DNA of 64,000 nt, taken from an uncultured Verrucomicrobiae bacterium. GTDB taxonomy: Bacteria; Verrucomicrobiota; Verrucomicrobiia; Palsa-1439. The stretch spans positions 38,433 to 102,432 of the forward strand of contig CAVQMY010000006.1 in assembly GCA_963713705.1 (NCBI GenBank). The letters run 5' to 3'. The position numbers were made by a program, and so were the translations under genes. The notes below the pieces were generated by a model. It was given only the letters and a program-made list of their open reading frames with translations. It did not search any database and was not told the DNA's origin. Positions 1-64,000 of the stretch are shown in pieces (within the stretch, counting starts at the first letter, position 1; every line of letters begins with the position of its first letter).

Positions 1-27
1 GATGCGTCCCTACATGGAGTCGCTCGC

Positions 28-978
28 ATGACGCGACAAGGGCCGCCGCGTAATCTGAGCGCGTCGGTGATACAGCGGCTGTTAAACCGCGCGAAGGAGA
101 ACGGTGAAGACCCGCAGTATGTTCTAACTCGGTATGGATTGGAACGGTTGCTGTACCGCCTTAGCCGGTCGCCACACGCGAAGAACTTCACTGTAAAAGG
201 CGCAATGATGTTTTTGGTCTGGCGAGGCGTGCCATACCGTTTGACGAAGGATTTGGATCTACTGGCGGCCCAGGGTGGTAACGAACAGGAGTTGAAGGAG
301 GTTTTCCAAGGCATTTGCCGGGTTGCAGTGGAGGACGACGGCTTGGTGTTCACCGAGCGGAGTGTGCGGGTCGCACCGATCCGCGAAGAAGATGCTTATG
401 GAGGTATGCGGGTCACGTTGGAATCGCGATTGGGCAAAGCACGCATTCCATTGCAGGTGGACATCGGGTTTGGGGACGTAGTGACGCCGAAGGCGCTCAA
501 TGTTGACTTCCCTGTGTTGCTGGATTTTCCCGCCCCGCATGTTGCCGTGTATCCCCGCGAGACCGCCATCGCGGAGAAATTCGAGACAATGGTGCGTTTG
601 GGGATCGTCAATAGTCGAATGCGGGACTATTACGACATCTGGGTAATGTCGCGGGAATTTGAGTTCGATGGCGAGGTGTTACAAGCGGCAATTCGTGCGA
701 CCTTCAAGCGTCGCAAGACCGCGTTATCAACCGAGGCCCCGTTTGGTCTGACCGCCGAGTTCGCAACCGATGGCACCAAGCAGGCCCAATGGCGCGCATT
801 TAGCACAAAGAACAAATTGAAAATTGAGGAAGCAAACTTGGAGAGTTTAGTAGAAGCCGTGCGGACCTTCGTCATGCCACCAGCAACGGCGGCCCGGCAA
901 ACAGATACGTTCGCCGAAACTTGGTCAAAAGGCGGGCCGTGGCAAAAGAAGTCCGACAGAGAAGCAAAGTCGAACTGA
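28..978 (+). CDS. AbiEii/AbiGii-family nucleotidyltransferase toxin (DUF1814; type IV toxin-antitoxin)
   Basis: 316-aa ORF. Its layout and N-terminal block (VIQRLLNRAKENGEDPQYVLTRYGLERLLYRLS ... FTVKGAMMF ... TKDLDLL) match what I recognise as AbiEii/DUF1814. The frame stays open to base 1, so the true start and the AbiEi partner may lie left of the window. Confidence 0.7.
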   Translation: MTRQGPPRNLSASVIQRLLNRAKENGEDPQYVLTRYGLERLLYRLSRSPHAKNFTVKGAMMFLVWRGVPYRLTKDLDLLAAQGGNEQELKEVFQGICRVAVEDDGLVFTERSVRVAPIREEDAYGGMRVTLESRLGKARIPLQVDIGFGDVVTPKALNVDFPVLLDFPAPHVAVYPRETAIAEKFETMVRLGIVNSRMRDYYDIWVMSREFEFDGEVLQAAIRATFKRRKTALSTEAPFGLTAEFATDGTKQAQWRAFSTKNKLKIEEANLESLVEAVRTFVMPPATAARQTDTFAETWSKGGPWQKKSDREAKSN

Positions 979-982
979 GAGG

Positions 983-1381
983 GTGCTACAGTGTTGGCAG
1001 TCTGAAACGATTTTGGGGACTGCTATCGTGGGGCGCAAGCGCCATCTGCTGGTCGATACGCTGGGATTGATCTTGGAGGTCGCGGTGACCTCGGCAGCCG
1101 TGCGGGATCGCGATGGAGCCCGCAGTGTATTGGGTAGTCTACGCCAAAACTGGTCACGGCTGACACAGGTGTGGGCCGATGGCGGCTATGCGGGCGAACT
1201 GGTCAATTGGGTGTGGGGCTTGCGGCCCCAACGGCGCGTGCACTTGGACATCGTCAAGCGCAACGAACTGCGCGGCGGGTTCCACGTGTTGCCCAAGTGC
1301 TGGTGTCGCGTTTGCGCCCGTTTTCAGAGTCGCAGTATCAATGGCAGTCAACCAACCATGCGGGTTACATCGATTAGCTAA
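983..1381 (+). pseudogene. IS5-family DDE transposase, C-terminal fragment
   Basis: GRKRHLLVDTLGLILEVAVTSAAVRDRDGA ... VWADGGYAGELVNW ... IVKR ... FHVLPK are conserved IS5-type DDE blocks. The N-terminal half is absent, the tail after VLPK diverges from the usual RWVVERTF, and the ClC gene stop overlaps its end. Confidence 0.6.
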
Positions 1382-3216
1382 CCGGATTGTGGACCGTGGT
1401 GCATCCGGTCGTAGTACGATGCAATCACGTCGTGGCGTCTGAGTACGCCCATGACGTGTGTCGAACCTGGCTTTTCAACGACAACGAGTTCGTCATGCAT
1501 CGTCTCGATGAATTTCCGCAATGCGGACGAAAGGTCTTCGTCAAGGCTCACCGTCGCGAAACTCTTGGCGAGCAGATCCTTTGCGACCACCGGGCGTGGC
1601 GGGTCACGGTCCATGAGGTACTTGCGAATGTCATCGAACAGGACCACGCCTTGCAACGCGCCGGTTGAGTCCAGAACTGGAAACATACGCTGTTTGCCTT
1701 TCACTGCGAGCTCCAGAATCTCGGGGAGCAATGTATCGGGACGCAGCAGGGCCAGCTTGTCTGTATTGTGAATCGCATCGCGAACGTGCATCTGCTCCAG
1801 CACATCCGCCATGAACTCGCCCGCGTGCGCCGGTGAATCCGCACGTGAATCCACCTGTTTTTCGTAAATCGAGATGCGCCGAGGTGTGAAGAGATACGCC
1901 ACTCCTGTTGTCAACATCAGGGGCGTAAGCAAGCCATAGCCCGTGGCCATCTCCGAGATCATGATCAGCGTGGCGATGGGAGCTTTGGACACACCCGCAA
2001 AGAATCCCGCCATTCCGACAAGTACATACGCCGCCGGCTGCAGAGCCACGCCGGGCATCCACGCATGCAGCAGAGTGCCGATTGTTCCGCCAAGACACGC
2101 TCCAATCACCATCGACGGCGCGAACACGCCTCCGCTGCCGCCCGACCCAATCGTAAGGCCGGTGGCAGCGATTTTCATTATCACGATGAGTAATAGGAGA
2201 CGCAGTGGGAGTTGGCCGTCGATGGCCAGTTGCGCCCAACCGTAACCCATACCGAGCACTTGAGGGAGAAAGTATCCAATTGCCCCGACAACCAGTCCAC
2301 CAATAGCGGGCTTGATATGGTTGGGGATTGGCAACGGGCGAAAGACGCGGTTGCGAACACCATGGAAGAACTTCACATGTACAACGCCCACGAGCGCACA
2401 GATCAGTCCCAAGACCGCATAGAACACCAATTCCAAGGGATGGTTGAAGTTGAGTTGGGGCACCGTGAAAATGGCGCCCCAATGCCGTGTGACGGCGCAA
2501 TAGACCGAATACGCCATGATCGAACCGACGAAGGCGGGCACGAGCGCAGACGATTCAATTTCCGTATCGCGATACAGGACTTCCGCCACGAAGAACGCCC
2601 CGCCCAACGGCGCGCGAAAGACGGCTCCCAACCCACCCGCGGCTCCCGCCAGCATCAACAACCGTCGCTCGCGGTCACTGGTCTTCAGCCATGTTGCGAG
2701 AGCAGAGCCGAACCCCGCCCCGATTTGCGCAATCGGTCCTTCACGCCCCGCAGAGCCCCCGCTGCCAATCGTCAACGCTGACGCCACCGTCTTGATCAGG
2801 GGCACGCGCGCGCGGATGATACCCCGCATACGATGAAACGCATCCACCACGGCATCGGTCCCATGACCTTCGGCTTCGGGAGCGAACGTGTACACGAGCA
2901 GGCCGGACAGTAGACCGCCGATTGCCGGTACGAGGAACAACATCCATCGCCGCGTTGGCTCTGTCAGGGCCACGAATGTCGCCTCGCCGCCGGCTCGTGG
3001 CATGTGATAGCCAGCCATGTGAACCATGAATCCGTTGTCAGCCCATGACAGAAGCAAGTTGAACAGAACAGCGCCAAAGCCGGCGACGACCCCGACCAGC
3101 AAGCTCAATGGCACAAGACGGCCGGGAAGAAGTTTCTTCCACGCTCCGAATCGTTTGGTTAGCCCCGTACTCACAATCGAGAACCAGTTGATGGCACCCC
3201 CGCCACAGTGCGACAT
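1378..3216 (-). CDS. ClC-family chloride channel/antiporter with C-terminal CBS pair
   Basis: 612-aa multi-TM ORF with ClC selectivity motifs GSGGSAGREGP and GSGGSGGVFAPS. The C-terminal ~130 aa look like tandem CBS domains. Confidence 0.9.
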   Translation of the reverse strand: MSHCGGGAINWFSIVSTGLTKRFGAWKKLLPGRLVPLSLLVGVVAGFGAVLFNLLLSWADNGFMVHMAGYHMPRAGGEATFVALTEPTRRWMLFLVPAIGGLLSGLLVYTFAPEAEGHGTDAVVDAFHRMRGIIRARVPLIKTVASALTIGSGGSAGREGPIAQIGAGFGSALATWLKTSDRERRLLMLAGAAGGLGAVFRAPLGGAFFVAEVLYRDTEIESSALVPAFVGSIMAYSVYCAVTRHWGAIFTVPQLNFNHPLELVFYAVLGLICALVGVVHVKFFHGVRNRVFRPLPIPNHIKPAIGGLVVGAIGYFLPQVLGMGYGWAQLAIDGQLPLRLLLLIVIMKIAATGLTIGSGGSGGVFAPSMVIGACLGGTIGTLLHAWMPGVALQPAAYVLVGMAGFFAGVSKAPIATLIMISEMATGYGLLTPLMLTTGVAYLFTPRRISIYEKQVDSRADSPAHAGEFMADVLEQMHVRDAIHNTDKLALLRPDTLLPEILELAVKGKQRMFPVLDSTGALQGVVLFDDIRKYLMDRDPPRPVVAKDLLAKSFATVSLDEDLSSALRKFIETMHDELVVVEKPGSTHVMGVLRRHDVIASYYDRMHHGPQSG

Positions 3217-3436
3217 CGTCGCTGGTGCGATACCGACACCGGAGTAAACAGACGAAATCTATGAAGAGCCTTGTGCAACTATCGCATGATAGTGGGAATT
3301 GTTGTGGCGCACCAGTAGTTTGACTTGGCTTGAGGAAATCGACAGCGGGATCAGGAATACTGGCGCTGTGGCGACAAAGATGACATCAAATTGAACGTTC
3401 ACGACGGCGTCGCCACGCTTACCGGGATAATCTCAC

Positions 3437-3454
3437 ATGGGGTGAACACCCCAT
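3437..3454. promoter_or_regulatory. 18-bp perfect palindrome ATGGGGTG-AA-CACCCCAT (copy 1 of 3), candidate operator
   Basis: Read directly from the sequence. Intergenic, about 115 bp upstream of the 3571 start. The same motif recurs at 6869 and 10233. Confidence 0.35.
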
Positions 3455-3570
3455 AGCGCCCGCATGGCATCGGTGTTTATCGTCGTGGCGTGAAAGCCAG
3501 TCGCAAGCAAAGGGCATTGATATTTGGCGAACGGTGAACGCAAAAACCACAACGAACCGAAAGGACAACC

Positions 3571-4134
3571 ATGACCAAGAACAACACCATCGTGGCGATC
3601 TACAAATCGCACGCCGAAGCCGAAGCTGCCGTTAAGGAACTGCAGCAATCCGGTTTTGATATGAAGAAACTGTCGATCGTCGGCCGCGACTATCACACGG
3701 ATGAGCACGTGGTCGGCTACTACAATACCGGCGACCGCATGAAATACTGGGGGAAACTGGGGGCCTTCTGGGGCGGGTTCTGGGGCTTGTTGTTCGGGGC
3801 CGGATTCTTTTGGATTCCCGGGGTGGGACAGGTTCTGGCCGCCGGGCCGTTGGTCGGTTGGATCGTCGCGGCGCTGGAAGGCGCTGTCGTGGTAGGTGGT
3901 CTGAGCGCGATGGGGGCCGCCTTGTACGGACTCGGCATTCCCAAGGACAGTATCTTGAAGTACGAGACAGCGCTCAAGACCGACAAATTTGTCCTGATCG
4001 TCCACGGTTCCCCGGAGGAAACGACTCGGGCCCAGAAGGTCATTAACGGCACGAACCCGGAGCTGGTGGAACACCATCAGCCGGAACGCAGCCTCCCCCA
4101 AAAGAGCGTCGTGGGAGCAACCGCAGGCCGATAA
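3571..4134 (+). CDS. general stress protein 17M/YflT-like N-domain fused to a Gly-zipper membrane segment
   Basis: N-terminus TIVAIYKSHAEAEAAVKELQQSGFDMKKLSIVGRDY resembles the YflT/GSP17M domain. It is followed by the glycine-rich TM region FWGGFWGLLFGAGFFWIPGVG. The sequence AAAGGA lies upstream of the ATG. Confidence 0.6.
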   Translation: MTKNNTIVAIYKSHAEAEAAVKELQQSGFDMKKLSIVGRDYHTDEHVVGYYNTGDRMKYWGKLGAFWGGFWGLLFGAGFFWIPGVGQVLAAGPLVGWIVAALEGAVVVGGLSAMGAALYGLGIPKDSILKYETALKTDKFVLIVHGSPEETTRAQKVINGTNPELVEHHQPERSLPQKSVVGATAGR

Positions 4135-4155
4135 AACTCCGTGGCGGGCTTTTCC

Positions 4156-4187
4156 GTGGGGTCACGCTCCGAAGGGTGTGACCCCAC
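4156..4187 (+). terminator. 10-bp-stem hairpin downstream of the 3571-4134 gene
   Basis: GTGGGGTCAC (4156-4165) pairs with GTGACCCCAC (4178-4187) around a 12-nt loop, starting 22 nt after the stop. There is no T-tract, so terminator function is uncertain. Confidence 0.35.
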
Positions 4188-4370
4188 TGCCATTCGCGCA
4201 CGGCTGGATTTGAAGCGAAGCGACAACTCGTCGGAAGGTTGCGCGCGGTCGGACACGACGGCAGATGTTCAAAGGCACCAAGGGCGCGCCGCAGATGATT
4301 CTGGCGCTGGCACAAGGCCGCCGCGTAAGAAAAATCGAGACAACAAACAAATCGGAAGGGGGACGCGCTG

Positions 4371-4634
4371 ATGAACAACCAAACCCCAATTCAGCCCACT
4401 TCCGGACAGATCGCCATATGTGCGTACCTGATCTGGGAAGAGGAAGGCCGCCCACACGGGCGGCATGAGGTCCATTGGTTAAAGGCTGAAAAGCAACTTA
4501 AGTTGGACTGCACCCGGGATGACGGTGTCCTGCGACGCCCGGACGCTGCGGCACCGGCTGCCCCACCAGTGATGAAGCTGCTTCCGCCTAAACGCGACAA
4601 CAATCCCAACCGCCGGGAGGTCGTGGCTTCATGA
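4371..4634 (+). CDS. DUF2934 domain protein
   Basis: Signature IAICAYLIWEEEGRPHGRHEVHWLKAEKQL (AY-x-W-x3-G-x-P-x-G-x4-W-x2-AE). Its stop overlaps the next start (ATGA). Confidence 0.65.
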   Translation: MNNQTPIQPTSGQIAICAYLIWEEEGRPHGRHEVHWLKAEKQLKLDCTRDDGVLRRPDAAAPAAPPVMKLLPPKRDNNPNRREVVAS

Positions 4635-5035
4635 CCGCGAGCCACGAAGTCGAAATTCGTGTCCGCATCCCGTCCAGCGAGGGTGGGCTGGCGGACGTGC
4701 TGGCGTTGTTGGCAAATCATCAACTTGCCACCTTGACCCGCAGTTGCTGCGCCGACCGCGAGGGACTGCTGCTGTTGTTAATCACCAGCCAGACGGAGGA
4801 AGTCCAGCAGGTGCTTGAAGCGGCCAGTTACCACTGCCACGCGCATCCTGTATTGTTGCTCGGGCCGACGACATACCGGCCCGGCGTGGCCGCCCGGCTG
4901 TTTGCGGAGTTGGGACAGCAGGGAGTGGACATTCGCCATTCGTATCTGTCCTCCATCGCGCCTGACCGCTGTTTTCTGGTCGTCGAGACCACGAACGATG
5001 AGCGAGCGTTGGAGGTTGTGGCTGCGGCTGCTTAA
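4631..5035 (+). CDS. hypothetical protein, possible tandem ACT-like fold
   Basis: 134 aa in two halves, each with a beta-alpha-beta-like pattern (VRIPSSEGGLADVLALLANHQL ... ; YRPGVAARLFAELGQQGVDIRHSY). Translationally coupled to the DUF2934 gene. The assignment is weak. Confidence 0.4.
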   Translation: MTASHEVEIRVRIPSSEGGLADVLALLANHQLATLTRSCCADREGLLLLLITSQTEEVQQVLEAASYHCHAHPVLLLGPTTYRPGVAARLFAELGQQGVDIRHSYLSSIAPDRCFLVVETTNDERALEVVAAAA

Positions 5036-5219
5036 TCGCGCGGTGGCTGCCACCGGCGAACAAGCAGGCCAACGACCAAGAAAAGGAGTCCGTATTATGT
5101 CTGAGAAAAACGCAATCGTCGCCCAGGGAGGTCATCCAGACTGCCAGTCCGCATGAGTTCGAAGAACATCACGACTAAACCATCACGAAGAAATCTTTTA
5201 GAAAGGAAACGAAATCACA

Positions 5220-6770
5220 ATGAAAACACTAACACGGAAAGACCGGGTTTATGGCGGCGCGTCAATTGGCAGATGGCTGACGGTTTTGTTGATTGCGGTC
5301 GGAATGCCGGTTTTCTCAGTGCTGCCATTGCAAGCGGCGACACCAAAGAAACCAATCACCGACAACGCCACTACATTGGCCGTCGAGGGGGATTTGAACG
5401 TCGACGAGGGGGTGATACCGAACTTTGTTGACGTCAGCACCAGCCAGGGCGTCGTTACTCTATCTGGGTCTGTGGCGGACCTGCTGGCCAAGAGGCGGGC
5501 TGTCAAGATCGCCGAAAGCATTCGGGGTGTGCGAGCCGTGGTCGATGAGATGACCGTCACGCCCATTTCACGCCCCGATGAAGACATACAGAAGGATGTC
5601 TCCATGGCCCTGCTTCAGGATCCGGCAACCGAATCTGACAAGGTCGATGTTTCCGTGAAAGACGCGGTGGTCACGTTGACCGGCACGGTCGGTTCATGGC
5701 CGGAAGCGCAACTGGCCAAGTGGATTGCTGAGGGTGTCAAAGGGGCCAAAGAAGTTCGTAATGACATCCAGATCAACTACCTGACGAACCGGACCGAGCA
5801 GGAAATTGCCGCAGACATCAATGATCGTCTCCAATGGGACATTTGGGTCAACGGCTTGGTGATCCATGCCGACGTGAAGAACGGTCAGGTAACGCTCAGC
5901 GGAGCGGTTCGAAGTGCTGCCGAGAGAAGACACGCTGACGACGATGCCTGGGTGAACGGTGTCACCTCCGTGGATGACAGCAGATTGAAGGTTGACCCGT
6001 GGGCGCGCGACGAGGGTTGTCGGAAATTCAAATATGCCATCAAATCTGACGATGAAATCCGGCGGGCGGTGCAAGCCTCGTTTGGTCATGATCCACGCGT
6101 TTCGCCCTTTCCTCCCGATGTGACGGTTGAAGCTGGGGCCGTCAGGCTCAGCGGTACGGTCGGCAACTTGAAGGCAAAGGTTGCTGCCGAGCAGGATGCG
6201 AGAGACACCGTGGGCGTCATGTGGGTCGACAACTTCCTGAAAGTGCGGCCCCAGATAAATCCCGACATCGAGAAAAACTTGAGAGCAGCTTTGTCTTGGA
6301 ATCCTGTTCTTGATGGTTCTCAGATCGAAGTAGCCGTCATCAACCATGCCGCCTTTCTGTCCGGCACGGTGGAGTACGGCCTTCAGAAGGTGGTGGCGCA
6401 AGATGTCGCCGCACGCACGAAGGGCGTGGTCGAGGTGCGCAATCACCTGAAAGTCGAGCCGGAGTTTGCCATCGCCTACTACGACTGGCCGTCCTACTAC
6501 GGCTTCGAGCCCTACTACGAATACGGATTTTACCGGCCTCAGCCGATCAAGAGCGACGAGCAGATCAAGCACGCCATCGAGCAGGCGTTCTTTTGGAGTC
6601 CGTTTGTCGACCGTGACGAGATCACCGTGGCCGTTCACGACGGTGTGGCAATACTGACCGGCAAGATCGGTGGATGGGTGGCGTACGGCGAGGCGCAACG
6701 CGACGCCTACAAGGGCGGCGCTTCGTCTGTCATCAACAGGCTGGAAGTCAAGAAAGGCGCGTGGTTTTGA
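5220..6770 (+). CDS. secreted multi-BON-domain protein (OsmY-like)
   Basis: Signal-like N-terminus followed by at least 5 repeats of the BON pattern (V.V.V.DGVVTLSG.V.S...K..A...A..V.GV..V.N.L.V). The sequence AAAGGAAAC lies upstream. Confidence 0.85.
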   Translation: MKTLTRKDRVYGGASIGRWLTVLLIAVGMPVFSVLPLQAATPKKPITDNATTLAVEGDLNVDEGVIPNFVDVSTSQGVVTLSGSVADLLAKRRAVKIAESIRGVRAVVDEMTVTPISRPDEDIQKDVSMALLQDPATESDKVDVSVKDAVVTLTGTVGSWPEAQLAKWIAEGVKGAKEVRNDIQINYLTNRTEQEIAADINDRLQWDIWVNGLVIHADVKNGQVTLSGAVRSAAERRHADDDAWVNGVTSVDDSRLKVDPWARDEGCRKFKYAIKSDDEIRRAVQASFGHDPRVSPFPPDVTVEAGAVRLSGTVGNLKAKVAAEQDARDTVGVMWVDNFLKVRPQINPDIEKNLRAALSWNPVLDGSQIEVAVINHAAFLSGTVEYGLQKVVAQDVAARTKGVVEVRNHLKVEPEFAIAYYDWPSYYGFEPYYEYGFYRPQPIKSDEQIKHAIEQAFFWSPFVDRDEITVAVHDGVAILTGKIGGWVAYGEAQRDAYKGGASSVINRLEVKKGAWF

Positions 6771-6868
6771 CAATAGTCCATCGCGAGTTATCTGACCGCA
6801 TGTTCGCAAAGAGATCTGGTGCGAACGAGTGAACTAATAATGATATGGGTTCACCCTCGGTATCGGGT

Positions 6869-6886
6869 ATGGGGTGTTCACCCCAT
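6869..6886. promoter_or_regulatory. 18-bp palindrome ATGGGGTG-TT-CACCCCAT (copy 2 of 3; exact reverse complement of copy 1)
   Basis: Read directly. Intergenic, about 100 bp after the BON stop and about 180 bp before the 7068 start. A degenerate partial copy ATGGGTTCACCC sits at 6845-6856. Confidence 0.35.
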
Positions 6887-7067
6887 TGTGTGAGCGCTGC
6901 ATGTTTTTTTATAAATCCCAAGATGCGCGGTGTCAGCCAACACATTTGGAAAGAGCTGACTCAAACTGTAACAGCACCACTGAACTGCTCTGTTTGACAG
7001 AATCGAGCAGTCGAAACATAGTTTATTCTGGCGGTGGGGCGGCGCAGGAGGTGGCGAGAGGAGTTTT

Positions 7068-7301
7068 GTGTTTATGAAACACAGGCGTCCCACATGCGAA
7101 GAGGTCGCCGCGAGAGCGTACCAGATTTACCTGGAGAGCGGTCGCAGACATGGCCACGACATCGACGATTGGCTCCAGGCCGAATATGAACTGGTGCACA
7201 TGCCGGTTCGCAAACTCGCCAGGCTAGCTGTTCCCACAATATCAAGAGCTCGTGCCGAAGTGAAATCGATCATGGAGGTTGTACGGGCGGCGATGCTGTG
7301 A
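7068..7301 (+). CDS. DUF2934 domain protein (second paralog)
   Basis: VAARAYQIYLESGRRHGHDIDDWLQAEYEL carries the same signature as the 4371 gene. Confidence 0.65.
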   Translation: MFMKHRRPTCEEVAARAYQIYLESGRRHGHDIDDWLQAEYELVHMPVRKLARLAVPTISRARAEVKSIMEVVRAAML

Positions 7302-7344
7302 ACTGCGGCTGGCAGATGCGGCGGCAACGTGGAAAGGACTTGTT

Positions 7345-8652
7345 ATGATGCGGAGTATAACTGGGCTGGTCGGTTGCATGGTTCGCGCCAAGGACGGCGA
7401 CCTCGGAAGGGTCGAACAGTTTTATTTCGATGACCATAAATGGGTCATCCGTTACATGGTTGTGGACACGGGCCGGTGGCTTCAAGGCCGCCAAGTGCTG
7501 ATCTCAACCGCGGCCTTGAAGGAACCCAAATGGAAATCACGGGTTTTCCCCGTGAACCTCACCAAAGAGCAGGTGAAGAACAGTCCGAGCATCGATACGG
7601 ACAAACCCGTCTCGCGTCAGCATGAAGCCAAGTTGCACAATTATTATGACTGGCCCGCCTACTGGACCACGGGCTTGGAGCCGTACGCCGGTATCGGATA
7701 CCCCGTGCCAACACATCTATCGCCGCCTGCAAAAGGGAAGAAAGCCCCGCCGGAAAAGCCGGCTGATCCGAACTTGCGCAGCACGCGTCAGGTAACCGGC
7801 TACTATTTCCAAGCCATTGATGGTGAGATTGGACACGTGCATGACTTTATCGTGGATGACGAGACATGGGCCATTCGCTATGTGGTTGTGAACACCCAGA
7901 ATTGGTTGCCGGGAAAGAAAGTGCTGGTGTCTGCGCCGTGGATCTGGCGGGTGAGTTGGGACAGGTCGAAGATGTTCGTGGATTTGTCGCGGGAGTCCAT
8001 CAAGAACAGCCCTGTATTTGATCACTCGAAACCTGTGAGTCGCGCCTACGAAGAGCGGTTGTTCGACCATTACGGGCGGTTAAAGTATTGGGAGGAGGAC
8101 ATGGCAAAAAAATCGGCGCTCCTGAAGGGGACGGATATGAGGCGCAAGGCATTTCAAGTTCCGGCGTTGATCAGTGACCTGGGAGATTCATCAGCGACCG
8201 TTCGGGAAAGCGCGCGGTGGGCCCTCGACGCAACTGGGAAACCTGCGGTGAAACCACTCTGCGAGGCACTGATGAATTCCAACGAGTACGGACGCGGGCA
8301 GGCCGCCAAGGCGTTGGGTGAAATTGGCGACCTGACGGCTGCACCTGCTCTGGTGAAGGCGTTGGAGGATGAGAAATTCGACGTGCGATGGCTGGCGGCA
8401 CGCGCATTGGTGGCCCTGGGCCGAGATGGGCTGCCTGCGCTGTTGCAGGCCTTGATCGAACGTCCCAATTCTACGTCGCTGCGCGAGGGGGCTCATCACG
8501 TCCTGCATGATGAGGGATACGAAACGTGGCAAACACAACTGGGACCGGTCATGAAGGCGCTGGAGGGTTATGCCCCTGCGGATACTCTGCCCGGCGCGGC
8601 AGAGAAGGTCTTGCGAGCGTTCGCGCCGCCATTCCGCGCCACCAAGAAGTGA
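7345..8652 (+). CDS. double PRC-barrel protein with C-terminal HEAT/PBS-lyase-like repeats
   Basis: Two PRC-barrel-like units (GCMVRAKDGDLGRVEQFYFDDHKWVIRYMVVDTG ; GYYFQAIDGEIGHVHDFIVDDETWAIRYVVVNT). The C-terminus carries HEAT-like repeats (VRESARWALDATG ... AAKALGEIGD ... VRWLAARALVALG). I place the start at the ATGATG after AAAGGA rather than at the ORF-track start 7279. Confidence 0.75.
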   Translation: MMRSITGLVGCMVRAKDGDLGRVEQFYFDDHKWVIRYMVVDTGRWLQGRQVLISTAALKEPKWKSRVFPVNLTKEQVKNSPSIDTDKPVSRQHEAKLHNYYDWPAYWTTGLEPYAGIGYPVPTHLSPPAKGKKAPPEKPADPNLRSTRQVTGYYFQAIDGEIGHVHDFIVDDETWAIRYVVVNTQNWLPGKKVLVSAPWIWRVSWDRSKMFVDLSRESIKNSPVFDHSKPVSRAYEERLFDHYGRLKYWEEDMAKKSALLKGTDMRRKAFQVPALISDLGDSSATVRESARWALDATGKPAVKPLCEALMNSNEYGRGQAAKALGEIGDLTAAPALVKALEDEKFDVRWLAARALVALGRDGLPALLQALIERPNSTSLREGAHHVLHDEGYETWQTQLGPVMKALEGYAPADTLPGAAEKVLRAFAPPFRATKK

Positions 8653-8715
8653 ACGAACGCGACCGTCTTGTCGAGGTGCGGAAGGCTGCAAGATAACAGC
8701 TGGAACGAGGTCATT

Positions 8716-9183
8716 ATGAAACACAAATTACTGGTCGCAGTGGACGGAACAAAGAGTTCCTTCAAAATCGCCCTGTATGCAGCCCGAGTCTGTGCCGGCA
8801 ACGAAACTCCCGGCGTGAGGATCGTGGTTTTCCATGTGTTGCCTCGACTCCCGCCAAACGTCGAAGGATCGAAAGCGGCCGCAGCCGACCAACGGGCCGA
8901 AGAGTTTGCAACGAAGGCGTGGGACAAAGCCGAACAGACCCTCGCGCAACTCAAAGAACGAATTGTCCGTGCAGGCGTACCACCCAAATGTGTGACCACG
9001 GAGATTGCTGACGAAGAAGGCGATGTCGTTGCCCAAATCATTGACGCCGCCGCCACGCACGGGTGCGACACGATTGTCGTCGGTCGCCACGAAGAATCCA
9101 TATTTGGCAGGTTTCTCGGCGGCAGCGTCGGTGAACATCTCTTACGCAAAGCGGTCGGGTATGCAATCTGGCTTATTGAATGA
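8716..9183 (+). CDS. universal stress protein (UspA family)
   Basis: MKHKLLVAVDGTKSS ... GCDTIVVGRHEESIFGRFLGGSVGEHLLRKA is the canonical Usp pattern. A GAGGT Shine-Dalgarno-like sequence precedes the ATG at 8716. Confidence 0.85.
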   Translation: MKHKLLVAVDGTKSSFKIALYAARVCAGNETPGVRIVVFHVLPRLPPNVEGSKAAAADQRAEEFATKAWDKAEQTLAQLKERIVRAGVPPKCVTTEIADEEGDVVAQIIDAAATHGCDTIVVGRHEESIFGRFLGGSVGEHLLRKAVGYAIWLIE

Positions 9184-9251
9184 GTTACCAAGAAGCGCAA
9201 GCGTGCTAACTGACGACGTTTGGCATGGAGGAAATTTGTTAGACTGCCATA

Positions 9252-10109
9252 ATGATGCCTAAGCGCACAACTGTAAGTCGTGTCCCATTTAGGACTGAAG
9301 CATTTGTTTCGATACTGCTGGTGGCGTTTCAGGCGTCGGCTCAAACACAGCCACCGAATATTCCGGCAACCGAGCTGGTGCGCCAAACGGTGGCGCATGA
9401 ACTGGCAGCGGCCAATGCGAGCGGCCACTATCGGTACCGGATTGACAAACAGACGCCGCACGGCTCGGAGACCCGCGACATGGTCGAGACGCGCAAATGG
9501 TTGATCGGCCGTCTGGTTCTCAAGAACGGTCAACCGCTTGCCCCCGCACAGAGACAAAGAGAAGATGAGCACTTGCGGGACCTGTTGACGAATCCTGCAC
9601 GTCTGGAGAAATTCCAAAACCAGTCGCACAAGGACGAAGCGCGCGTCCGCCGGATGATCAAGTTATTGCCGGAGGCATTCCTTTTTCAGTACGACGGCAC
9701 GGAAACGAACGCGTCCGGCCGCGAACTAATTCGGTTGAAATTCCGTCCCCACGCAAACCTGACCATGCGGTCGTTGGAACTGCGGGTATTGCAAGGGATG
9801 GAAGGGACGATGCTGATCGACCCTGTGGACGAGCGTCTGGCGCGGGTGGAAGCCGAATTGTTTCGCGATGTTGATTTTGGCTGGGGCATCTTCGGGCGTA
9901 TCCGTCGTGGAGGCAGTTTCTTGTTGGAACAGCAAGGTGTCGGGAGTGATCGGTGGGCCATCACTACATTGTCCATGCACTATAGCAGCCGGATCGTTCT
10001 GTTTGTGAATACCCGTACTGACTCCGTGAGCAAGGAGAGCAACTTCCAACGCATGTTGAACAATCTGACGCTACAACAGGGGCTGGAACTGTTACTGAAC
10101 CCGCGTTAG
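9252..10109 (+). CDS. hypothetical secreted protein
   Basis: 285-aa ORF with a signal-peptide-like start (FVSILLVAFQASAQT). Composition is ordinary and I recognise no motif. Confidence 0.5.
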   Translation: MMPKRTTVSRVPFRTEAFVSILLVAFQASAQTQPPNIPATELVRQTVAHELAAANASGHYRYRIDKQTPHGSETRDMVETRKWLIGRLVLKNGQPLAPAQRQREDEHLRDLLTNPARLEKFQNQSHKDEARVRRMIKLLPEAFLFQYDGTETNASGRELIRLKFRPHANLTMRSLELRVLQGMEGTMLIDPVDERLARVEAELFRDVDFGWGIFGRIRRGGSFLLEQQGVGSDRWAITTLSMHYSSRIVLFVNTRTDSVSKESNFQRMLNNLTLQQGLELLLNPR

Positions 10110-10232
10110 GACAATGGGCCGGAGTTCATCGTGCAAGCCGTCTCATCATGGCTGCGTTCTCGCCGCCCCTGTTCTACTAGCGCGCGTCGATCGGGGGCGG
10201 AGGAGCGGGTTCGACGAGGATGGGTCGTATCC

Positions 10233-10250
10233 ATGGGGTGAATACCCCAT
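10233..10250. promoter_or_regulatory. palindrome ATGGGGTG-AA-TACCCCAT (copy 3 of 3, one mismatch)
   Basis: Read directly. About 70 bp upstream of the DUF3300 ATG at 10318. Confidence 0.35.
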
Positions 10251-10317
10251 ACCGCGCCCTCAGCCGGCCGGGTATTCTTTTACCACAACGTCTAAAAAAA
10301 TATTTACCCGGAGATTC

Positions 10318-11498
10318 ATGAATATGAACATTTGCGGACGTGGCGCAGGGTTCGCAAGGGCTCGAATGGATGAGCGGAGATTGTTTTGCCTGTTGTCATT
10401 GGCTCTGCTGTTTGCTGCTTGGCCTCAGAACCTGTGGGCCGATCAAGTGGCCCAAGCCCCGGCGCAGGCCACGCAGGCGCCACCACACGCGCAACAGACT
10501 CCCGAGCAGTTGCAGCGGGTGGTAGCCCCGATTGCGCTGTATCCGGATTCGCTGGTGGCGCAGATCCTGGCGGCATCCACGTTCCCCGAGCAAGTCGTCG
10601 AGGCTGATCGATGGGTACAAGCCAATCCTGGTTTGAAGGGCGATGCGTTGGGCCAAGCTGTGGATAAACAGCCTTGGGACCCAAGCGTCAAGGCGCTCGC
10701 GGCGTTCCCATCCGTCCTTGGGAATATGGACAAGAACCTCTCCTGGATGTCGTCTCTAGGCGACGCCTACTACAATCAACAACAGGACGTGATGGATGCC
10801 ATTCAGGTCATGCGCCAAAAGGCGGAACAAGCCGGCAACCTGAAGAGCACGCCGCAGCAAGTGGTGACCACGCAAGGCTCATCGATCAGCGTTGAGCCTG
10901 CCAGCCCGGATGTCGTTTACGTTCCGGCCTACGACCCATGGATGGTTTACGGATCCTCCATCGACCCGTGGCCTTATTGGTACCAGTATCCCGGAATTTG
11001 GTTTGGCGGCCCGTACCTCTCGTTCGGTGTCGGCTTCGGAATCGGTTGGGGGGAGGTTTTGGGTGGGGCTGGGGGAATTGGGGATTCGATTGGCATAACC
11101 ATTACGCAACTTATGCCCACAACAGGTACTACTCCCGGAGCAATACGTTTTACAACCGAAACAATTACTATCGAGGAGGAGGTGAGCGTGGCGTTGCTTC
11201 CATCGTGCGTGGCGGAGGATCTCGCGCCGGCGGTGCTGTTTACAACCGCCCGGGCGGAACCACCCAGCCCTTCCACGGAGATACCCGGGCTGCTCGAGGA
11301 TACGCTGAACCCCGCGGTCAGAGCGGCGTCCGCTCGAGTGCCTTCAGCGGCTACGACCATGGCGGACAGGAAAGGAGCTTTTCGTCACGCGGAGGCGCCA
11401 GCTTGGGTGGAGGCGGAGGGTCCCATGAGGGCGGTGGCGGAGGGTTTCACGGCGGGGGAGGCGGAGGGTCTCACGGAGGCGGAGGCGGGCATCGGTAA
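10318..11498 (+). pseudogene. DUF3300 domain protein, frameshifted as sequenced
   Basis: The N-part (frame of ORF 10114) has the DUF3300 core LQRVVAPIALYPDSLVAQILAASTFPEQVVEADRWV ... WDPSVKALAAFPSVL. The typical Gly/Trp-rich tail (GGGFGWGWGNWGFDWHNHY ... GGGGGSHGGGGGHR) continues in the frame of ORF 10938 and ends at 11498. The switch falls at a G6 run (11048-11053). Confidence 0.7.
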
Positions 11499-11556
11499 TC
11501 GACAGTTTCGTTATGTTTCTGTTAGATCATGGAATTTAGAAATGGAGAGAAGTCAT

Positions 11557-12543
11557 ATGCGGCGAACCAAGTTGACCTTCGACAAATTTCATTGCGCCAG
11601 TCTTTCTATGGTAGCAGCGGTTGCCATCCTTTTGACGGGGTGCTGTTCCACCCGTCCCAGTCCCATGGCGCAGCAACCGGGCCAGAAAACGTTTTCATCT
11701 GCGGATGAGGCGGTCAACGCACTCGTCACGGCTGCGCAGAGTAACGACGAGAAGGCGATGCTCGACATCCTCGGACCAGACGGAAGGCAAATCGTCTCAT
11801 CGGGAGACGAAACCGAGGACGCTCAGAGCCGCGCTGATTTCGTGCAGCGATATCAGGAAATGCACCGTTTAGTGGAAGAACCGGATGGGACCACCACTTT
11901 ATATATCGGGGCGAAGAATTGGCCCACGCCCATACCGCTCGTGAACGAGGGTAACTCCTGGTATTTCGACACCGAGGCGGGCAAGAGGGAAATTTTGTAC
12001 AGGCGAATTGGCCGGAATGAAATATCGACTATCCGCGTTTGCCGGGAACTCGTGGCGGCGGAAAAGGAATACTACCCCATACAGCACAATGAGTACGCCC
12101 AGACAATCTTCAGTGATGAAGGGCAGCACAATGGCCTGTATTGGAAAGCTGCCGATGGCGAACCCCAGAGCCCCATCGGGCCGCTGGTGGCATCGGCCTT
12201 TGAGGGCTATGCCAAGAGCGGAGACGGCGCTCCGACTCCTTACCGCGGTTACTATTACCAGATCTTAACGCGTCAGGGGGAAAATGGCCCAGGCGGCGCG
12301 AAAAGTTACATCGTAAACGGCAAAATGACCGAGGGGTTCGCGTTCGTGGCCTATCCGGCGGAATACAAGTCGTCCGGCGTGATGACCTTCATCGTTAACG
12401 AGGATGGAGTGGTGTACCAGAAGGATCTCGGCAAGAAGACCGATGTTCTCGCCAAAGCCATGAAGGAATACAACCCCGATTCCAGTTGGCAAAAGGTTGA
12501 AGAGCAGCAGGCGGAGACTGCTGGCGAGCAGAAAACCAAGTAA
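11557..12543 (+). CDS. DUF2950 family protein (usual partner of DUF3300)
   Basis: Lipoprotein-like start (AILLTGCCS), then FSSADEAVNALVTAAQSNDEKAMLDILGPDG ... LYIGAKNWPTPIPLV ... NGLYW ... GFAFVAYPAEYKSSGVMTFIVNEDGVVYQKDLG. An alternative ATG lies at 11542. Confidence 0.75.
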   Translation: MRRTKLTFDKFHCASLSMVAAVAILLTGCCSTRPSPMAQQPGQKTFSSADEAVNALVTAAQSNDEKAMLDILGPDGRQIVSSGDETEDAQSRADFVQRYQEMHRLVEEPDGTTTLYIGAKNWPTPIPLVNEGNSWYFDTEAGKREILYRRIGRNEISTIRVCRELVAAEKEYYPIQHNEYAQTIFSDEGQHNGLYWKAADGEPQSPIGPLVASAFEGYAKSGDGAPTPYRGYYYQILTRQGENGPGGAKSYIVNGKMTEGFAFVAYPAEYKSSGVMTFIVNEDGVVYQKDLGKKTDVLAKAMKEYNPDSSWQKVEEQQAETAGEQKTK

Positions 12544-12737
12544 AAGGCATTCTGTCGCTGGCGCAAGGGGCGCGGTGCATGGGGCCTACATGATTTCGGG
12601 CAGTCCGTTCCAGATAACGTCAGTCTGTTCAGCGAGAGTACGTAGGGTATATGGTTCTTCAATCGGGCTTGGCTGACCATATGCGGCGATGCGGAAGCGC
12701 AAATGAACTGTAGCCAAGCCATGGCGGAGGTAAACGT

Positions 12738-12842
12738 ATGGAAACAAATACAAAGAAACAACCATCCCGAGCAACCTATCTTGCGATCCTCGTGGTATTT
12801 GCCGTGCTGATTTTATGGGCGTTCTTGAAATTGGCAAGGTAG
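12738..12842 (+). CDS. possible 34-aa single-TM peptide (METNTKKQPSRATYLAILVVFAVLILWAFLKLAR)
   Basis: My own translation; the ORF is below the track's size cut-off. GGAGG lies 8 nt upstream of the ATG. It has a basic N-terminus followed by one hydrophobic helix. It overlaps an antisense 118-aa ORF that has no Shine-Dalgarno sequence. Confidence 0.25.
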   Translation: METNTKKQPSRATYLAILVVFAVLILWAFLKLAR

Positions 12843-12968
12843 TCCTAACGAGCCGGTGCGACAAGACATCAATCGCCGCAGCTAGTGTGGTGTCACTGAA
12901 ATGCCTTTCCAATGTCCATCTGGTCAAAATGAAGCGATTCATTGTAACGAAGCGTTAGGGACAGCACA

Positions 12969-14436
12969 CTAGCAGCCCGTTAAAAAAGTCCGAGAAAGTC
13001 TCTTTGATTATTGAACCGTGAGGGCGAGTCCGCTACACGGAGACATGGCACTCGGCAAACGCAAGATTCAGCAATCGGAGTTGTTCATCCCGTCCAATCA
13101 ACTCGTGCAAGGACCCGGCCATCCGTTCTACGGCAAGCTCAATGAAGTTCTGGGTGAGGCGGATTTCGACCCGTTCGTCGAGAAGCTCTGCGCTCCTTAT
13201 TATAAAGACGGTGGCCGCCCCAGCATCCCGCCGGGCGTTTACTTTCGCATGGTGTTGATCGGTTACTTCGAGGGTTTGGACAGTCAACGCGGCATTGCGT
13301 GGCGTTGTGCGGACAGCCTGGCGTTGCGGGCCTTTCTGGGAGTGGCTCCCACCGCGACGACGCCGGTACACGCGTCGATGACCATGATCCGCCAGCGGCT
13401 GGACGAGAAGGTCTTCGACAACGTGTTTCGCTTCGTGCTGGGGCTGCTGGAACAGAAAGGTCTGTTGCGCGGTAAGACGCTGGCCATTGATGCCACGACG
13501 TTGGAAGCCAATGCGGCGATGAAGAGCATCGTGCGCAAGGACACGGCGGAGGACTGGAAGCAGTACTTGCGTCGGCTGGCGCAGGCCGAGGGGATCGAGG
13601 AACCGACCGAAGAAGACCTGCGTCGGCTGGATCGTGGACGTAAGGACAAGAAAGTTTCCAATGACCAGTGGCAAAGCCGCACCGACCCGGACAGTCGGAT
13701 TGCCAAGATGAAGGACGGGCGCACCCACCTGGCGTACAAAGCCGAGCATGCGGTGGACTTGGAGAGCGAGGCGATTGTGGCGCCGCTGGTGACGCACGCC
13801 GATCGCGCCGATGCCGACAGCGCGCCGCTGACGTTGACGCTGGCGCAAGCCAACTTGGTGCTGGCCAGCCCGCAGGCGGACCGCGCCCCTTCGGTGCGGG
13901 AGGCGGTGATGGACAAGGGCTATCACGATAATGGATTGCTCAGCGAGTGCGCGCAGCGAGGGGTACGGACCTACATTCCCGAACGCCGTCAAAAGAGTCG
14001 GTGCTGGACCAACAAGCCGGTGGAACATGAAGTGGCGTTTCGGGCCAATCGACGGCGGGTGCGCAGCGCGAAAGGTCGGCGGTTGAATCGGTGGCGCAGT
14101 GAACGCGCCGAGCGCAGTTTCGCCCACGTGTGCGAGACTGGCGGAGGACGACGGAGTTGGCTGCGCGGTCTGGTCAACGTCCGCAAAGCCTACACTCTGA
14201 AGTGCGCGGCTTATAACTTGGGGCTGCTGCTGCGCAAAGTGTGGGGCCTGAGCAAACCGCGCAGCTTGGCCGATAGGCTGCGGGCGCTTTGGGCCTTGCT
14301 CCATTGGTTGTGGGAGCAACTGGGCGGCTGCTTGACTCAACCGCTTGTCCTTGGGCTGCCCTCCACGCCGAGTGGCGGCTGCGATCCGCGGTTCACGCCA
14401 CTCGCGAAATCAGTGAGTTCTTTAACGGGCTGCTAG
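12969..14436 (+). mobile_element. intact IS5/IS1182-type insertion sequence (~1.47 kb)
   Basis: Perfect 16-bp terminal inverted repeats: CTAGCAGCCCGTTAAA (12969-12984) and TTTAACGGGCTGCTAG (14421-14436). They enclose a single transposase ORF. The outermost CTAG on each side could instead be a 4-bp target duplication. Confidence 0.8.
13045..14436 (+). CDS. IS5/IS1182-family DDE transposase (DUF772 N-domain)
   Basis: GRPSIPPGVYFRMVLIGYFEGLDSQRGIAWRCADSLALRAFLG (DUF772-type block), DKGYHDN, and C-terminal ERSFAHVCETGGGRRSWLRGLVNVRKAYTLKCAAYNLGLL. The stop codon TAG lies inside the right IR. Confidence 0.85.
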   Translation: MALGKRKIQQSELFIPSNQLVQGPGHPFYGKLNEVLGEADFDPFVEKLCAPYYKDGGRPSIPPGVYFRMVLIGYFEGLDSQRGIAWRCADSLALRAFLGVAPTATTPVHASMTMIRQRLDEKVFDNVFRFVLGLLEQKGLLRGKTLAIDATTLEANAAMKSIVRKDTAEDWKQYLRRLAQAEGIEEPTEEDLRRLDRGRKDKKVSNDQWQSRTDPDSRIAKMKDGRTHLAYKAEHAVDLESEAIVAPLVTHADRADADSAPLTLTLAQANLVLASPQADRAPSVREAVMDKGYHDNGLLSECAQRGVRTYIPERRQKSRCWTNKPVEHEVAFRANRRRVRSAKGRRLNRWRSERAERSFAHVCETGGGRRSWLRGLVNVRKAYTLKCAAYNLGLLLRKVWGLSKPRSLADRLRALWALLHWLWEQLGGCLTQPLVLGLPSTPSGGCDPRFTPLAKSVSSLTGC

Positions 14437-14443
14437 CCATGCT

Positions 14444-15667
14444 CTATGCCAAATTGCTCGTAATGGTATCAATGTCCATTCCGGAAACCCCTTTAGCATC
14501 AAAGTGCACGCGAGCCGAGTCCATGTGCGCCCAGTCCGGTCTTTTGACATCAACGATGAACACGGGCTTGCCTTCGTTGGAGAGGAAATATTTCTCAATG
14601 TGTTCGTTGATACGATTGTCGCCAAACCCATACCCGATCACGATTAACGCCTTCGATCGGGTCAGGTTGGTCTCGAGGTGATGGAGAATGACCGGGTAGT
14701 ACGGCCCGCGTCCATATTTACCAATCTTGTGTGTCGTTCCGGTCAGAAAGTCGGGGTAAAAATTGAAGGGATCGTCCACGTATTGAAGGACTCCGTCCGC
14801 CTGTAGCTCTTTATACAGGTGGATATGGGACATGCCCCACTTCAGTCGTATAAGTTCAGGCACGCCGTCCGCTTGGAACCAGTACCGGTCAACGCTTCCG
14901 TGTAATTTGTAGAGGCGGAACCGTGCATCGAATTTGTTTGTGAATCGGGAGAGCCTCACCATGTAATGCTCACCATCGCGGTCAAGCTCTCCGTAGAAGG
15001 GTGATCCGACTTCCTCGAATCCATCGTCCATCTTGCACTGAATACTGTCTGAGAACGCCAGTCGCTCTAGCCACAGGTCGTGATTGAGAGAATGGAAGTG
15101 GACATAATTGCTTTGAGCCAACCTTTCGGTAAGCAGTAGGAAATTCCCGTATTTTCGGTCGTAGGCCTTGGCCAAGTGAGAGCGCTCTGGCTTCTTTGTG
15201 AGCAAGCCGGCAATCAACTGGGAGAAAGTTTGATGAAATCTGCGCAGGAGGTGCTCGTCATCGCCGATGACTGCAGGATGTCTGGCCCTAAAACCACGAA
15301 AGAATGGGATAAGTTCATCAGGGCACCGATTGCCTTCCAGAGCTTGCCGGTAGTAGTCGTAAAACGTCTCGTAGTGGAATGGGTGAGACCCACCCAGAAT
15401 AGTGGACTGATAGAACTCCAGAAACTCTTGGACGAAATGTCTCTCTTCGGTACCCATCCATTCGGCGTTGGGGTCTTGCATTCCGTTCAAGAACCAAGCA
15501 TCGCCACTGCTGTGAACACATATCTCAGACTCGTTTATCTTTGCGAGCCGTTGATTGATCTGTGAAGTAGTTGGATAGCCCGCCGGGACGGAGAATCCAG
15601 AGCCAATTAGGAATGACACGTCTCCTTCGGCTGCGCTGCGCGGAGATTCAAGTTCAGGTGTGCTCAT
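14444..15667 (-). CDS. SIR2-like (SIR2_2/ThsA-type) domain protein, predicted NAD+-consuming effector
   Basis: 407 aa with motifs FLIGSGFSVPAGYPT (GAGxS..G.P), SLNHD (the usual TNYD position), YKLHGSV (catalytic-His block) and VIGYGFGDNRIN. It lies 39 nt downstream of the kinase gene on the same strand. GC is visibly lower than in the flanks. Confidence 0.75.
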   Translation of the reverse strand: MSTPELESPRSAAEGDVSFLIGSGFSVPAGYPTTSQINQRLAKINESEICVHSSGDAWFLNGMQDPNAEWMGTEERHFVQEFLEFYQSTILGGSHPFHYETFYDYYRQALEGNRCPDELIPFFRGFRARHPAVIGDDEHLLRRFHQTFSQLIAGLLTKKPERSHLAKAYDRKYGNFLLLTERLAQSNYVHFHSLNHDLWLERLAFSDSIQCKMDDGFEEVGSPFYGELDRDGEHYMVRLSRFTNKFDARFRLYKLHGSVDRYWFQADGVPELIRLKWGMSHIHLYKELQADGVLQYVDDPFNFYPDFLTGTTHKIGKYGRGPYYPVILHHLETNLTRSKALIVIGYGFGDNRINEHIEKYFLSNEGKPVFIVDVKRPDWAHMDSARVHFDAKGVSGMDIDTITSNLA

Positions 15668-15706
15668 GACTCACAGCGGTCCGCCTCAGAGCTGTGACCT
15701 CACCCT

Positions 15707-17065
15707 TCAAGGTGCTGGCGATTCGAGCGCCTGAGACTGCAGCCATTCCATACCCTCCACAATCGCTGCTTCAAAGTCCTGTTTCAAAACTTCCACGCTT
15801 GGTCCCTCCAGTCCTTCATACCAAAGTACCTCAACCCAATTGCCAACCGGTTTTAACCCGCTGTTCTGTCTCCACCTATAGAAGCAACGAAAAACAACGC
15901 ATTGCGAACCCTTGGCGCGCACATCGTAGAACATCCCAATCGTATCAGGATAGTTCGCGAGCGACATTTCTACGTTGAAGTGCACATTTATAGACTCGGT
16001 ACCCGAAGACGGCGCTTCAAAAGTAATGCCCGTCCTGCGCAAAGAAAAGGGATCGAGCCCCGCGCTGTACTTCTGGAGCACTCCGTTAAATGCCCGCTGC
16101 ATAGCCTGTGTCGCATCCCGGTAAGCAGCTAGCTGCGTCTTCCTGCCACGCTCCATGAGGATCTTCTGAGCCTGTCGAGCAAAACTCACCGGATCGCCCT
16201 TTGGAACAGGTGTCACCGGCTTACGCACCAACTCCAACCGCGCCACAAGTTCGTCGATGCTTTGAAAACGGTTGTCTATGGTCTGCGAAAAGCCCCGACT
16301 GAAAAATGCCTCCAAGTGTGGCAACACTGGGCTCCCGCTCAATTTTTCCGCAATCGACCTGCCAGCGCGTCGGTGTGGACCCTTGCCCGCCGAATCTACA
16401 AGGTCAACTGGCGGTTCGCCAACAATGCAATAATACAGAATTCCGCAAATCCCCGTTAGCTCCGACCGAGGGTCTCTTCTGTTTCCACCTGGCACACGAC
16501 GCTCGGGAAGACTGAGAAACCGATTATCCAATCTCTCGTCAGACCCTGTCAGGTTCTCTGCTTCGTTCGAATTAAACGACAAACCGTAGTCGACAACTAC
16601 AACATCAGGCGGGGCGAGGGACCGCACAATTATGTTGTCAGGCTTCAAATCCCTCTGCAGGACATCCTCCACTAAAGCCTTTTTCGCGGTACGACAAAGT
16701 TCCTCTACAATGTCCAAGCTCGTGTCCAGAGGCAGGCCCTTCGCGCGATCCACAACAACTGCCAAGGTTTCCCCATCGATTCGCTCCATAACGAAGTACA
16801 GCGGCACGTCCAAAGGCTCGAATTTCTCAGTGTTGCCGTCAAACACTTCTGGCACTTTGCAGCCAGCGCTATGTAGCGTCCGAAGCGAGGTCACTTCCCT
16901 GTGCATCCGCCTGCGGGCTTCGGAGTCTGTTTGCTTCTTCAGAACCTTCATTACCCCCTTGCGGCCGCCGTCGATTGAAAGCACTAAAAAGGTCGTGCCC
17001 TGGCCTCCGCCCCCGAGCGGGCCCTCAATCTTCCACTTCTCTTCCCAAGGTCCTTCCATTGGCAC
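15707..17065 (-). CDS. Hanks-type Ser/Thr protein kinase with unassigned ~170-aa C-terminal domain
   Basis: G-loop GPLGGGGQGTTF, lysine in GVMKVLK, catalytic loop LQRDLKPDNIIV, VVDYGLSF (DFG position), SLPE (APE position). I do not recognise residues ~285-452. The track start is GTG 17065; an ATG at 17059 is preceded by AGGAC. Confidence 0.8.
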   Translation of the reverse strand: MPMEGPWEEKWKIEGPLGGGGQGTTFLVLSIDGGRKGVMKVLKKQTDSEARRRMHREVTSLRTLHSAGCKVPEVFDGNTEKFEPLDVPLYFVMERIDGETLAVVVDRAKGLPLDTSLDIVEELCRTAKKALVEDVLQRDLKPDNIIVRSLAPPDVVVVDYGLSFNSNEAENLTGSDERLDNRFLSLPERRVPGGNRRDPRSELTGICGILYYCIVGEPPVDLVDSAGKGPHRRAGRSIAEKLSGSPVLPHLEAFFSRGFSQTIDNRFQSIDELVARLELVRKPVTPVPKGDPVSFARQAQKILMERGRKTQLAAYRDATQAMQRAFNGVLQKYSAGLDPFSLRRTGITFEAPSSGTESINVHFNVEMSLANYPDTIGMFYDVRAKGSQCVVFRCFYRWRQNSGLKPVGNWVEVLWYEGLEGPSVEVLKQDFEAAIVEGMEWLQSQALESPAP

Positions 17066-17119
17066 GTCCTAGAGCCCCCATTCTGGCGGTGTAGAACGTC
17101 CGCGTCAAGAATGACACGG

Positions 17120-17166
17120 GGTCAGTTCCATTCATTCTGCGATTGCCGATGCACCCACCGCCTCAC
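17120..17166. repeat. 47-bp imperfect direct repeat, copy A
   Basis: GGTCAGTTCCATTCAT... matches 17388-17434 at 39 of 47 positions (hand-aligned). The first 16 nt are identical. Confidence 0.7.
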
Positions 17167-17332
17167 CATTCACGGACCAGACGTCCCCACGCGTGGCCTT
17201 GTCCGCCTCTGGCGAGGTTTGCCCGATTCGGCCTCTCAACGAATCGGGTAAAGATCTCCCCCGCCGTTCTCTGCGCCCTCTGTGTCTTTTACCCCGAATT
17301 CTTTTCGGGGCTGCGTGAGACAGTCGTTTCCT

Positions 17333-17359
17333 CTTCGTGTCCTTCGTGCCCTTCGTGGT
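17333..17359. repeat. 9-bp tandem repeat x3 (CTTCGTGTC CTTCGTGCC CTTCGTGGT)
   Basis: Read directly. Intergenic, next to the hairpin CCCCGAA-TTCTT-TTCGGGG (17292-17310). Confidence 0.7.
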
Positions 17360-17387
17360 GAGAACAATTAGACGGTGAACGACCCGC

Positions 17388-17434
17388 GGTCAGTTCCATT
17401 CATCACGCAACTGCCGACGCGCCCATCGCCTCAC
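17388..17434. repeat. 47-bp imperfect direct repeat, copy B
   Basis: See copy A. It lies 60 bp upstream of the codA start. Confidence 0.7.
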
Positions 17435-17493
17435 AAAAACATTCTTCCCCTTCCCCGTCCGCCCGTTACAATGCCGCCCGAACGGAGACGCTC

Positions 17494-18816
17494 ATGGACC
17501 TGATTCTTCGCAACGCTCGCATACGCGGACACGACAATACCGTCGACATCGCCATCAACAACGGCCTCATCGCCAAAATCGAGTCCTCGAGAAGCCGAGG
17601 GGTCAGGGCGGCAATCGCTCCCAAAATCACCGCGCGTCCCAGACAAGTGATCGACTGCGCCGGGAAACTCGTTTCGCCGCCCTTCACGGACATCCATGTC
17701 CACCTCGACGCCGTGCTCACGGTTGGACAACCCCGTTTCAATCAAACCGGCACACTCATCGAAGGCATCGAGATTTGGTCGGAACGCAAGAAGACGCTCA
17801 CATTCGATGATGTAAAACGCCGCGCCGCGCTCGCCGTGAAATGGGAACTCGCCCATGGCGTCACCCGCATCCGCAGCCACGTCGATGTCTGCGATCCCGA
17901 ACTCACCGCTGTGAGGGCGTTGCTGGAAGTGAAAAAGGAATTTGCCGGGCTCGTGGACATCCAACTCGTCGCGTTTCCGCAGGACGGCATCTACGCCTTC
18001 CCCAACGGCGAGCGCCTCATGGAACAGGCCATGGAACTCGGTTGTGACATCGTCGGTGGTATTCCCCACCACGAAATGACCCGCGACGACGGCGTGGCCG
18101 ACGTGAAATTCGCCTGCGACCTCGCCCAGCAATTTCAAGCAAAACTCGATCTGCACATCGACGAGACCGATGACCCGAACTCGCGGTTCACCGAAGTTCT
18201 CGCCGCCGAGACGATCAAGCGCGGCCTGAACGGACGCGTCACCGCCAGTCACACGACTTCCATGCATAGTGTGGACAATGCGTACGCATTCAAACTTATT
18301 CGCCTGATCAAACGCGCCGGCCTGCACATGGTCACCAATCCATGCGACAACTCCGTCCTCCAGGGACGTTTCGACACATACCCGAAACGCCGCGGTCACA
18401 CCCGCGTGAAAGAGCTTCTCGCCGCCGGCGTCAACGTCGGTATCGGCCATGATTCGATCATGGACCCGTGGTACCCGCTTGGTGTTGGCGATCCCGTGCA
18501 AGTCGCCTTCGTCTGGATTCACTACGGACAGATGAGCGGCGCCAGCGAAATCCCGCAGGTCTGGGACATGATTACAACGAACCCCGCACGCGCCTTCGGC
18601 GCCACCGACAAAACCTACGGCATCACCGTCGGCAATCCCGCCGATCTCGTCCTTCTCGACGCCGAATCCGAATTCGACGCCCTCCGCCGCATCGCCCCCC
18701 GCTTGATGGTCATCAATCGGGGCCAAATCATCGCCCGCACCACCCCCGGCGAAACCGTCCTCTGCGCCAAGGGTTGGAAAAAGGAAGTGATTACGTTCGA
18801 CCCGGCACACCGGTAG
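17494..18816 (+). CDS. codA: cytosine deaminase
   Basis: Collinear with E. coli CodA as I recall it: PPFTDIHVHLDAVLTVGQPRFNQTGTLIEGIEIWSERK ... RIRSHVDV ... IQLVAFPQDGI ... DLHIDETDD ... VTASHTTSMHS ... GRFDTYPKRRGHTRVKELL ... IGHDSIMDPWYPLG. Confidence 0.9.
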   Translation: MDLILRNARIRGHDNTVDIAINNGLIAKIESSRSRGVRAAIAPKITARPRQVIDCAGKLVSPPFTDIHVHLDAVLTVGQPRFNQTGTLIEGIEIWSERKKTLTFDDVKRRAALAVKWELAHGVTRIRSHVDVCDPELTAVRALLEVKKEFAGLVDIQLVAFPQDGIYAFPNGERLMEQAMELGCDIVGGIPHHEMTRDDGVADVKFACDLAQQFQAKLDLHIDETDDPNSRFTEVLAAETIKRGLNGRVTASHTTSMHSVDNAYAFKLIRLIKRAGLHMVTNPCDNSVLQGRFDTYPKRRGHTRVKELLAAGVNVGIGHDSIMDPWYPLGVGDPVQVAFVWIHYGQMSGASEIPQVWDMITTNPARAFGATDKTYGITVGNPADLVLLDAESEFDALRRIAPRLMVINRGQIIARTTPGETVLCAKGWKKEVITFDPAHR

Positions 18817-18846
18817 GGCGAGCGTCCCGCTTGCCGCCGTTTGGAG

Positions 18847-18866
18847 GGTCGAGCTTCCGCTCGACC
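18847..18866 (+). terminator. GC-rich hairpin after codA
   Basis: GGTCGAGC-TTCC-GCTCGACC, a perfect 8-bp stem starting 31 nt after the codA stop. There is no clear T-tract. Confidence 0.4.
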
Positions 18867-18907
18867 GCAATAGCATCTATTGAGTCCTGCATAATATAGT
18901 TAGTATT

Positions 18908-19916
18908 TCACCACAGTTCCGCCTGCTTCCAGAAGGCGGCGATCAGCCCGGGGCGACGGCGCATCCGGCGCAGCGCCCGGGTGGCCATGAGGCTCAGTTC
19001 CCAGCCGTGTTGGGCGCAGAAGTTCGCCAATTCGTGCTGCTTGAGGTGGCCCCAGATGTACTCGGCGGGGTTCAGTTCCGGCGCGTAGGCGGGTAAGTAT
19101 TCCAAGTGGACGCGCTGGCCCAGCGTGCCGATGAAGTCACGGACCGCCCGACTGCGGTGGATGCCGGCACCGTCCCAGACAATCAACAGTCGCCCGGACA
19201 GATGGCGCAGCAGATGCCGCAGGAACTCGATGACTTGGGGGCTCTTGATGGCGCCGTCGAAGAGCTGAAAGTAGAAGTTCCACAGGGTCAGCCCGGCCAC
19301 GACCGAGAACTTCTTCCAGTTGAAGTGGTGCTGCAGGACGGGCGTGCAGCCGCGGGGTGCCCAGGTGCGGACGCGGTGCGGCTGTTGGCTCAACCCGCTC
19401 TCGTCGATGAAAACGATCAGCCGGCCTTCGCGGAGCGCTTTTTTTAATATCCGGCCAGCGCTGGCGCTTCCAGCAGCGGATCGCCGGCTCGTTGCGTTCC
19501 AAGGCGCGACCGACGGGTCGCTGGCAACTCCAGCCCAGCTTCTGGAGCAGGCGATAAACGTGATCGGCATGAAACCGCACCCCGGTTTGCCGTTCGATGA
19601 GGTCGGCGATGCGCGGGGCCGTCCACAACGGCGTGTCGTAGCCGAGGGCCTGCGGTCCCTGACGGAGTGCCAGTTCGATCTGGTGGAGTTGGGCGGAGCC
19701 GAGTCGGGGTTTGCGACCGGCGCGTCCGGCCTTCTTCAGGCCGTCGGTCCCCTGCGCCTGCCAGACGGCGTACCAGCGCCCACTGGATTGGGCGCTGACA
19801 CCCAAGCGTCGGGCGACGGCGGCCTTGCCGAGACCACGAGCGAAAAGTTTGGCCGCACGGAAGCGGCGCTGTTGGAGTTGGTCAAAGTCGCGCTTCAATC
19901 CTTTGAGGTGTCCCAT
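18908..19916 (-). CDS. IS630-family transposase, two frames joined by a probable programmed -1 frameshift
   Basis: OrfA has an HTH part (GLGKAAVARRLGVSAQSSGRWY ... LWTAPRIADLIE). OrfB has the DDE part (LIVFIDESG ... IVWDGAGIHRS ... LEYLPAYAPELNPAEYIW). The frames overlap at an A7 run, giving ...WPDIKKKALREG... Confidence 0.85.
19439..19445 (-). other. A7 slippery run (T7 on the plus strand) at the orfA/orfB junction of the IS630 transposase
   Basis: Read directly. It sits at the point where the two transposase frames overlap. Confidence 0.6.
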
Positions 19917-19976
19917 ACTACCTTCGACACCGCAACCCCCAATAGCGTTCACTATATTATACAGGACTCAATAGAC

Positions 19977-20048
19977 AGAAGCGTGGCTCCTCAGAAGCTT
20001 GCCCGCGCCCTCTTAAACAGTATATTAAAACAAGCGGAGCTAAAATGA
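19977..20048 (+). pseudogene. hicA: hicA toxin gene remnant (last ~23 codons only)
   Basis: RSVAPQKLARALLNSILKQAELK resembles the conserved HicA C-terminus (...GTLRSILKQAGL). The stop overlaps the hicB ATG (ATGA). The 5' part is missing and the break coincides with the IS630 right end. Confidence 0.55.
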
Positions 20049-20260
20049 CGAAGTACCTTATTGTGGTGGAAAAGACGGCAACGGGCTACTCGGCTTTCTC
20101 GCCCGATCTACCCGGCTGCATTGCCACCGGCGGATCGCGTGATGAAGTCGAAAAGACCATGCGCGAGGCTGTTCAATTCCATCTCGACGGTCTGCGCGAA
20201 GAAGGTCTCGACGTCCCCGCTCCACACAGCTACTCCACGTACTGTGAACTTCCCGCCTGA
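20045..20260 (+). CDS. hicB: HicB-family antitoxin (UPF0150)
   Basis: YLIVVEKTATGYSAFSPDLPGCIATGGSRDEVEKTMREAVQFHLDGLREEGLDVPAP is the typical HicB N-domain. Confidence 0.85.
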   Translation: MTKYLIVVEKTATGYSAFSPDLPGCIATGGSRDEVEKTMREAVQFHLDGLREEGLDVPAPHSYSTYCELPA

Positions 20261-20294
20261 CGCTCGCTGCCAAATCGTCACTCGCACCACTCTG

Positions 20295-21203
20295 CTAATC
20301 CGGCGCCACTCGTCGGGAACTTGGCAGCGGCGCGACGTAGCCGGTGGTGAGCAGAGCGCGCACTTCGGAGTCCAGCACGTACGGCGGATCAAGTTGCGGA
20401 TCGCGTTCGGGCAACAACGTGTCCACACCCAGCCCTTCGTCGCGCAACGCCTGACCGTAGCTCAACGGGTCCTGCGGGTCCTTCACTTTCAAATTCATGG
20501 CCCGCGCACACGCCACGTACACGTCGTCCACTGTCGCACATGTTCCGAGCTGCCAACCGTGCAGCGGTTCGACGGCGAGTTTCGCCAACCTCTTCATGTA
20601 ATCATCGGGTGTGGCTTGGTCCGTCATCTTCAAATCCATTGCCCGCCCCAACATGACCGCAAATTGTTCCTGGTGCAGGCAGGTTTCCCGCGTGCGCACC
20701 ACGGTCCGCCGAACCGGCGGAAGCCCTGCCGGCCGCGGTGTGATCTTGATATCGACGCTGCTGTTCGTGACTCCCGTAGGCGCCTCGTTGGTCGGCGTCG
20801 TCTTGAGCGTGACGCTGGTCGCGCAACTCTCCGCCTCCAGCAGCAGCTTTTCCGCGCGCCCGCAACACAGCTTCACACTGCCGGCGTAACCATCCGCTGC
20901 CGCCGCCTCATCCGATTTGACCGCCTTGTGAAGGTTCTTCTGCGCGCCGAGAGTCAATTCCAGCAACCCCTTGATCTTCAGCACGCGCGAATGAATGCAA
21001 TCGACGAAAGCAACCTGATCCGGCGGAGCGGCCTCTTCCAGCTTGACCGCCTCGTCGCGAATTGCCTGCAACCGCAGAACGCACGCGTCGGCATCTTTCA
21101 CGGCTGCCGCGATGTCATTGGTGGACAACTGGGCGGACGCCACCTGGTGCCCGAGCACCATGGCAAGTGCGATCATCCCCGCCAACCGTCGCGTTCTTCG
21201 CAT
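20295..21203 (-). CDS. hypothetical secreted protein
   Basis: Signal peptide MRRTRRLAGMIALAMVLGHQVASA. Composition is ordinary and I recognise no family. The opposite-strand 385-aa ORF is Arg-rich junk. Confidence 0.5.
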   Translation of the reverse strand: MRRTRRLAGMIALAMVLGHQVASAQLSTNDIAAAVKDADACVLRLQAIRDEAVKLEEAAPPDQVAFVDCIHSRVLKIKGLLELTLGAQKNLHKAVKSDEAAAADGYAGSVKLCCGRAEKLLLEAESCATSVTLKTTPTNEAPTGVTNSSVDIKITPRPAGLPPVRRTVVRTRETCLHQEQFAVMLGRAMDLKMTDQATPDDYMKRLAKLAVEPLHGWQLGTCATVDDVYVACARAMNLKVKDPQDPLSYGQALRDEGLGVDTLLPERDPQLDPPYVLDSEVRALLTTGYVAPLPSSRRVAPD

Positions 21204-21340
21204 GGACCCGCAGTGTAGCGGGGACGGGCAAAAGCGCAAGCAGGTCGTGGCCGGTCGATTCGCGTCACAAAGTTTTGAATGTGCCAGCTCCTGCCGTGTC
21301 TAATGGGCAAACGTCGCCCATCGGCCTTTTTCGTTGAAAC

Positions 21341-22225
21341 ATGCGAAATCCGTTCCTATACTCGCCTCATCGTGGCGTTGTGAAAAAACTGACGGCAATT
21401 TTTGTCTCTCTTGTGGCGTTGGCAGGCATGACTTGGGCCAATGACGCCGATTCAGTCCCGTTTGCCGTGGGCGAAAAGCTCACCTATCAGGTTTTTTGGG
21501 GCCCCTTCGTCGTCGGGCGCGCGACCTTGGAGGTGACGGCCATCGAACCGATTGACGGACATAACTGCTATCACCTGGTCGCCAAGGCCAAAACCAGCGG
21601 GCTGATTGACCTGTTGTTCCCGATCGATAGCACGGCCGAAAGCTGGCTGGATTGCGACGGCCTGTTCTCGCGCCGATATCGCGAAGACCGCACCGAAGGT
21701 AACCGCCATCGCAACACGGAGTCGCACTACGATTACGCCGCCAAGGAAACCGTCGTCACCAATTGCCTGAATGGCAAGCAACGCCACGTGTTGCTTGACC
21801 AGCCGGTCCAAGACGTCGTCTCGTCGCTCTACGTCGTGCGCACGAAGAAACTCCTGCTGGATTCCGACCAGATGTTTGCCATCAACGCCGATACCTCGAC
21901 GTACAACGTCACCATCCACCCCGACGAACGCAAATTGATTTGGGTGAAGCCCTTCGGTGACGTTCAGGCCTTGCGCATCGAACCCAGCCCGACCCTCAGC
22001 GTTGTCTCCGCCAACAACGGGCGCATGTGGTTCTGGATCAGTGATGATGCGCGGCACCTGCCCCTGCTCGTCAACTCCGAGCTGAAGTTCGGCAGCGCAA
22101 AACTGGTCCTCTTCAGCGTGGTCACCGGCAAGGCCCCGTCCGCCACGGCGAGTAAGAATGGCGTCGCCTCCAGTTTCCCGTCACCGCTGGCATCGAATGC
22201 CGGCTCACCCGAGCCTACGCGCTGA
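21341..22225 (+). CDS. DUF3108 domain protein
   Basis: Signal-like N-terminus, then FAVGEKLTYQVFWGPFVVGRATLEV ... and C-terminal LKFGSAKLVL, the pattern I associate with DUF3108. Confidence 0.6.
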   Translation: MRNPFLYSPHRGVVKKLTAIFVSLVALAGMTWANDADSVPFAVGEKLTYQVFWGPFVVGRATLEVTAIEPIDGHNCYHLVAKAKTSGLIDLLFPIDSTAESWLDCDGLFSRRYREDRTEGNRHRNTESHYDYAAKETVVTNCLNGKQRHVLLDQPVQDVVSSLYVVRTKKLLLDSDQMFAINADTSTYNVTIHPDERKLIWVKPFGDVQALRIEPSPTLSVVSANNGRMWFWISDDARHLPLLVNSELKFGSAKLVLFSVVTGKAPSATASKNGVASSFPSPLASNAGSPEPTR

Positions 22226-22226
22226 C

Positions 22227-23174
22227 ATGGAGTTTCCCCCACTCGATTTCGACCGCGTGCGCACGTACCCGATCCGCGAGCGCCCCAACAAGGTCCATCT
22301 CGACGAGTTGGCGAGCGCCTGGAAGCCCGGCGGGTCCTTCGCCCAATTCTTCGAGTCGCTACCCCACATCCTCACCGGCAATGATTTCCGCGCGATCGTC
22401 GACGCCACCGTTTCCGCGGTCCGCCATCACCGGCCGGTCGTGGTGATGATGGGCGCGCACACCATCAAGTGCGGCCTGAACCCGATTTTCCTCGATCTCA
22501 TGAAGCGCGGCGTCATCTCCGCGATCGCGTTCAACGGCGCCGGCGCCATCCACGATTTCGAGTTGGCCTACATCGGCGAGACCAGCGAAGACGTTCAGCG
22601 CGGGCTCGACGATGGCAGTTTTGGCATGATCGACGAGACCGGCCGCCTCATGAATCAGGCGCTGGCCGATGGCGTGAAACAGGGGGTCGGGGCCGGCCGC
22701 GCACTCGGGGAAGCCATCGTCACCGGTCAGTTCCGCAACCGCGAGTTGAGCCTCTTGCACCAGGGCGTTGTCGGCAAAATTCCGGTCACCGTCCATATCG
22801 CCATCGGCACCGACATCATCCATCAGCACCCCACCACCGATGGCGGCGTGCTCGGCGAGGCCAGCTACCTCGATTTCCAAAAGTTCGCGTCCGTGGTCGC
22901 TCAGCTCGAAGGCGGCATTGTATTCAATATCGGCTCGGCGGTCATCCTGCCGGAATTGTTCCTGAAAGCGCTCACCATCGCCCGCAACCTCGGCCACACA
23001 GTGGAGAACTTCACCACCGTCACCTTCGACATGATCCGCCAATATCGTCCCCAGGAAAACGTCGTCCGCCGCCCCACGCACAAGGGTGGCCACGGCTACT
23101 ACATCATCGGCCACCACGAACTGCTCGTGCCGCTCTGGGCCGCCGCCACCGTGGAACAACTCACATCCAAATGA
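22227..23174 (+). CDS. deoxyhypusine-synthase-like (DHS-like NAD-binding fold) family protein, tentative
   Basis: Blocks VVVMMGAHTIKCGLNP, ISAIAFNGAGAIHDFELAYIGETSEDV and GSFGMIDETG resemble bacterial DHS-like proteins. The start is moved to the ATG at 22227, just after the DUF3108 stop. The product name is uncertain. Confidence 0.4.
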   Translation: MEFPPLDFDRVRTYPIRERPNKVHLDELASAWKPGGSFAQFFESLPHILTGNDFRAIVDATVSAVRHHRPVVVMMGAHTIKCGLNPIFLDLMKRGVISAIAFNGAGAIHDFELAYIGETSEDVQRGLDDGSFGMIDETGRLMNQALADGVKQGVGAGRALGEAIVTGQFRNRELSLLHQGVVGKIPVTVHIAIGTDIIHQHPTTDGGVLGEASYLDFQKFASVVAQLEGGIVFNIGSAVILPELFLKALTIARNLGHTVENFTTVTFDMIRQYRPQENVVRRPTHKGGHGYYIIGHHELLVPLWAAATVEQLTSK

Positions 23175-24178
23175 ACGCCAACCGCCTCCGTCATATCCTC
23201 GCCGGTTTCCCGCGACAACGCATCCTCGTTGTCGGCGATGTCATGCTCGACCGCTTTCTCTGGGGGAAAGTGTCGCGCATCTCGCCCGAGGCTCCCGTGC
23301 CCGTGGTCGAAATCAACCGCGAATCGCTCTTCCCTGGCGGCGCCGCCAATGTCGCCCGCAACCTCCGCGCTTTGGGTTCGTCGGTCTCCATCCTCGGCGT
23401 GCTGGGAGACGATAACACCGGCGATGATTTGCGGGAATTGCTCGATCAACAGGGCGTTAGCACGGATGGATTGATCGTTGACCCCAACCGTCCCACGACC
23501 CTCAAGACCCGCATTGTCGCCCACGGCCAGCAGGTGGTGCGGTTTGACCGGGAAAAGTGCGCTGACCTGCCCCCCCAGATCGAGCGCAAGGTGTTGGAAC
23601 ATTTTGAGTCGCGCCTGGAGAACGTTTCCGCCGTGATCTTCGAGGATTATGCCAAGGGCCTTCTGTCCCAGAGGCTGCTCAATGCCATGCAACGGCTGGC
23701 CCACCAGGCCCACAAAGTCACGGCGGCGGACCCGAATTCTCGCAGCCGCATCCGCTACTCCGGCTTGACGGCGGTGACCCCCAATCGGTCCGAGGCGTTT
23801 GCCGCCGCCGGCCTGCCACATACCGAACCCGCGGACAACGTCCTGCACGATGAAGCCCTCCTGCGCGTGGGACAAGCGCTCTTGCGGACGTGGAAACCCC
23901 GCAACCTTCTGGTCACGCTTGGCGAAGATGGCATGTGCCTGTTTCGGCCCGACAAGAAACCGCACCACATTCCCACCGTCGCGCAGGAAGTCTTTGATGT
24001 GTCCGGCGCCGGCGATACGGTCATTGCCACCCTGGTGCTGGCGCTGGCGGCGAAGGCCGACGCGGTGGACGCCGCGGAAATCTCGAATCACGCCGCGGGT
24101 GTGGTGGTCGGCAAGGTCGGCACAGCGACGTGCTCGCCAGAAGAATTGATCGCCAGCTTCCTCCGCAACCGGCACTGA
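23171..24178 (+). CDS. D-glycero-beta-D-manno-heptose-7-phosphate kinase (RfaE domain I / HldA-type, PfkB family)
   Basis: ILVVGDVMLDRFLWGKVSRISPEAPVPVV ... FPGGAANVARNL ... C-terminal DVSGAGDTVIATL. The ATG overlaps the upstream stop (ATGA). The ORF-track N-terminal extension from 22469 is Arg/Pro-rich and is rejected. Confidence 0.8.
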   Translation: MNANRLRHILAGFPRQRILVVGDVMLDRFLWGKVSRISPEAPVPVVEINRESLFPGGAANVARNLRALGSSVSILGVLGDDNTGDDLRELLDQQGVSTDGLIVDPNRPTTLKTRIVAHGQQVVRFDREKCADLPPQIERKVLEHFESRLENVSAVIFEDYAKGLLSQRLLNAMQRLAHQAHKVTAADPNSRSRIRYSGLTAVTPNRSEAFAAAGLPHTEPADNVLHDEALLRVGQALLRTWKPRNLLVTLGEDGMCLFRPDKKPHHIPTVAQEVFDVSGAGDTVIATLVLALAAKADAVDAAEISNHAAGVVVGKVGTATCSPEELIASFLRNRH

Positions 24179-24184
24179 GACCCG

Positions 24185-24814
24185 TTAGCTGCGAACGGCG
24201 GGCTCGTTGACTTTCAGACGCTCCAACTCCGGCTTCACGATTTTATCGCGGCATTCCGGACAGATGCCGTGCGTGAATTGCGCTTCGGAATGGTCGGCAA
24301 TGTAGGTGTCCACCTGCTGCCAGTAGTTCTGGTCGTTGCGAATCTTTTTGCAGTAGCAACAGATGGGCAACAATCCCTGCAACAGTTTGACGTTGGTCAG
24401 CGCGAGTTCCAACTCTTTGACGCGGGCCGCCAGTTCCGCTTGCAGTCGGAGAATGCGTTCGCCGGCATTGATCCGGGCCTTCAATTCCGAGCGATCGAAT
24501 GGCTTGATGATATAATCGTCCGCTCCCGCTGTCAGACCCTGGACAATGTCTTCCTTGCGGCCCTTGGCCGTGAGCAGAATGATGTACAGCAGCCGGTCCG
24601 CTCCCAGGCTCCGCGCCCGACGGCACACTTCCGCGCCATCCATGCCCGGCATCATCCAGTCCAGAACCGCCAACGACGGCGCGTCGGGCTGGCTCAGCAC
24701 GTCGAAGGCCTGGATCCCATCCGTGGTGCTGATGACCTCGTAACCCCATTTGGCGAGGGTGGCTTCCAGCAGATGGCGCGACACCGTGTCGTCTTCGGCA
24801 ATCAGGATTCGCAC
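24185..24814 (-). CDS. response regulator: receiver domain plus C-terminal Cys-rich (PICxxCKKIR...GICPEC) domain
   Basis: MRILIAEDD ... [10 protein letters not shown] ... DDYIIKPF, then a coiled segment and [41 protein letters not shown]. Confidence 0.85.
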
Positions 24815-27522
24815 ACCGCACCCTCCTTCCGATACTCCGAAAGCGCCTTGGTCAGTCGCGTGACTTCCTCCTGCAACTGGGCGGCGACAACGTCGGCCCC
24901 GCCGAACTCACTACGGGATCCCATGCCCTCCAGGCGTTGAGCGACAGCTCGCGCGGTCTCGGCGCTAAAGGCGGCGGCTGACCCCTTTAACGAGTGCGCC
25001 GACCGTTCCAAAAGTTTGGCATCGCGTTTGGCGATGGACTCGTGAATCTGGTTGAGCAACTCGACCGACTCGGTCCCGAACAATCCCACCAGTTCGCTGA
25101 AAAGTTCCGTGTCACCATCAAGCATGGCCAGGGCCGACTCGTGATCAAAGACCTTGGCGCTCGCCGCGGGCGCCGCTTCATCCTCGGGCAGTTTCTCTGG
25201 CACGCGGGCCGCCAGCGACGGATTTGGCACCACGCTGTCGATCGTCTCAAACAACAACGCGGCCTGGATGGGTTTCGACACGTAGGCGTCCATCCCGGCT
25301 TCCAGGCACCGCTCGCGGTCCCCCTTCAACGCGTGGGCCGTCATCGCAATCACCGGGACGTGTTGGCCGGTGGACTTCTCGCGCTCGCGAATGCAGGCCG
25401 TGGCCTCGAACCCGCCCAACTCCGGCATCTGCACGTCCATGAGGACCACGTCAAACGTTCCCCGCTCCAACGCGTCCAGGGCTTCCACGCCGTTGTTGAC
25501 GGCCACCAGTGAGTGCCCGTGTTTTTCCATCAACTTGACGACCAACCGCTGGTTGACCGCGTTGTCCTCCGCCAGCAGCACCCGCAGCTTGCGAGGCGTA
25601 ACCGCCACCGACGGATTGGCCTCGGTTGCCGATGGTGGCGCCGTCGACTCGCCCGGCTTCCCCAGCGCGGCCCCGATGGCATCGAAAAGTTCCGACTGCT
25701 TGACCGGCTTGGTCAGGTACCCCGCGAATCCCATTTCCCGGCATCGCGAGGCGACGCTGGCCCGGCCCGCCGAGGACAACATGATCAACTTCGTTGAGGC
25801 CAGATCCGAGTCCTGGCGAATCTGTTCGGCCAGTCCAAACCCGTCCGTCTCGGGCATCAGGCAATCCACCAGGACCACCCGGAATGGTTCGCCGCGAGTG
25901 TGCGCCTTCTTGATTCCCGCGAAGGCGGCAGCCGCGTTGCTGGCGATCACCGGCTTCGCATGCCAATGGCGCAGGGTCTCTTCCAAAATGCGGCGATTGG
26001 TGGCATTGTCGTCAACCACCAACACCGGGAGACCTTCCAGATCCGCCCGTTGCGTGGTCAACTTCGGTGGAAGATCCTTCGAGGGGCGCATCTGCGCCGT
26101 GAAATGAAACGTGCTGCCCTTGCCCACTTCGCTTTCCACCCAGATCCTGCCGCCCATCATCCTGACCAACTGCGTGGAGATGGCCAGCCCCAGACCGGTG
26201 CCGCCGTACTTGCGCGTCGTGGAACCGTCGGCTTGCGCGAACGCTTCGAAGATGACACCCTGCTTGTCCGCGGGGATGCCGATGCCCGTATCGCTGACGG
26301 CAAAATGCAGGCAGAGATCGTCCCCTTCCTGTCCATCGACCGCGACCTGGACAACCACCTCACCCCGTTCGGTAAACTTGATCGCGTTGCCGACGAGATT
26401 GACAATGATTTGGCGCAGACGCACCGGGTCGCCGACCAGTTCGTCTGGTACTTCCGGCAGGACGTGCGCGGCCAACTCGAGGCCTTTCTGGTGGGCGCGA
26501 ATCGCCAGGGTCTTGAGCGTGTCCCCCAGGTTGTCGCGCAGGCTGAAGTCAATGAGATCGAGATCGAGCTTTCCGGCCTCGATCTTGGAGAAGTCGAGGA
26601 TATCGTTGATCAACTGGAGCAACGTCTCCGCGGAGAGCTTGACGGTATTGAGGTATTCCCGCTGGTCCGGTGTCAGCTGGGTGTCCAACGCCAGGTCGGC
26701 CATCCCGATGATTCCGTTCATCGGCGTGCGAATCTCGTGGCTCATGTTCGCCAGGAACTCGCTCTTGGCGCGGGTGGCGGACTCGGCCTTTTCTTTCGCG
26801 CCCCGCAAGGCTTCGTCCTGACCCTGGATTTGCTGGAGCATTTCGTTGAACTCTTCGGTCAACAAGCCGATTTCGTCGCTGGAGGACTTGACGGCGCGCA
26901 CCGAGTAATCGCGGGTGTCAGAAACGGTTCGTGCCGACTGGACGAGATCCAGGATCGGCCCCGAGATGAGCCGTTGCAGGCGGGAGGAAAGTAGCAACGA
27001 TACCAGCCACGAGAGCAGCAAAATGATCGCGACGATCCGCAGCTCTTCCACGAACCGGTCTGTGAGCCAGTGAAAATCGGCGCGAATGAATACGGTGCCC
27101 GCCTTCTTTCCTTGCAGAAGAATCGGCTGATACACCACTAGGTGACCGCCTTCGATGCGGTCAATGTCATCTCCCAACAACTCGGGCACTTCACGCTGCG
27201 GCTTGACATCGTCGCGGGCGTATTTGATCACCAGCTTGCCATCCTTGCTGTACACGCACGCCAAGGCGATGGAATGCTGCTTGCTCGCCCAGGAGTTCAC
27301 TTCCTTGACCACCTCGGGATCGGAAAGGTCGCGCCCGGCCGCCTGTTCTTCCTCGATCATTTCCGTGAGCACCGACAGGTCGCGGCTCATTTGGTGGCGA
27401 TAGTTGATCATCTCGTACAGGCCAAAGGCGAAGCACGCCAGGATCACGGCCCCCGTGCTGGTGAGCATGCTGATCCACATCAGCTTCCCGCGAATCGACC
27501 TGTCGGTGATCAAACCCATCAT
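24802..27522 (-). CDS. hybrid sensor histidine kinase (membrane sensor-HAMP-HisKA-HATPase-REC-REC-Hpt)
   Basis: H-box [12 protein letters not shown]-box [11 protein letters not shown]-boxes DTGIGI and GGTGLGLAI. Two receiver domains (VLVVDDN ... ; VLLAEDN ... DVQMPELGG). Hpt-like tail with HSLKGSAA. The start is at ATGATG 27522, preceded by GGAAGGA. Confidence 0.85.
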
Positions 27523-27811
27523 TGCAATTTCCTTCCGCCGGGCTCTCCCCGGCCCCACGCGTATCCTCCGCCCAACTTACTGCCAGCCCAGTGGTTCCAA
27601 TGGCAACCCATGTGATCGTTTATCAAGCAGCGGGGATGCCATCCGCTACAAAACCTCCGCTTTATCGCAAAATCGCGCACGGCGGGCGCGCCCGCCTCCG
27701 ATCTCGTTGGAAGATGTAAAAATGCCCGGTTTTAGGCAAACCACCGGGCCGCCTGCCCGTACAATCCTGAACATTCTCGCCGTCGAAATCCGGGCCCGCC
27801 GCCCGTGGGCG

Positions 27812-28222
27812 TTACGACAACGACGCGTTCGTCGTGGTCTCGCTCCCTCGACCGAGATGCCGATCGATACACTCCATCACCTTCGCGATACTCGCGGGCT
27901 TTGGAAGAAACTCGTAGCCCCCGCGCAACACCGATTGAGTCATGGCTTCCTGTCCGGACACCAGCGACGTCAGGAAAATGATCGGCGTGGATCGTAGTGT
28001 TGCATCGCTGTGAATGCGAAACGCAACATCGCCGCCATCCGCGCCGGGCATGCATACATCCAGCAGAATCACGCCGGGTCTGAATTCATGGGCGGTCGTG
28101 GCGGCGCGGGTCGCCACATTCTCGACAACGACCTGAAACGAGCCTGTCTTCTCCAGACCCACCGCGAGAAGCCGACTCGCGGTAATATCGTCATCCACAA
28201 CCAGAACTTTTGTCTTGCTCAT
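27812..28222 (-). CDS. single-domain response regulator
   Basis: MSKTKVLVVDDD ... ILLDVCMPGADG ... FLPKP. The start is trimmed to the ATG at 28222. Confidence 0.8.
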   Translation of the reverse strand: MSKTKVLVVDDDITASRLLAVGLEKTGSFQVVVENVATRAATTAHEFRPGVILLDVCMPGADGGDVAFRIHSDATLRSTPIIFLTSLVSGQEAMTQSVLRGGYEFLPKPASIAKVMECIDRHLGRGSETTTNASLS

Positions 28223-28271
28223 TGTAAGGATCCATCCTTCGGCTGCTCCCCAGGAGCAGCTTGCGTTCCAC

Positions 28272-30523
28272 CTATGCGAAGTGAACCAGAGTCGGGCTGG
28301 GCTTGGCGGGCGGAGGTGCCGACGCCAGAACGCGAGCAATTGCCTGACGCAACGTCATTTGAGTGATTGGCTTGCGCAGAATCAGGTCAGGCTGATGGGC
28401 CACATCGCCTCCCTCCACGGGCATATCGGCAAACCCCGTGACCATTACCACAGGGGTGTTGGGGGACTTCTGCTTGATGGCCGCCGTCAACTGGTCTCCA
28501 TTCATTCCGGGCATCGCTCGATCCACCACCACAACGTCGTAGCCCCATTGCGCAAACCGTTCCATGGCTTCCCGACCGTCCGCCGCGGTCTCGACAAAAT
28601 GCCCATCGCCCCGCAAATATTCCGCCTCGATGTCGCGGACTTGCGGCTCGTCCTCGGCCAGCAGCACCCGCAGCGGACGCGACGGCGCCGCACTGCTGGT
28701 CACCAGTTCCCCGCCTTCCGCCTGGGGTATTGGAAGTCGAATGACAAAGACCGTTCCTTTGCCGGGTTCGCTTTGAACATCAATCGAACCTCCGTGACGC
28801 TGGACGATTCCGTAGACGATCGCCAGGCCAAGCCCCGTGCCCCGTTCTCCCTTCGTGGTGAAGAACGGTTCGAAACAGCGCTGACGGACTTCCTCGGTCA
28901 TACCTCGTCCCGTGTCCCGCACCTGGACGACCACCGAATCATCTTCGGTGCCAGTCGCCACCGTGAGCGTGCCTCCCTGGGGCATGGCATCGACGGCGTT
29001 GAACAACAGGTTGATCAGCGATTCGCGCAGGTCGGACTCGCTGCCGCGGATCGGGCGGGACATCCTTCAGGTCGGTTTCCACCACCACCGTCGCGCCACT
29101 GGCCATCATCTGATCCTTCCACTTCGGCTGGGTCATCACAACGGCCTGGGCGACGGTTTCATTGATATCGACGGCCTGATAAACGTCTGACTCCTTCCGA
29201 TGGCGATAGAACTCGCGCAGACGATTGACGATGCTCACGGCCTCTTGCGCCGCGGCACTCGTCATCTGGATGTATTTCTTGACCTTCTCCTTGTCGTTGA
29301 GGTTTTCCGGCCAGGCCAGCAACAGTTCATTAAACCCCAAAATCTTCGCCAGAACGTTGTTGAAATCGTGGGCGACACCACTCGCCATCTGCGCCAGAGC
29401 CCGCAACCGCTCCTGTTGCACAACCTGCTTTTGCGTTTCGCGCAATTCCGCCACTGTGCAGGCAAGTTGGCGCGTACTGTCGCGGAGGGATTGCTCGGTC
29501 TGTTTACGGGCGGTGATGTCGTGCACACAGAGCAGGAGCACGGGTCCTTTTGGACAATGGACCAATCTCGCATTTCCTTCACACAGGAATTCGCCGCCGT
29601 CGGGACGCAGGAATTGAAGCTCCCGGCCCACTTCGTTCACCGCCGCCTCGGCCGCCGCCTCGGCCGCCGCCTCGTCCACACGCGCGAGCGCCGGGCAGCA
29701 ACCCGGGACATAGCTCGATAAATGGCCGACCGATCAATTCGCCGGCGCTCTGGCCACTCAATCGGAGCGCGGCCTGGTTGGCCTGCAACACCCCCAGCGT
29801 AAGGGGGTTGAGCAGAAAGATCGCGTCACCGGAAGAATCAAACAGCGTATGGTAGTCGTGCTCGGACAGATTGACGTTGTCCTCGACCACCATGCCCACC
29901 ACGATCAGCAGCGCCAGGATCGCCGAGCCCAGGTACGCGGCGGCCATCAACACTTGCGAGCCGCTCGCCAGCGGGAACCCGATCAAGTGCAGGCCCCACA
30001 GGAGGAACCCGACACCGAGGATGATGCTGCCCCGGGACCGCCGACGCGCGCGGATGTACAGGACACCCGTGTACACCCCCGCTCCCGCCAACAACAGGAA
30101 CACCGGCAGCGTGAGCCACAGCCCGTCTTGAACACGATACGCCGAGAAATAACTCCAGATAATAATCAGCACCGTCGCCAGCGTGAGTTCGCGCTGGTCG
30201 CGCTTCACCTGCGAAAGTTGAAAACTGCCCCAAAACATGAACAGCGCACTGATGCCGATACACGCCCGGGACACCATCAGCAGAAATGGCGTGCGCGGGG
30301 ATTCCTCCAACCCGATCGACGCCGCCAGGTACACCGAGTAAAACATCCACGCGACCGTCCAGAGGCTCAGATGAGTGCGCCGGTTCGAGTAGTTCATGTA
30401 GGTGAACAACCCAATGACCATCCAGACGGTGATCAGGGCCAATACCAACGCCGACCGGATCCATTCGGGAGGAAAAAACAGAACGGACTGATCGAGCAAA
30501 CTCAAGTACGGCATGTTCGTCAT
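28272..30523 (-). pseudogene. hybrid sensor histidine kinase (multi-TM sensor-PAS-HisKA-HATPase-REC), two frameshifts as sequenced
   Basis: Three consecutive frames. 30523-29579 holds about 7 TM segments plus the PAS start. 29679-28939 holds the PAS end, HDITARK and the H-box GVAHDFNN. 29063-28272 holds [25 protein letters not shown] and the receiver LLAEDE ... DRAMPGMNG. The breaks fall between ~29680 and ~29735 and at the CCCGCCC run around 29053-29059. Confidence 0.75.
29642..29674. repeat. 12-bp tandem repeat GCCGCCTCGGCC x2.75 inside the kinase gene (encodes EAAAEAAAEAA)
   Basis: Read directly. It lies immediately downstream, in gene orientation, of the first frame break. Confidence 0.8.
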
Positions 30524-33162
30524 GACTCGGTCCTTGTGCTACCAACGGGCCCTGACTCCCGGCCATCCAGCACTTCACGCACTCTCTGTGCCAAAACCTC
30601 GGGGGTAAATGGCTTTTCCAGGAAGGCGATTCGATCCTCGGATATTCCGTGTCGAATCATGGCATCCGCCGTGTAACCCGACGTGAACAGGACCTTGGTG
30701 TCCGGACGGGCGGTTCCAAACCAATCCGCCAACTGTTTGCCATCGAGCTGTGGCATCACGATGTCGGTGAAGAGCAAATCGATCTTGTCCATTGCGTTCT
30801 GCTCGGCCACGCGAATCCCCTCCTTGCCGTTGCTCGCCTCCATCACGCGATAACCCAGCTCGCGCAGGATCCCGACCGTCAGGTTACGTACCTCCGGCTC
30901 GTCCTCCGCCACCAGGATGGTTTCCTTGCCGGTCGCCCATTCCAGAACTTTTGGCCGCTCGGGCTGTTGGTCCGCGTCGGCGGCGACCCGCGGCAGGTAA
31001 ATCTTGAACGTGGTGCCCTTGCCCAACTCGGTAAACACATCGATGTGGCCCCCGCTTTGTTTGACAATGCCGTAGCAGGTCGCCAGGCCGAGCCCCGTAC
31101 CCTTCCCCTGTGGTTTGGTCGTGAAAAACGGTTCGAAGAGGTGCGCCTTCACGTCCTCGGTCATTCCCGATCCCGTGTCGGTGACGGACAGCATAACGTA
31201 TTCGCCGGGTCCCACGTCGCCATGTTGGCGGGTGTAGTCTTCGTGAAGCGTTGCCCGCGCCACCTCGATGATGAGCTTGCCGCCGTTGGCCATGGCGTCG
31301 CGCGCGTTCACCGCGAGGTTCATGATCACCTGCTCGATCTGGGCGGGATCGGCCCGAACGTTCCCCACGGCCGCGCCGCGAATCGTGTGCAGCCCGATGT
31401 CTTCGCCGATCAACCGACGCAGCATTTTCTCGATGTCGGTCACGACATTGCTCAGGTTGAGTATCCGTGGTTGCAGCGCCTGTTTGCGACTGAACGCCAG
31501 CAACTGCCTCGTCAAACCGCTCGCTCGTTCGGCCGATTTGCGAATTTGCTCCGCCAGGCGAAACCGCGGGTCCTCGGGGGGCAGCTTGCGCAGCAACAGC
31601 TCGGTGTACCCGTTGATCGCTGTCAGGATATTGTTAAAATCATGGGCCACACCGCCGGCCAGACGTCCCACGGCTTCGACCTTCTGGGCCTGCAGGAACT
31701 GCTCCTGCAACGTTTTTTGCTCGGTGATGTCCTCTTTGATCGCGATGAAATGCGCCACCTGTCCCTGCTCGTCCGCCACGGGTGCAATGGTCATCCGCGC
31801 CGTGTACTCGGTCTCGTCTTTGCGGCGGCTGACCAGTTCCCCCTGCCAGACTTTGCCGGAGAGAACCGTTTGCCAGAGCTCGTCGTAAACCGCCGGCTCG
31901 TGGCTGCCCGCCTTCAGCGCTGACCACACTTCCCCATACACCTCGGCGAATGCGTACCCCGTTAACCTGGTGAAGGCGGGGTTGACCCATTCGATCGTCC
32001 CGTTGCGGTCGGTGAGCACGATGGCGTTCGCCGCGGAATCCAGTGCCGCCGCCTGCAACCGCAAACGATCCGCCGCCAGCTTCTGCTGCGTCACGCTTTC
32101 GCGCAATTCCGTCTGCGAGCGCTGCAACGCGTCCAGCATCTTGTTCAGAGCACCAGCCAAACCTGCCAGTTCGTCCCGTCCGACAGCCGCCACGCGCGCG
32201 GTGACATCACTTCGACTCCCAATTCGATTCACATCCGCAACCAGCCTGGCCAGCCGCGCCAGAAGCACCCGTTCCAGCAACACGGCCATGGAAGCCCCGA
32301 AACACAATCCGATGATCAGCAGCGATGTCACCAACAACTGGATGGTGCCCAGTCCCTGCGCGAAGATGTCGCGCGGCTTTTCCACGCGCAGCACCACAGC
32401 TGGTTTCCCGAAAATGTCGTCACACACCGTGTAGCCCCCGACCCAGTCGCCCACCAGAGGATGCACGTACACCCGATCGACATCGCGTCCCTGGGCCAGG
32501 GCGTCCCGGAAATCCGCCGTCAATTTTGGATCATCCGCTCGGCGCACCATCACCATCAAATGCGCTGCGTCCGTGAATCGCTTCATCGCCGCCAGGTCCA
32601 GATACCGGCCGACAATGAGCGTGCCGCGGACCGGCCCGCCGTGCTGGCCCGTCACAATCGGCCTCGAAACCACTAGCGTGACGCCCTCGGGCAACGACAC
32701 CAGACCCGAGTGGACACTGTTGACGCTGGGGTGGCTCAGGAGCAGGCTCTTGCCATTCAACAACCGCAAAAAACTATCCGGCACGGGTAGCGCCTTGGCC
32801 GCCCGCAAATCAAACCCGTTGCTCCACACCACCTGCCCATCGCGATTCAAGAGAACAATAAAATTCAACCGCAGGTCGGTGAACGTCGAGTTACCGAGGT
32901 TGGCGCGGATATAGCTCGGGTTGTGATCCTGAATAAACTGGCAGGTGTCATCCCGCGCCGCCCACTCCTCGGCTTTGTCGCTGAGGTCCGCCAACTCGTT
33001 GACCATGGCGCTCTTGGACCACTTCACGTCGCGGACGACATCGCGCCGCTCGAGTCGGGAGAAATCAGTGAGCAGGATCGACGAGGACACCTTGTACAAC
33101 CCCAGAATGAGCGCGACGAGGGTGACGCCGATGATCAGGAATATCTTGCGACGCAACGTCAT
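30520..33162 (-). CDS. hybrid sensor histidine kinase (CHASE4-like sensor-HAMP-PAS-HisKA-HATPase-REC)
   Basis: The N-terminal extracytoplasmic region ([25 protein letters not shown] ...) resembles CHASE4. H-box [35 protein letters not shown]. Receiver [10 protein letters not shown] ... [14 protein letters not shown] overlap with the next kinase gene. Confidence 0.85.
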
Positions 33163-33342
33163 CGCAATCTTTCCCGTCGGTCGAAATTCGACACGATAAT
33201 TTGCATCTTGGCGCTCACCAAACGTCCATCCATGCCATCAAACAGACAAGGCCAGATGTCATAAAATGCAATAACCGTGCCACCAGGGGCTTGGCCCGTG
33301 CCTTGACTTGCCGCCCCGCATTGGCGATAGTCCGCCCTTGCC

Positions 33343-34701
33343 ATGACGGACAAAAAATCAGCATCGCCGCCCTTGATGGAGAAGATTGTCGCGCTCTGCA
33401 AGCGCCGCGGGTTCGTTTTCCAATCATCGGAAATTTACGGCGGCATCAACGGGTTCTGGGACTACGGCCCCGCCGGCGCCGAACTCAAACGCAACATCAA
33501 GGACGCGTGGTGGAATGACGTCGTCCGCAGCCGCACCGACGTGGTCGGCATCGACGGCACGATCATCACCCATCCCCGGGTCTGGGAAGCCAGCGGCCAC
33601 ACCACCGCCTTCACGGACCCGATGGTGGACTGCAAGAAGTGCAAAGGCCGGTGGCGCGCGGATCAACTTCCTGACACGAAATGCCCGGAAGGCGGCCCGC
33701 ACGAGTTCACCGAGGCGCGCCAATTCAATTTGATGTTCAAGACGTTCGTCGGCCCGGTCGAGGACGGCGCCAGTGTTGCCTATCTCCGCCCCGAAACGGC
33801 GCAGGTCATTTTCGCGCAGTTCAACAACGTCCTCAGCGTTTCGCGCCAGAAAGTCCCGTTCGGCATCGCGCAGATCGGCAAGGCGTTCCGCAACGAGATC
33901 AATCCGCGCAATTTCACGTTCCGCAGCCGCGAGTTCGAGCAGATGGAGCTGGAATTCTTCATCAAGCCCGGTACCGACGCGGAGTGGCACCAGCGCTGGG
34001 TCGAGGAACGCCTGAAATGGTACGAATCCATCGGTCTGCCAAAGGAAAAGCTCAGCCAATACGTCTACAAGAAGGAAGAACTCGCCCATTACGCCAGCGC
34101 GTGCGTGGACGTGATGTTCGAATTCCCGTTTGGCGTGCAGGAACTCGAAGGCATCGCCGCCCGCGGCAACTTCGATCTCAGCCAGCACCAGAAATTCAGT
34201 GGCAAATCGATGGAGTATTTCGACGACGAAGCGAAGGAGAAATACATCCCCCACGTGGTCGAACCGTCGGCCGGTGTTGACCGCATCGCGCTCGCGCTGC
34301 TCTGCTCTGCGTACGCCGAGGAGACGACCACTGACGAGAAAGGCCAGACTGAAACCCGCGTCGTTATGCGGTTTGCCCCGCGTATCGCGCCGGTGAAAGT
34401 TGCCGTGTTCCCCTTGCTGCGCAACAAGCCGCCGCTCGTCGAGAAGGCAAGGCAAGTCTTCAAACTTCTCCAGCCGCATTTCACCACCGAATGGGACGAC
34501 CGCGGCAACATCGGCAAACGCTATCGCTACCAGGACGAACAGGGCACGCCGTGGTGCGCCACCATCGATTTCGACACCCTCGGTGAAAAAGGCCCCGAAC
34601 TGGCCGATACGGTCACCCTCCGCGACCGCGACTCGATGAAACAGGATCGCGTGAAGATCGCCGACTTGGTGCCGCTGATCTCGCAGAAGCTGCGCGCGTA
34701 A
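33343..34701 (+). CDS. glyQS: glycine--tRNA ligase (homodimeric class II type)
   Basis: MEKIVALCKRRGFVFQSSEIYGGINGFWDYGPAGAELKRNIKDAWW, RPETAQVIF, and length 452 aa. Confidence 0.95.
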   Translation: MTDKKSASPPLMEKIVALCKRRGFVFQSSEIYGGINGFWDYGPAGAELKRNIKDAWWNDVVRSRTDVVGIDGTIITHPRVWEASGHTTAFTDPMVDCKKCKGRWRADQLPDTKCPEGGPHEFTEARQFNLMFKTFVGPVEDGASVAYLRPETAQVIFAQFNNVLSVSRQKVPFGIAQIGKAFRNEINPRNFTFRSREFEQMELEFFIKPGTDAEWHQRWVEERLKWYESIGLPKEKLSQYVYKKEELAHYASACVDVMFEFPFGVQELEGIAARGNFDLSQHQKFSGKSMEYFDDEAKEKYIPHVVEPSAGVDRIALALLCSAYAEETTTDEKGQTETRVVMRFAPRIAPVKVAVFPLLRNKPPLVEKARQVFKLLQPHFTTEWDDRGNIGKRYRYQDEQGTPWCATIDFDTLGEKGPELADTVTLRDRDSMKQDRVKIADLVPLISQKLRA

Positions 34702-34784
34702 TCTCGACGGTCAACTTTACCCTTGCGAAGCTGCGTTTCTTTGGCTATTGTTCGCCCTTCCGAAAAGCAAAGGGAACAATCATC

Positions 34785-35015
34785 ATGTCTCGACGTTGTG
34801 AAATTTGTGGCAAGGGCGAAGCGCGCGGGAATCACATCCTGCGCCGCGGCCAGGCAAAGAAAAAGGGCGGTATCGGCCAGCACGTGACCGCCGTGACGCC
34901 GCGGATCTTCCGGCCAAACCTGCAGGTGGTCCACGCTGTGGTCAACGGCGCGCGCCGCCGGGTCAAAGCCTGCACGAACTGCATCAAGAGCGGTCGCATC
35001 GCCAAAGCCGCCTAG
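34785..35015 (+). CDS. rpmB: 50S ribosomal protein L28
   Basis: MSRRCEICGKG ... GNHILRRG ... RIFRPNLQ, 76 aa. Confidence 0.95.
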   Translation: MSRRCEICGKGEARGNHILRRGQAKKKGGIGQHVTAVTPRIFRPNLQVVHAVVNGARRRVKACTNCIKSGRIAKAA

Positions 35016-35049
35016 GCGGAGATGGTCAATGGCGGATGGTCGATGACAC

Positions 35050-35508
35050 CTAGTCCGTCGAGTCGCCTTCCGATCCCGTGACGTATCCGGCTTTGGATTC
35101 TTTCAACGACGATCCCGGCTTCGCCTTGCCTCGCTCCCGAATCTTGCGCTCAATGCTCCCGGCGAGATTCGCTAATTGCTTCAAGGCCTCCTCATACCGC
35201 CCGTGTAGTTCACTCGCGATGTCTTCGGAAAGTTGATCGGTGGATTGGGAGTACGACACATGCGTCATTGTCTCGCGGGCTTCCCGGCGACAGCGATAAA
35301 GCGCCTGCAAATACTCTGTGCTGTACTGCGAATAAAATCCTTCTGTCATATTGGCGCAGACGGACTCCGATGATCGCAGCATCTGCACTCGAAGCCACCG
35401 AAACTCTGGCCCAAAACGTTGTGTCTTCTTCTCGAGTTCCAGAGCCAATGTCAGAAACGCCTGATACACCGGCATCTGCTCCACAGTCTCAATCTTCTGT
35501 CTCTCCAC
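35050..35508 (-). CDS. four-helix-bundle protein (23S rRNA intervening-sequence protein family)
   Basis: VYQAFLTLALELEKKT ... LRSSESVCANMTEGF ... EYLQALYRCRREARETMTHV is the typical TIGR02436-like pattern. Confidence 0.8.
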   Translation of the reverse strand: MERQKIETVEQMPVYQAFLTLALELEKKTQRFGPEFRWLRVQMLRSSESVCANMTEGFYSQYSTEYLQALYRCRREARETMTHVSYSQSTDQLSEDIASELHGRYEEALKQLANLAGSIERKIRERGKAKPGSSLKESKAGYVTGSEGDSTD

Positions 35509-35591
35509 TTCCGATCCTCCATCAATCGCCGGCCATCAACCATTCTCCATTCGGCCATCGTCCAAGGATGTTCCCCATCCACCCTCCACCA

Positions 35592-37301
35592 TCAACCATC
35601 AACCATGCCTTTCCGCACGTCCCTGACTTTCAACTGCACGTTTTCCACGCCGCGGAATTCGTTCAGTTCGGGGATGAACGCCACATCGAATTTGCCCTTG
35701 GGCAACTCGAAATCACCCCGGCCCCACCAGATCGCCTGCGCGGTCGTATCGCCATCCGTCACGTTGAAGCGCAAGTGATTCTTGCCCACCACCCGCGGCG
35801 CGCCGCGTAGCTGTACGCCCTCGACGGCAAACACGGGCGTCGGATTCTCGGTTCCGCACGGCTCCAATCGCGCCAGTTGCTCGAAGAAGTCCGCATCCAA
35901 ATCGTCGAGCGTGACGACGGCATCGATTTTCACGCGCTGGTGCAACTCATCTTCCGTCAGCGTCTTCGCGGCGAACTCATTCAGCTGCTGCCGCAATTGA
36001 TCGATGTTGGCAGCCTTCACACTGAGCCCCGCGGCCATTTCGTGTCCGCCAAACCGCTCGAGCAATGGCGCGCACTGGCGTAGCGCGTCGACAATCGAGA
36101 AACCCGTAACACTCCGACACGACCCCTTCCCCAGTTTGTCCTCGATACCGATCACGACGGTGGGCTTGTAGAATTCCTGCTGGACGCGCGACGCCACGAT
36201 GCCGATGACACCGACGTGCCAGCCTTCTTTGGCGAGTACGAGCACCCGGTCCTGTTCCTGCGCGCGCGCCATGGTCATGGCTTCATCCACCATGTGCTCC
36301 TCGATGCGTTGGCGCTCGGCATTGTGATTGTCGAGCAAGGTGGCCAATTCCTTCGCGCGTGATGCGTCGGTGGTGAGCAGCAATTCCAGCGCGGCCATCG
36401 CATCGGCGAGTCGGCCAGCTGCGTTCAGCCGTGGTGCGATGCGAAACCCGATGTGGTACGGGCTTACCTCGTCCGGCACGCTGGCCACGTCCATCAGGGC
36501 ACGCAGCCCGATCTTTTGCGTGTGCGGGAGACGCTCCAGCCCCGCCTTGACCAGAATGCGGTTCTCCTCGATCAGCGGCACGACGTCGGCCACGGTGCCG
36601 ACCGCCACAAGGTCGAGGTGGTCGCGCAAATCGATCTGCTCGGAGAGTTGCCGGTCACGTTTCAACAGCGCATGCGCGAGCTTGAACGCCACCCCCACGC
36701 TGGCCAGGTACCTGTGGGCCACGTCCCCCGACGCGGCGCGTTTGGGATTCACCAGCGCCACGCAATCCGGCAATTGCTCCGCCGGCTCGTGATGGTCGAG
36801 CACGATCGTATCGACCTTGCGGTTCTTGAGATCCGCGATCTCGTGCACCGAACTGGTGCCGCAATCCACCGCCAGGAGCAACTGCGGCTGGTGCTCCTTC
36901 CAACATCGCGCAATGCCGTCCTGGGTCAGGCCGTAGCCTTCATCCATGCGATGCGGCAGGAAATTCGTGACGGTCGCGCCCGCCGCCCGCAGGACGAGTT
37001 GCAGTAACGCGCTCGACGTGACACCGTCCACGTCGTAATCGCCGTAGATCGTGATGCGTTCGTTCTTTTCGATGGCCGCCAGAATCCGGTCGACCGCCGT
37101 CGCCATGTCCGGCAAATCGAAGGGATCACCAAGCTGACGAAGCTGTGGATTGAGGAATTGCGACGCCTTGTCGGCCTCGCCATACCCGCGATTGATGAGT
37201 ACCTGCGCCAGCGCCACCGCGAGGTGCAATTCGCCAGCCAGCGCGCCTGCCAGCGCTGGCTCGGGTTTCGCAGTGACCCAGTGTTTCCCTTTGTTTGTCA
37301 T
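35592..37301 (-). CDS. recJ: single-stranded-DNA-specific exonuclease RecJ
   Basis: DHH-family motifs ITIYGDYDVDGVTS, AVDCGTSS, VLDHHEP, GGHEMAAG; 569 aa. Confidence 0.9.
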   Translation of the reverse strand: MTNKGKHWVTAKPEPALAGALAGELHLAVALAQVLINRGYGEADKASQFLNPQLRQLGDPFDLPDMATAVDRILAAIEKNERITIYGDYDVDGVTSSALLQLVLRAAGATVTNFLPHRMDEGYGLTQDGIARCWKEHQPQLLLAVDCGTSSVHEIADLKNRKVDTIVLDHHEPAEQLPDCVALVNPKRAASGDVAHRYLASVGVAFKLAHALLKRDRQLSEQIDLRDHLDLVAVGTVADVVPLIEENRILVKAGLERLPHTQKIGLRALMDVASVPDEVSPYHIGFRIAPRLNAAGRLADAMAALELLLTTDASRAKELATLLDNHNAERQRIEEHMVDEAMTMARAQEQDRVLVLAKEGWHVGVIGIVASRVQQEFYKPTVVIGIEDKLGKGSCRSVTGFSIVDALRQCAPLLERFGGHEMAAGLSVKAANIDQLRQQLNEFAAKTLTEDELHQRVKIDAVVTLDDLDADFFEQLARLEPCGTENPTPVFAVEGVQLRGAPRVVGKNHLRFNVTDGDTTAQAIWWGRGDFELPKGKFDVAFIPELNEFRGVENVQLKVRDVRKGMVDG

Positions 37302-37379
37302 TCTGAGCGAAGCGAAGAATCTCTCATCGCGCGTTGGGAGACCCTTCGCTTCGCTCAGGGTGACAACTCAGGTTGTCAC
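37297..37379. repeat. REP-like palindromic element between secDF and recJ
   Basis: GTCATTCTGAGCGAAGCGAAGAATCTCT, with 15-nt arms CTGAGCGAAGCGAAG (37303-17) and CTTCGCTTCGCTCAG (37344-58). A second hairpin GTGACAAC-TCAG-GTTGTCAC sits at 37360-79. A half copy lies at 60435-60462. Confidence 0.7.
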
Positions 37380-39676
37380 GCCTTGGCCGGCTGCGGCTTC
37401 TTCTCGGCGGCCCGCTTGGCCTTGGCGCCTTCGGCGCCACGATACAGGCCGCGCACGGGCTGGCCGATGTAGATGGACGAATATGTGCCCGTCACCACGC
37501 CCACGACATAGCAGAAGGCGAAGTCATTGAGGACGCGCCCGCCGAAGCCGTACAGCGCCACGGCGCAGAGGAACACCGTGCCCGCCGTCAGGATCGTCCG
37601 CGACAGCGTCTCGTTGATGCTGCGGTTGATCAAATCGAGCTGGCTCAACTTACCGCCTGTCAGCTTCTTGTTTTCACGAATCCGATCGAAGATGACGATC
37701 TTGTCATTGATCGAATAGCCGATCAGCGTCAGCACGGCGGCGACGACCGGCATCGAGAACGTCCGGTGCGGCCACGGCCAGAGGCAAAACAGCCCGACCG
37801 TCATCAGGACGTCGTGGATCAAGGAAATCAGCGCGCCCAAGCCGTAAGACAGCTCACCGAAACGGAACGCGAGGTAGATCATAATCGCGATCAGCGACGC
37901 GCCGATGGCGTAGAGCGCCTGCTTCAGCAGCTCGCTCGCCAACGACCGCCCCCACCTGTTCCTGGCTGAGGTCCTTAAATTGCGCCTGCGGATATTTGTC
38001 CTGCAGAAGCTTGACCACTTCGTCCGTCTTGCCTTCGGGCAACCGCAGCGACAATACTTCCTTGCCGCCGGTCATATCGTGCTCGTACTGGATGTACGCC
38101 TCGGCGAAATGGTTCTGTTCCAAGCGTATGACGGATATCGTCGGCATCGATGTGGTGGGCAAAGCCCAAGCGCCACCGTGTCGCCGCCGCGGAAATCAAT
38201 TCCGTAGACTTCGCCGCGACCGATGTCCAAACCGCCGCGGTGAAGAACATGGCCATGCCCGCGATGATCAGGGCCCAGGAAAGAGTAAACACGATTTTCC
38301 ACACCCCGAGGAAATTGACATGCGGCAGGTGACGAAACACGTGCAGCATGTTGAACGATTTCATCCAACCCTTCGCCACCAGCCAGTCAAAGATGAGCCG
38401 CGTCACGAACACGCCGGAGAACAGGTTGGCCAGCAACCCGATGATGAGGGTGACGCCGAAGCCCTTCACGGGTCCGCTGCCCATGGAAACCAGGATGACG
38501 CCGGTCAGGATCGCCGTGAAGTGCGCGTCGAAAATGACGCGAAACGCCCGCGGGTAGCCCGCCGCGATGGCCGCGCGCAACGGCTTGTTCGCGGCCAGTT
38601 CCTCACGAACGCGCTCGTAAATCAGCACGTTCGTGTCCACCGCCATGCCGATGGTCAAGCACGACGCCGGCGATGCCGGGCAACGTGAGAGTGAACTTGA
38701 ACATCGCCAGCACGCCCATCGTGATCAGGATGTTCATGAGCAGCGCGATATCGGCGACGAGACCCGCCATCAGGTAGTAGGCCGCCATGAAGATGATAAC
38801 GGCGCCCGCGCCAATTACCGCCGCGCGAAAACCGCTGGCAATCGAGTCCTTGCCCAGCGTCGGGTCCACCGTACGCGCTTCCATCACGTGCACCGGCGCT
38901 TGAAGCGGGTTCTCGAGGACGCTGGCCAGCCGCTGCGCTTCATCCAGGGGGAATCCTCCCGAACGGCTAATCTGGCAGCGGCCGCCCGAGATGGGTTCGT
39001 TGATGCGCGGAGCCGTGTAGAGTTCGCCATCGAGTATGATCGCCAACTGACGTCCCACGTTCGCGGTCGTAATCCGCTCAAAAATCTTCGCGCCCTCGGC
39101 ATCGAATTCGATGCCGACCTGCGGTGCGCCCGTCATCTGGTCATACTGCACGGAGGCGCGACGGACGTACTTGCCGGTCATCTCCGGCCGCACCTTGACG
39201 AAGCAGGTGCTGCTGATTTCGCGGCCTCCTTCTTCTTCCTTCATCGTCATTTTCTGATAGCCCGGCGGCACGGTGAAGCGCGGGTCGCTGACCGACTGGG
39301 ACACGAGTTCCGCGTTGTCAGGATGCACCAATCGGAACTCCAGAAAGGCGGTCTTTTCGATTCGCCGGCGGGCTTCTTCGCGGTCGGCTTCCTTCAGCCC
39401 CGGCAGTTCCACCAGAATCCGGTCGTCGCCGACGCGCTGGAGAAGCGGCTCGGCCACATGGAACTCGTCAATGCGTTTGCGCAGGACCTCGATGGCCTGT
39501 TGCACGGCGGTGCCGCGTCCGGCCGGGTCGATCCCCGAGACGTCCATCTTCAGCAGGAACGATGTCCCACCCCTCAGGTCGAGTCCGAGTTTGATGCCAT
39601 ACTGCGAGATCGCCCAGCCCGATATCAACAGGACGGCGGCGACCAACGCACACTTCCAACCAAATTGTTTATTCAT
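37376..39676 (-). pseudogene. secDF: fused protein translocase subunit SecDF, at least 4 reading-frame breaks as sequenced
   Basis: SecD part: LGLDLRGGTSFLL ... ITTANVGRQLAIILDG ... LPGIAGVVL|TIGMAVDTNVLIYERVREE. SecF part: YGIDFRGGDTVALG, LIAIMIYLAFRF, IGYSINDKIVIFDRIREN. The pieces lie in the frames of ORFs 38603-39676, 37975-38658, 38072-38368, 37854-38162 and 37376-37942. Confidence 0.85.
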
Positions 39677-39686
39677 AAATCCGGGA

Positions 39687-41746
<2,060 letters not shown>

Positions 41747-41750
<4 letters not shown>

Positions 41751-42863
41751 TCGACTTCGTCAGCGGGCTTGCCGAGCAACTTGTCGGCAATCTGATTGGT
41801 CACGGACAACGAGACGTAATTCTGCGCGCCGCGTCGCACGGCGATCAATTCCGACACGACGCTGACGGCGATTTCTTCGACGGTCAGCGAATGGATCGCC
41901 AGTCCCATCGGCGTGCGGACCCGCCGGAAATCCTCGGCGGTGGCCGCGCCTTCGTTGATGAAACCTTCCATGACCGTGCGCACTTTGCGTTTGCTGCCGA
42001 TCATCCCGATATAGCCCGCCTTGCTGTGGATGACTTCCTTCAAGATGACCGCGTCATGCCGATGGCCGCGCGTGACGATGCACACATACGAGTCCGCATC
42101 CAACGGGAAATCCTTCATCACCTTCGCGGGATCATCGACGATGATCTTCGAGGCGTCCGGGAACCGTTCCTTGTTGGCGAACGACGCGCGGTCGTCGATG
42201 GCCACCACATCGAACCCGCCCCATGCGGCAAGTTTGCCGACCGCGCAACCGACATGTCCGCCGCCGCAAATCACCAGCACGGGACGCGGCAAAATCGGCT
42301 CGAAGTAAACGGAAAGGGATGAAGGATGAAGGATGAGGGATGAAGGCTCGGGTTCGGGTTCTTGAAGCAAGGCGGCGCTCTTGGCGGAGAGTTCGGAAAG
42401 CAAATCCGCGGGCAAATCATCGGCGACGATGAGTTGCTCGCTCGCAAACAGGGCCCGCTTGCCGGCATGATCGCCGGTCGTGATCGTCGCCAGCACGCGT
42501 CGTTGACGCGTCGATGGGTCCGCCAGCAACGCCTGCCAGACCTTGCCGCTCGGCGGATTCGGTTGGACGAAGGTTTGGACCGACCCGCCGCAAATCAATC
42601 CGTCATCCCAACCGAAATCGTCATCGAGCACGGCCTTGAACGTGAAGGATTCGCCCGTTTCGAGCGCCCGCAGGGCTTTCTGGCGCGTCTCGGCTTCGAG
42701 ACAGCCGCCGCCGAGCGTCCCGATCACGCGTCCATCGGGCAGAAAAATCGCCTTCGCGCCACACTTCTGCGGGCGTCGAACCTTTGGTCTCGACCAGCAC
42801 CGCAAACGCCAGCCGTTCCTTGCGTTCCAACAGCCCGGCCAGTTCCTGATAAATGGGATCCAC
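41747..42863 (-). pseudogene. XdhC/CoxI-family maturation factor, one frameshift as sequenced
   Basis: The N-terminus MDPIYQELAGLLERKERLAFAVLVETKGSTP (GTG 42863) is in the frame of ORF 42621-42863. The rest (GAKAIFLPDGRVIGTLGGGCLE ... VICGGGHVGCAV ... IVTRGHRHD ... YIGMIGSKRK) is in the frame of ORF 41747-42916. The break is at a CCC run around 42768-42775. Confidence 0.75.
42317..42344. repeat. 7-bp tandem repeat GGATGAA x4 (one GGATGAG) inside the xdhC inter-domain linker
   Basis: Read directly. It encodes ...SSLILHPSSLS... on the minus strand. Confidence 0.8.
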
Positions 42864-42891
42864 ACGCCTAGGCTAACGGCAGATGCGGGGC
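42840..42891. repeat. ~52-bp direct repeat, copy 1 (native xdhC start codon region plus upstream)
   Basis: CAGTTCCTGATAAATGGGATCCACACGCCTAGGCTAACGGCAGATGCGGGGC is about 80% identical by hand alignment to 44937-44991. Confidence 0.65.
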
Positions 42892-42920
42892 GAATCAAGT
42901 CCCGGGCGCAATGCACTTTC

Positions 42921-44386
42921 CTACGGCGTGATGGCGAACCGATAGAACCCTTGCGGCCCGGTGGCCCCGCCGAAGTTGGTCAATGTCAGCAAAGCCCCGA
43001 TGCTGTTAGTGACGGAGACGCTGGGGACGTTCGACCAAATGCCGGAATCTGGATCAGTCGTGAACTGCAATTGATACGTCTCGTAGGCTACGGACGGGAT
43101 GCCGATGGAGATATTGGTGCCCGCAATCTGGACTCCTGAAATCTGATTGGCCGGAGGGTTGAGGGGGACGATCAATTCAAACACGCTGCCACACCCGCTA
43201 TTGCAAGGGCCGCTCCCACCGTACACCGTTGTTCCGTAGAAATTCCCGTCGATGCCCTGCACTAGCCCAGACGGGATTGTCAAGGAACAGAAGGAGTATA
43301 AGGAAGTGAAACTACCGCTCGGACTGATCCGAAACACGGTCCCGCCACCGCAGCTGCCGCCGGCAGTTCCCCCGTAGAAGTTACCGTCACTGCCTTGTAC
43401 CAGCATCGAAGACGAATCCCACCCCGGGGATGTTATGTAGTCGAATGAATAGAGATTCGTAACACTCCCGCTCGGACTGACCCTGATTACGCTGCCGCAA
43501 TCGCAATCTCTATTCGCACCGGATCGGGTCGTCCCATAGAAATTGCCGTCGCTGCCTCTTACCAGTGCAAATACTGGTTCAGTTCCTTCGGAAGCGCTGA
43601 ATCCGTGGAGATTGGTGTAACTTCCGCTCGGACTGATGCGGAATACTGTTCCGTAGGTCGCCCCAGCCCCACCTTGGCTGGTATTTCCGTAGAAATTACC
43701 GTCGCTGCCCTGCACAAAGCGGCTTCCGGAAATTCCCCATCGCCGGAGTAGCTACCAAAGGAGTACAGAGTCGTGTAGGTGCCGCTGGCACTGATCCGAA
43801 ACACAGTGCCGCAGCCGCCGCAATTGTAGTGCACCCCGCCCTCGTAGGTCGTCCCATAGAAATTCCCATCGCTGCCCTGCACGACCCCGGCATATGGTTT
43901 TTCCCCATCAGTGGGGGAGCTGCCAAAGGAGTACAGAGTCGTGTAGGTGCCGCTGGGAGTGATCCGAAACACGGTGCCCCAGCCGCCGTTCGTCCCGCCG
44001 CCCGTGGTCGTCCCATAGAAATTCCCATCGCTGCCCTGCACGAGCCCGGCATATGGCTTTACCCCATCGGTGGGGGTACTGCCAAAGGAGTAAAGAGTCG
44101 TCTCGGTGCCGCTGGCACTGACCCGAAAGACGGTCCCGCATCCGTTAGCACAATTGGTGTTTGTTCCCCCATATTGGGTCGCCCCGTAGAAGTTCCCATC
44201 CGTGCCCTGTATCAGTCCAATGTTTGGACCGCTGCCATCGTTGGGGATGCTCCCGAAGAAGTACAGATTTGTCTCCGTTTGTGCATTCGCATTCAATGCC
44301 CAGCCAGCCAAAGCTGACACGACACTCGCAACGAGAATGCGGAATATTCTCGCCTGCGCCAACCCGACCCGAATCGGTTTGTTCAT
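42921..44386 (-). pseudogene. secreted GloVer (Gloeo_Verruco, TIGR03803-type) tandem-repeat protein, one frameshift as sequenced
   Basis: Signal peptide MNKPIRVGLAQARIFRILVASVVSALAGWALNANA, then at least 8 units of ...QGSDGNFYGTT..GG..G.GTVFRISPSGTYTTLYSF... The frame switches near 43713-43718 (ORF 43559-44551 to ORF 42921-43715). Confidence 0.7.
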
Positions 44387-44689
44387 ACCCGACGCATCTT
44401 TCTCCGAGATGTTGCCAAACACGCTTGCCAGCAAGTACAAGGCTAGCATTCCGGCCCTGCCAAGTCGAGCGAAATCCAGCTGCAATCCACCCGCCTTGCC
44501 AGCCGATTCCCGATGCTGAGACTGCCCGCAAGGTCGTTGCAATTTCCGCAAACAGGCTTATGTTGCAGTGGAGAGTCGAGGGCGAGTTGTAGGCAAGTTG
44601 AAGATGTGGGAAAGAGTAATCGCGGTTTGGGACTCGACTCTCCATCGTTTCTCCCCAGCGCAGTCTCGGTCAATTCGCCCCGGAGATTC

Positions 44690-44893
44690 CTAAATCGGCT
44701 TTCGGGGATTTTCGAAGGTGCGCCGATCCGGATGGCGACAAAACACACTGGAACCAACACGCACCGCATGCCCGCAACCGTCGGGGTTGCCCATCAGGCA
44801 ATACGAAATGTCCAGGGATAGTCCCCGATACCTCGTCCGGCATTTCGCCGGATCGGAAGAACGCCCCGGCTGGCTGACGATGTCGCCGGTCAT
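44690..44893 (-). CDS. small Cys-rich protein, family member a (unknown function)
   Basis: 67 aa. Shares C-x13-C-x7-C-x11-C-x-HPDRR-x-FE with three other ORFs in this window. Confidence 0.55.
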   Translation of the reverse strand: MTGDIVSQPGRSSDPAKCRTRYRGLSLDISYCLMGNPDGCGHAVRVGSSVFCRHPDRRTFENPRKPI

Positions 44894-44936
44894 GATCGCA
44901 AAAAAAGCATCAATCTTGCCAGCCGCAGTCTCCCGT

Positions 44937-44991
44937 CAGTTCCTGACAATAAATGGAGCCCACACGCTTGGGCCAACGGCAGATGCAGGAC
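44937..44991. repeat. ~55-bp direct repeat, copy 2 (duplicated xdhC 5' region)
   Basis: Retains a pseudo-start GTG GGC TCC ATT TAT .. CAG GAA CTG that mirrors the xdhC sequence GTG GAT CCC ATT TAT CAG GAA CTG. Confidence 0.65.
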
Positions 44992-45000
44992 ATGTCATGG

Positions 45001-45504
45001 TCATGGAGCACATTCGGACACATCGTACTCATAGCGCGAGACAAAGTAGGGGCCGACCTTGCGATCGCTGTGGTGGATAAAGCCAAACCGCTCGTAGATC
45101 GCGCGCAGACGGGGACGGGATGCCTCGCAGTCAAGGCGAACGTAGCGTCGGCCCAATGTGCGGGCGCGCTCGACGGCCCACTGCAGAAGGGCTGTCGAAA
45201 CGTCGCCTCCGGCAAATTTTCTCCGGACCGCCAGCCGATGGATATAGGTGGAATTATGCCGGTACACATCGGGCCAGAACTGCGGGTCTTCGAGTTGGAA
45301 CCTCACGGTACCGGCGGCTTCGCCGTCGCATTCGGCGAGAAAAAACACACCGGCGGTTACGTCCGACGCGATGCGTTCGGGCTCGAGTTCATCATCGCGC
45401 CACATGGGTTTGCCGGTGTCGTTGAGCCACTGAGCGGCTTCGAGCAGAATGCTGGACACGACTTCAAGGTCACAGGGCGCTGCCTGACGAATCGATATGT
45501 CCAT
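45001..45504 (-). CDS. GNAT-family N-acetyltransferase
   Basis: IHRLAVRRKFAGGDVSTALLQWAVERARTLGRRYVRLDC ... LRAIYERFGF (acetyl-CoA binding motif A region); 167 aa. Confidence 0.85.
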   Translation of the reverse strand: MDISIRQAAPCDLEVVSSILLEAAQWLNDTGKPMWRDDELEPERIASDVTAGVFFLAECDGEAAGTVRFQLEDPQFWPDVYRHNSTYIHRLAVRRKFAGGDVSTALLQWAVERARTLGRRYVRLDCEASRPRLRAIYERFGFIHHSDRKVGPYFVSRYEYDVSECAP

Positions 45505-45595
45505 GGCTGGTCTGAAGGCTAATGGCTGGAAGGGCGGGAAGCAAGTCCGACCGGCACAGGCGGATTGGGCGATGGAGCGGGATGGCGGTCAAAGA

Positions 45596-46060
45596 CTACA
45601 GCAGTGACACCATGGTGGGGTTGTCATCTGGAAGCTGCGCCGATCCGGCTGATGGTGAGGCGGGGGATGCGGATGGCGTACGGATAGCGTCCTGCACCTT
45701 CTGAGCCAGGTCAGCCAGCTTGAAAGGTTTTTTCAGGTAGCCCCGCAGCCCTCTCTGAAACATCCTGTCGGCCACGGGTTCGTCAAAGCCCGTCAGCAAA
45801 ACGACGCGCACATCTGGATTGAGGCGTTGGAGGTCATCGAAGACGAAATCGCCAGACAATGGGGGTAGCAAGAAGTCCAGTAGCACCGCGTCAATCTCTC
45901 GCCATCTCTCCTCGTAAATCCAGATGGCTGACTGTGGGGTGGCGGCGGTCAACACTCTGTAGCCTCGGGATTCCAACTCCGCCGTGAGGAACCCCAGAAG
46001 GACCTCGTCATCGTCGATGGCGAGAACGCACGGTTTTGGGCTGCTATTACGTGGAGCCAT
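45596..46060 (-). CDS. single-domain response regulator
   Basis: CVLAIDDDEVLLGFL ... VLLDFLLPPLSGDF ... VVLLTGF ... YLKKPF. The start is uncertain (the ORF track gives 46123). Confidence 0.75.
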   Translation of the reverse strand: MAPRNSSPKPCVLAIDDDEVLLGFLTAELESRGYRVLTAATPQSAIWIYEERWREIDAVLLDFLLPPLSGDFVFDDLQRLNPDVRVVLLTGFDEPVADRMFQRGLRGYLKKPFKLADLAQKVQDAIRTPSASPASPSAGSAQLPDDNPTMVSLL

Positions 46061-46155
46061 GCTTCGACAAGGAGCACACGGCTTGCCAGCCGCCGTTCCC
46101 CCTGAAGCCCGCCCCCAATTCACCCGCCAAGATTATCCCCCCAGCGGATAAAACC

Positions 46156-46977
46156 TCACGGTTTCTCTTCGTGGAACGGCTTCTTCTGATCGTAGAGACT
46201 GAGCCGCTGGCGGGCTTCCGCCGAGGTATCCTTCGACAAGTTGGACTCCAGGCATTTCGTCTCCCATTTGGCGGCATTGTCGAAGTCCCCAGCCTCGGCG
46301 CAGGCCGCCGCCAGCGTATCGAACATGGAAGCGTCCTTCCATTCCGACAGTTCACAGGCCTTCGTCGCATACTCGACCGCCTTCATCCCATTCCGAACGT
46401 TCGCATCGGGGCAAACGGCCAATAGCCAGGCGAGCCTGTTGTAGACCTCCACATAATCCGGCTTGAGACGGATGGCTTCGATGCAATCGGCGATGGCGTT
46501 GCCATAATCGCCTTTGTGGCCGTAGCAGTTTGCCCGGTTGTAATAAGCCACCGCTTGATCCGGATTGAGGCGGATGGCCTCATTGCAATCGGCGATGGCC
46601 CTGTCCCAGTCGTCTTTGTGGGTGTAGTCGTTGGCTCGGTTGCAATAGGCCCTGGCTTGGCGCGGATCGAGACGAATAGCCTGGTTCTCGTCGGCGATGG
46701 CCCGGTCATAGTCGCCTTTACCGACGTAGGCAACTCCCCGGTTGATGTAGGCCTCGGCATAATCGGGCTTGAGGCGGACGGCTTCGCTAAACTCAGCGAT
46801 GGCGAGGTCATAATTCCGGCCTTCAACCGCATCCACCCCACTCTCAAAGGCTCTCTCTGACCGGAAGTTCCCACACCCCTGGCCTGCCAACAGCAAGAGG
46901 GAGATCCCGAGCCATGACAGTCTTGCGAGGGGCCGGCGGGCTGGCGGACTCGAAGTCAGGCCGGGTTCCGGGGCCAT
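46156..46977 (-). CDS. TPR-repeat lipoprotein, paralog 1
   Basis: Lipobox-like [10 protein letters not shown], at least 5 TPR units ([29 protein letters not shown]...), and a conserved tail [12 protein letters not shown] ... [13 protein letters not shown] ... [18 protein letters not shown]. The start is set by alignment to paralogs 2 and 3. Confidence 0.8.
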
Positions 46978-47056
46978 GGTTGCTTCCGGCATGAAGCGGT
47001 TCTCTGGATGCCAATACGAAGTGGCTGTGGGCTTCATTCCCGCCCCAATGGGGAAG

Positions 47057-47257
47057 TCAAGGCAACGCTGCCTTCTCGAAGCGACGTCGTTCTGGATGGC
47101 AACAAAAGACGCAAGACGCAAAGCGGATGGCATACTCGCAACCGTTGGCGTTGTCCATGAGGCAGGACGAGAACTCAAGAGTTCGCCCCAGATACATAGC
47201 CCGACATATCTCCGGGTCCGGAAGATGTCGTTGATTGCTGAGAGTGTCATCGGTCAT
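47057..47257 (-). CDS. small Cys-rich protein, family member b
   Basis: 66 aa: [66 protein letters not shown]. Its ATG overlaps the stop of member c (ATGA). Confidence 0.6.
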
Positions 47258-47526
47258 GGCGGGGTTGTCTTCTCGAAGCTCCGTCGATCCGGATGGTAGC
47301 AATAAACGCCAGAACCAGAACGGAAACGTGCCGCATGCCCGCAACCGCTGGGGTCTTTCACCAGGCATTTCGAAAGACCGAGAGAGGGCCCCAGATATCT
47401 GGTGCGGCATATTTCCGGATCTGGTAGACTCCGTTGGTTGCCAACCGTGTCTTCGGTCTTGCTTCCAAAAAGAGCCGCCAAAGCCTGCCAGCCGATCTTC
47501 CACCGGGTTTGTTCGACATTTGCCAT
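47254..47526 (-). CDS. small Cys-rich protein, family member c (start uncertain)
   Basis: ...[66 protein letters not shown]. There is no ATG at the family-typical position; the ORF-track ATG adds about 24 aa. Confidence 0.5.
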   Translation of the reverse strand: MANVEQTRWKIGWQALAALFGSKTEDTVGNQRSLPDPEICRTRYLGPSLGLSKCLVKDPSGCGHAARFRSGSGVYCYHPDRRSFEKTTPP

Positions 47527-47861
47527 ATGAGTTACCCACCCTCTTGAAGGGGTATTTCCGAACAGATAACGCCCTGTAATAAGTAGCGGAGGCGGGGGTG
47601 GTTTGTCTGTCGGGGGAAACCCTGTTTTTTCTGACGGGGATACCCTCTACACGCACCGGGACAGCAACCGGCACGAATAGCGGAAAACGTGTGGGTTCGC
47701 CCGAGGGCTTGGATCCCATTAAGGGGCGGAAGACGCGGTCGAAGAGACGGAACAGGCCCATCGGGCGAGTGAGCGCGATGCCGGTCAGCGAAGCACGGTG
47801 GGGGAAGCTGCTGGAAATGGTGGTGGTGTCGTGACGGAGTGGCGGGCAGGTTGTCTCGACG

Positions 47862-48500
47862 TTACGTGCGCTTACGCCTGAGGAACGCGACCAGCGATAC
47901 GCCACCGAGTGCCGCCAGCAGAAACGTGGATGGCTCGGGAATGTACTCGAACATGAAATTGTCCATGACAAACTCGTTCCCCCCACTAGGAGGGGAAAAG
48001 GCAGGCTCACCGCCATAGGAAGTGAAATAAAGGCGGTCGATGTCCATGTAGTCGAACGTGAGCAGGGTCGGGCTTGTTGCGCTGACAACCTTGGTCTCGT
48101 CGTACACCAAGTTGGTCTCTCTGAATCCTTGGACTTCGATGTTCAGGTTGCTGTTCCAGCAGCCCGTCAGGTAGGCGCTCAGGAAATCAAAATTGGTGGC
48201 AAATGAGTCAATCTCGCAGCCAGAGGCCATCAGAGCTACGTTCGAAGGTGATACCATTCCGTAATAATCGCCGGACAGGCCGTTAGTGGGAGCTCCCGGA
48301 AACTCATTCGGCAGCACGTTGGTAAGGAGAATTGCATTGTTACATGCAATATTGCTCCAAGTAAGGCCCTGGTAGCCCTGGTACTTGAGCGAAAAGAAAG
48401 CTCCAGAGCCTGTTTCGGACAGGTCATCGAAGGTGACAACGGTTTGCGAACGAGTGGAAATGGCGGAGAAAAAAAGCGCGGTCAGGCAGGCAACGGGCAA
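47862..48500 (-). CDS. PEP-CTERM sorting-domain protein
   Basis: C-terminus IPEPSTFLLAALGGVSLVAFLRRKRT is a PEP-CTERM anchor. As sequenced, only a TTG start at 48500 is in frame. An ATG at 48537 with a better signal peptide is out of frame by one heptamer unit. Confidence 0.8.
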   Translation of the reverse strand: MPVACLTALFFSAISTRSQTVVTFDDLSETGSGAFFSLKYQGYQGLTWSNIACNNAILLTNVLPNEFPGAPTNGLSGDYYGMVSPSNVALMASGCEIDSFATNFDFLSAYLTGCWNSNLNIEVQGFRETNLVYDETKVVSATSPTLLTFDYMDIDRLYFTSYGGEPAFSPPSGGNEFVMDNFMFEYIPEPSTFLLAALGGVSLVAFLRRKRT

Positions 48501-48509
48501 CGGGCAACG
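48489..48509. repeat. heptanucleotide tandem repeat GGCAACG x3
   Basis: Read directly. It lies between the ATG at 48537 and the body of the PEP-CTERM ORF. Confidence 0.9.
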
Positions 48510-49029
48510 CGAGCAACCTAGCTTTCACACCAAACATCCTTTCGCTTTCTCCAACAGCAGAATAACGGGGAACGCCCAAAAGCACCAGAGAATTCGGGGC
48601 GCCGGGCGCCCGCCCCAACCTCAGAGTTGGGAAGACCACGCCCACCTGAGGCGGGTAAACCTGCGGCGGGCAATCCGCCTACGGCGGACAAGGCTCGCCC
48701 CCGTTGCCTGCCCGTTGATCGCTCAATGTTTTTGATTTGAATCGCTATCCGTTTATGATATACTACCGCGCCATGGAGAAGTTTGTAATCAGTGTGGGGG
48801 ATGGCGAGAGCGATACCCCTCACCTTCATCCTTTGCCGCCTCGACACGACTGGCGGCGTCTCGTCCGACTCGGCTCCCCCCAAGGGGCGAGGAGACTTTG
48901 CAGAACTCGCAAGGACGGCATGGGGATACGGCCCGAGCACGGCGGTTCACCCCGACATCGGATGTCGGGGCAGGGCGCGTCCCTATCCGACCGGGGCGGT
49001 TGCGCAGGCCCAGGTTCCGCTCAAAAAAT

Positions 49030-49106
49030 AAAAATTACAAACGAACCCAAGTTTATTCAAGCCGGCGTGGAAAATTTGGAAAAACGAACCCAAAACGAAC
49101 CCAAGT
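49030..49106. repeat. ~77-bp repeat, left arm of an inverted pair (three CGAACCCAA motifs)
   Basis: The 38-bp core AAACGAACCCAAGTTTATTCAAGCCGGCGTGGAAAATT (49039-49076) is the exact reverse complement of 59803-59840. Flanking similarity continues with gaps. Confidence 0.85.
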
Positions 49107-49297
49107 TCGGGGGCTGAAATGGCGCTCCGGGGAGTGTTTGGAGGGCTTTTACGACCCAAAACACGACGGTCTCGCCTGCGGTCGGCGCACACTCGGCGCC
49201 TCTGTCGGGTTCAATTTGCGTTGCCGGGGGGTGATTTCGGGTGTATAAATGTTGGCCTCCCAAGGTACGGACTGTCTTTGGAAGGGTTGAAACTCCG

Positions 49298-51162
49298 ATG
49301 AGCAAACAACAGGCAAATGCCGCGGCCAAGAGCCGGGCGAAGACCGCAGCGCCGATTGTCGAACTCGGCGCGGAACTGCACACACCCATGCGCGGGTGCG
49401 ACATTGTCGTGAAATGTCTCGAGCGCGAGGGTGTGGACACGGTATTTGCCTATCCGGGCGGCGCGAGCATGGAATTGCACCAGGGGCTGACCCGGTCGAA
49501 GCACATTCGCACGATATTGCCGCGTCACGAACAGGGGGGCGCGTTTGCCGCGGATGGTTATGCGCGCGCCTGCGGGAAGACGGGCGTCGCGATTGCCACC
49601 AGCGGCCCGGGCGCGACGAATCTCGTCACGGGCGTTGCCGATGCGTACATGGATTCGATTCCGTTGGTCCTGATCACGGGACAGGTCCCGCAGGCGATGA
49701 TCGGCAAGGGCGCGTTCCAGGAAACGGACGTATTCGGGCTGGCGTTGCCGATCGTCAAGCACAGCTACCTCGTCATGAACGTCAAGGACATCCCGCGCGT
49801 GTTCAAGGAGGCGTTTTACATCGCCAACACGGGCCGGCCCGGCCCCGTCTGGATCGATATCCCGAAGGACGTCCAGCAGAGCACCTGCAAGCCGGTGTTC
49901 CCGGACAAAATCAATTTGCGCGGCTACAATCCCGACAAGCGGATCAGCGACATCGCGGTCAACGAGATCGCGGGGTTGATCGAGAAGAGCGAGCGGCCGG
50001 TGATTTACGCGGGCGGCGGCATTATTTCGTCCAACGCCGGCAAGGAGCTGGTCGAGTTCGCCGAGAAAGCCAATATCCCCGTCGCGACGACGATCATGGG
50101 TGTCGGCGCGATTCCATCCGATCATCGGCTGTCCATGCGCTGGCTCGGGATGCACGGCACGGTGTACGCGAATTATGCGGTCGATAAATCTGATTTGCTG
50201 TTGGCGCTCGGCGTCCGGTTTGACGACCGGGTCACGGGCAAGGTCAGCGAATTTGCCAAGCACGGGACGATTGTTCATATCGATGTCGATCCGAGCGAGC
50301 TCAACAAGAACAAGGTCGCGCATTTGCCGATCGTCAGCGACATCAAGTACGCGCTGCAGCAGCTGAACAAGGTCGTCAAGGGCAAGAAGTTCACCGAATG
50401 GCACGCGCAGATCGACGAGTGGAAGAAGCAGTTCCCCTTCCGCTACCGCGTGACGGATGAGGTGTTGAAATCGCAGTATGTCCGCGAATTCTTGAAGGGC
50501 GATGTCAACGAGATCATCATGCCGCAGTATGTCATCGAGTTGCTCTATGAACTGACCAAGGGCGACGCGATCATCACCACGGGCGTCGGCCAGCACCAGA
50601 TGTGGGCGGGGCAGTACTACAAATTCAAACACCCGCGCACGTTCCTGACCTCGGCGGGCTCGGCGCGATGGGGTACGGTTATCCCGCGGCGATGGGCGCC
50701 AAGGTGGCGTTCCCGGACAAGCAGGTGGTCGACATCGATGGCGACGGCTCGTTCCTGATGAACATCCAGGAGCTGGCCACGGCGCACATCGAGCGCATCG
50801 CCGCGAAGGCGATGGTTCTCAACAACCAGCATCTCGGCATGGTCGTCCAGTGGGAGGACAAGTTTTACAAGTCGAACCGCGGCCACACGTATCTCGGCGA
50901 CCCACAGAACCCGCACAAGATTTATCCCGATTATGTCGCGGTGGCGAAGGGCTTCAACGTTCCCGCCGAACGCGTCACGCGGAAGAGCGAATTGCGCGCG
51001 GCGATGCAGCGGATGCTCGACTCGAAGGAGCCGTACGTCCTCGATGTCATCGTCCCGTACACCGAGCACGTGCTGCCGATGATTCCCGCCGGCAAAACGG
51101 TCCGGGAGATCATCATCGAAAAAGACGCCAAGCCCGTCCTCGGCACGAATCTCGGGCTGTAG
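49298..51162 (+). pseudogene. ilvB: acetolactate synthase large subunit, one frameshift as sequenced
   Basis: [30 protein letters not shown] ... [31 protein letters not shown] ... GVGQHQMW, then RTFLTS|[17 protein letters not shown] ... [14 protein letters not shown] continues in the frame of ORF 50602-51162. The break is around 50650-50656. Confidence 0.85.
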
Positions 51163-51231
51163 TTGCCGCGATCAGGGTTGCGCGACGGATTTTGTGGTCG
51201 CGGCGGTGACCGCCCGCTACAATTTAAACTT

Positions 51232-52992
51232 GTGAACCGATCCGATTGGATTCGAACAGGCGCTGTCCTGATGCTGTTCGCTGTCGTCTTCGAATTTCTC
51301 ACCATCCATAGTTATCGGCGTCTTTCGGCGACCATCGATGAGCCGCAGCATCTCACCGATGGTTATGTCGCGTGGAAACTGCAGGATTACCGCGTCGACC
51401 CGGATCACCCGCCGCTGCTGCGGATGTGGGCCGCGCTGCCGCTGTTGGCAACGCCCGGGATCAAGCTCGACACCCACAGCCGTTACTGGCTCCCGTTCGA
51501 TGAGTGGCGCTTCTGCCATCAATTCCTTTATCAGGACAACGACGCGGATCGCTTGCTCTATCCCGCTCGCTTCATGATCAGTCTGCTCGGCGTGCTTCTC
51601 GGCATTCTGGTATTTTGTTGGGCCAGGGAGTTGGTCGGTTTCTGGCCCGCCGCAATCGTGTTGGGATTGTTTTGTGCGGAACCGAATCTGGTGGCGCATT
51701 CCGGTTTGGTCACGACCGATTTGGGCGCGACCTGCTTCATCTTCGGCTCGGTGTACTTCGCGTGGCGGATCGCGCGCGATTTCAGCATCGGCAACGCCAT
51801 CGGACTCACCGTTTTTTTCGTGCTCGCCCAACTCAGCAAGTACTCCGCGCTCCTGCTCGTGCCCATTCTTCTGGGCTTGTGGCTCGTGCGGGCGCTCACA
51901 CGAACGCCATGGCCGTGCCATCTTCGTCGCGCCACACTTCTTACGTCGCGAGCGCGCAAAACCATGCTGGTTCTGGTTTCCATCGGCTGTCTGGTGCTGG
52001 TTTCTTACGTGGCGCTTTGGGCGATCTACTCGTTCCGCTATGCGCCGACCGCGGCGGGAATCGAGCAGGCGCAGTTCACTGCCGATGTCGAGGCGCAGCA
52101 TCGCCTGCCCCGGCTCACCAGCTTGATGCAATGGGTCGATGCGCATCACCTGTTGCCCAACGCCTGCGCGCAGGGATTCCTCTCCATGACCGCGAAGGCC
52201 CAGTTGCGGCCGGCGTATTTGTTCGGGGAATTCAGCGAGCAGGGGTGGTGGTACTACTTTCCCGTGGCGTTTCTCATCAAGACTCCCATCGCGCTGCTGT
52301 TCCTGTCGTTCATCGGGTTGATACTCTGGACTGTCGACGGGACGAAGAGCTGGCTGAACGGTTTGTTCGTCGTGGGACCACCGGCGGCTTATGTTATCGT
52401 GGCGATGGCCGGTCACTTGGATATCGGTCTGCGACACATCCTGATCGTCTATCCGTTTCTATTGCTGCTGGCCGGGCGGACCATCGCGGCTCTGTTCCCA
52501 TCATGCGTGTCGGGAGCAAAACGTCGGTGGAGAGGCATCGCTCTTGTATGCCTGTGTCTGGCCCAGGTCACGGAATTCGCTGCCGTCTATCCGGACTGCC
52601 TCGCGTTTTTCAATGTCAGCGTTGGTGGGCCACAGCACGGTGCCGACTATCTGGTCGATTCCAATCTCGATTGGGGCCAGGGCCTGAAACTGCTCAAGCA
52701 GTGGATGACGGAGCATCACGTCACCCGCATCAATTTGAGTTACTTCGGCTACGCCGACCCGGCCTACTACGGAATCGAGTACAACCCGTTGCCCGGTTCG
52801 CCATTCTTTGACTACGGTCGGATTGGCAAACCGCAGGTGCCCGGCTACATCGCGGTCAGTGCCACCAACCTGCGCGGCCTGTACCTGAGCGATTTCGCCA
52901 GGGGCCTGTACGCAAACCTCCAGAAACGGCAACCCGTCGCCGTCCTCGGCCACTGCATCTACATATATTGGGTCGACCAGCCGTGGTGGTAG
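51232..52992 (+). CDS. GT-C fold glycosyltransferase, family 39/ArnT-PMT-like, tandem paralog 1
   Basis: About 586 aa with more than 10 TM segments. First-loop acidic motif ATIDEPQHL, shared blocks HPPLLRMWAALPLL, EPNLVAH, VTTDLG, GWWYYFPVAFLIKTP, DSNLDWGQGLKLLKQWM, YIYWVDQPWW. GTG start chosen by alignment to the paralogs. Confidence 0.7.
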   Translation: MNRSDWIRTGAVLMLFAVVFEFLTIHSYRRLSATIDEPQHLTDGYVAWKLQDYRVDPDHPPLLRMWAALPLLATPGIKLDTHSRYWLPFDEWRFCHQFLYQDNDADRLLYPARFMISLLGVLLGILVFCWARELVGFWPAAIVLGLFCAEPNLVAHSGLVTTDLGATCFIFGSVYFAWRIARDFSIGNAIGLTVFFVLAQLSKYSALLLVPILLGLWLVRALTRTPWPCHLRRATLLTSRARKTMLVLVSIGCLVLVSYVALWAIYSFRYAPTAAGIEQAQFTADVEAQHRLPRLTSLMQWVDAHHLLPNACAQGFLSMTAKAQLRPAYLFGEFSEQGWWYYFPVAFLIKTPIALLFLSFIGLILWTVDGTKSWLNGLFVVGPPAAYVIVAMAGHLDIGLRHILIVYPFLLLLAGRTIAALFPSCVSGAKRRWRGIALVCLCLAQVTEFAAVYPDCLAFFNVSVGGPQHGADYLVDSNLDWGQGLKLLKQWMTEHHVTRINLSYFGYADPAYYGIEYNPLPGSPFFDYGRIGKPQVPGYIAVSATNLRGLYLSDFARGLYANLQKRQPVAVLGHCIYIYWVDQPWW

Positions 52993-53048
52993 GTAAGCCA
53001 ACAGGTTTTTATGGTCGCAATCACCACGACTCGGTACAATCCGCGCCC

Positions 53049-54800
53049 ATGGAGGGTAGCGCTTGGGTTCGGACATCGGTCGTGCTTTGCGCATTCACGG
53101 TGGCTTTCATCGCGCTCACCGTTGGCAGCTACACGCAAAAATCCGCGACCGTGGACGAGCCGCAGCACCTGACCGCCGGCTATACAGCACTGCGCTGGCA
53201 CGATTACCGTATCGACCCCGAACATCCACCGTTCCTGCGCATGTGGGCGGCATTACCGTTGCTGGCCATGCCCGATGTCCGGATCGATACGAACAGCCCC
53301 TCGTGGAGCACGGCCGACGGATGGGAATTCAGTCATCACTTCCTCTACGAACTCAACGACGCCGACCACTTGTTGTATCGCGCCCGGTTCATGACGGTCG
53401 TGCTCGGGATCCTGCTGGGAATCCTGGTCTTCAGTTGGGCCAACGAACTCTTCGGATTTTGGACGGCGGCAACAATCCTCGCGCTCTACTGTCTCGAACC
53501 AAACATACTCGCCCATTCGAGTCTTGTGACCACCGACCTCGGCGTGGCGTGCTTCAGTTTCGGCGCCCTCTACTTCCTCTGGCGCACAACACGAAGACTC
53601 ACCTGCGGCAACGTCGCCGGTGTAACGGTGTTCTTCGCGCTCGCCCAGATCTCCAAATTCTCCGCGCTGCTCCTCGGACCGATCCTGCTGGTATTGCTGG
53701 TCCTGCCCGTCCTTCGCGTGTATCCTTGGCCCTGCCGGTTTGCCAAGGGAATCAACCTTCATTCGCGGCGCGCGAAAACGCTTGTTTCCCTTGCGGTCGT
53801 GGCGATTCTGGCCCTTACCTCCTACGCGGCGGTGTGGGCCGCCTATGGCTTCCGGTATGGACCGATTACTCCCAGCCATGATCTCCTGCTTCTGCGTGAA
53901 AACACGCAGTTCTTGCAGTCGGTGCGCACGATTGCACGTGTCGCCGATTGGCTGGACCAACACAAATTGGTGCCAGACGCTTACGCGCAGAGTTTCATTC
54001 TCAGCCAGGTAAAGGCGCAGCACCGCACAGGGTATTTGGCGGGCCGATCCAGCCGTACCGGCTGGTGGTACTATTTCCCCGCGGCATTTCTGGTCAAAAC
54101 GCCGTTAACCATCTTGTTGCTTCTCTTTTGTGGCTTGGCGCTCCTCATCCAAAAACCCGCGCCGTGGAAGACTGACACCGCATTTCTCGTGTTCCCGCCG
54201 GTGATTTTGCTCGGCACAGCCATGATGGCACACCTCAACATCGGCGTGCGTCACATCCTGCCGATTTATCCATTCGTACTTCTCATCACAGGAGTAACGC
54301 TCGATGAAATGCGTGTGAAGTGGCGCGCCAGCTTTCTGTTGGTTCCGGTCGTGCTCGCTTCCGTCGAACTCGCCACGGTCTATCCGCATTACCTTGCTTT
54401 CTTCAACCAAATCGTCGGCGGTCCCCGCAACGGCCATTGGGTGCTTCTCGATTCGAATATCGATTGGGGCCAGGACCTCAAGCCGCTCAAACGATGGATG
54501 GACGCCCACCACGTCGACCACATCAACCTCAGCTATTTCGGCAACGCCGATCCCGCGTACTACGGGATCCAGTGCACGTATCTGCCCGGCTCGCCTTCGT
54601 TTGCGGCGTCACGAATCACGGATCCGCACCTGCCCGGTTACGTCGCGGTAAGCGTGCAAAACCTGCACGGCGTCCTCCACGACGCGCCAGTGTCCGAGTT
54701 CTACACCCCTCTCTTGGAGCGCAACCCGTCGGCGGTGATCGGTTATTCGATCCACGTATACTGGGTCGAGACAAATTGGTGGTATAATCCGCGGCCATGA
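53049..54800 (+). CDS. GT39/ArnT-PMT-like glycosyltransferase, tandem paralog 2
   Basis: Same block structure (ATVDEPQHL, HPPFLRMWAALPLL, EPNILAH, VTTDLG, GWWYYFPAAFLVKTP, DSNIDWGQDLKPLKRWM, HVYWVETNWW). Confidence 0.7.
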   Translation: MEGSAWVRTSVVLCAFTVAFIALTVGSYTQKSATVDEPQHLTAGYTALRWHDYRIDPEHPPFLRMWAALPLLAMPDVRIDTNSPSWSTADGWEFSHHFLYELNDADHLLYRARFMTVVLGILLGILVFSWANELFGFWTAATILALYCLEPNILAHSSLVTTDLGVACFSFGALYFLWRTTRRLTCGNVAGVTVFFALAQISKFSALLLGPILLVLLVLPVLRVYPWPCRFAKGINLHSRRAKTLVSLAVVAILALTSYAAVWAAYGFRYGPITPSHDLLLLRENTQFLQSVRTIARVADWLDQHKLVPDAYAQSFILSQVKAQHRTGYLAGRSSRTGWWYYFPAAFLVKTPLTILLLLFCGLALLIQKPAPWKTDTAFLVFPPVILLGTAMMAHLNIGVRHILPIYPFVLLITGVTLDEMRVKWRASFLLVPVVLASVELATVYPHYLAFFNQIVGGPRNGHWVLLDSNIDWGQDLKPLKRWMDAHHVDHINLSYFGNADPAYYGIQCTYLPGSPSFAASRITDPHLPGYVAVSVQNLHGVLHDAPVSEFYTPLLERNPSAVIGYSIHVYWVETNWWYNPRP

Positions 54801-56563
54801 AAGTCTCGGAACGACTTCGCTGCATCCTTTGCCTGGCGGTCTTCGCCGTCGTGTTCCTGGCGCTGGCCGTCGGCAGCTACGTGCGTGAATCCGCGACCTG
54901 GGACGAACCGCAACACCTGGTCGCGGGCTATAGCGCGCTCAAATTCCACGATTACCGCACTGACCCGGAGCATCCGCCATTCATCCGCATGTGGGCGGCG
55001 TTGCCCCTGCTCGGTATGGATGGAATCAAGATGGATCTGCGGGGGATCGATCCGATGGCTTCCGCGTCCTGGGTCATGGGGAAACAATTCCTCTTTTGTC
55101 ACGATACGCTCTACCTCTCCAACGATGCCGACCGTCTGCTCTACGCCGCGCGGTTCATGATTGTCCTCCTGGGCGTGCTCTTGGGTGTACTGCTCTTCTG
55201 TTGGGCTCACGAGTTGTTCGGGTTCTGGCCAGCCGCGATCGTTCTCGGGTTCTATACCCTCGAGCCCAACATCCTGGCGCATTGCCGGCTCGTCACCACG
55301 GATTTTGGCGTGACATGTTTTGGGTTTGGCGTCGCCTACTTCCTGTGGCGAACCGCGCGCCGCCTCAGCGTGGGAAACCTGTTTGGTTTGGTTGCTTTTT
55401 TCGCATTGGCGCAGGCGAGCAAGTTTTCCGCCGTGCTGCTTGGCCCGGTGGCGCTGGTGTTGCTGGCCGCCCGCGCCTGCCAGAAGTCTGCCTGGCCGGT
55501 CCGCATTGGCAAATGCACCGATCTGTCCACCCGTTGGAAGAGACTCTCCGCGGCAATGATCATCTTTGCGACGCTCGCGGTCGCCTCGTGGGTGGCGATC
55601 TGGGCGGCCTACGATTTTCGCTACCTGCCCTCCGCCGCACCCGATTGGCGCATGGAATTCCACAAGGATCCCGGTATCCTCCAGCGCATGCCCACGCTGA
55701 CCCGAGCGGTCACGTGGGTGGATGAACACCACCTGCTCCCCAACGCGTACAATGAAGGCTTCCTGCTCGGGCAGATCAAAGCCCAAAAGCGCAGCGGGTT
55801 TCTCGCGGGCAGCTACCGCACGGACGGTTGGTGGTGGTTCTTCCCGTTCGCGTTCCTGATCAAGACGCCCATCTCCGTGATCGTGCTGTTCGCCGTCGGG
55901 GTCATCCTGGCCGTAAACTGCTGGCGGCGTTTTGCCGATGATGCCGTGTATGCGTTACTGCCGCCCGGAGCGTTTCTGGCGGCCGCCATGCTGGCAAAAT
56001 TGAACATCGGATTGCGCCACATCCTACCCGTCTATCCGTTCGTTCTGTTATTGGCTGGTTACGCCATCACCAAACTATCCGCGGAGCGGCCCAAGCCACT
56101 TCGCCTCACCCTGGCCGCCCTCTGTCTCCTGGCGATCGTCGAATTCGCCCTCGTGTGCCCACACTATCTTGCCTTCTTTAACCAATTCGTCGGCGGCCCG
56201 AGCCATGGACACGAGTATCTCGTCGATTCCAATATCGATTGGGGACAGGATCTGAAAGGCTTGAAGCAGTGGATGGACCAGCACGACGTGCACCACATCA
56301 ACCTGAGCTACTTCGGCACAGCTGATGCAGACTATTACAAGATCGATTGTACGTACCTTCCCGGCGGGCCGTTCTTTGACGACAAACGTGTGTCCCGCCC
56401 AAACCTACCGGGCTTCGTTGCTGTCAGTATCACCAACCTGCGCGGCCTCTATTTTTCGGATAACGCGCGCGATGTGTACAAGCCCCTGCTGGACATGCAG
56501 CCGGCTGCGGTGATTGGATATTCCATCTACGTCTATTGGGTCGATCGGCCGTGGTGGCACTGA
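54797..56563 (+). CDS. GT39/ArnT-PMT-like glycosyltransferase, tandem paralog 3
   Basis: Same block structure (ATWDEPQHL, HPPFIRMWAALPLL, EPNILAH, VTTDFG, GWWWFFPFAFLIKTP, DSNIDWGQDLKGLKQWM, YVYWVDRPWW). ATGA overlap with paralog 2. Confidence 0.7.
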   Translation: MKVSERLRCILCLAVFAVVFLALAVGSYVRESATWDEPQHLVAGYSALKFHDYRTDPEHPPFIRMWAALPLLGMDGIKMDLRGIDPMASASWVMGKQFLFCHDTLYLSNDADRLLYAARFMIVLLGVLLGVLLFCWAHELFGFWPAAIVLGFYTLEPNILAHCRLVTTDFGVTCFGFGVAYFLWRTARRLSVGNLFGLVAFFALAQASKFSAVLLGPVALVLLAARACQKSAWPVRIGKCTDLSTRWKRLSAAMIIFATLAVASWVAIWAAYDFRYLPSAAPDWRMEFHKDPGILQRMPTLTRAVTWVDEHHLLPNAYNEGFLLGQIKAQKRSGFLAGSYRTDGWWWFFPFAFLIKTPISVIVLFAVGVILAVNCWRRFADDAVYALLPPGAFLAAAMLAKLNIGLRHILPVYPFVLLLAGYAITKLSAERPKPLRLTLAALCLLAIVEFALVCPHYLAFFNQFVGGPSHGHEYLVDSNIDWGQDLKGLKQWMDQHDVHHINLSYFGTADADYYKIDCTYLPGGPFFDDKRVSRPNLPGFVAVSITNLRGLYFSDNARDVYKPLLDMQPAAVIGYSIYVYWVDRPWWH

Positions 56564-56579
56564 CGACGACGCTCGAGGC

Positions 56580-57062
56580 TCACTCCGGCTGGCTTTCCTC
56601 TTCCTGACCGGTGAACTCGTCCCCGCCCTCCTGTTTCATGCGCTTGAGGACCTCGGACATGTCTTCGACCACGTGAAAAACCTTCGTGGCGACGTAAATT
56701 GGGCTCTTCTGCTGGACAGCCAGCGCAATGCAATCACTCGGACGCGAGTCGATTTCCAAAATCTTCTTGCCGAGCTCGTTCTCGGAACGCAAGACGAGCC
56801 GTGCGTAGTACGTGCTGTTCTTGAGGTCGTTGATGACGATGCGCTCGACCTTCACACCCAATCCCGCAAAAATGTGGCCAATCAGATCGTGCGTCAGCGG
56901 GCGCTCTTTGGGGGTGTTCCGCAGGAACATCGTGATGGCCGCGCCGACACTGTGGTCCACGTAGATGACGAACGTCTTCTCGTCGTTGCCGACGAACACC
57001 GCGCAACCCGTGGTGGTCGGCAGCACGCCCTTGACCTGCACCTCGACGACGTCGTTCTTCAC
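56580..57062 (-). CDS. bifunctional nuclease (BFN/DUF151) family protein
   Basis: VVEVQVKGVLPTTTGCAVFVGNDEKTFVIYVDHSVGAAI ... RPLTHDLI ... YYARLVL ... IDSRPSDCIALAV. Confidence 0.8.
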   Translation of the reverse strand: MKNDVVEVQVKGVLPTTTGCAVFVGNDEKTFVIYVDHSVGAAITMFLRNTPKERPLTHDLIGHIFAGLGVKVERIVINDLKNSTYYARLVLRSENELGKKILEIDSRPSDCIALAVQQKSPIYVATKVFHVVEDMSEVLKRMKQEGGDEFTGQEEESQPE

Positions 57063-57113
57063 GGCGTTATAATAGATGCCTTTGCCGGGAAAGGCAAACC
57101 ACGCTCTCCGAGT

Positions 57114-57662
57114 TCAAAACAGGCATATCGCCGCCGTGATCACCGTCGAGTACTGCCCCTGCGGATGACCGACGGCTGTCTGCGTGCAATTGCTTGTGCG
57201 GACGATCTTTCCGCTCATGCGAAAAACCTGTTCCTTCTCGTCCCAGCTCGCGTCCTCGTTGAAATCAACGCCCAACGTCGTCCCCAACATCGCCGCCGCC
57301 ATGTCCTCGGAAAAATTCCCCGCCGTCGTGTCGTTCATGCCGTACGCATGCAACTCGCTCAGGTAACCGTACGCGTCCTCGTCCGCCGGCTGCGCCACGC
57401 CAATCGATGCCGCAATCAGCCGATGCGGCTCATTCGTCGAAATCCGCGCGATCACCGCAAACGTGATCTGCCCGGGCTGCAGCAACTGCTCGCCCTGCTT
57501 CCGCGAAATGATCTTGCACCGCGGTGGCAGGATGCTCGACACCGTCACCAGGTTGCACTTCTCAATGCCCGCGTCGCGCAACGCCAGCTCAAAACTCCGC
57601 AGCTCGTGCTTGTGTGTGCCGACACCTTTTGTCAGGAAAATCTTCGATGGTACAAAATGCAT
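57114..57662 (-). CDS. pdaD: pyruvoyl-dependent arginine decarboxylase
   Basis: [47 protein letters not shown] matches the PdaD N-terminus, including the self-cleavage SS site region. Confidence 0.85.
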
Positions 57663-57750
57663 GTGTTGGTTTCTCGCTCCCGTCGCGAAGAGAAACAAAT
57701 TTCTTGCAGCAATGCAAGAAATTCATCATGGTTCTGCCGCATTTTTTTAC

Positions 57751-58626
57751 ATGACCGCCAAACACCATATCGTCACCGTCGGCCTCGTCCAGATGCGCTG
57801 CACCGCGCCGCCGTCGGCGAACCTGAAGCACGCGCTGGCTCTCGTCGAGAAAGCCGCCAACCGCGGCGCGCAAATCGTCTGCCTGCCCGAGCTGTTCCGG
57901 TCGCTCTATTTCTGCCAGACCGAGGACCACAGCCAGTTCGCGCTCGCCGAACCGATCCCGGGACCAACCACGGCCGCGCTCGCGTCCGCCGCGCGCGCCC
58001 ACCGCATCACTATCGTCGGCTCGATCTTCGAGAAACGTTCCGCCGGCGTCTATCACAACACGGCCGTCATCATCGACCCCAAAGGCAAACTGGTTGGCCG
58101 CTATCGCAAGATGCATATCCCCGACGATCCGTTGTACTACGAAAAATTCTACTTCACGCCGGGCGATCTCGGCTTCCAATCGTTCGCCACTCCGCGCGCC
58201 ACCATCGGCACGCTCGTGTGCTGGGACCAGTGGTACCCCGAAGCCGCGCGCCTCACCGCCTTGAAGGGCGCCCAGATCCTTTTCTATCCAACCGCCATCG
58301 GTTGGCACCTCAGCGAGAAGAAACAATTTGGCGCGAAACAGCATGATGCCTGGGTCACCATCCAGCGGTCCCACGCCATCGCCAACGGCGTGTTTGTCGC
58401 CGCGCCCAATCGCATCGGCCGGGAAGGCACCGTCCAGTTTTGGGGTGGCTCATTCGTCTGCGATCCATTTGGCGAAGTGATTGCCCAGGCCAGCCACGAC
58501 AAGGAAGAGGTCCTCATCGCGAAATGCGACCTCCGCAAAGTCGACGTGACGCGCCAGCATTGGCCGTTCCTTCGCGACCGCCGCATCGATGCCTACGGCG
58601 GCATCACCCAGCGCCTGCTCGACTGA
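57751..58626 (+). CDS. aguB: N-carbamoylputrescine amidase (carbon-nitrogen hydrolase)
   Basis: VTVGLVQMRC ... VCLPELF ... YRKMHIPDDPLYYEKFYFTPGD ... LVCWDQWYPEAAR ... AIGW. Adjacent to aguA. Confidence 0.85.
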   Translation: MTAKHHIVTVGLVQMRCTAPPSANLKHALALVEKAANRGAQIVCLPELFRSLYFCQTEDHSQFALAEPIPGPTTAALASAARAHRITIVGSIFEKRSAGVYHNTAVIIDPKGKLVGRYRKMHIPDDPLYYEKFYFTPGDLGFQSFATPRATIGTLVCWDQWYPEAARLTALKGAQILFYPTAIGWHLSEKKQFGAKQHDAWVTIQRSHAIANGVFVAAPNRIGREGTVQFWGGSFVCDPFGEVIAQASHDKEEVLIAKCDLRKVDVTRQHWPFLRDRRIDAYGGITQRLLD

Positions 58627-59663
58627 TGCCTGCAAAAACTCCACGGGAACTCGGCTACCGCATGCCCGCCGAGTGGTATCCGCATGCGGCCACGTGGCTC
58701 TGCTGGCCGCGTCCCGACGGGATCAGTTTTCCCGATCGCTATGGAGAAATCCTTCCCACGCTCGCCGAAATGGTTCGCACCCTCGCCGCGCACGAGTTCG
58801 TCCATATTAATGTCCGCAACGACGAGGTCGAAGCCATTGCCCGCCGCACCGTGGGCGAACGCGAGAAGAACGTCTCCTACCACCACATCCCCTCCCACGA
58901 ACCTTGGTGCCGCGATCACGGTCCCATCTTCGTCGTGCGCAACGCGGAGGAAACCGCCATTGTCGACTGGGGCTACAACGCCTGGGGTAACAAGTATCCC
59001 CCCTACGATGACGACGATGCCGTGCCGCAACGCGTCGCCGAGTTGCTCGGCCTCCAGATGTTTAGTCCGGGCATCGTCATGGAAGGCGGTTCCCTCGACG
59101 TCAACGGCGCGGGCTCGCTGCTCACCACCACGTCCTGCCTGCTGAACCCCAATCGCAATCCCGGCCTCAACCAACAGCAGATCGAGCAGTATCTCCGCGA
59201 TTACCTCGGCGTCTCCAACGTCCTCTGGCTCGGCGACGGCATCGCGGGTGATGATACCGATGGCCACATCGACGACCTCGCCCGCTTTGTCGACCCGCAC
59301 ACCGTCGTCACCGTCATCGAGCCCGACACCCACGACGACAATTACTGGCCGTTGCAGGAAAACCTCAAACGCCTCCACGCCATGCGCGATCAGGATGGTC
59401 AACCGTTGCGCGTGGTCGAGTTGCCGATGCCCGGCCTCATCGAGTACGACGGCCAGCGGTTGCCGGCCAGCTACGCCAATTTCTACATCGCCAACCGCGT
59501 CGTCCTCCTGCCCACCTATCGCAACCCGACCACCGACAAGGCCGCCGTCGACACATTACAAAACCTCTTCCCCGACCGACGCGTCGTGGGCATCGACAGC
59601 ACCAACCTGATCTGGGGCCTCGGCTCATTCCACTGCCTCACCCAGCAGCAACCCGCTGTCTAA
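58626..59663 (+). CDS. aguA: agmatine deiminase
   Basis: GYRMPAEWYPHAATWLCWP ... WCRDHGPIFV ... MEGGSLDVNGAGSLLTT ... TDGHIDDLARFV ... ANFYIANRVVLLPTY ... GLGSFHCLTQQQP. Confidence 0.9.
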   Translation: MPAKTPRELGYRMPAEWYPHAATWLCWPRPDGISFPDRYGEILPTLAEMVRTLAAHEFVHINVRNDEVEAIARRTVGEREKNVSYHHIPSHEPWCRDHGPIFVVRNAEETAIVDWGYNAWGNKYPPYDDDDAVPQRVAELLGLQMFSPGIVMEGGSLDVNGAGSLLTTTSCLLNPNRNPGLNQQQIEQYLRDYLGVSNVLWLGDGIAGDDTDGHIDDLARFVDPHTVVTVIEPDTHDDNYWPLQENLKRLHAMRDQDGQPLRVVELPMPGLIEYDGQRLPASYANFYIANRVVLLPTYRNPTTDKAAVDTLQNLFPDRRVVGIDSTNLIWGLGSFHCLTQQQPAV

Positions 59664-59771
59664 GTACGCGCGGAATCCGCATCTTTTTGCCCCTCAACCG
59701 CGTCCCGGCAACGCATTTCCACCCCCGAAGCCGAGTCGGACGAGACACGGCCCCGTCGTATCCGCGGCCGC

Positions 59772-59850
59772 AATTGGGTTCGTTTTTGGCTTCGTTTCCA
59801 TCAATTTTCCACGCCGGCTTGAATAAACTTGGGTTCGTTTGGTAATTTTA
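59772..59850. repeat. ~79-bp repeat, right arm of the inverted pair
   Basis: Reverse complement of 49030-49106, with a perfect 38-bp core at 59803-59840. Further CGAACCCAA copies lie at 59903, 59924 and (reverse) 60008. Confidence 0.85.
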
Positions 59851-60434
59851 CCCTTTCTTGCATGCCCCTCCCCCCCAACCGATCGTTCGCTGGCGACCCA
59901 ACCGAACCCAATGTAACGGGGGACGAACCCAATGAAAATCCGCTTTTTCCGAATCTGTAATCCTCTTTATACCAATCACATCAACACGCATTATTGATCC
60001 AACCTCATTGGGTTCGTTTCGCAAAATCACCCCTTTTTGTCAGGCCCTGCCCCTTACACCAACGCTCGCCGAGCGCCGACCATGGGCCATCCCCCCGCGC
60101 CTGTCCCCTTTTCCCCTCGAACACCGAATGCCGACCGCTGACCGCCCTCTTTCCCCTATGTCAAAGCCAAGTCGCTGGGAGCGGCGCGACGCAACGCCGT
60201 AGGCGGCCCGTCAGGGCGAGCCGAGCGGGCGCGAGCGAGTGCAAAACGGCCATTTCCTCTTATATCAAAGAGCAGTCGCAATCCCTTGACCGGCCCCATC
60301 GCCGACTACGACTTCCCTAATATCACACAACCGATATCATGCACAGATTCTATTGTCAAGTCCGATACTCGCTCGCCGATTCACGGCATGCAAGCGGGCC
60401 GCCCCCTGATACCATCCCACGACTGAAATCCCCT

Positions 60435-60462
60435 GTCATTCTGAGCGGAGCGAAGAATCTCT
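60435..60462. repeat. half copy of the REP-like element seen at 37297
   Basis: GTCATTCTGAGCGGAGCGAAGAATCTCT versus 37297-37324, 27 of 28 identical. I did not find the complementary arm. Confidence 0.7.
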
Positions 60463-60595
60463 GTCGTAGTTGACTCGACGAAACGGTCTACTCGACCCTC
60501 GACGGCAATGCAGGACTGACAGGCGGAAATGTAAAGGGGAACAGGCGGCTGTATTTGGCTCGATTTGCCATGGCCGGACTGCTATTTCTCGGAGC

Positions 60596-61318
60596 ATGGC
60601 TACCCAACCCGGCCCTCCTTCGAGTCCGCCAGCTCAGCGCCTCATCGCAAGACTTTCATGCCTGGGAGTTTTCCTCCTGCTGTTGTTGGCAGGCCAAGGG
60701 TGCGGGAACTACCGGGCCGAAAGAGCGTTCGATAGAGGTGCGGGTGCGATGGACAGGCAGGATTACGACCTCGCGATCGCAGAGTTTAGCAAAGCGATCC
60801 GGCTCAAGCCAGGGAATATGTACGCCCGCGTGGACCGGGGATTGGCCTACGCGGACAAGGGAGACTGGGACAAAGCCATTGCTGATTACAATGAAGCCAT
60901 CCGGCTTGTCCCGAACCGTCCTGGGCTCTATCACATTAGAGGCATCGCCTACAGCCACAAAGGCGAGTACGAAAAGGCCGTCGCAGATTACAATGAAGCC
61001 ATCCGCCTCAAACCGGATTATGCCGCCGCCTATGACACCCTGGCACGGCTACTAGCTGTTTGCCCCGACGCCAATGTTCGGAATGGGAAGAAGGCCGTCG
61101 AGTACGCGAAAAAGGTTTGTGATCTGCCAGAATGGCAAAACATGGGAGGATTCGATACCCTAGCCGCGGCCTATGCCGAGGCCGGGGATTTTGACAACGC
61201 CGTCAAATGGGAGAACAAATATCTGGAGTCCAATCCGCCAAAGGATGACTCGGAGAAGGCTCGCCAGCGGCTCAGCCTCTACGAACAGAAAAAGCCGTAC
61301 CACGAAGAGAAACCGTAA
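60596..61318 (+). CDS. TPR-repeat lipoprotein, paralog 2
   Basis: [41 protein letters not shown] units, and the tail [19 protein letters not shown] ... [20 protein letters not shown] ... [18 protein letters not shown]. Confidence 0.8.
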
Positions 61319-62040
61319 TGGCCTCCACACCCCGCCCACCTTCGCGTCCGCCAGCCCGGCGGCCTCTCGCAAGACTGTCATGGCTGGGGATTTTCCTCCT
61401 GTTGCTGTTGGCGGGCCAAGGGTGCGGGAACAAGCAGTCAGACAGAGCCTTTGCAAGAGGCATGGACGCGGGTTGTCGGCATGATTATGACCTCGCCATT
61501 GCTGAGTTCACGGAAGCGATCCGACTCAATCCGAAGAATTCCCCGGCGTATTACCAAAGAGCCAACGCCTACAGACACAAAAACAACTGGGACAGGGCCA
61601 TTGCCGATTACTCAGAAGCGATCCGACTCAAGCCGGATTATGTCAAAGTGTACAATAACCGGGGTATTGCCTACGTCCAGGAAGGTGATTATGCCAGGGC
61701 CATCGCTGATTTCAACGTGGCCATCCGGCTTGGCCGGACAAACGCCGTGGCCTACAACAACCTTGCCCGACTACTGGCCGTTTGCCCCGACGCTAACTTT
61801 CGGAACGGAAAGAAAGCCGTTGAGATCGCAACGGGGGCCTGTGTCCTGTCAGAATGGAAAACTCCGGATTGGATCGATACGCTGGCGGCGGCCTGCGCCG
61901 AGGCTGGCGACTTTGACAATGCCGTGAAATGGGAGAACAAATACCTGGAGTCCAATCCGTCCAAGGATGACTTGGAGAAAGCCCGTCAACGGCTCAGTCT
62001 CTACGAACAGAAGAAGCCGTACCATGAAGAGAAACCGTGA
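61318..62040 (+). CDS. TPR-repeat lipoprotein, paralog 3
   Basis: Same architecture. The start overlaps the paralog 2 stop (TAATG). Confidence 0.8.
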
Positions 62041-62267
62041 CGTTTTCATCCGTCTCCCGATTGACAGAGCCCGCAAATGGACGGACATTGTCCTGGCAGT
62101 GTAGGGATGGACGTTCTCTCGCTTCGACATCCCCTGTCGAAGCACCTACACATTGGGGGGATGACCGGAGGCTACACTGCCAAAACAATCTCAACGGCGG
62201 ATCGGGATGATTTTTTGCTTCCCTTGGTTGCCATTGAGGCGCATACTTTACCGGCAGAGGTCAGGCG

Positions 62268-62651
62268 ATGCCCGACATTTTCTTCAAATGCGGGTCATGC
62301 GGGAACCATCTCGTTGCCGATGAAGCAGGGGCTGGGTTGATAATCGACTGTCCCGACTGTAGCACCCCCACCACGATCCCCGAACTATCAACGCTCGTAA
62401 AATGTCCTCGATGTCGGTACCACCTGAAGTTTTCTGCTGAGATCAAGGGAGAGTTGGTGGATTGTCCGGCCTGTCATCTGGAGTTTCGTCTACCGGGACA
62501 ACACTATCCGAAAACCTGTCCCAAATGCGGAGTGGGTTGGGATCCGCCATTGCACCGTTGCCAACACTGTTCCTACAGCCTGGACGCCCCTGTAATACCG
62601 ATGCCCATCCCGACGGACCGCCCTGCGCACGGTCTTCGGGCAACTCCATGA
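62268..62651 (+). CDS. triple zinc-ribbon protein (unknown function)
   Basis: Six CxxC pairs form three ribbons (CGSC..CPDC; CPRC..CPAC; CPKC..CQHC). A GAGGT Shine-Dalgarno-like sequence lies upstream. Confidence 0.6.
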   Translation: MPDIFFKCGSCGNHLVADEAGAGLIIDCPDCSTPTTIPELSTLVKCPRCRYHLKFSAEIKGELVDCPACHLEFRLPGQHYPKTCPKCGVGWDPPLHRCQHCSYSLDAPVIPMPIPTDRPAHGLRATP

Positions 62652-62989
62652 TAGAAAGCCGAAGCCCAGCCCCACCATGAAGAGAAGCCGTGAGGTCTTA
62701 TCCGCAGGCACATGGCCTTGGCGGCGGGGGACCGGGGGGCGTGTTCAGCAAGATCAGGTGACGAGATACGGCGGCTAATCTGACGGGGGAAACGATGGCG
62801 AGTCGAGGACCAAACGGCAATTGCTCTTTCCCTCAGTTCCCACTCGCCTTCAACTCTCGCACGGCAACGCAAGCCTTGATGCAGGAAATGCAAGGGCTGG
62901 CAGGGCGTTGGCCCTAAAGGGGCCGCGAACAATCTTGAGTTTAAGAAGATACTTTGCGAATTCATTAGGGTTACTCTGAAATAAGGCCT

Positions 62990-63415
62990 ATGGTCACGCT
63001 GGTCTCAGCGAGCTGCTTCACTCCGACCAAGACGCAGAGCGACACGGCACAGCAAGGCAGCCAATCGCAACATCGACCGTCGCTACTGCGGGGGGGCATG
63101 GTCATTAAAGCTATCGGCAGGGCAGAGTTTATCCACCGTCTGTCGCTGGACTGCGATCTGGAGCATTTTGTCGGCAAGGAGGTGGAATGGTTTTCCAATA
63201 GGACGGGAAACATTCTTGGCACCATTGCACTGGGAGATAAAGGCAGGGGCTGGAATTACGTCATCTTGAAACGGAATCAACTGGGCAAGTTCCAAGCCTG
63301 TGATGTCGTATGCGACTTTTATAATCACGGGGCGGCAAGGGTTGACTTCATGTTGGCGATGGTGGCGGCTGGGCAGAACCAAAGGGAACAGTTTGCCCGA
63401 ATGGCTTACGATTAA
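62990..63415 (+). CDS. hypothetical protein (start uncertain; alternative ATG at 63098)
   Basis: ORF in a lower-GC stretch, ending 15 nt before Cys-rich member d. I recognise no motif. Confidence 0.35.
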   Translation: MVTLVSASCFTPTKTQSDTAQQGSQSQHRPSLLRGGMVIKAIGRAEFIHRLSLDCDLEHFVGKEVEWFSNRTGNILGTIALGDKGRGWNYVILKRNQLGKFQACDVVCDFYNHGAARVDFMLAMVAAGQNQREQFARMAYD

Positions 63416-63430
63416 AGCGAGCGTAGGAGC

Positions 63431-63775
63431 ATGACCGACAACACCGTCAGCAATCAGAGCCGTCTCCCAGACCCGGAGATATGTCGGACTAAGTATCTGG
63501 GGCAAACTGTCGATTTCTCGGCTTGCTTGGCGGGAAACCCCGACCGTTGCAAGTATGCCGGACCTGTTGGCACTAGCGTCTATTGCCACCATCCTGATCG
63601 GCGGAGCTTCGAGAAGCCCCGAAAACCGATTTCACAGCCATCCCATAGGGTTTTGAAAAAAGCTGGAATGTCTCGTGTAGCCCTGCCACACGGCAGGGAT
63701 GAAAAAGCACAACAAGAACATTCCAGCCGCCGCAAAATTGAACCTCCTGCGGCAGATTTGCAACTTCATTCCTGA
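63431..63775 (+). CDS. small Cys-rich protein, family member d, with aberrant 3' extension
   Basis: [67 protein letters not shown] matches the family through about 63634. The remaining ~47 codons read into the adjacent IS-like sequence. Confidence 0.55.
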   Translation: MTDNTVSNQSRLPDPEICRTKYLGQTVDFSACLAGNPDRCKYAGPVGTSVYCHHPDRRSFEKPRKPISQPSHRVLKKAGMSRVALPHGRDEKAQQEHSSRRKIEPPAADLQLHS

Positions 63776-64000
63776 CTTCCTGGTACCCAAGCTGGCGCGG
63801 GCTACCGGGGTCCAAGACAAAGCCCGCACCTTCAGCCCCTGGAGTCATCTGGTCGCCCTGATGTATGCCCAACTCACTCACAGCATCGGCCTCAACGATG
63901 TCTGCGACGCGCTGGGTTTGCACTCGGGGCCACTGTCCAGTCTGCGTGGGGCCACCCCGCCCAACCGCAATACTCTCTCCCACGCCAACAAGGTGCGCCC
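63699..64000 (+). CDS. IS4-family transposase, N-terminal part (DUF4372-type), truncated by the window end
   Basis: My own translation from the ATG at 63699: MKKHNKNIPAAAKLNLLRQICNFIPDFLVPKLARATGVQDKARTFSPWSHLVALMYAQLTHSIGLNDVCDALGLHSGPLSSLRGATPPNRNTLSHANKVR. The pattern K.R.FS.W.....L.YAQLT...L.D ... R.TLSHAN is typical of IS4/DUF4372 N-termini. Confidence 0.7.
   Translation, partial: MKKHNKNIPAAAKLNLLRQICNFIPDFLVPKLARATGVQDKARTFSPWSHLVALMYAQLTHSIGLNDVCDALGLHSGPLSSLRGATPPNRNTLSHANKVR

Follow-up and report, generated by a model that had tools for sequence, protein, structure and literature searches.

DSR1 and DSR2 each defend by a SIR2 NADase encoded in a single gene, which stays autoinhibited until phage proteins trigger it; the proteins exceed 1000 aa in length and carry large C-terminal sensor domains. 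Stk2 of Staphylococcus epidermidis, reportedly described by Depardieu in 2016, is said to be a Hanks kinase that stands alone and, having sensed a phage protein, phosphorylates many host proteins and so aborts the infection. PD-T4-6 was reportedly found by Vassallo et al. in 2022, by functional selection in E. coli (UMB0949, RRM76169.1). In the supplement to PMC9519451 it is given as a single-gene system, consisting of one coding sequence for a 436-aa Ser/Thr kinase.

The window (the whole stretch of DNA analysed, 64,000 nucleotides from an uncultured Verrucomicrobiae bacterium) carries two minus-strand genes that lie 39 nt apart and encode proteins of 452 and 407 aa, just as an earlier note on this DNA had described them; the note had taken them for an undescribed two-gene system pairing a Ser/Thr kinase with a SIR2-like protein. 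They are read here, with moderate confidence, as two self-contained defence-type genes in chance or recent juxtaposition, not as a conserved two-gene system. The features, counted from the first nucleotide of the window, are:

28-975: AbiEii gene, intact, ~13 kb from the pair
12969..14436, plus strand: IS1182-family insertion sequence, which bounds the islet (DUF772/DDE_Tnp_1; NCBIfam transpos_IS1182, E 6e-61)
14444..15667, minus strand: stand-alone SIR2-like (SIR2_2) gene, putative NAD+ hydrolase, 407 aa, ATG start
15625..15667, minus strand: recombination junction, the first ~13 SIR2 codons including the start being unrelated to the orthologous genes (blastn and DNA alignment)
15668..15706, minus strand: spacer from the kinase stop to the SIR2 start, 39 nt
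15707..17065, minus strand: PD-T4-6-family Ser/Thr kinase gene, 452 aa from GTG
15710..16210, minus strand: family-specific C-terminal region of the kinase, aa 286-452, putative sensor or oligomerisation domain
16211..17065, minus strand: kinase catalytic domain, aa 1-285 (PDB profile match to PknB, residues 9-288, E 4e-32)
17080..17108, minus strand: sigma-70-like promoter candidate TTGACG-17-CAGAAT, just 5' of the kinase start (consensus scan, 9/12 matches)
17494-18816, divergently transcribed: cytosine deaminase gene (codA), housekeeping (NF005748 at 507 bits, the cut-off being 438)
18908-19952: IS630 element, parted from the kinase by codA

The translation of the upstream gene holds GPLGGGGQGTTF, GVMKVLK, LQRDLKPDNIIV, DYG and SLPE, that of the downstream gene FLIGSGFSVPAGYPT, SLNHD, YKLHGSV and VIGYGFGDNRIN; all motifs quoted in the earlier note are present. 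The upstream protein matches Pkinase (PF00069, E 1.9e-13, Pfam), and its public record (P0121) begins two codons later, with an ATG at 17059, giving 450 aa. The catalytic domain keeps the G-loop GGQG, K40, E57, D139/K141/N144, D159-Y-G and SLPE188; its HRD motif reads QRD, H137 being kept in 31/32 homologs of the alignment. PknB is the best fold and sequence match in the PDB (AF2 model, pLDDT 90.1). Among the PADLOC models of PD-T4-6 (PDLC04039-04063), PDLC04049 matches residues 5-335 with an E-value of 2.1e-102 and 341 bits, five further models score 221-275 bits, and the remaining ones score at most 100 bits; on the NCBIfam model of PknB the kinase reaches 66 bits, about fivefold below the best PD-T4-6 score. 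The Hanks-type assignment of the earlier note is borne out, and by these profile models the kinase appears to fall in PD-T4-6, a single-gene system that is already named, which counts against an undescribed system; PADLOC matches to PD-T4-6 are known to pick up some housekeeping kinases in error (PMC11514479, PMC12322248).

The kinase has ~373 homologs, and many full-length ones, 450-470 aa long, are found among the 120 matches listed. The full-length homologs are solitary or stand beside assorted defence genes (type IIG RM with DrmC-like PLD; VapBC with PDC-S05; HEPN; cargo of a conjugative plasmid), and six distinct full-length loci have no neighbour gene in common. Plasmid collections yielded only two cyanobacterial plasmid kinases, alike over the first ~345 residues, and phage collections yielded no match to the kinase and none to the SIR2 protein; the matches listed from a metagenome scan seeded with generic HRDLKPEN and DFG-region motifs are unrelated kinases of 23-33% identity.

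The last ~170 residues of the kinase, which the earlier note could place in no family, indeed have no Pfam and no PADLOC family, and a PDB profile search returns only coiled-coil noise for them; they are conserved in the kinase subfamily, however, and are no novelty of this locus. An exhaustive phmmer search over 1.84 billion representatives gives 37 matches, most of them at about residues 290-455 of ~450-aa kinases; 18 of the 37 come from proteins of no more than 106-405 aa, which are probably fragments, and a single match, of 897 aa, is of repeat type. To judge from these matches, the domain is confined to this kinase family, as a conserved part of a small subfamily. It is predicted to begin with three helices (292-334), followed by a β-sheet of five strands (340-417) and, at the C-terminus, a long helix (424-448). 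In a Foldseek search with the full kinase model, full-length chains of the CaMKII holoenzyme appear at ranks 2, 3, 11 and 20, with 475-499 aligned columns; together with the topology of three helices and five strands, these ranks may hint at an NTF2-like or hub-like fold for the domain, although long alignments to the kinase model also come from other multidomain kinases. The PD-T4-6 kinase family would combine a conserved core of ~340 aa with a C-terminal domain that can be exchanged, which is what a sensor would call for.

In Pfam the downstream protein matches SIR2_2 alone (PF13289, E 1.6e-5; 25.5 bits, cut-off 24.5) and has no match to the classical sirtuin family. The Rossmann motif GSGFS22-26 and the catalytic-type residues N195 (SLNHD) and H256 (KLHGS) are kept, as are 40/40 family-invariant columns, with G22/G24, N195 and H256 among the invariants. 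The best Foldseek matches of the AF2 model (pLDDT 90.5; residues 1-10 disordered) are the SIR2 subunits of E. coli SIR2-HerA (E 1e-10, TM ~0.5, probability 1.00), and sirtuins are also among the matches (E ~1e-5, probability 1.00). On this predicted structure the SIR2 fold is confirmed, in keeping with the SIR2_2-type call of the earlier note, and for both proteins the family assignments far exceed what chance would give; from its intact N/H pair and its motifs, the SIR2 protein would be an NADase.

There are 385 homologs of the SIR2 protein; 107 of the 120 listed measure 386-423 aa, and none of these 120 has any Pfam domain but SIR2_2 on record. The family is found mostly in metagenome-assembled genomes of Bacteroidota, Ignavibacteriota and Zixibacteria, and its spread is patchy: a scan of 185,579 species genomes, seeded with motifs, confirmed 146 relatives. 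Predicted viral contigs carry six members, and the plasmid collection has no match. Defence-type genes are scattered among the neighbours of these relatives (other SIR2_2 proteins, TIR effectors, PtuA/AriA-type ATPases, RT-protease, methylases). Outside the three closest relatives, no neighbour of any kind recurs in the family loci examined; the SIR2 fold is thus evidently self-sufficient.

Such a kinase is found in none of 99 loci of the SIR2 family, nor, even at E<=10, in any of 88, in a search whose positive control worked. Conversely, this SIR2 protein is present in none of the nine loci with PD-T4-6-like kinases, a small sample on the kinase side that comprises six distinct full-length loci and three partial relatives, and in none of 80 broader kinase loci. 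A reciprocal scan (99 SIR2-family and 89 kinase loci) finds both genes together in no locus except the window, and the listed homologs of either family include no kinase-SIR2 fusion. In the loci examined the two genes do not co-occur as a conserved kinase-SIR2 system would, and the two-gene system proposed in the earlier note does not stand.

The two genes have a lower GC content (SIR2 0.51, kinase 0.54) than the window (0.59), as the earlier note had seen. Their GC3 is nearly the same (SIR2 0.60, kinase 0.59), against 0.75-0.83 for six neighbours on the IS1182, codA and downstream side, that of codA being native; three other neighbours measured (Usp, DUF3300/DUF2950 and hicB) have values of 0.59-0.65. 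The IS1182-family element, with 22-nt terminal inverted repeats (12969-12990 and 14415-14436, 91% complementary), ends 7 nt past the SIR2 stop codon. Judged by the low GC3 relative to the codA/IS side and by this abutting element, both genes are most likely foreign and horizontally acquired; neither tRNA genes nor Rfam families were found in the window, which is thus without a signature of tRNA-linked integration. The flanking by two IS elements that the earlier note described holds on one side, where the IS1182-family element abuts the pair, but not on the other, where codA intervenes before IS630; nor is the AbiEii gene a nearby remnant, as had been supposed.

A prediction scan of the spacer found neither terminator nor promoter, so the two genes are probably co-transcribed. 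A spacer hairpin acting as terminator or regulator was rejected, since the RNA fold of the 39 nt is no more stable than that of shuffled sequence (z 0.79); in DNA alignment, the spacer has no homology to those of the closest SIR2 relatives. The promoter candidate ahead of the kinase is weak evidence, because the scan of the region gives 2 matches against a shuffle mean of 1.7, which is not above chance. The same-strand spacing of 39 nt without terminator or internal promoter speaks, together with the near-identical GC3, against simple juxtaposition, and fits a single acquired operon.

The history of the SIR2 gene points the other way. It is nested in a small clade, sister to P0002, with clade members 77% and 69% identical; in these members (L001 and L175) a conserved gene for a Zn-ribbon membrane protein, 50% identical between the two, precedes the SIR2 gene, and no remnant of it was found in the window. 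blastn homology to L001 (80%) and L175 (70%) is limited to 14551-15625, and DNA homology to the SIR2 orthologs begins only at the GDVSF codons, at codon ~14; there is thus a recombination junction at the 5' end of the gene. Since the closest relatives have a different upstream partner and the junction lies at this end, the pairing of kinase and SIR2 is recent, which does not by itself show it to be either functional or non-functional. As a candidate two-gene system, the Zn-ribbon membrane protein with SIR2 is better than the pair in the window.

As two self-contained genes, each is plausible in defence, as the earlier note had held for the pair jointly, and each would act independently of the other. 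Infection would activate the kinase via its variable C-terminal domain, by analogy with Stk2-type kinases, and the activated kinase would phosphorylate host proteins, phage proteins or both, leading to aborted infection. The SIR2 protein would stay autoinhibited until a trigger, sensed by the insertion domains of the protein itself, sets free its NADase activity and NAD+ is depleted. Recombination with a junction in the first SIR2 codons would have placed the SIR2 cassette behind the kinase and, in the same event, pushed out the gene for the Zn-ribbon membrane protein, which stands ahead of SIR2 in the closest relatives.

The alternative that survives best is a lineage-specific functional module formed by partner swapping, in which the kinase replaces the Zn-ribbon membrane protein, its C-terminal domain senses infection, and phosphorylation or binding switches the SIR2 NADase on or lifts its inhibition. 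An upstream co-directional partner is present in all three of the closest SIR2 relatives, so this SIR2 lineage may need one and the kinase may fill that slot; spacing and orientation resemble those of the ancestral pair (39 nt in the window, 38 nt in L001, 19 nt in L175), and the unterminated spacer, the similar GC3 and the full set of invariant SIR2 residues agree with a working unit. Shuffling of sensors and effectors is a general trait of defence systems. The dN/dS of 0.13 between the window SIR2 and its nearest relative likewise agrees, but as a value it spans the periods before and after the swap without telling them apart. Such a module is nevertheless unlikely: it is represented by a single instance in all collections searched, no fusion joins the two proteins among the listed homologs, the SIR2 family has no recurrent partner beyond the three closest relatives, the homologs of the kinase are self-sufficient single genes, and the window kinase itself departs from the HRD of nearly all its homologs. 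Rather unlikely, too, is the wider notion of a portable cassette, in which the NADase effector of this SIR2 lineage works with interchangeable upstream sensors, a Zn-ribbon membrane protein in its relatives and a kinase here.

An intact, full-length reading frame, with every invariant residue kept, no non-synonymous excess relative to the nearest relative (at the dN/dS given above) and a position that allows read-through from the kinase promoter, makes it very unlikely that the SIR2 gene is an orphaned by-product of IS-associated recombination, cut off from its Zn-ribbon partner and from its own start and promoter, and carried as silent or non-functional cargo behind an independently working kinase. 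This would otherwise be suggested by the junction within the first codons, with its new and non-homologous start codon, by the end of the IS1182-family element so close to the stop codon, by the lack of a convincing Shine-Dalgarno sequence or promoter ahead of SIR2, and by the absence of the Zn-ribbon partner from the window. It is likewise very unlikely that neither gene is immune, the one encoding a signalling Hanks kinase and the other a regulatory protein with cellular targets, either an NAD-dependent deacylase or an ADP-ribosyltransferase. Housekeeping genes do surround several homologs of both families, PADLOC calls of PD-T4-6 have been judged wrong for housekeeping kinases (PMC11514479, PMC12322248) and sirtuins are among the fold matches, but the distribution is very patchy, GC3 is foreign, mobile elements adjoin, some relatives have defence-type neighbours, the antiphage SIR2-HerA subunits match the fold far better than sirtuins do, Pfam sees SIR2_2 and not the classical sirtuin family, and the kinase scores about five times higher on models of the PD-T4-6 subfamily than on PknB-type ones.

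The evidence favours something more ordinary than a new system, namely two single-gene defence candidates in an islet with an IS1182-family element on one side. A true module, if there were one, would connect the phosphorylation of proteins with the loss of NAD+ in bacterial immunity, a link of which we know no described case; a portable cassette with exchangeable sensors, if real, would make this the first Hanks kinase to gate an NAD+-depleting effector in bacterial immunity. Three by-products follow from the analysis: a well-populated family of solitary SIR2 proteins of ~400 aa (385 homologs), which to our knowledge is named in no defence catalogue; a conserved pair of Zn-ribbon membrane protein and SIR2 in the nearest clade of this family; and a PD-T4-6 kinase core whose C-terminal domain would be exchangeable.

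Among known systems, the earlier note was correct to set aside Thoeris, SIR2-HerA, DSR and pAgo, as a scan of 62 ORFs of the window with PADLOC, and the Pfam families listed for the window, show no HerA, TIR, pAgo or STAND gene, and PADLOC gives no DSR match. A reading after Kongming (KomA deaminase with KomBC SIR2), a system that encodes an adenosine deaminase and has a KomB partner beside the SIR2-like KomC, was rejected because the neighbouring amidohydrolase is a bona fide housekeeping CodA (NF005748, 507 bits); the deaminase gene in the window is divergently transcribed and has native GC3, and the fold match to KomBC is weak (E 6e-5). SPARSA (short pAgo-associated SIR2) supplies the best PADLOC match of the SIR2 protein, Aga_SIR2 at E 3.8e-15, but this match is partial (residues 118-263), and the window has neither an APAZ domain nor an Argonaute gene. 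Thoeris ThsA also has a SIR2 domain as its NADase effector, and BcThsA is a weak fold match (E 1e-4); ThsA differs in its SLOG/STALD domain, undetected here (PADLOC ThsA, E 0.026), and in its TIR partner ThsB, absent from the window.

The solitary SIR2 protein is proposed to work by analogy with DSR1 and DSR2, from which it differs in its 407 aa and in having no large sensor domain. The best structural match is SIR2-HerA (Gao_19 / PD-T7-2; PDB 8sub, 8uae, 8wld, 8w9l), and 8w9l is also the best sequence-profile match in the PDB (E 3e-7); the SIR2 subunit there shares a length of ~380-400 aa, a SIR2_2-type NAD pocket and the N/H catalytic pair, but identity is 15-17% at the TM of ~0.5, the insertion domains are unlike, HerA is absent from the 62 window ORFs and from the listed neighbour families of the homologs, and no recurrent ATPase adjoins the SIR2 homologs. 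On the kinase side, Stk2 may serve as a mechanistic template, the link being the shared kinase fold and only that. PD-T4-6 differs from the window kinase, as judged by profile models, in that residues 336-452 (~115) lie outside the best model; the C-terminal α/β domain is particular to a small subfamily (37 representatives), and QRD stands in place of HRD. The likeness lies in a single-polypeptide Hanks-type Ser/Thr kinase of ~440-450 aa, matched over the kinase domain and a helical extension, which has no obligatory partner, as reflected in the six full-length homolog loci, and whose homologs as a rule stand alone, in mobile or defence surroundings.

As a conserved entity, the undescribed kinase and SIR2 defence system proposed in the earlier note finds no support; what the locus holds is probably two self-contained defence-type genes, brought side by side within a small islet of foreign origin and likely co-transcribed. 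Both ORFs lie exactly where that note had placed them, and all the motifs it quoted are found in the two proteins. They are separated by a spacer of 39 nt, in which neither a terminator nor an internal promoter is predicted; a weak promoter-like site is found upstream of the kinase. The features of the window that bear on this reading are:

28-975, plus strand: AbiEii nucleotidyltransferase toxin gene, 316 aa (PADLOC 377 bits, whole profile)
10114-12543, plus strand: 809-aa ORF with DUF3300 (residues 130-301) and DUF2950 (residues 524-795)
12586-12942, minus strand: 118-aa ORF
12969-14436: IS1182-family element with 22-nt terminal inverted repeats, its end 7 nt past the SIR2 stop
14444-15667, minus strand: SIR2-like gene, 407 aa
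15707-17065, minus strand: kinase gene, 452 aa from a GTG start (in its public record, P0121, 450 aa from an ATG two codons downstream)
17494-18816: housekeeping cytosine deaminase gene codA (NF005748, 507 bits)
18908-19952, minus strand: IS630-family element with two overlapping ORFs (HTH part 271 aa, DDE part 220 aa)
20045-20260, plus strand: HicB-like antitoxin ORF, 71 aa, matching the first half of the Pfam profile only

As had been claimed, AT content is higher in the pair than around it: GC3 is 0.59 and 0.60 for the kinase/SIR2 pair, compared with 0.75-0.83 for codA, the transposases of the IS elements and three more genes downstream; for Usp, DUF3300/DUF2950 and hicB it is 0.59-0.65. 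Its placement between two IS elements is only loosely true, since the IS1182-family element adjoins the SIR2-like gene but codA stands between the kinase and the IS630-family element, whose two-ORF coding suggests a programmed or a disabling frameshift. On its left side, the IS1182-family element is flanked by a low-GC patch (0.51; 12544-12968) with the 118-aa ORF, for which an NCBIfam search gave no match; the element may have split the islet, and this ORF may once have come after the SIR2 gene. The neighboring 809-aa ORF is perhaps a fusion, or else has been called too long. Between the divergent kinase and codA genes, the intergenic region carries a 58-nt direct repeat (17109-17166 and 17377-17434; 81% identical, 268 nt apart), the core of which, GGTCAGTTCCATTCAT, has no other copy within the window; it may stem from duplication, at the islet's right-hand junction, of the region upstream of codA, or else from duplication of an operator. 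The HicB-like ORF directly adjoins the IS630 element, and the AbiEii gene, intact and not the remnant it had been taken for, begins at the window's left end, with its AbiEi partner, if any, outside.

Co-occurrence of the two genes was not found elsewhere, an outcome that the earlier note had named as one that would refute its proposal. The kinase-family HMM, which recovered the window kinase at 604 bits as a positive control, gave no match even at E<=10 in 88 SIR2-family loci; no SIR2 gene lies near full-length kinase homologs at six distinct loci; the scan of all 187 loci yielded none with both families; and the homologs listed of either family include no kinase-SIR2 fusion. Kinase homologs are seen solitary among housekeeping genes, downstream of VapBC and a PDC-S05 gene, and as cargo on two conjugative plasmids. 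At L176 (1737-6575; also at L177), a full-length kinase of 48% identity overlaps the end of a type IIG restriction-methylase gene (963 aa, PADLOC 547 bits) by 4 nt, and a DrmC-like PLD nuclease gene comes next, an arrangement that forms a tighter apparent operon than the window pair.

The nearest SIR2 relatives, P0002 (77% identity), P0003 (69%), and P0004 (66%), each have a co-directional gene of 334-364 aa directly upstream, at distances of 38, 19, and 154 nt, respectively (Zn-ribbon gene and SIR2 pairs at L001, 8892-11200; L175, 144-2397; and on the P0004 contig). The partners at L001 and L175 are 50% identical to each other and combine a Zn-ribbon, a hydrophobic middle stretch (likely membrane-spanning), and a C-terminal half with weak resemblance to a coiled coil; neither is related to the window kinase, and neither matches a PADLOC family. 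A neighbor-joining tree groups the window SIR2 and P0002 as sisters, P0003 being their outgroup; from this, the Zn-ribbon partner is the ancestral one in this small clade and was lost or replaced in the window lineage, and no remnant of it is found in the window. Nucleotide homology of the window to L001 (80%) and L175 (70%) is confined to 14551-15625: it starts at about codon 14 of SIR2, the start codon, the spacer, and all upstream DNA thus being unrelated, and fades on the 3' side at the SIR2 stop, beside the IS end. SIR2 thus came to lie behind its current upstream sequence through recombination at its very 5' end. The main rival, a lineage-specific functional module formed by partner swapping, is unlikely in our estimate; it deserves respect because every other member of the clade is preceded by a partner gene, in the very place that the kinase takes here, but it is a single instance. 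The most novel of the readings, in which a portable SIR2 effector works with upstream sensors that can be exchanged, a Hanks kinase among them, we consider quite unlikely. The window SIR2 is intact, with every invariant residue present, and has a dN/dS of 0.13 (dS 1.1) relative to P0002; an orphaned, silent cassette is an improbable description of it. The Zn-ribbon and SIR2 genes, a conserved pair, are a candidate for a real two-gene system, and a better lead than the window pair.

The window SIR2 belongs to a family that is populous but has no name, made up of solitary SIR2_2 proteins of a known kind. It scores 25.5 bits against SIR2_2 in Pfam (curated cut-off 24.5) and has 385 homologs; among the 120 matches listed, 107 measure 386-423 aa, and SIR2_2 is the sole Pfam domain recorded. 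The family invariants are the GSGFS loop, the Asn of SLNHD (N195), and the His of KLHGS (H256). The genes of four homologs (P0025, P0028, P0041, and P0018) are solitary, in unrelated neighborhoods. A motif-seeded scan of one genome per species in 185,579 species confirmed 146 relatives, a very patchy distribution therefore, and gave 80 loci, with flanking DNA extending to 6 kb at most, mainly from Bacteroidota, Ignavibacteriota, and Zixibacteria MAGs; clustering of all ORFs within 3 kb of the SIR2 genes revealed no recurrent neighbor of any kind. The immediate neighbors (106, in 53 genomes) include further SIR2_2 genes, CAP12-type TIR effectors, PtuA/AriA-like ATPases, RT-proteases, methylases, and helicases, and six family members lie on predicted viral contigs, which is suggestive of a defence role, if not rigorous; non-immune functions of the genes have little probability. 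SIR2_2 proteins account for 3 of the 106 immediate-neighbor ORFs (L009-L088), which suggests tandem SIR2 paralogues.

For the kinase, 373 relatives were found, many of which (among the 120 matches listed) are 450-470 aa long and cover 97-99% of the query; its C-terminal ~170 residues are thus a conserved part of the subfamily. Described earlier as unplaceable, this part indeed has no sequence relative in Pfam, PADLOC, or PDB. Searched exhaustively with phmmer, 1.84 billion representatives gave only 37 matches to it, most of them residues ~290-455 of ~450-aa kinases, with 18 in shorter, fragment-like proteins (106-405 aa) and one in a repeat-type protein of 897 aa. In the AF2 model (pLDDT 90.1), the kinase domain is followed by three helices (292-334), then by a sheet of five strands (340-417), and at the terminus by a long helix. 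More distant relatives (two cyanobacterial plasmid kinases, L089) fit the family HMM only at positions ~2-345; in this family, therefore, a core of ~340 aa is conserved and the C-terminal domain varies, as would be expected of a sensor. Invariant catalytic residues are K40, E57, D139, K141, N144, D159, and E188; at residues 136-138 (window 16651-16659) the window kinase has QRD, with the catalytic Asp retained, where 31 of 32 aligned homologs have HRD.

Scanning of 62 window ORFs gave no HerA, TIR, Argonaute, or STAND gene, bearing out the earlier statement on the first three, and AbiEii (28-975) as the only other defence match. Membership in SIR2-HerA, Thoeris, SPARSA, Avs5, or DSR systems was excluded; a Kongming-like deaminase and SIR2 reading was excluded because the neighboring amidohydrolase is CodA. 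The kinase matches Pkinase in Pfam (E 1.9e-13), the NCBIfam PknB model at 66 bits, and the top PD-T4-6 model of PADLOC at 341 bits (E 2.1e-102, residues 5-335), followed by five further PD-T4-6 models at 221-275 bits and the remaining ones at <=100 bits. The gap between the PD-T4-6 and PknB scores is important, as PADLOC is known to call PD-T4-6 falsely on housekeeping PknB/StkP kinases (PMC11514479; PMC12322248). By these profile matches, the window kinase is a fresh member of the named family PD-T4-6, which was obtained by functional selection as one 436-aa 'S/T kinase' gene of E. coli UMB0949 (PMC9519451 supplement); the top model reaches residue 335 of the 452-aa window protein. From its family membership and from what is established for Stk2, the window kinase would work in the manner supposed for PD-T4-6/Stk2-type kinases, and SIR2, by its fold and catalytic residues, would act as an autoinhibited NADase after the DSR and SIR2-HerA paradigms. 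Profile and structure searches confirm the SIR2 fold, and the protein thus does not fall outside it, as the earlier note had allowed that it might: a PDB profile search points to SIR2-HerA (8w9l, E 3e-7), and with the AF2 model (pLDDT 90.5) the top Foldseek matches are SIR2-HerA SIR2 subunits (8sub, 8uae, 8wld; E 1e-10, TM ~0.5), with sirtuins (~1e-5) and Thoeris ThsA (1e-4) far behind.

Follow-up and report, generated by a model that had tools for sequence, protein, structure and literature searches.

A family of small cysteine-rich proteins with a predicted metal site may supply partners or output modules for single-domain (CheY-like) response regulators in the two-component signalling of Verrucomicrobia, a tentative reading to which we give a probability of about 0.4. 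Four copies of the family (members a to d) were found in the window, the whole stretch of 64,000 nucleotides analysed here, which belongs to an uncultured Verrucomicrobiae bacterium (contig CAVQMY010000006.1, positions 38,433 to 102,432). The family consists of real genes under purifying selection, and its members occur beside and fused to response regulator (REC) domains. The features of the window that bear on this reading are listed in Table 1.

Table 1. Family members and associated features in the window
Feature	Positions	Strand	Description
Member a	44690-44893	-	67 aa; family profile E = 6e-30
σ54-like -24/-12 element TGGCAAGATTGATGCT	44906-44921	-	12 nt upstream of member a ATG
REC-A single-domain response regulator	45596-46060	-	Pfam Response_reg E = 5.5e-18; between pair c/b and member a
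Family-gene remnant	45613-45657	-	3' part of a decayed family gene, within the 3' end of REC-A
σ54-like element TGGCAAGCCGTGTGCT	46073-46088	-	12 nt upstream of REC-A ATG
Member b	47057-47257	-	66 aa; second gene of translationally coupled pair
Member c	47254-47526	-	90 aa from ATG 47526; family domain 47257-47460
Gene X	63098-63415	+	~105 aa, motifs GKEVEWF and GWNYAILKRD; longest possible ORF from 62990
Member d	63431-63775	+	114 aa; family domain 63431-63631, then 47-aa C-terminal extension

All four members matched the family profile (E = 7e-36 to 6e-30), which puts their kinship far above chance. A preliminary description of this DNA had recognised four cysteine-rich ORFs of about 66 aa, and each was found where it had been placed; the motif given for them, C-x13-C-x7-C-x11/13-C-x-HP-[DE]-RR, matched exactly these four when searched as a regular expression in six frames of the window. 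The DNA identity of about 70% judged by eye agrees with pairwise identities of 66-72%. The translational coupling proposed for c and b was confirmed as a true ATGA overlap (stop of c at 47256-47254, ATG of b at 47257-47255), and overlaps of 4 nt (ATGA, TTGA or GTGA) recur in 50 of the 82 adjacent family gene pairs. Proteins with two fused family domains (P0001-4) and one with three (P0130) were also found, and the domains may work as pairs or larger assemblies.

As member c carries AAG at the position of the family start codon (ATG, GTG or TTG in 84% of the family), its start must be the upstream ATG at 47526, which is preceded by the SD-like AGAGGGTGG, or else the gene is decaying. Member d has lost the family stop codon, with TCA where member a has TAG, and reads on to 63775. 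Compared by eye with the family domain in fusion L099, member a looks like the subtype that is fused to REC-A (YRG.SL.ISYCL and VR.GSSVFCRHPDRRTFE). On inspection, weak profile matches at 51228-51308 and 21961-22041 were attributed to chance. An exact look-up with member a retrieved no contig. The exact protein sequences of the four members were absent from a collection of 15 billion proteins in which the neighbouring gene 62990-63415 was present, so the four small genes were probably left uncalled in the source annotation.

The dN/dS ratio was 0.23-0.42 among the window paralogs, with a median of 0.46 over 1926 pairs. Likeness among the copies at the DNA level is confined to the ORFs and stops at their borders. 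In related loci a start codon stands at family position 1 in 153 of the 182 distinct copies, and 83 of these 182 are exactly 66 aa long. The preliminary view that these are real genes and not repeat debris is borne out by the ratios among the paralogs and by 125 to 912 homologs; neither a dN/dS near 1 nor a restriction of homologs to this genome, which had been named as signs to the contrary, was found.

The lower of these homolog counts comes from a word-indexed search (125 family proteins) and the higher from an exhaustive HMMER search (912 representatives at 50% identity). All 38 genome loci with family members came from Verrucomicrobiia MAGs, distant members were likewise from Verrucomicrobia, and every named source was a Verrucomicrobia MAG, with single MAGs carrying at least 15 copies. 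For the four members no family of Pfam or NCBIfam was retrieved at E <= 10 and no match in PADLOC or PHROGs at E <= 1. The best profile match among PDB sequences, ER lectin 1 at E = 0.15, was spurious; a Foldseek comparison of the pLDDT-70 model with the PDB gave no match at E <= 10, a fold search of BFVD nothing below E = 5 and tblastn against plasmid and phage collections no family match. No relevant description of the family was found in the literature. The earlier statement that no family could be assigned thus holds across Pfam, NCBIfam, PADLOC, PHROGs and the PDB, and the family is undescribed, unnamed and so far seen only in Verrucomicrobia.

The four cysteines are almost invariant (C18 in 275/276, C32 in 278/281, C40 in 277/280 and C52 in 278/279 sequences, all at least 99%) and H54 is conserved in 266/278 (96%), the cysteines being spaced by 13, 7 and 11 residues and the last of them forming C-x-H. 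These residues are accompanied by a C-terminal part that is the best-conserved half of the protein and, in the alignment, by an N-terminal stretch that is also conserved. Read directly from the sequence, the N-terminus is hydrophilic and without a signal peptide. Two AlphaFold models were obtained (pLDDT 60 and 70), the better of which has two β-hairpins with the core at 74-83 and the cysteines at strand ends. The net charge lies between -4 and +8, which gives no clear nucleic-acid-binding signature, and the pI is mildly basic (median 8.2). The conserved Cys4 plus His, the lack of a signal peptide and the β-hairpin model fit a cytoplasmic metal site, and family members are probably cytoplasmic proteins with such a predicted site. 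Its putative geometry is assumed, as the cysteines form no CxxC knuckles. Of the two folds first suggested, metal-binding or disulfide-knotted, the former is plausible from the cysteine and histidine conservation and consistent with the predicted structure that had been called for, whereas a disulfide knot is unlikely because the protein has no signal peptide. Each domain would comprise two short β-hairpins around one metal site, with C18, C32, C40 and C52 as candidate ligands and His54 as a possible fifth ligand or functional residue; the metal could be Zn or an Fe-S cluster, and the first ~11 residues are predicted to be disordered.

The link to response regulators emerged from the neighbouring genes and from fusions. 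In an unbiased clustering of ORFs within 1.5 kb of family members the top cluster was REC, with 24 distinct sequences. Up to 2 kb from a member the density of REC was 0.96 per 10 kb, versus 0.07 at 2-6 kb; the profile used for REC was made from three sequences belonging to the associated subtypes, which could inflate this contrast. A REC domain lay within 1.5 kb of 21 of the 85 dereplicated members with full flanks (25%), the other 75% being without one. As REC genes are common in these genomes, part of this enrichment could reflect signalling-rich islands, and as many loci are orthologous, the neighbour counts are not independent events. The two domains also occur in one protein in both orders, REC then family domain in P0127 (the L072 sequence) and independently in L099/L100, and family domain then REC in P0155, and in L057 three tandem members are directly followed by three REC genes. 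By fusion as well as adjacency the family falls among response-regulator output or partner domains, which is a functional class and not a homologous family. The strongest partners of the family are cytoplasmic response regulators, which the preliminary description had missed.

In the window the link is embodied by REC-A, whose start was set at ATG 46060 from orthologs beginning MAP.N and whose subtype is elsewhere fused to, or adjoins, family members. The remnant within its gene is a fifth, partial and decayed family copy, detected by a DNA profile (nhmmer, 45622-45653 on the minus strand, E = 0.001); it reads HQPDRRSFQMTTPP in the +1 frame, a 2-nt insertion having shifted the frame, and by blastn shares 47/63 positions with the terminus of the L072 fusion gene, in a match that takes in the stop codon and the 3' flank. 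A resemblance of the REC-A tail (QLPDD...MVS) to the family N-terminus was rejected as coincidence; the true homology lies in the DNA, where the match is to the 3' end of family genes and in another frame. Members b, c and d lie at least 0.9 kb from this regulator or not near one, and four further REC genes are found elsewhere in the window.

Upstream sequences suggest that the two kinds of gene may also share their regulation. The window holds three σ54-like matches versus 0.37 expected, and the arrangement TGGCA-N7-TGCT, 12 nt, ATG precedes family genes and the REC-A, REC-B and REC-C genes, the distance being exactly 12 nt in 19 of 53 matches. The elements have the -24 GG and -12 GC of σ54 promoters at 10-nt spacing, as a match to the consensus only, and we infer from this that the family and REC genes share putative σ54 promoters. 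An rpoN gene is present in the related locus L036. No σ54 activator (bEBP) with the GAFTGA signature was seen in the window or any locus, and none was found by Pfam on ten large ORFs of the window. A second promoter-like motif, GCTCGACT-TG[CG]CA-N9-TGCT, is common to family, TPR and GloVer genes. A conserved leader of ~72 nt precedes some members and GloVer genes; its candidacy as a riboswitch was dropped, with no Rfam match and no covariation in RNAalifold. For a recurrent intergenic element, CTCGACTCTCCACTGCAACGTAAGCC, no consensus structure was found.

We infer that the proteins bind a metal and interact physically with REC, that their expression depends on σ54 and which way the signal runs; the scheme that we propose is as follows. 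The mini-domains, fused to REC or encoded beside it, would be co-transcribed with it, as it seems, from the same σ54-type promoters; phosphorylation of REC would alter its binding to the mini-domain, which would relay the signal to some target. Alternatively, the metal site may sense redox or metal status and modulate the REC protein. A bolder version, which we regard as quite doubtful, is that the mini-domain is a new metal-cluster phosphorelay component, serving either as output domain in a so far unrecognised class of response regulators or as an adaptor gated by redox state or metal (in the extreme form a non-helical His-phosphotransfer module acting through His54). It would couple redox or metal state to CheY-like regulators, be made from σ54 promoters starting at or near AUG and, in peat Verrucomicrobia, have multiplied to 15 or more hetero-pairing paralogs per genome.

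Another explanation is that the proteins are stand-alone redox- or metal-sensing regulators in the manner of WhiB, with an Fe-S or Zn site acting on the transcription machinery or another target and the REC neighbourhood reflecting co-regulation. The invariant Cys4 plus His, the small size, the many paralogs per genome within one lineage and the redox gradients of the peat and bog habitat of the hosts all suit such a sensor, as does the lack of a REC gene within 1.5 kb of most copies. We nevertheless hold it to be unlikely, as co-regulation alone does not readily account for covalent REC fusions in both orders, the Wbl elements C-x2-C-x5-C and G[VI]WGG are absent with no Pfam match, and the predicted fold is β-rich and not helical.

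Other neighbours were considered as partners as well. Gene X ends 15 nt before member d and is a recurrent, tightly linked neighbour of the family (12 distinct copies); it has no significant Pfam or PDB match and 275 homologs, all annotated as hypothetical. TPR lipoproteins (13 distinct) and GloVer proteins (10 distinct) also recur, within 1.5 kb of 13% and 5% of dereplicated members with full flanks, respectively, and RRM, PUR-like (DUF3276-type) and Usp proteins neighbour the family in some loci. The recurrence of gene X, TPR lipoproteins, GloVer, PUR-like and RRM proteins points away from the REC link. In the window a TPR lipoprotein gene follows b, a GloVer gene follows a and a PEP-CTERM gene precedes c, and the preliminary description had placed all copies beside surface or secreted proteins. 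That association is real, but weak and secondary to that with REC (13% and 5% versus 25%). It would be explained if the small proteins were accessory partners, chaperone-like, regulatory or immunity-type, of the adjacent exported proteins, and the second promoter-like motif common to the three gene groups is in keeping with this. However, the family has no signal peptide while its candidate partners are exported, these genomes contain greatly expanded TPR, GloVer and PEP-CTERM families, which makes chance adjacency likely, no fusion to them occurs among the proteins listed and PADLOC gave no match; we consider such a partnership distinctly improbable. Of the roles first proposed, that of small regulators points in the right direction, whereas chaperone-like and toxin or immunity functions are unsupported, as no PADLOC match, paired toxin gene or recurrent maturase was found.

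It is equally improbable that the family comprises small Zn proteins of structural function that serve in housekeeping or stress, outside signalling, for example RNA- or ribosome-associated. The RRM, PUR-like and Usp neighbours and the mildly basic pI would suit this role, but at least 15 divergent paralogs per genome with dN/dS of ~0.46 are unusual for such factors, and the REC fusions and the confinement to one phylum also argue against it. The small size, richness in cysteine, multiple tandem genes and conserved N-terminal stretch recall RiPP precursors or small toxins, an origin that is very improbable given that no maturase (radical-SAM, lanthipeptide or other), protease or exporter recurs among the neighbour clusters, that the C-terminal part is the most conserved and not hypervariable, that the protein is predicted to be folded and occurs in REC fusions and multi-domain repeats, and that neither PADLOC nor PHROGs gave a match. 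Scarcely credible is the notion that the four ORFs are not genes but copies of a non-coding repeat, or a shadow cast by an antisense gene; the large collection contains none of them as a called protein and the antisense ORFs are conserved too, but the codon-level analysis refutes it (dN/dS well below 1), the length of 66 aa and the start position are both fixed, DNA similarity ends at the ORF borders, and hundreds of homologs called as proteins in other assemblies and in-frame fusions to REC speak against it.

Soils and peat abound in Verrucomicrobia, which are poorly understood and whose signalling proteins owe their annotation almost wholly to homology with model bacteria. With 912 clusters at 50% identity the family is large; it is conserved and multi-copy, yet has no entry in curated libraries, and gene callers apparently missed it in this window. 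Should it prove to be a partner or output of REC, it would offer a handle on the role of 'orphan' CheY-like proteins in Verrucomicrobia and enlarge the set of signalling domains by a new small metal-binding fold. The σ54-like and σ70-like motifs, which stand at fixed distances, could serve to predict regulons and possible leaderless transcripts in uncultured Verrucomicrobia.

Among known systems, Hpt domains (a four-helix bundle with an HxxKG-like His) do not fit, as the prediction is β-rich, no Pfam Hpt match was obtained and the His is 96% conserved and not invariant. RiPP precursors, with a conserved leader, a variable core and a maturase or exporter encoded close by, do not fit either, the C-terminal half being the best conserved and no maturase recurring among the neighbour clusters. 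With the CDGSH (mitoNEET) and Rieske-type Fe-S sites (3Cys-1His and 2Cys-2His) the family shares a C-x-H element and mixed Cys/His conservation, but the CDGSH signature C-x-C-x2-[ST]-x3-P-x-C-D-G-[SAT]-H is absent, as is the Rieske pair C-x-H ... C-x2-H, the family having one conserved His and no Pfam match. Zinc ribbons and small Cys4 zinc fingers are similar to the family in its ~60 aa, two β-hairpins, four cysteines and probably one metal. However, the family lacks CxxC or CxxH knuckles, each ligand standing alone, and neither a Zn-ribbon Pfam model nor a PDB Foldseek match was retrieved at E <= 10. The Wbl proteins of Actinobacteria are small cytoplasmic regulatory proteins with four invariant cysteines and many paralogs in one phylum; they bind σA, have a helical fold and carry the pattern C-x(14-22)-C-x2-C-x5-C together with a G[VI]WGG turn. 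The likeness in size, cysteines, single phylum and paralogs is one of analogy only, as the family has C-x13-C-x7-C-x11-C-x-H, predicted β-hairpins and apparent REC partners; the Wbl motif is absent from the family alignments, all hosts are Verrucomicrobia and Pfam gives no match. A functional parallel proposed here is with REC output domains and connectors such as PmrD and the Ira anti-adaptors of RssB, as the family is both fused to REC and stand-alone beside REC genes. It has no sequence or fold kinship to any described family of this kind and differs from them in that the mini-domain is fused in both orders, is greatly expanded and has members that pair mutually.

The four open reading frames (ORFs) of the family of ~66-aa Cys4-His mini-proteins lie where the preliminary description had placed them, with the ORF listing in agreement with a six-frame search of the 64 kb for C..C..C..C.HP[DE]RR, which matched members a, b, c and d exactly. 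Their protein alignment has 22 invariant columns and DNA identity among them is 66-72%, with no DNA similarity outside the ORFs. The proposed translational coupling of c and b is borne out by a real ATGA overlap. The same description was incomplete for two members: c carries AAG at the usual family start position and therefore must start at ATG 47526 or else be decaying, and in d the family stop codon is lost, leaving a 47-aa tail. A family DNA profile located a fifth, partial copy (E = 0.001).

Coordinates of family members, associated genes and upstream elements in the window (member lengths from the ORF listing)
Feature	Position	Strand	Remark
Member a	44690-44893	-	67 aa
Member b	47057-47257	-	66 aa counted from its own ATG
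Member c	47254-47526	-	90 aa as longest ORF
Member d	63431-63775	+	114 aa
Fifth, partial copy	45622-45653	-
REC-A regulator gene	45596-46060	-
σ54-like element	44906-44921		before member a
σ54-like element	46073-46088		before REC-A gene
σ54-like element	33267-33282	-	TGGCACGGTTATTGCA, near-perfect consensus, ~100 nt upstream of hybrid kinase gene
Hybrid kinase gene	30520-33162		CHASE4-HAMP-PAS-HisKA-HATPase-REC
Second upstream signal	60558-60586	+	TPR ATG 60596
Second upstream signal	44442-44470	-	GloVer ATG 44386
Leader before GloVer gene	44386-44445	-	only loosely similar version
Recurrent intergenic element	44555-44580	-	CTCGACTCTCCACTGCAACGTAAGCCTGATTGCGGGAATAGCAAC
Two-copy repeat	44608-44667	+	beside member a
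Two-copy repeat	62773-62832	-
Protein X	63098-63415	+	longest ORF from 62990
Multi-zinc-ribbon protein	62268-62651	+	start MPDIFFKCGSCGNHL
TPR lipoprotein	46156-46977	-	after member b; true start ATG 46977
TPR lipoprotein	60596-61318	+
TPR lipoprotein	61318-62040	+
GloVer-type ORF	42921-43715	-
GloVer-type ORF	43559-44386	-
IS-type transposase	13018-14436	+	DUF772 + DDE_Tnp_1

Over 281 domain instances, the cysteines C18 (275/276), C32 (278/281), C40 (277/280) and C52 (278/279) were conserved along with H54 (266/278), P13 (263/270) and P55 (253/277), and the core pattern reads LPDP-x2-C-[RK]-T ... C-L-V-x2-P-x2-C-x-[YF]-A-x2-F-G-x3-F-C-x-H-P-[DE]-R. As the N-terminus is polar, the protein has neither a signal peptide nor a membrane segment; its pI has a median of 8.2, and net charges run from -4 to +8. 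AlphaFold2 with 121 sequences gave a mean pLDDT of 70 (core 74-83) and predicted strands at 20-22, 30-32, 43-46 and 49-52, a short helix at 37-39 and a C-terminal helix, with the Cys residues at strand ends; pLDDT was below 50 at residues 1-6 in this better model and 1-11 in the first. Between the metal-binding and disulfide-knotted folds suggested earlier, the four invariant Cys and the His favour a metal site, which is probable, whereas disulfides are disfavoured in the reducing cytoplasm. An alternative role for such a protein is that of a stand-alone redox sensor.

To describe the neighbourhood, ORFs were called in all loci and those within 1.5 kb of a member were clustered without prior idea. 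Counted as distinct sequences at 85% dereplication, the largest neighbour clusters comprised single-domain response regulators with a receiver domain (REC; 24), TPR lipoproteins (13), the uncharacterised ~105-aa protein X (12), GloVer repeat proteins (10), PUR-like proteins (7) and a Zn-ribbon protein (4). With a search profile built from three sequences of the associated subtypes, REC domains occurred at 0.96 per 10 kb up to 2 kb from a member (39 in 408 kb) and at 0.07 per 10 kb at 2-6 kb (3 in 420 kb), counts that overstate independent events as many loci are orthologous. Eleven REC genes shared a member's strand and lay no more than 200 nt from it. Among 85 dereplicated members flanked by 1.5 kb or more of sequence on each side, 45 stood in tandem arrays, 21 had a REC domain within 1.5 kb and 6 had X within 400 nt; 75% of members lack a nearby REC gene, and REC genes are common in these genomes. 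In locus L057 three tandem members are directly followed by three REC genes (types A, B and C). The gene-called contexts of distant members agree: P0263 is directly upstream of a 410-aa REC protein, P0222 adjoins a 62-aa gene and a REC / HK / REC / REC group, and P0253 is upstream of a CheA-CheW-MCP-CheR operon. The surface-protein association noticed earlier was recovered within 1.5 kb for TPR (11/85) and GloVer genes (4/85) but is weaker than that with REC, and may partly stem from a common promoter type and from how greatly those families have expanded. It is on this association that the alternative of an accessory of exported proteins would draw.

Some of these neighbours have features of their own. 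X is a separate uncharacterised family (motifs GKEVEWF and GWNYAILKRD) with 275 homologs, none of them named, and no significant Pfam or PDB match; it is found repeatedly on either side of family members, at a distance of 0-60 nt. The multi-zinc-ribbon protein recurs near members in 4-5 other loci. The three TPR lipoproteins are paralogous with a common lipobox region, and a diverged promoter-like motif (CTTGACTTCCCCATTGGGGCGGGAATGAAG) lies just upstream of the one after member b. The GloVer-type protein (GSDGNFYGTT repeats), for which Pfam has no model, spans two overlapping ORFs that lie in different frames, a split that suggests a frameshift or assembly error. The window also encodes a transposase.

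REC and family domains are also joined in single proteins. REC-A is followed by a linker and a family domain in P0127 (the L072 ORF sequence) and in an independent L099/L100 ORF, and the family domain precedes REC in P0155, a complete ORF on its contig; P0001-4, P0130, P0188 and P0237 consist of two or three family domains only. The window gene order is c, b, TPR, REC-A, GNAT, a, and the regulator is of type REC-A (Pfam Response_reg, E = 5.5e-18). The final ~55 nt of the regulator gene share homology with the 3' ends of family genes and with that of the L072 fusion gene, a match that takes in the stop codon and the TAGTCTTTG after it; in the +1 frame this remnant reads HQPDRRSFQMTTPP, and a 2-nt insertion shifts the frame. 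Member a, one gene beyond the regulator, is similar to the family domain in the L099 fusion. Most simply read, the regulator would descend from a REC-A–family fusion that lost its family domain by deletion.

A profile of the four members retrieved 125 proteins, mostly of 66 aa, all 'hypothetical' and without a Pfam domain, and searching 1.84 billion representatives exhaustively with HMMER gave 912 at E <= 1e-3, 150 of them at E <= 1e-10. With one genome scanned for each GTDB species, 38 loci were found, all in Verrucomicrobiia MAGs (palsa, SPRUCE peat, Danish soils), the few named distant members are likewise Verrucomicrobia, and metagenomes added 80 loci. A single MAG can hold at least 15 copies, and MFD09222.bin.2.60 has copies in L004, L009, L021, L022 and L037, up to five within 12 kb on one strand. 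The earlier failure to assign the family was upheld: Pfam and NCBIfam at E <= 10, PADLOC and PHROGs gave no match, Foldseek against PDB with the pLDDT 70 model gave none at E <= 10, BFVD none below E = 5, and literature searches nothing. The sole PDB profile match (E = 0.15) was spurious. A housekeeping Zn protein is a further alternative; a RiPP or toxin is another. Plasmid and phage collections gave no family match.

Non-coding DNA is the weakest alternative, since dN/dS among the four members is 0.23-0.42 (Nei-Gojobori), well below 1, and homologs outside this genome are plentiful, in support of the earlier view of real genes. The median dN/dS over 1926 pairs from related loci (0.1 < dS < 1.5) was 0.46, and close orthologous pairs had pS of 0.06-0.2 and pN of 0.00-0.05. 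In 182 distinct DNA copies from 131 loci, ATG, GTG or TTG occupied family position 1 in 153 and the length was exactly 66 aa in 83, while 50 of 82 adjacent same-strand pairs overlapped by four bases (ATGA 40, TTGA 9, GTGA 1). That this is a real gene family is practically certain. Degenerate copies with early stops or truncations were seen at L021 3577-3744, L023 3165-3332, L004 7212-7403 and L045 4104-4172; these, the lost ATG of c, the lost stop of d and the regulator-gene remnant show that copies arise and die out rapidly.

A σ54-like element, TGGCA-N7-TGCT (GG-N10-GC), occurs 3 times in the window against 0.37 expected. All collected sequence held 53 matches, 19 of them exactly 12 nt from an ORF start codon and 4 at 13 nt. 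Besides member a and the window regulator, the element precedes family members in L025, L028, L052, L069, L086, L120 and L125 and REC-A/-B/-C genes in L001, L057, L072, L075, L100, L120 and L025. An rpoN gene with the ARRTVAKYR box (L036 541-2010(+), Verrucomicrobiia MAG) is located 4 kb upstream of one family member; bEBP activators were not detected in the collected sequence or the window. One hybrid kinase in the signalling cluster at 24-33 kb of the window combines two REC domains with an Hpt domain.

The second upstream signal, GCTCGACT-TG[CG]CA-N9-TGCT, exceeds the σ54-like element by 2 nt in length and resembles a σ70 promoter with an extended -10. It stands 12 nt from the ATG before other family members and TPR lipoprotein genes, and with a ~72-nt conserved leader before further members and GloVer genes; its TAnnnN hexamer ends exactly 7 nt before ATG at 21 sites and 69-74 nt before at 16. 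It was also present in L006, L009, L015, L017, L022, L029, L030 and other loci. Were these signals promoters, they would place transcript starts only a few nt from AUG and give near-leaderless mRNAs. Because the hexamer AGGAGC abutting ATG is also kept in operon-internal copies, an unusual SD is an alternative to the promoter reading of the ATG-proximal signals.

The leader (..GGCGAGAGTCGCTCGGGTTCTGATCG..GGCAACGGCTGAGAGAGGAAC..), also at L010 5930-6003, L013 5927-6003, L035 3115-3189 and others, had no Rfam match and no covariation; in L033 it is followed by a GloVer-like N-terminus (MNKPIRAG) whose reading frame continues into a family domain. The intergenic element CTCGACTCTCCACTGCAACGTAAGCCTGATTGCGGGAATAGCAAC has 45 copies in 954 kb of related loci, always oriented like the family genes in these loci and usually 60-110 nt upstream of promoter-like motifs, and RNAalifold found no consensus structure. 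The two-copy repeat reads GGGAAAGAGyAATyGCsGTTTGG..CTCGACTC.CCATCGTTTC, and its copy beside member a and this element together make up an 11-bp inverted repeat (GGAGAGTCGAG / CTCGACTCTCC).

We favour a reading in which the family would be a cytoplasmic mini-domain, predicted to bind metal, that may work in hetero-pairs and belong to two-component signalling as partner or output of CheY-like regulators. We give the link to REC a probability of about 0.55; any concrete mechanism is tentative and rather doubtful. In the rival reading as a stand-alone redox sensor, the known system to which the family is likened is WhiB.
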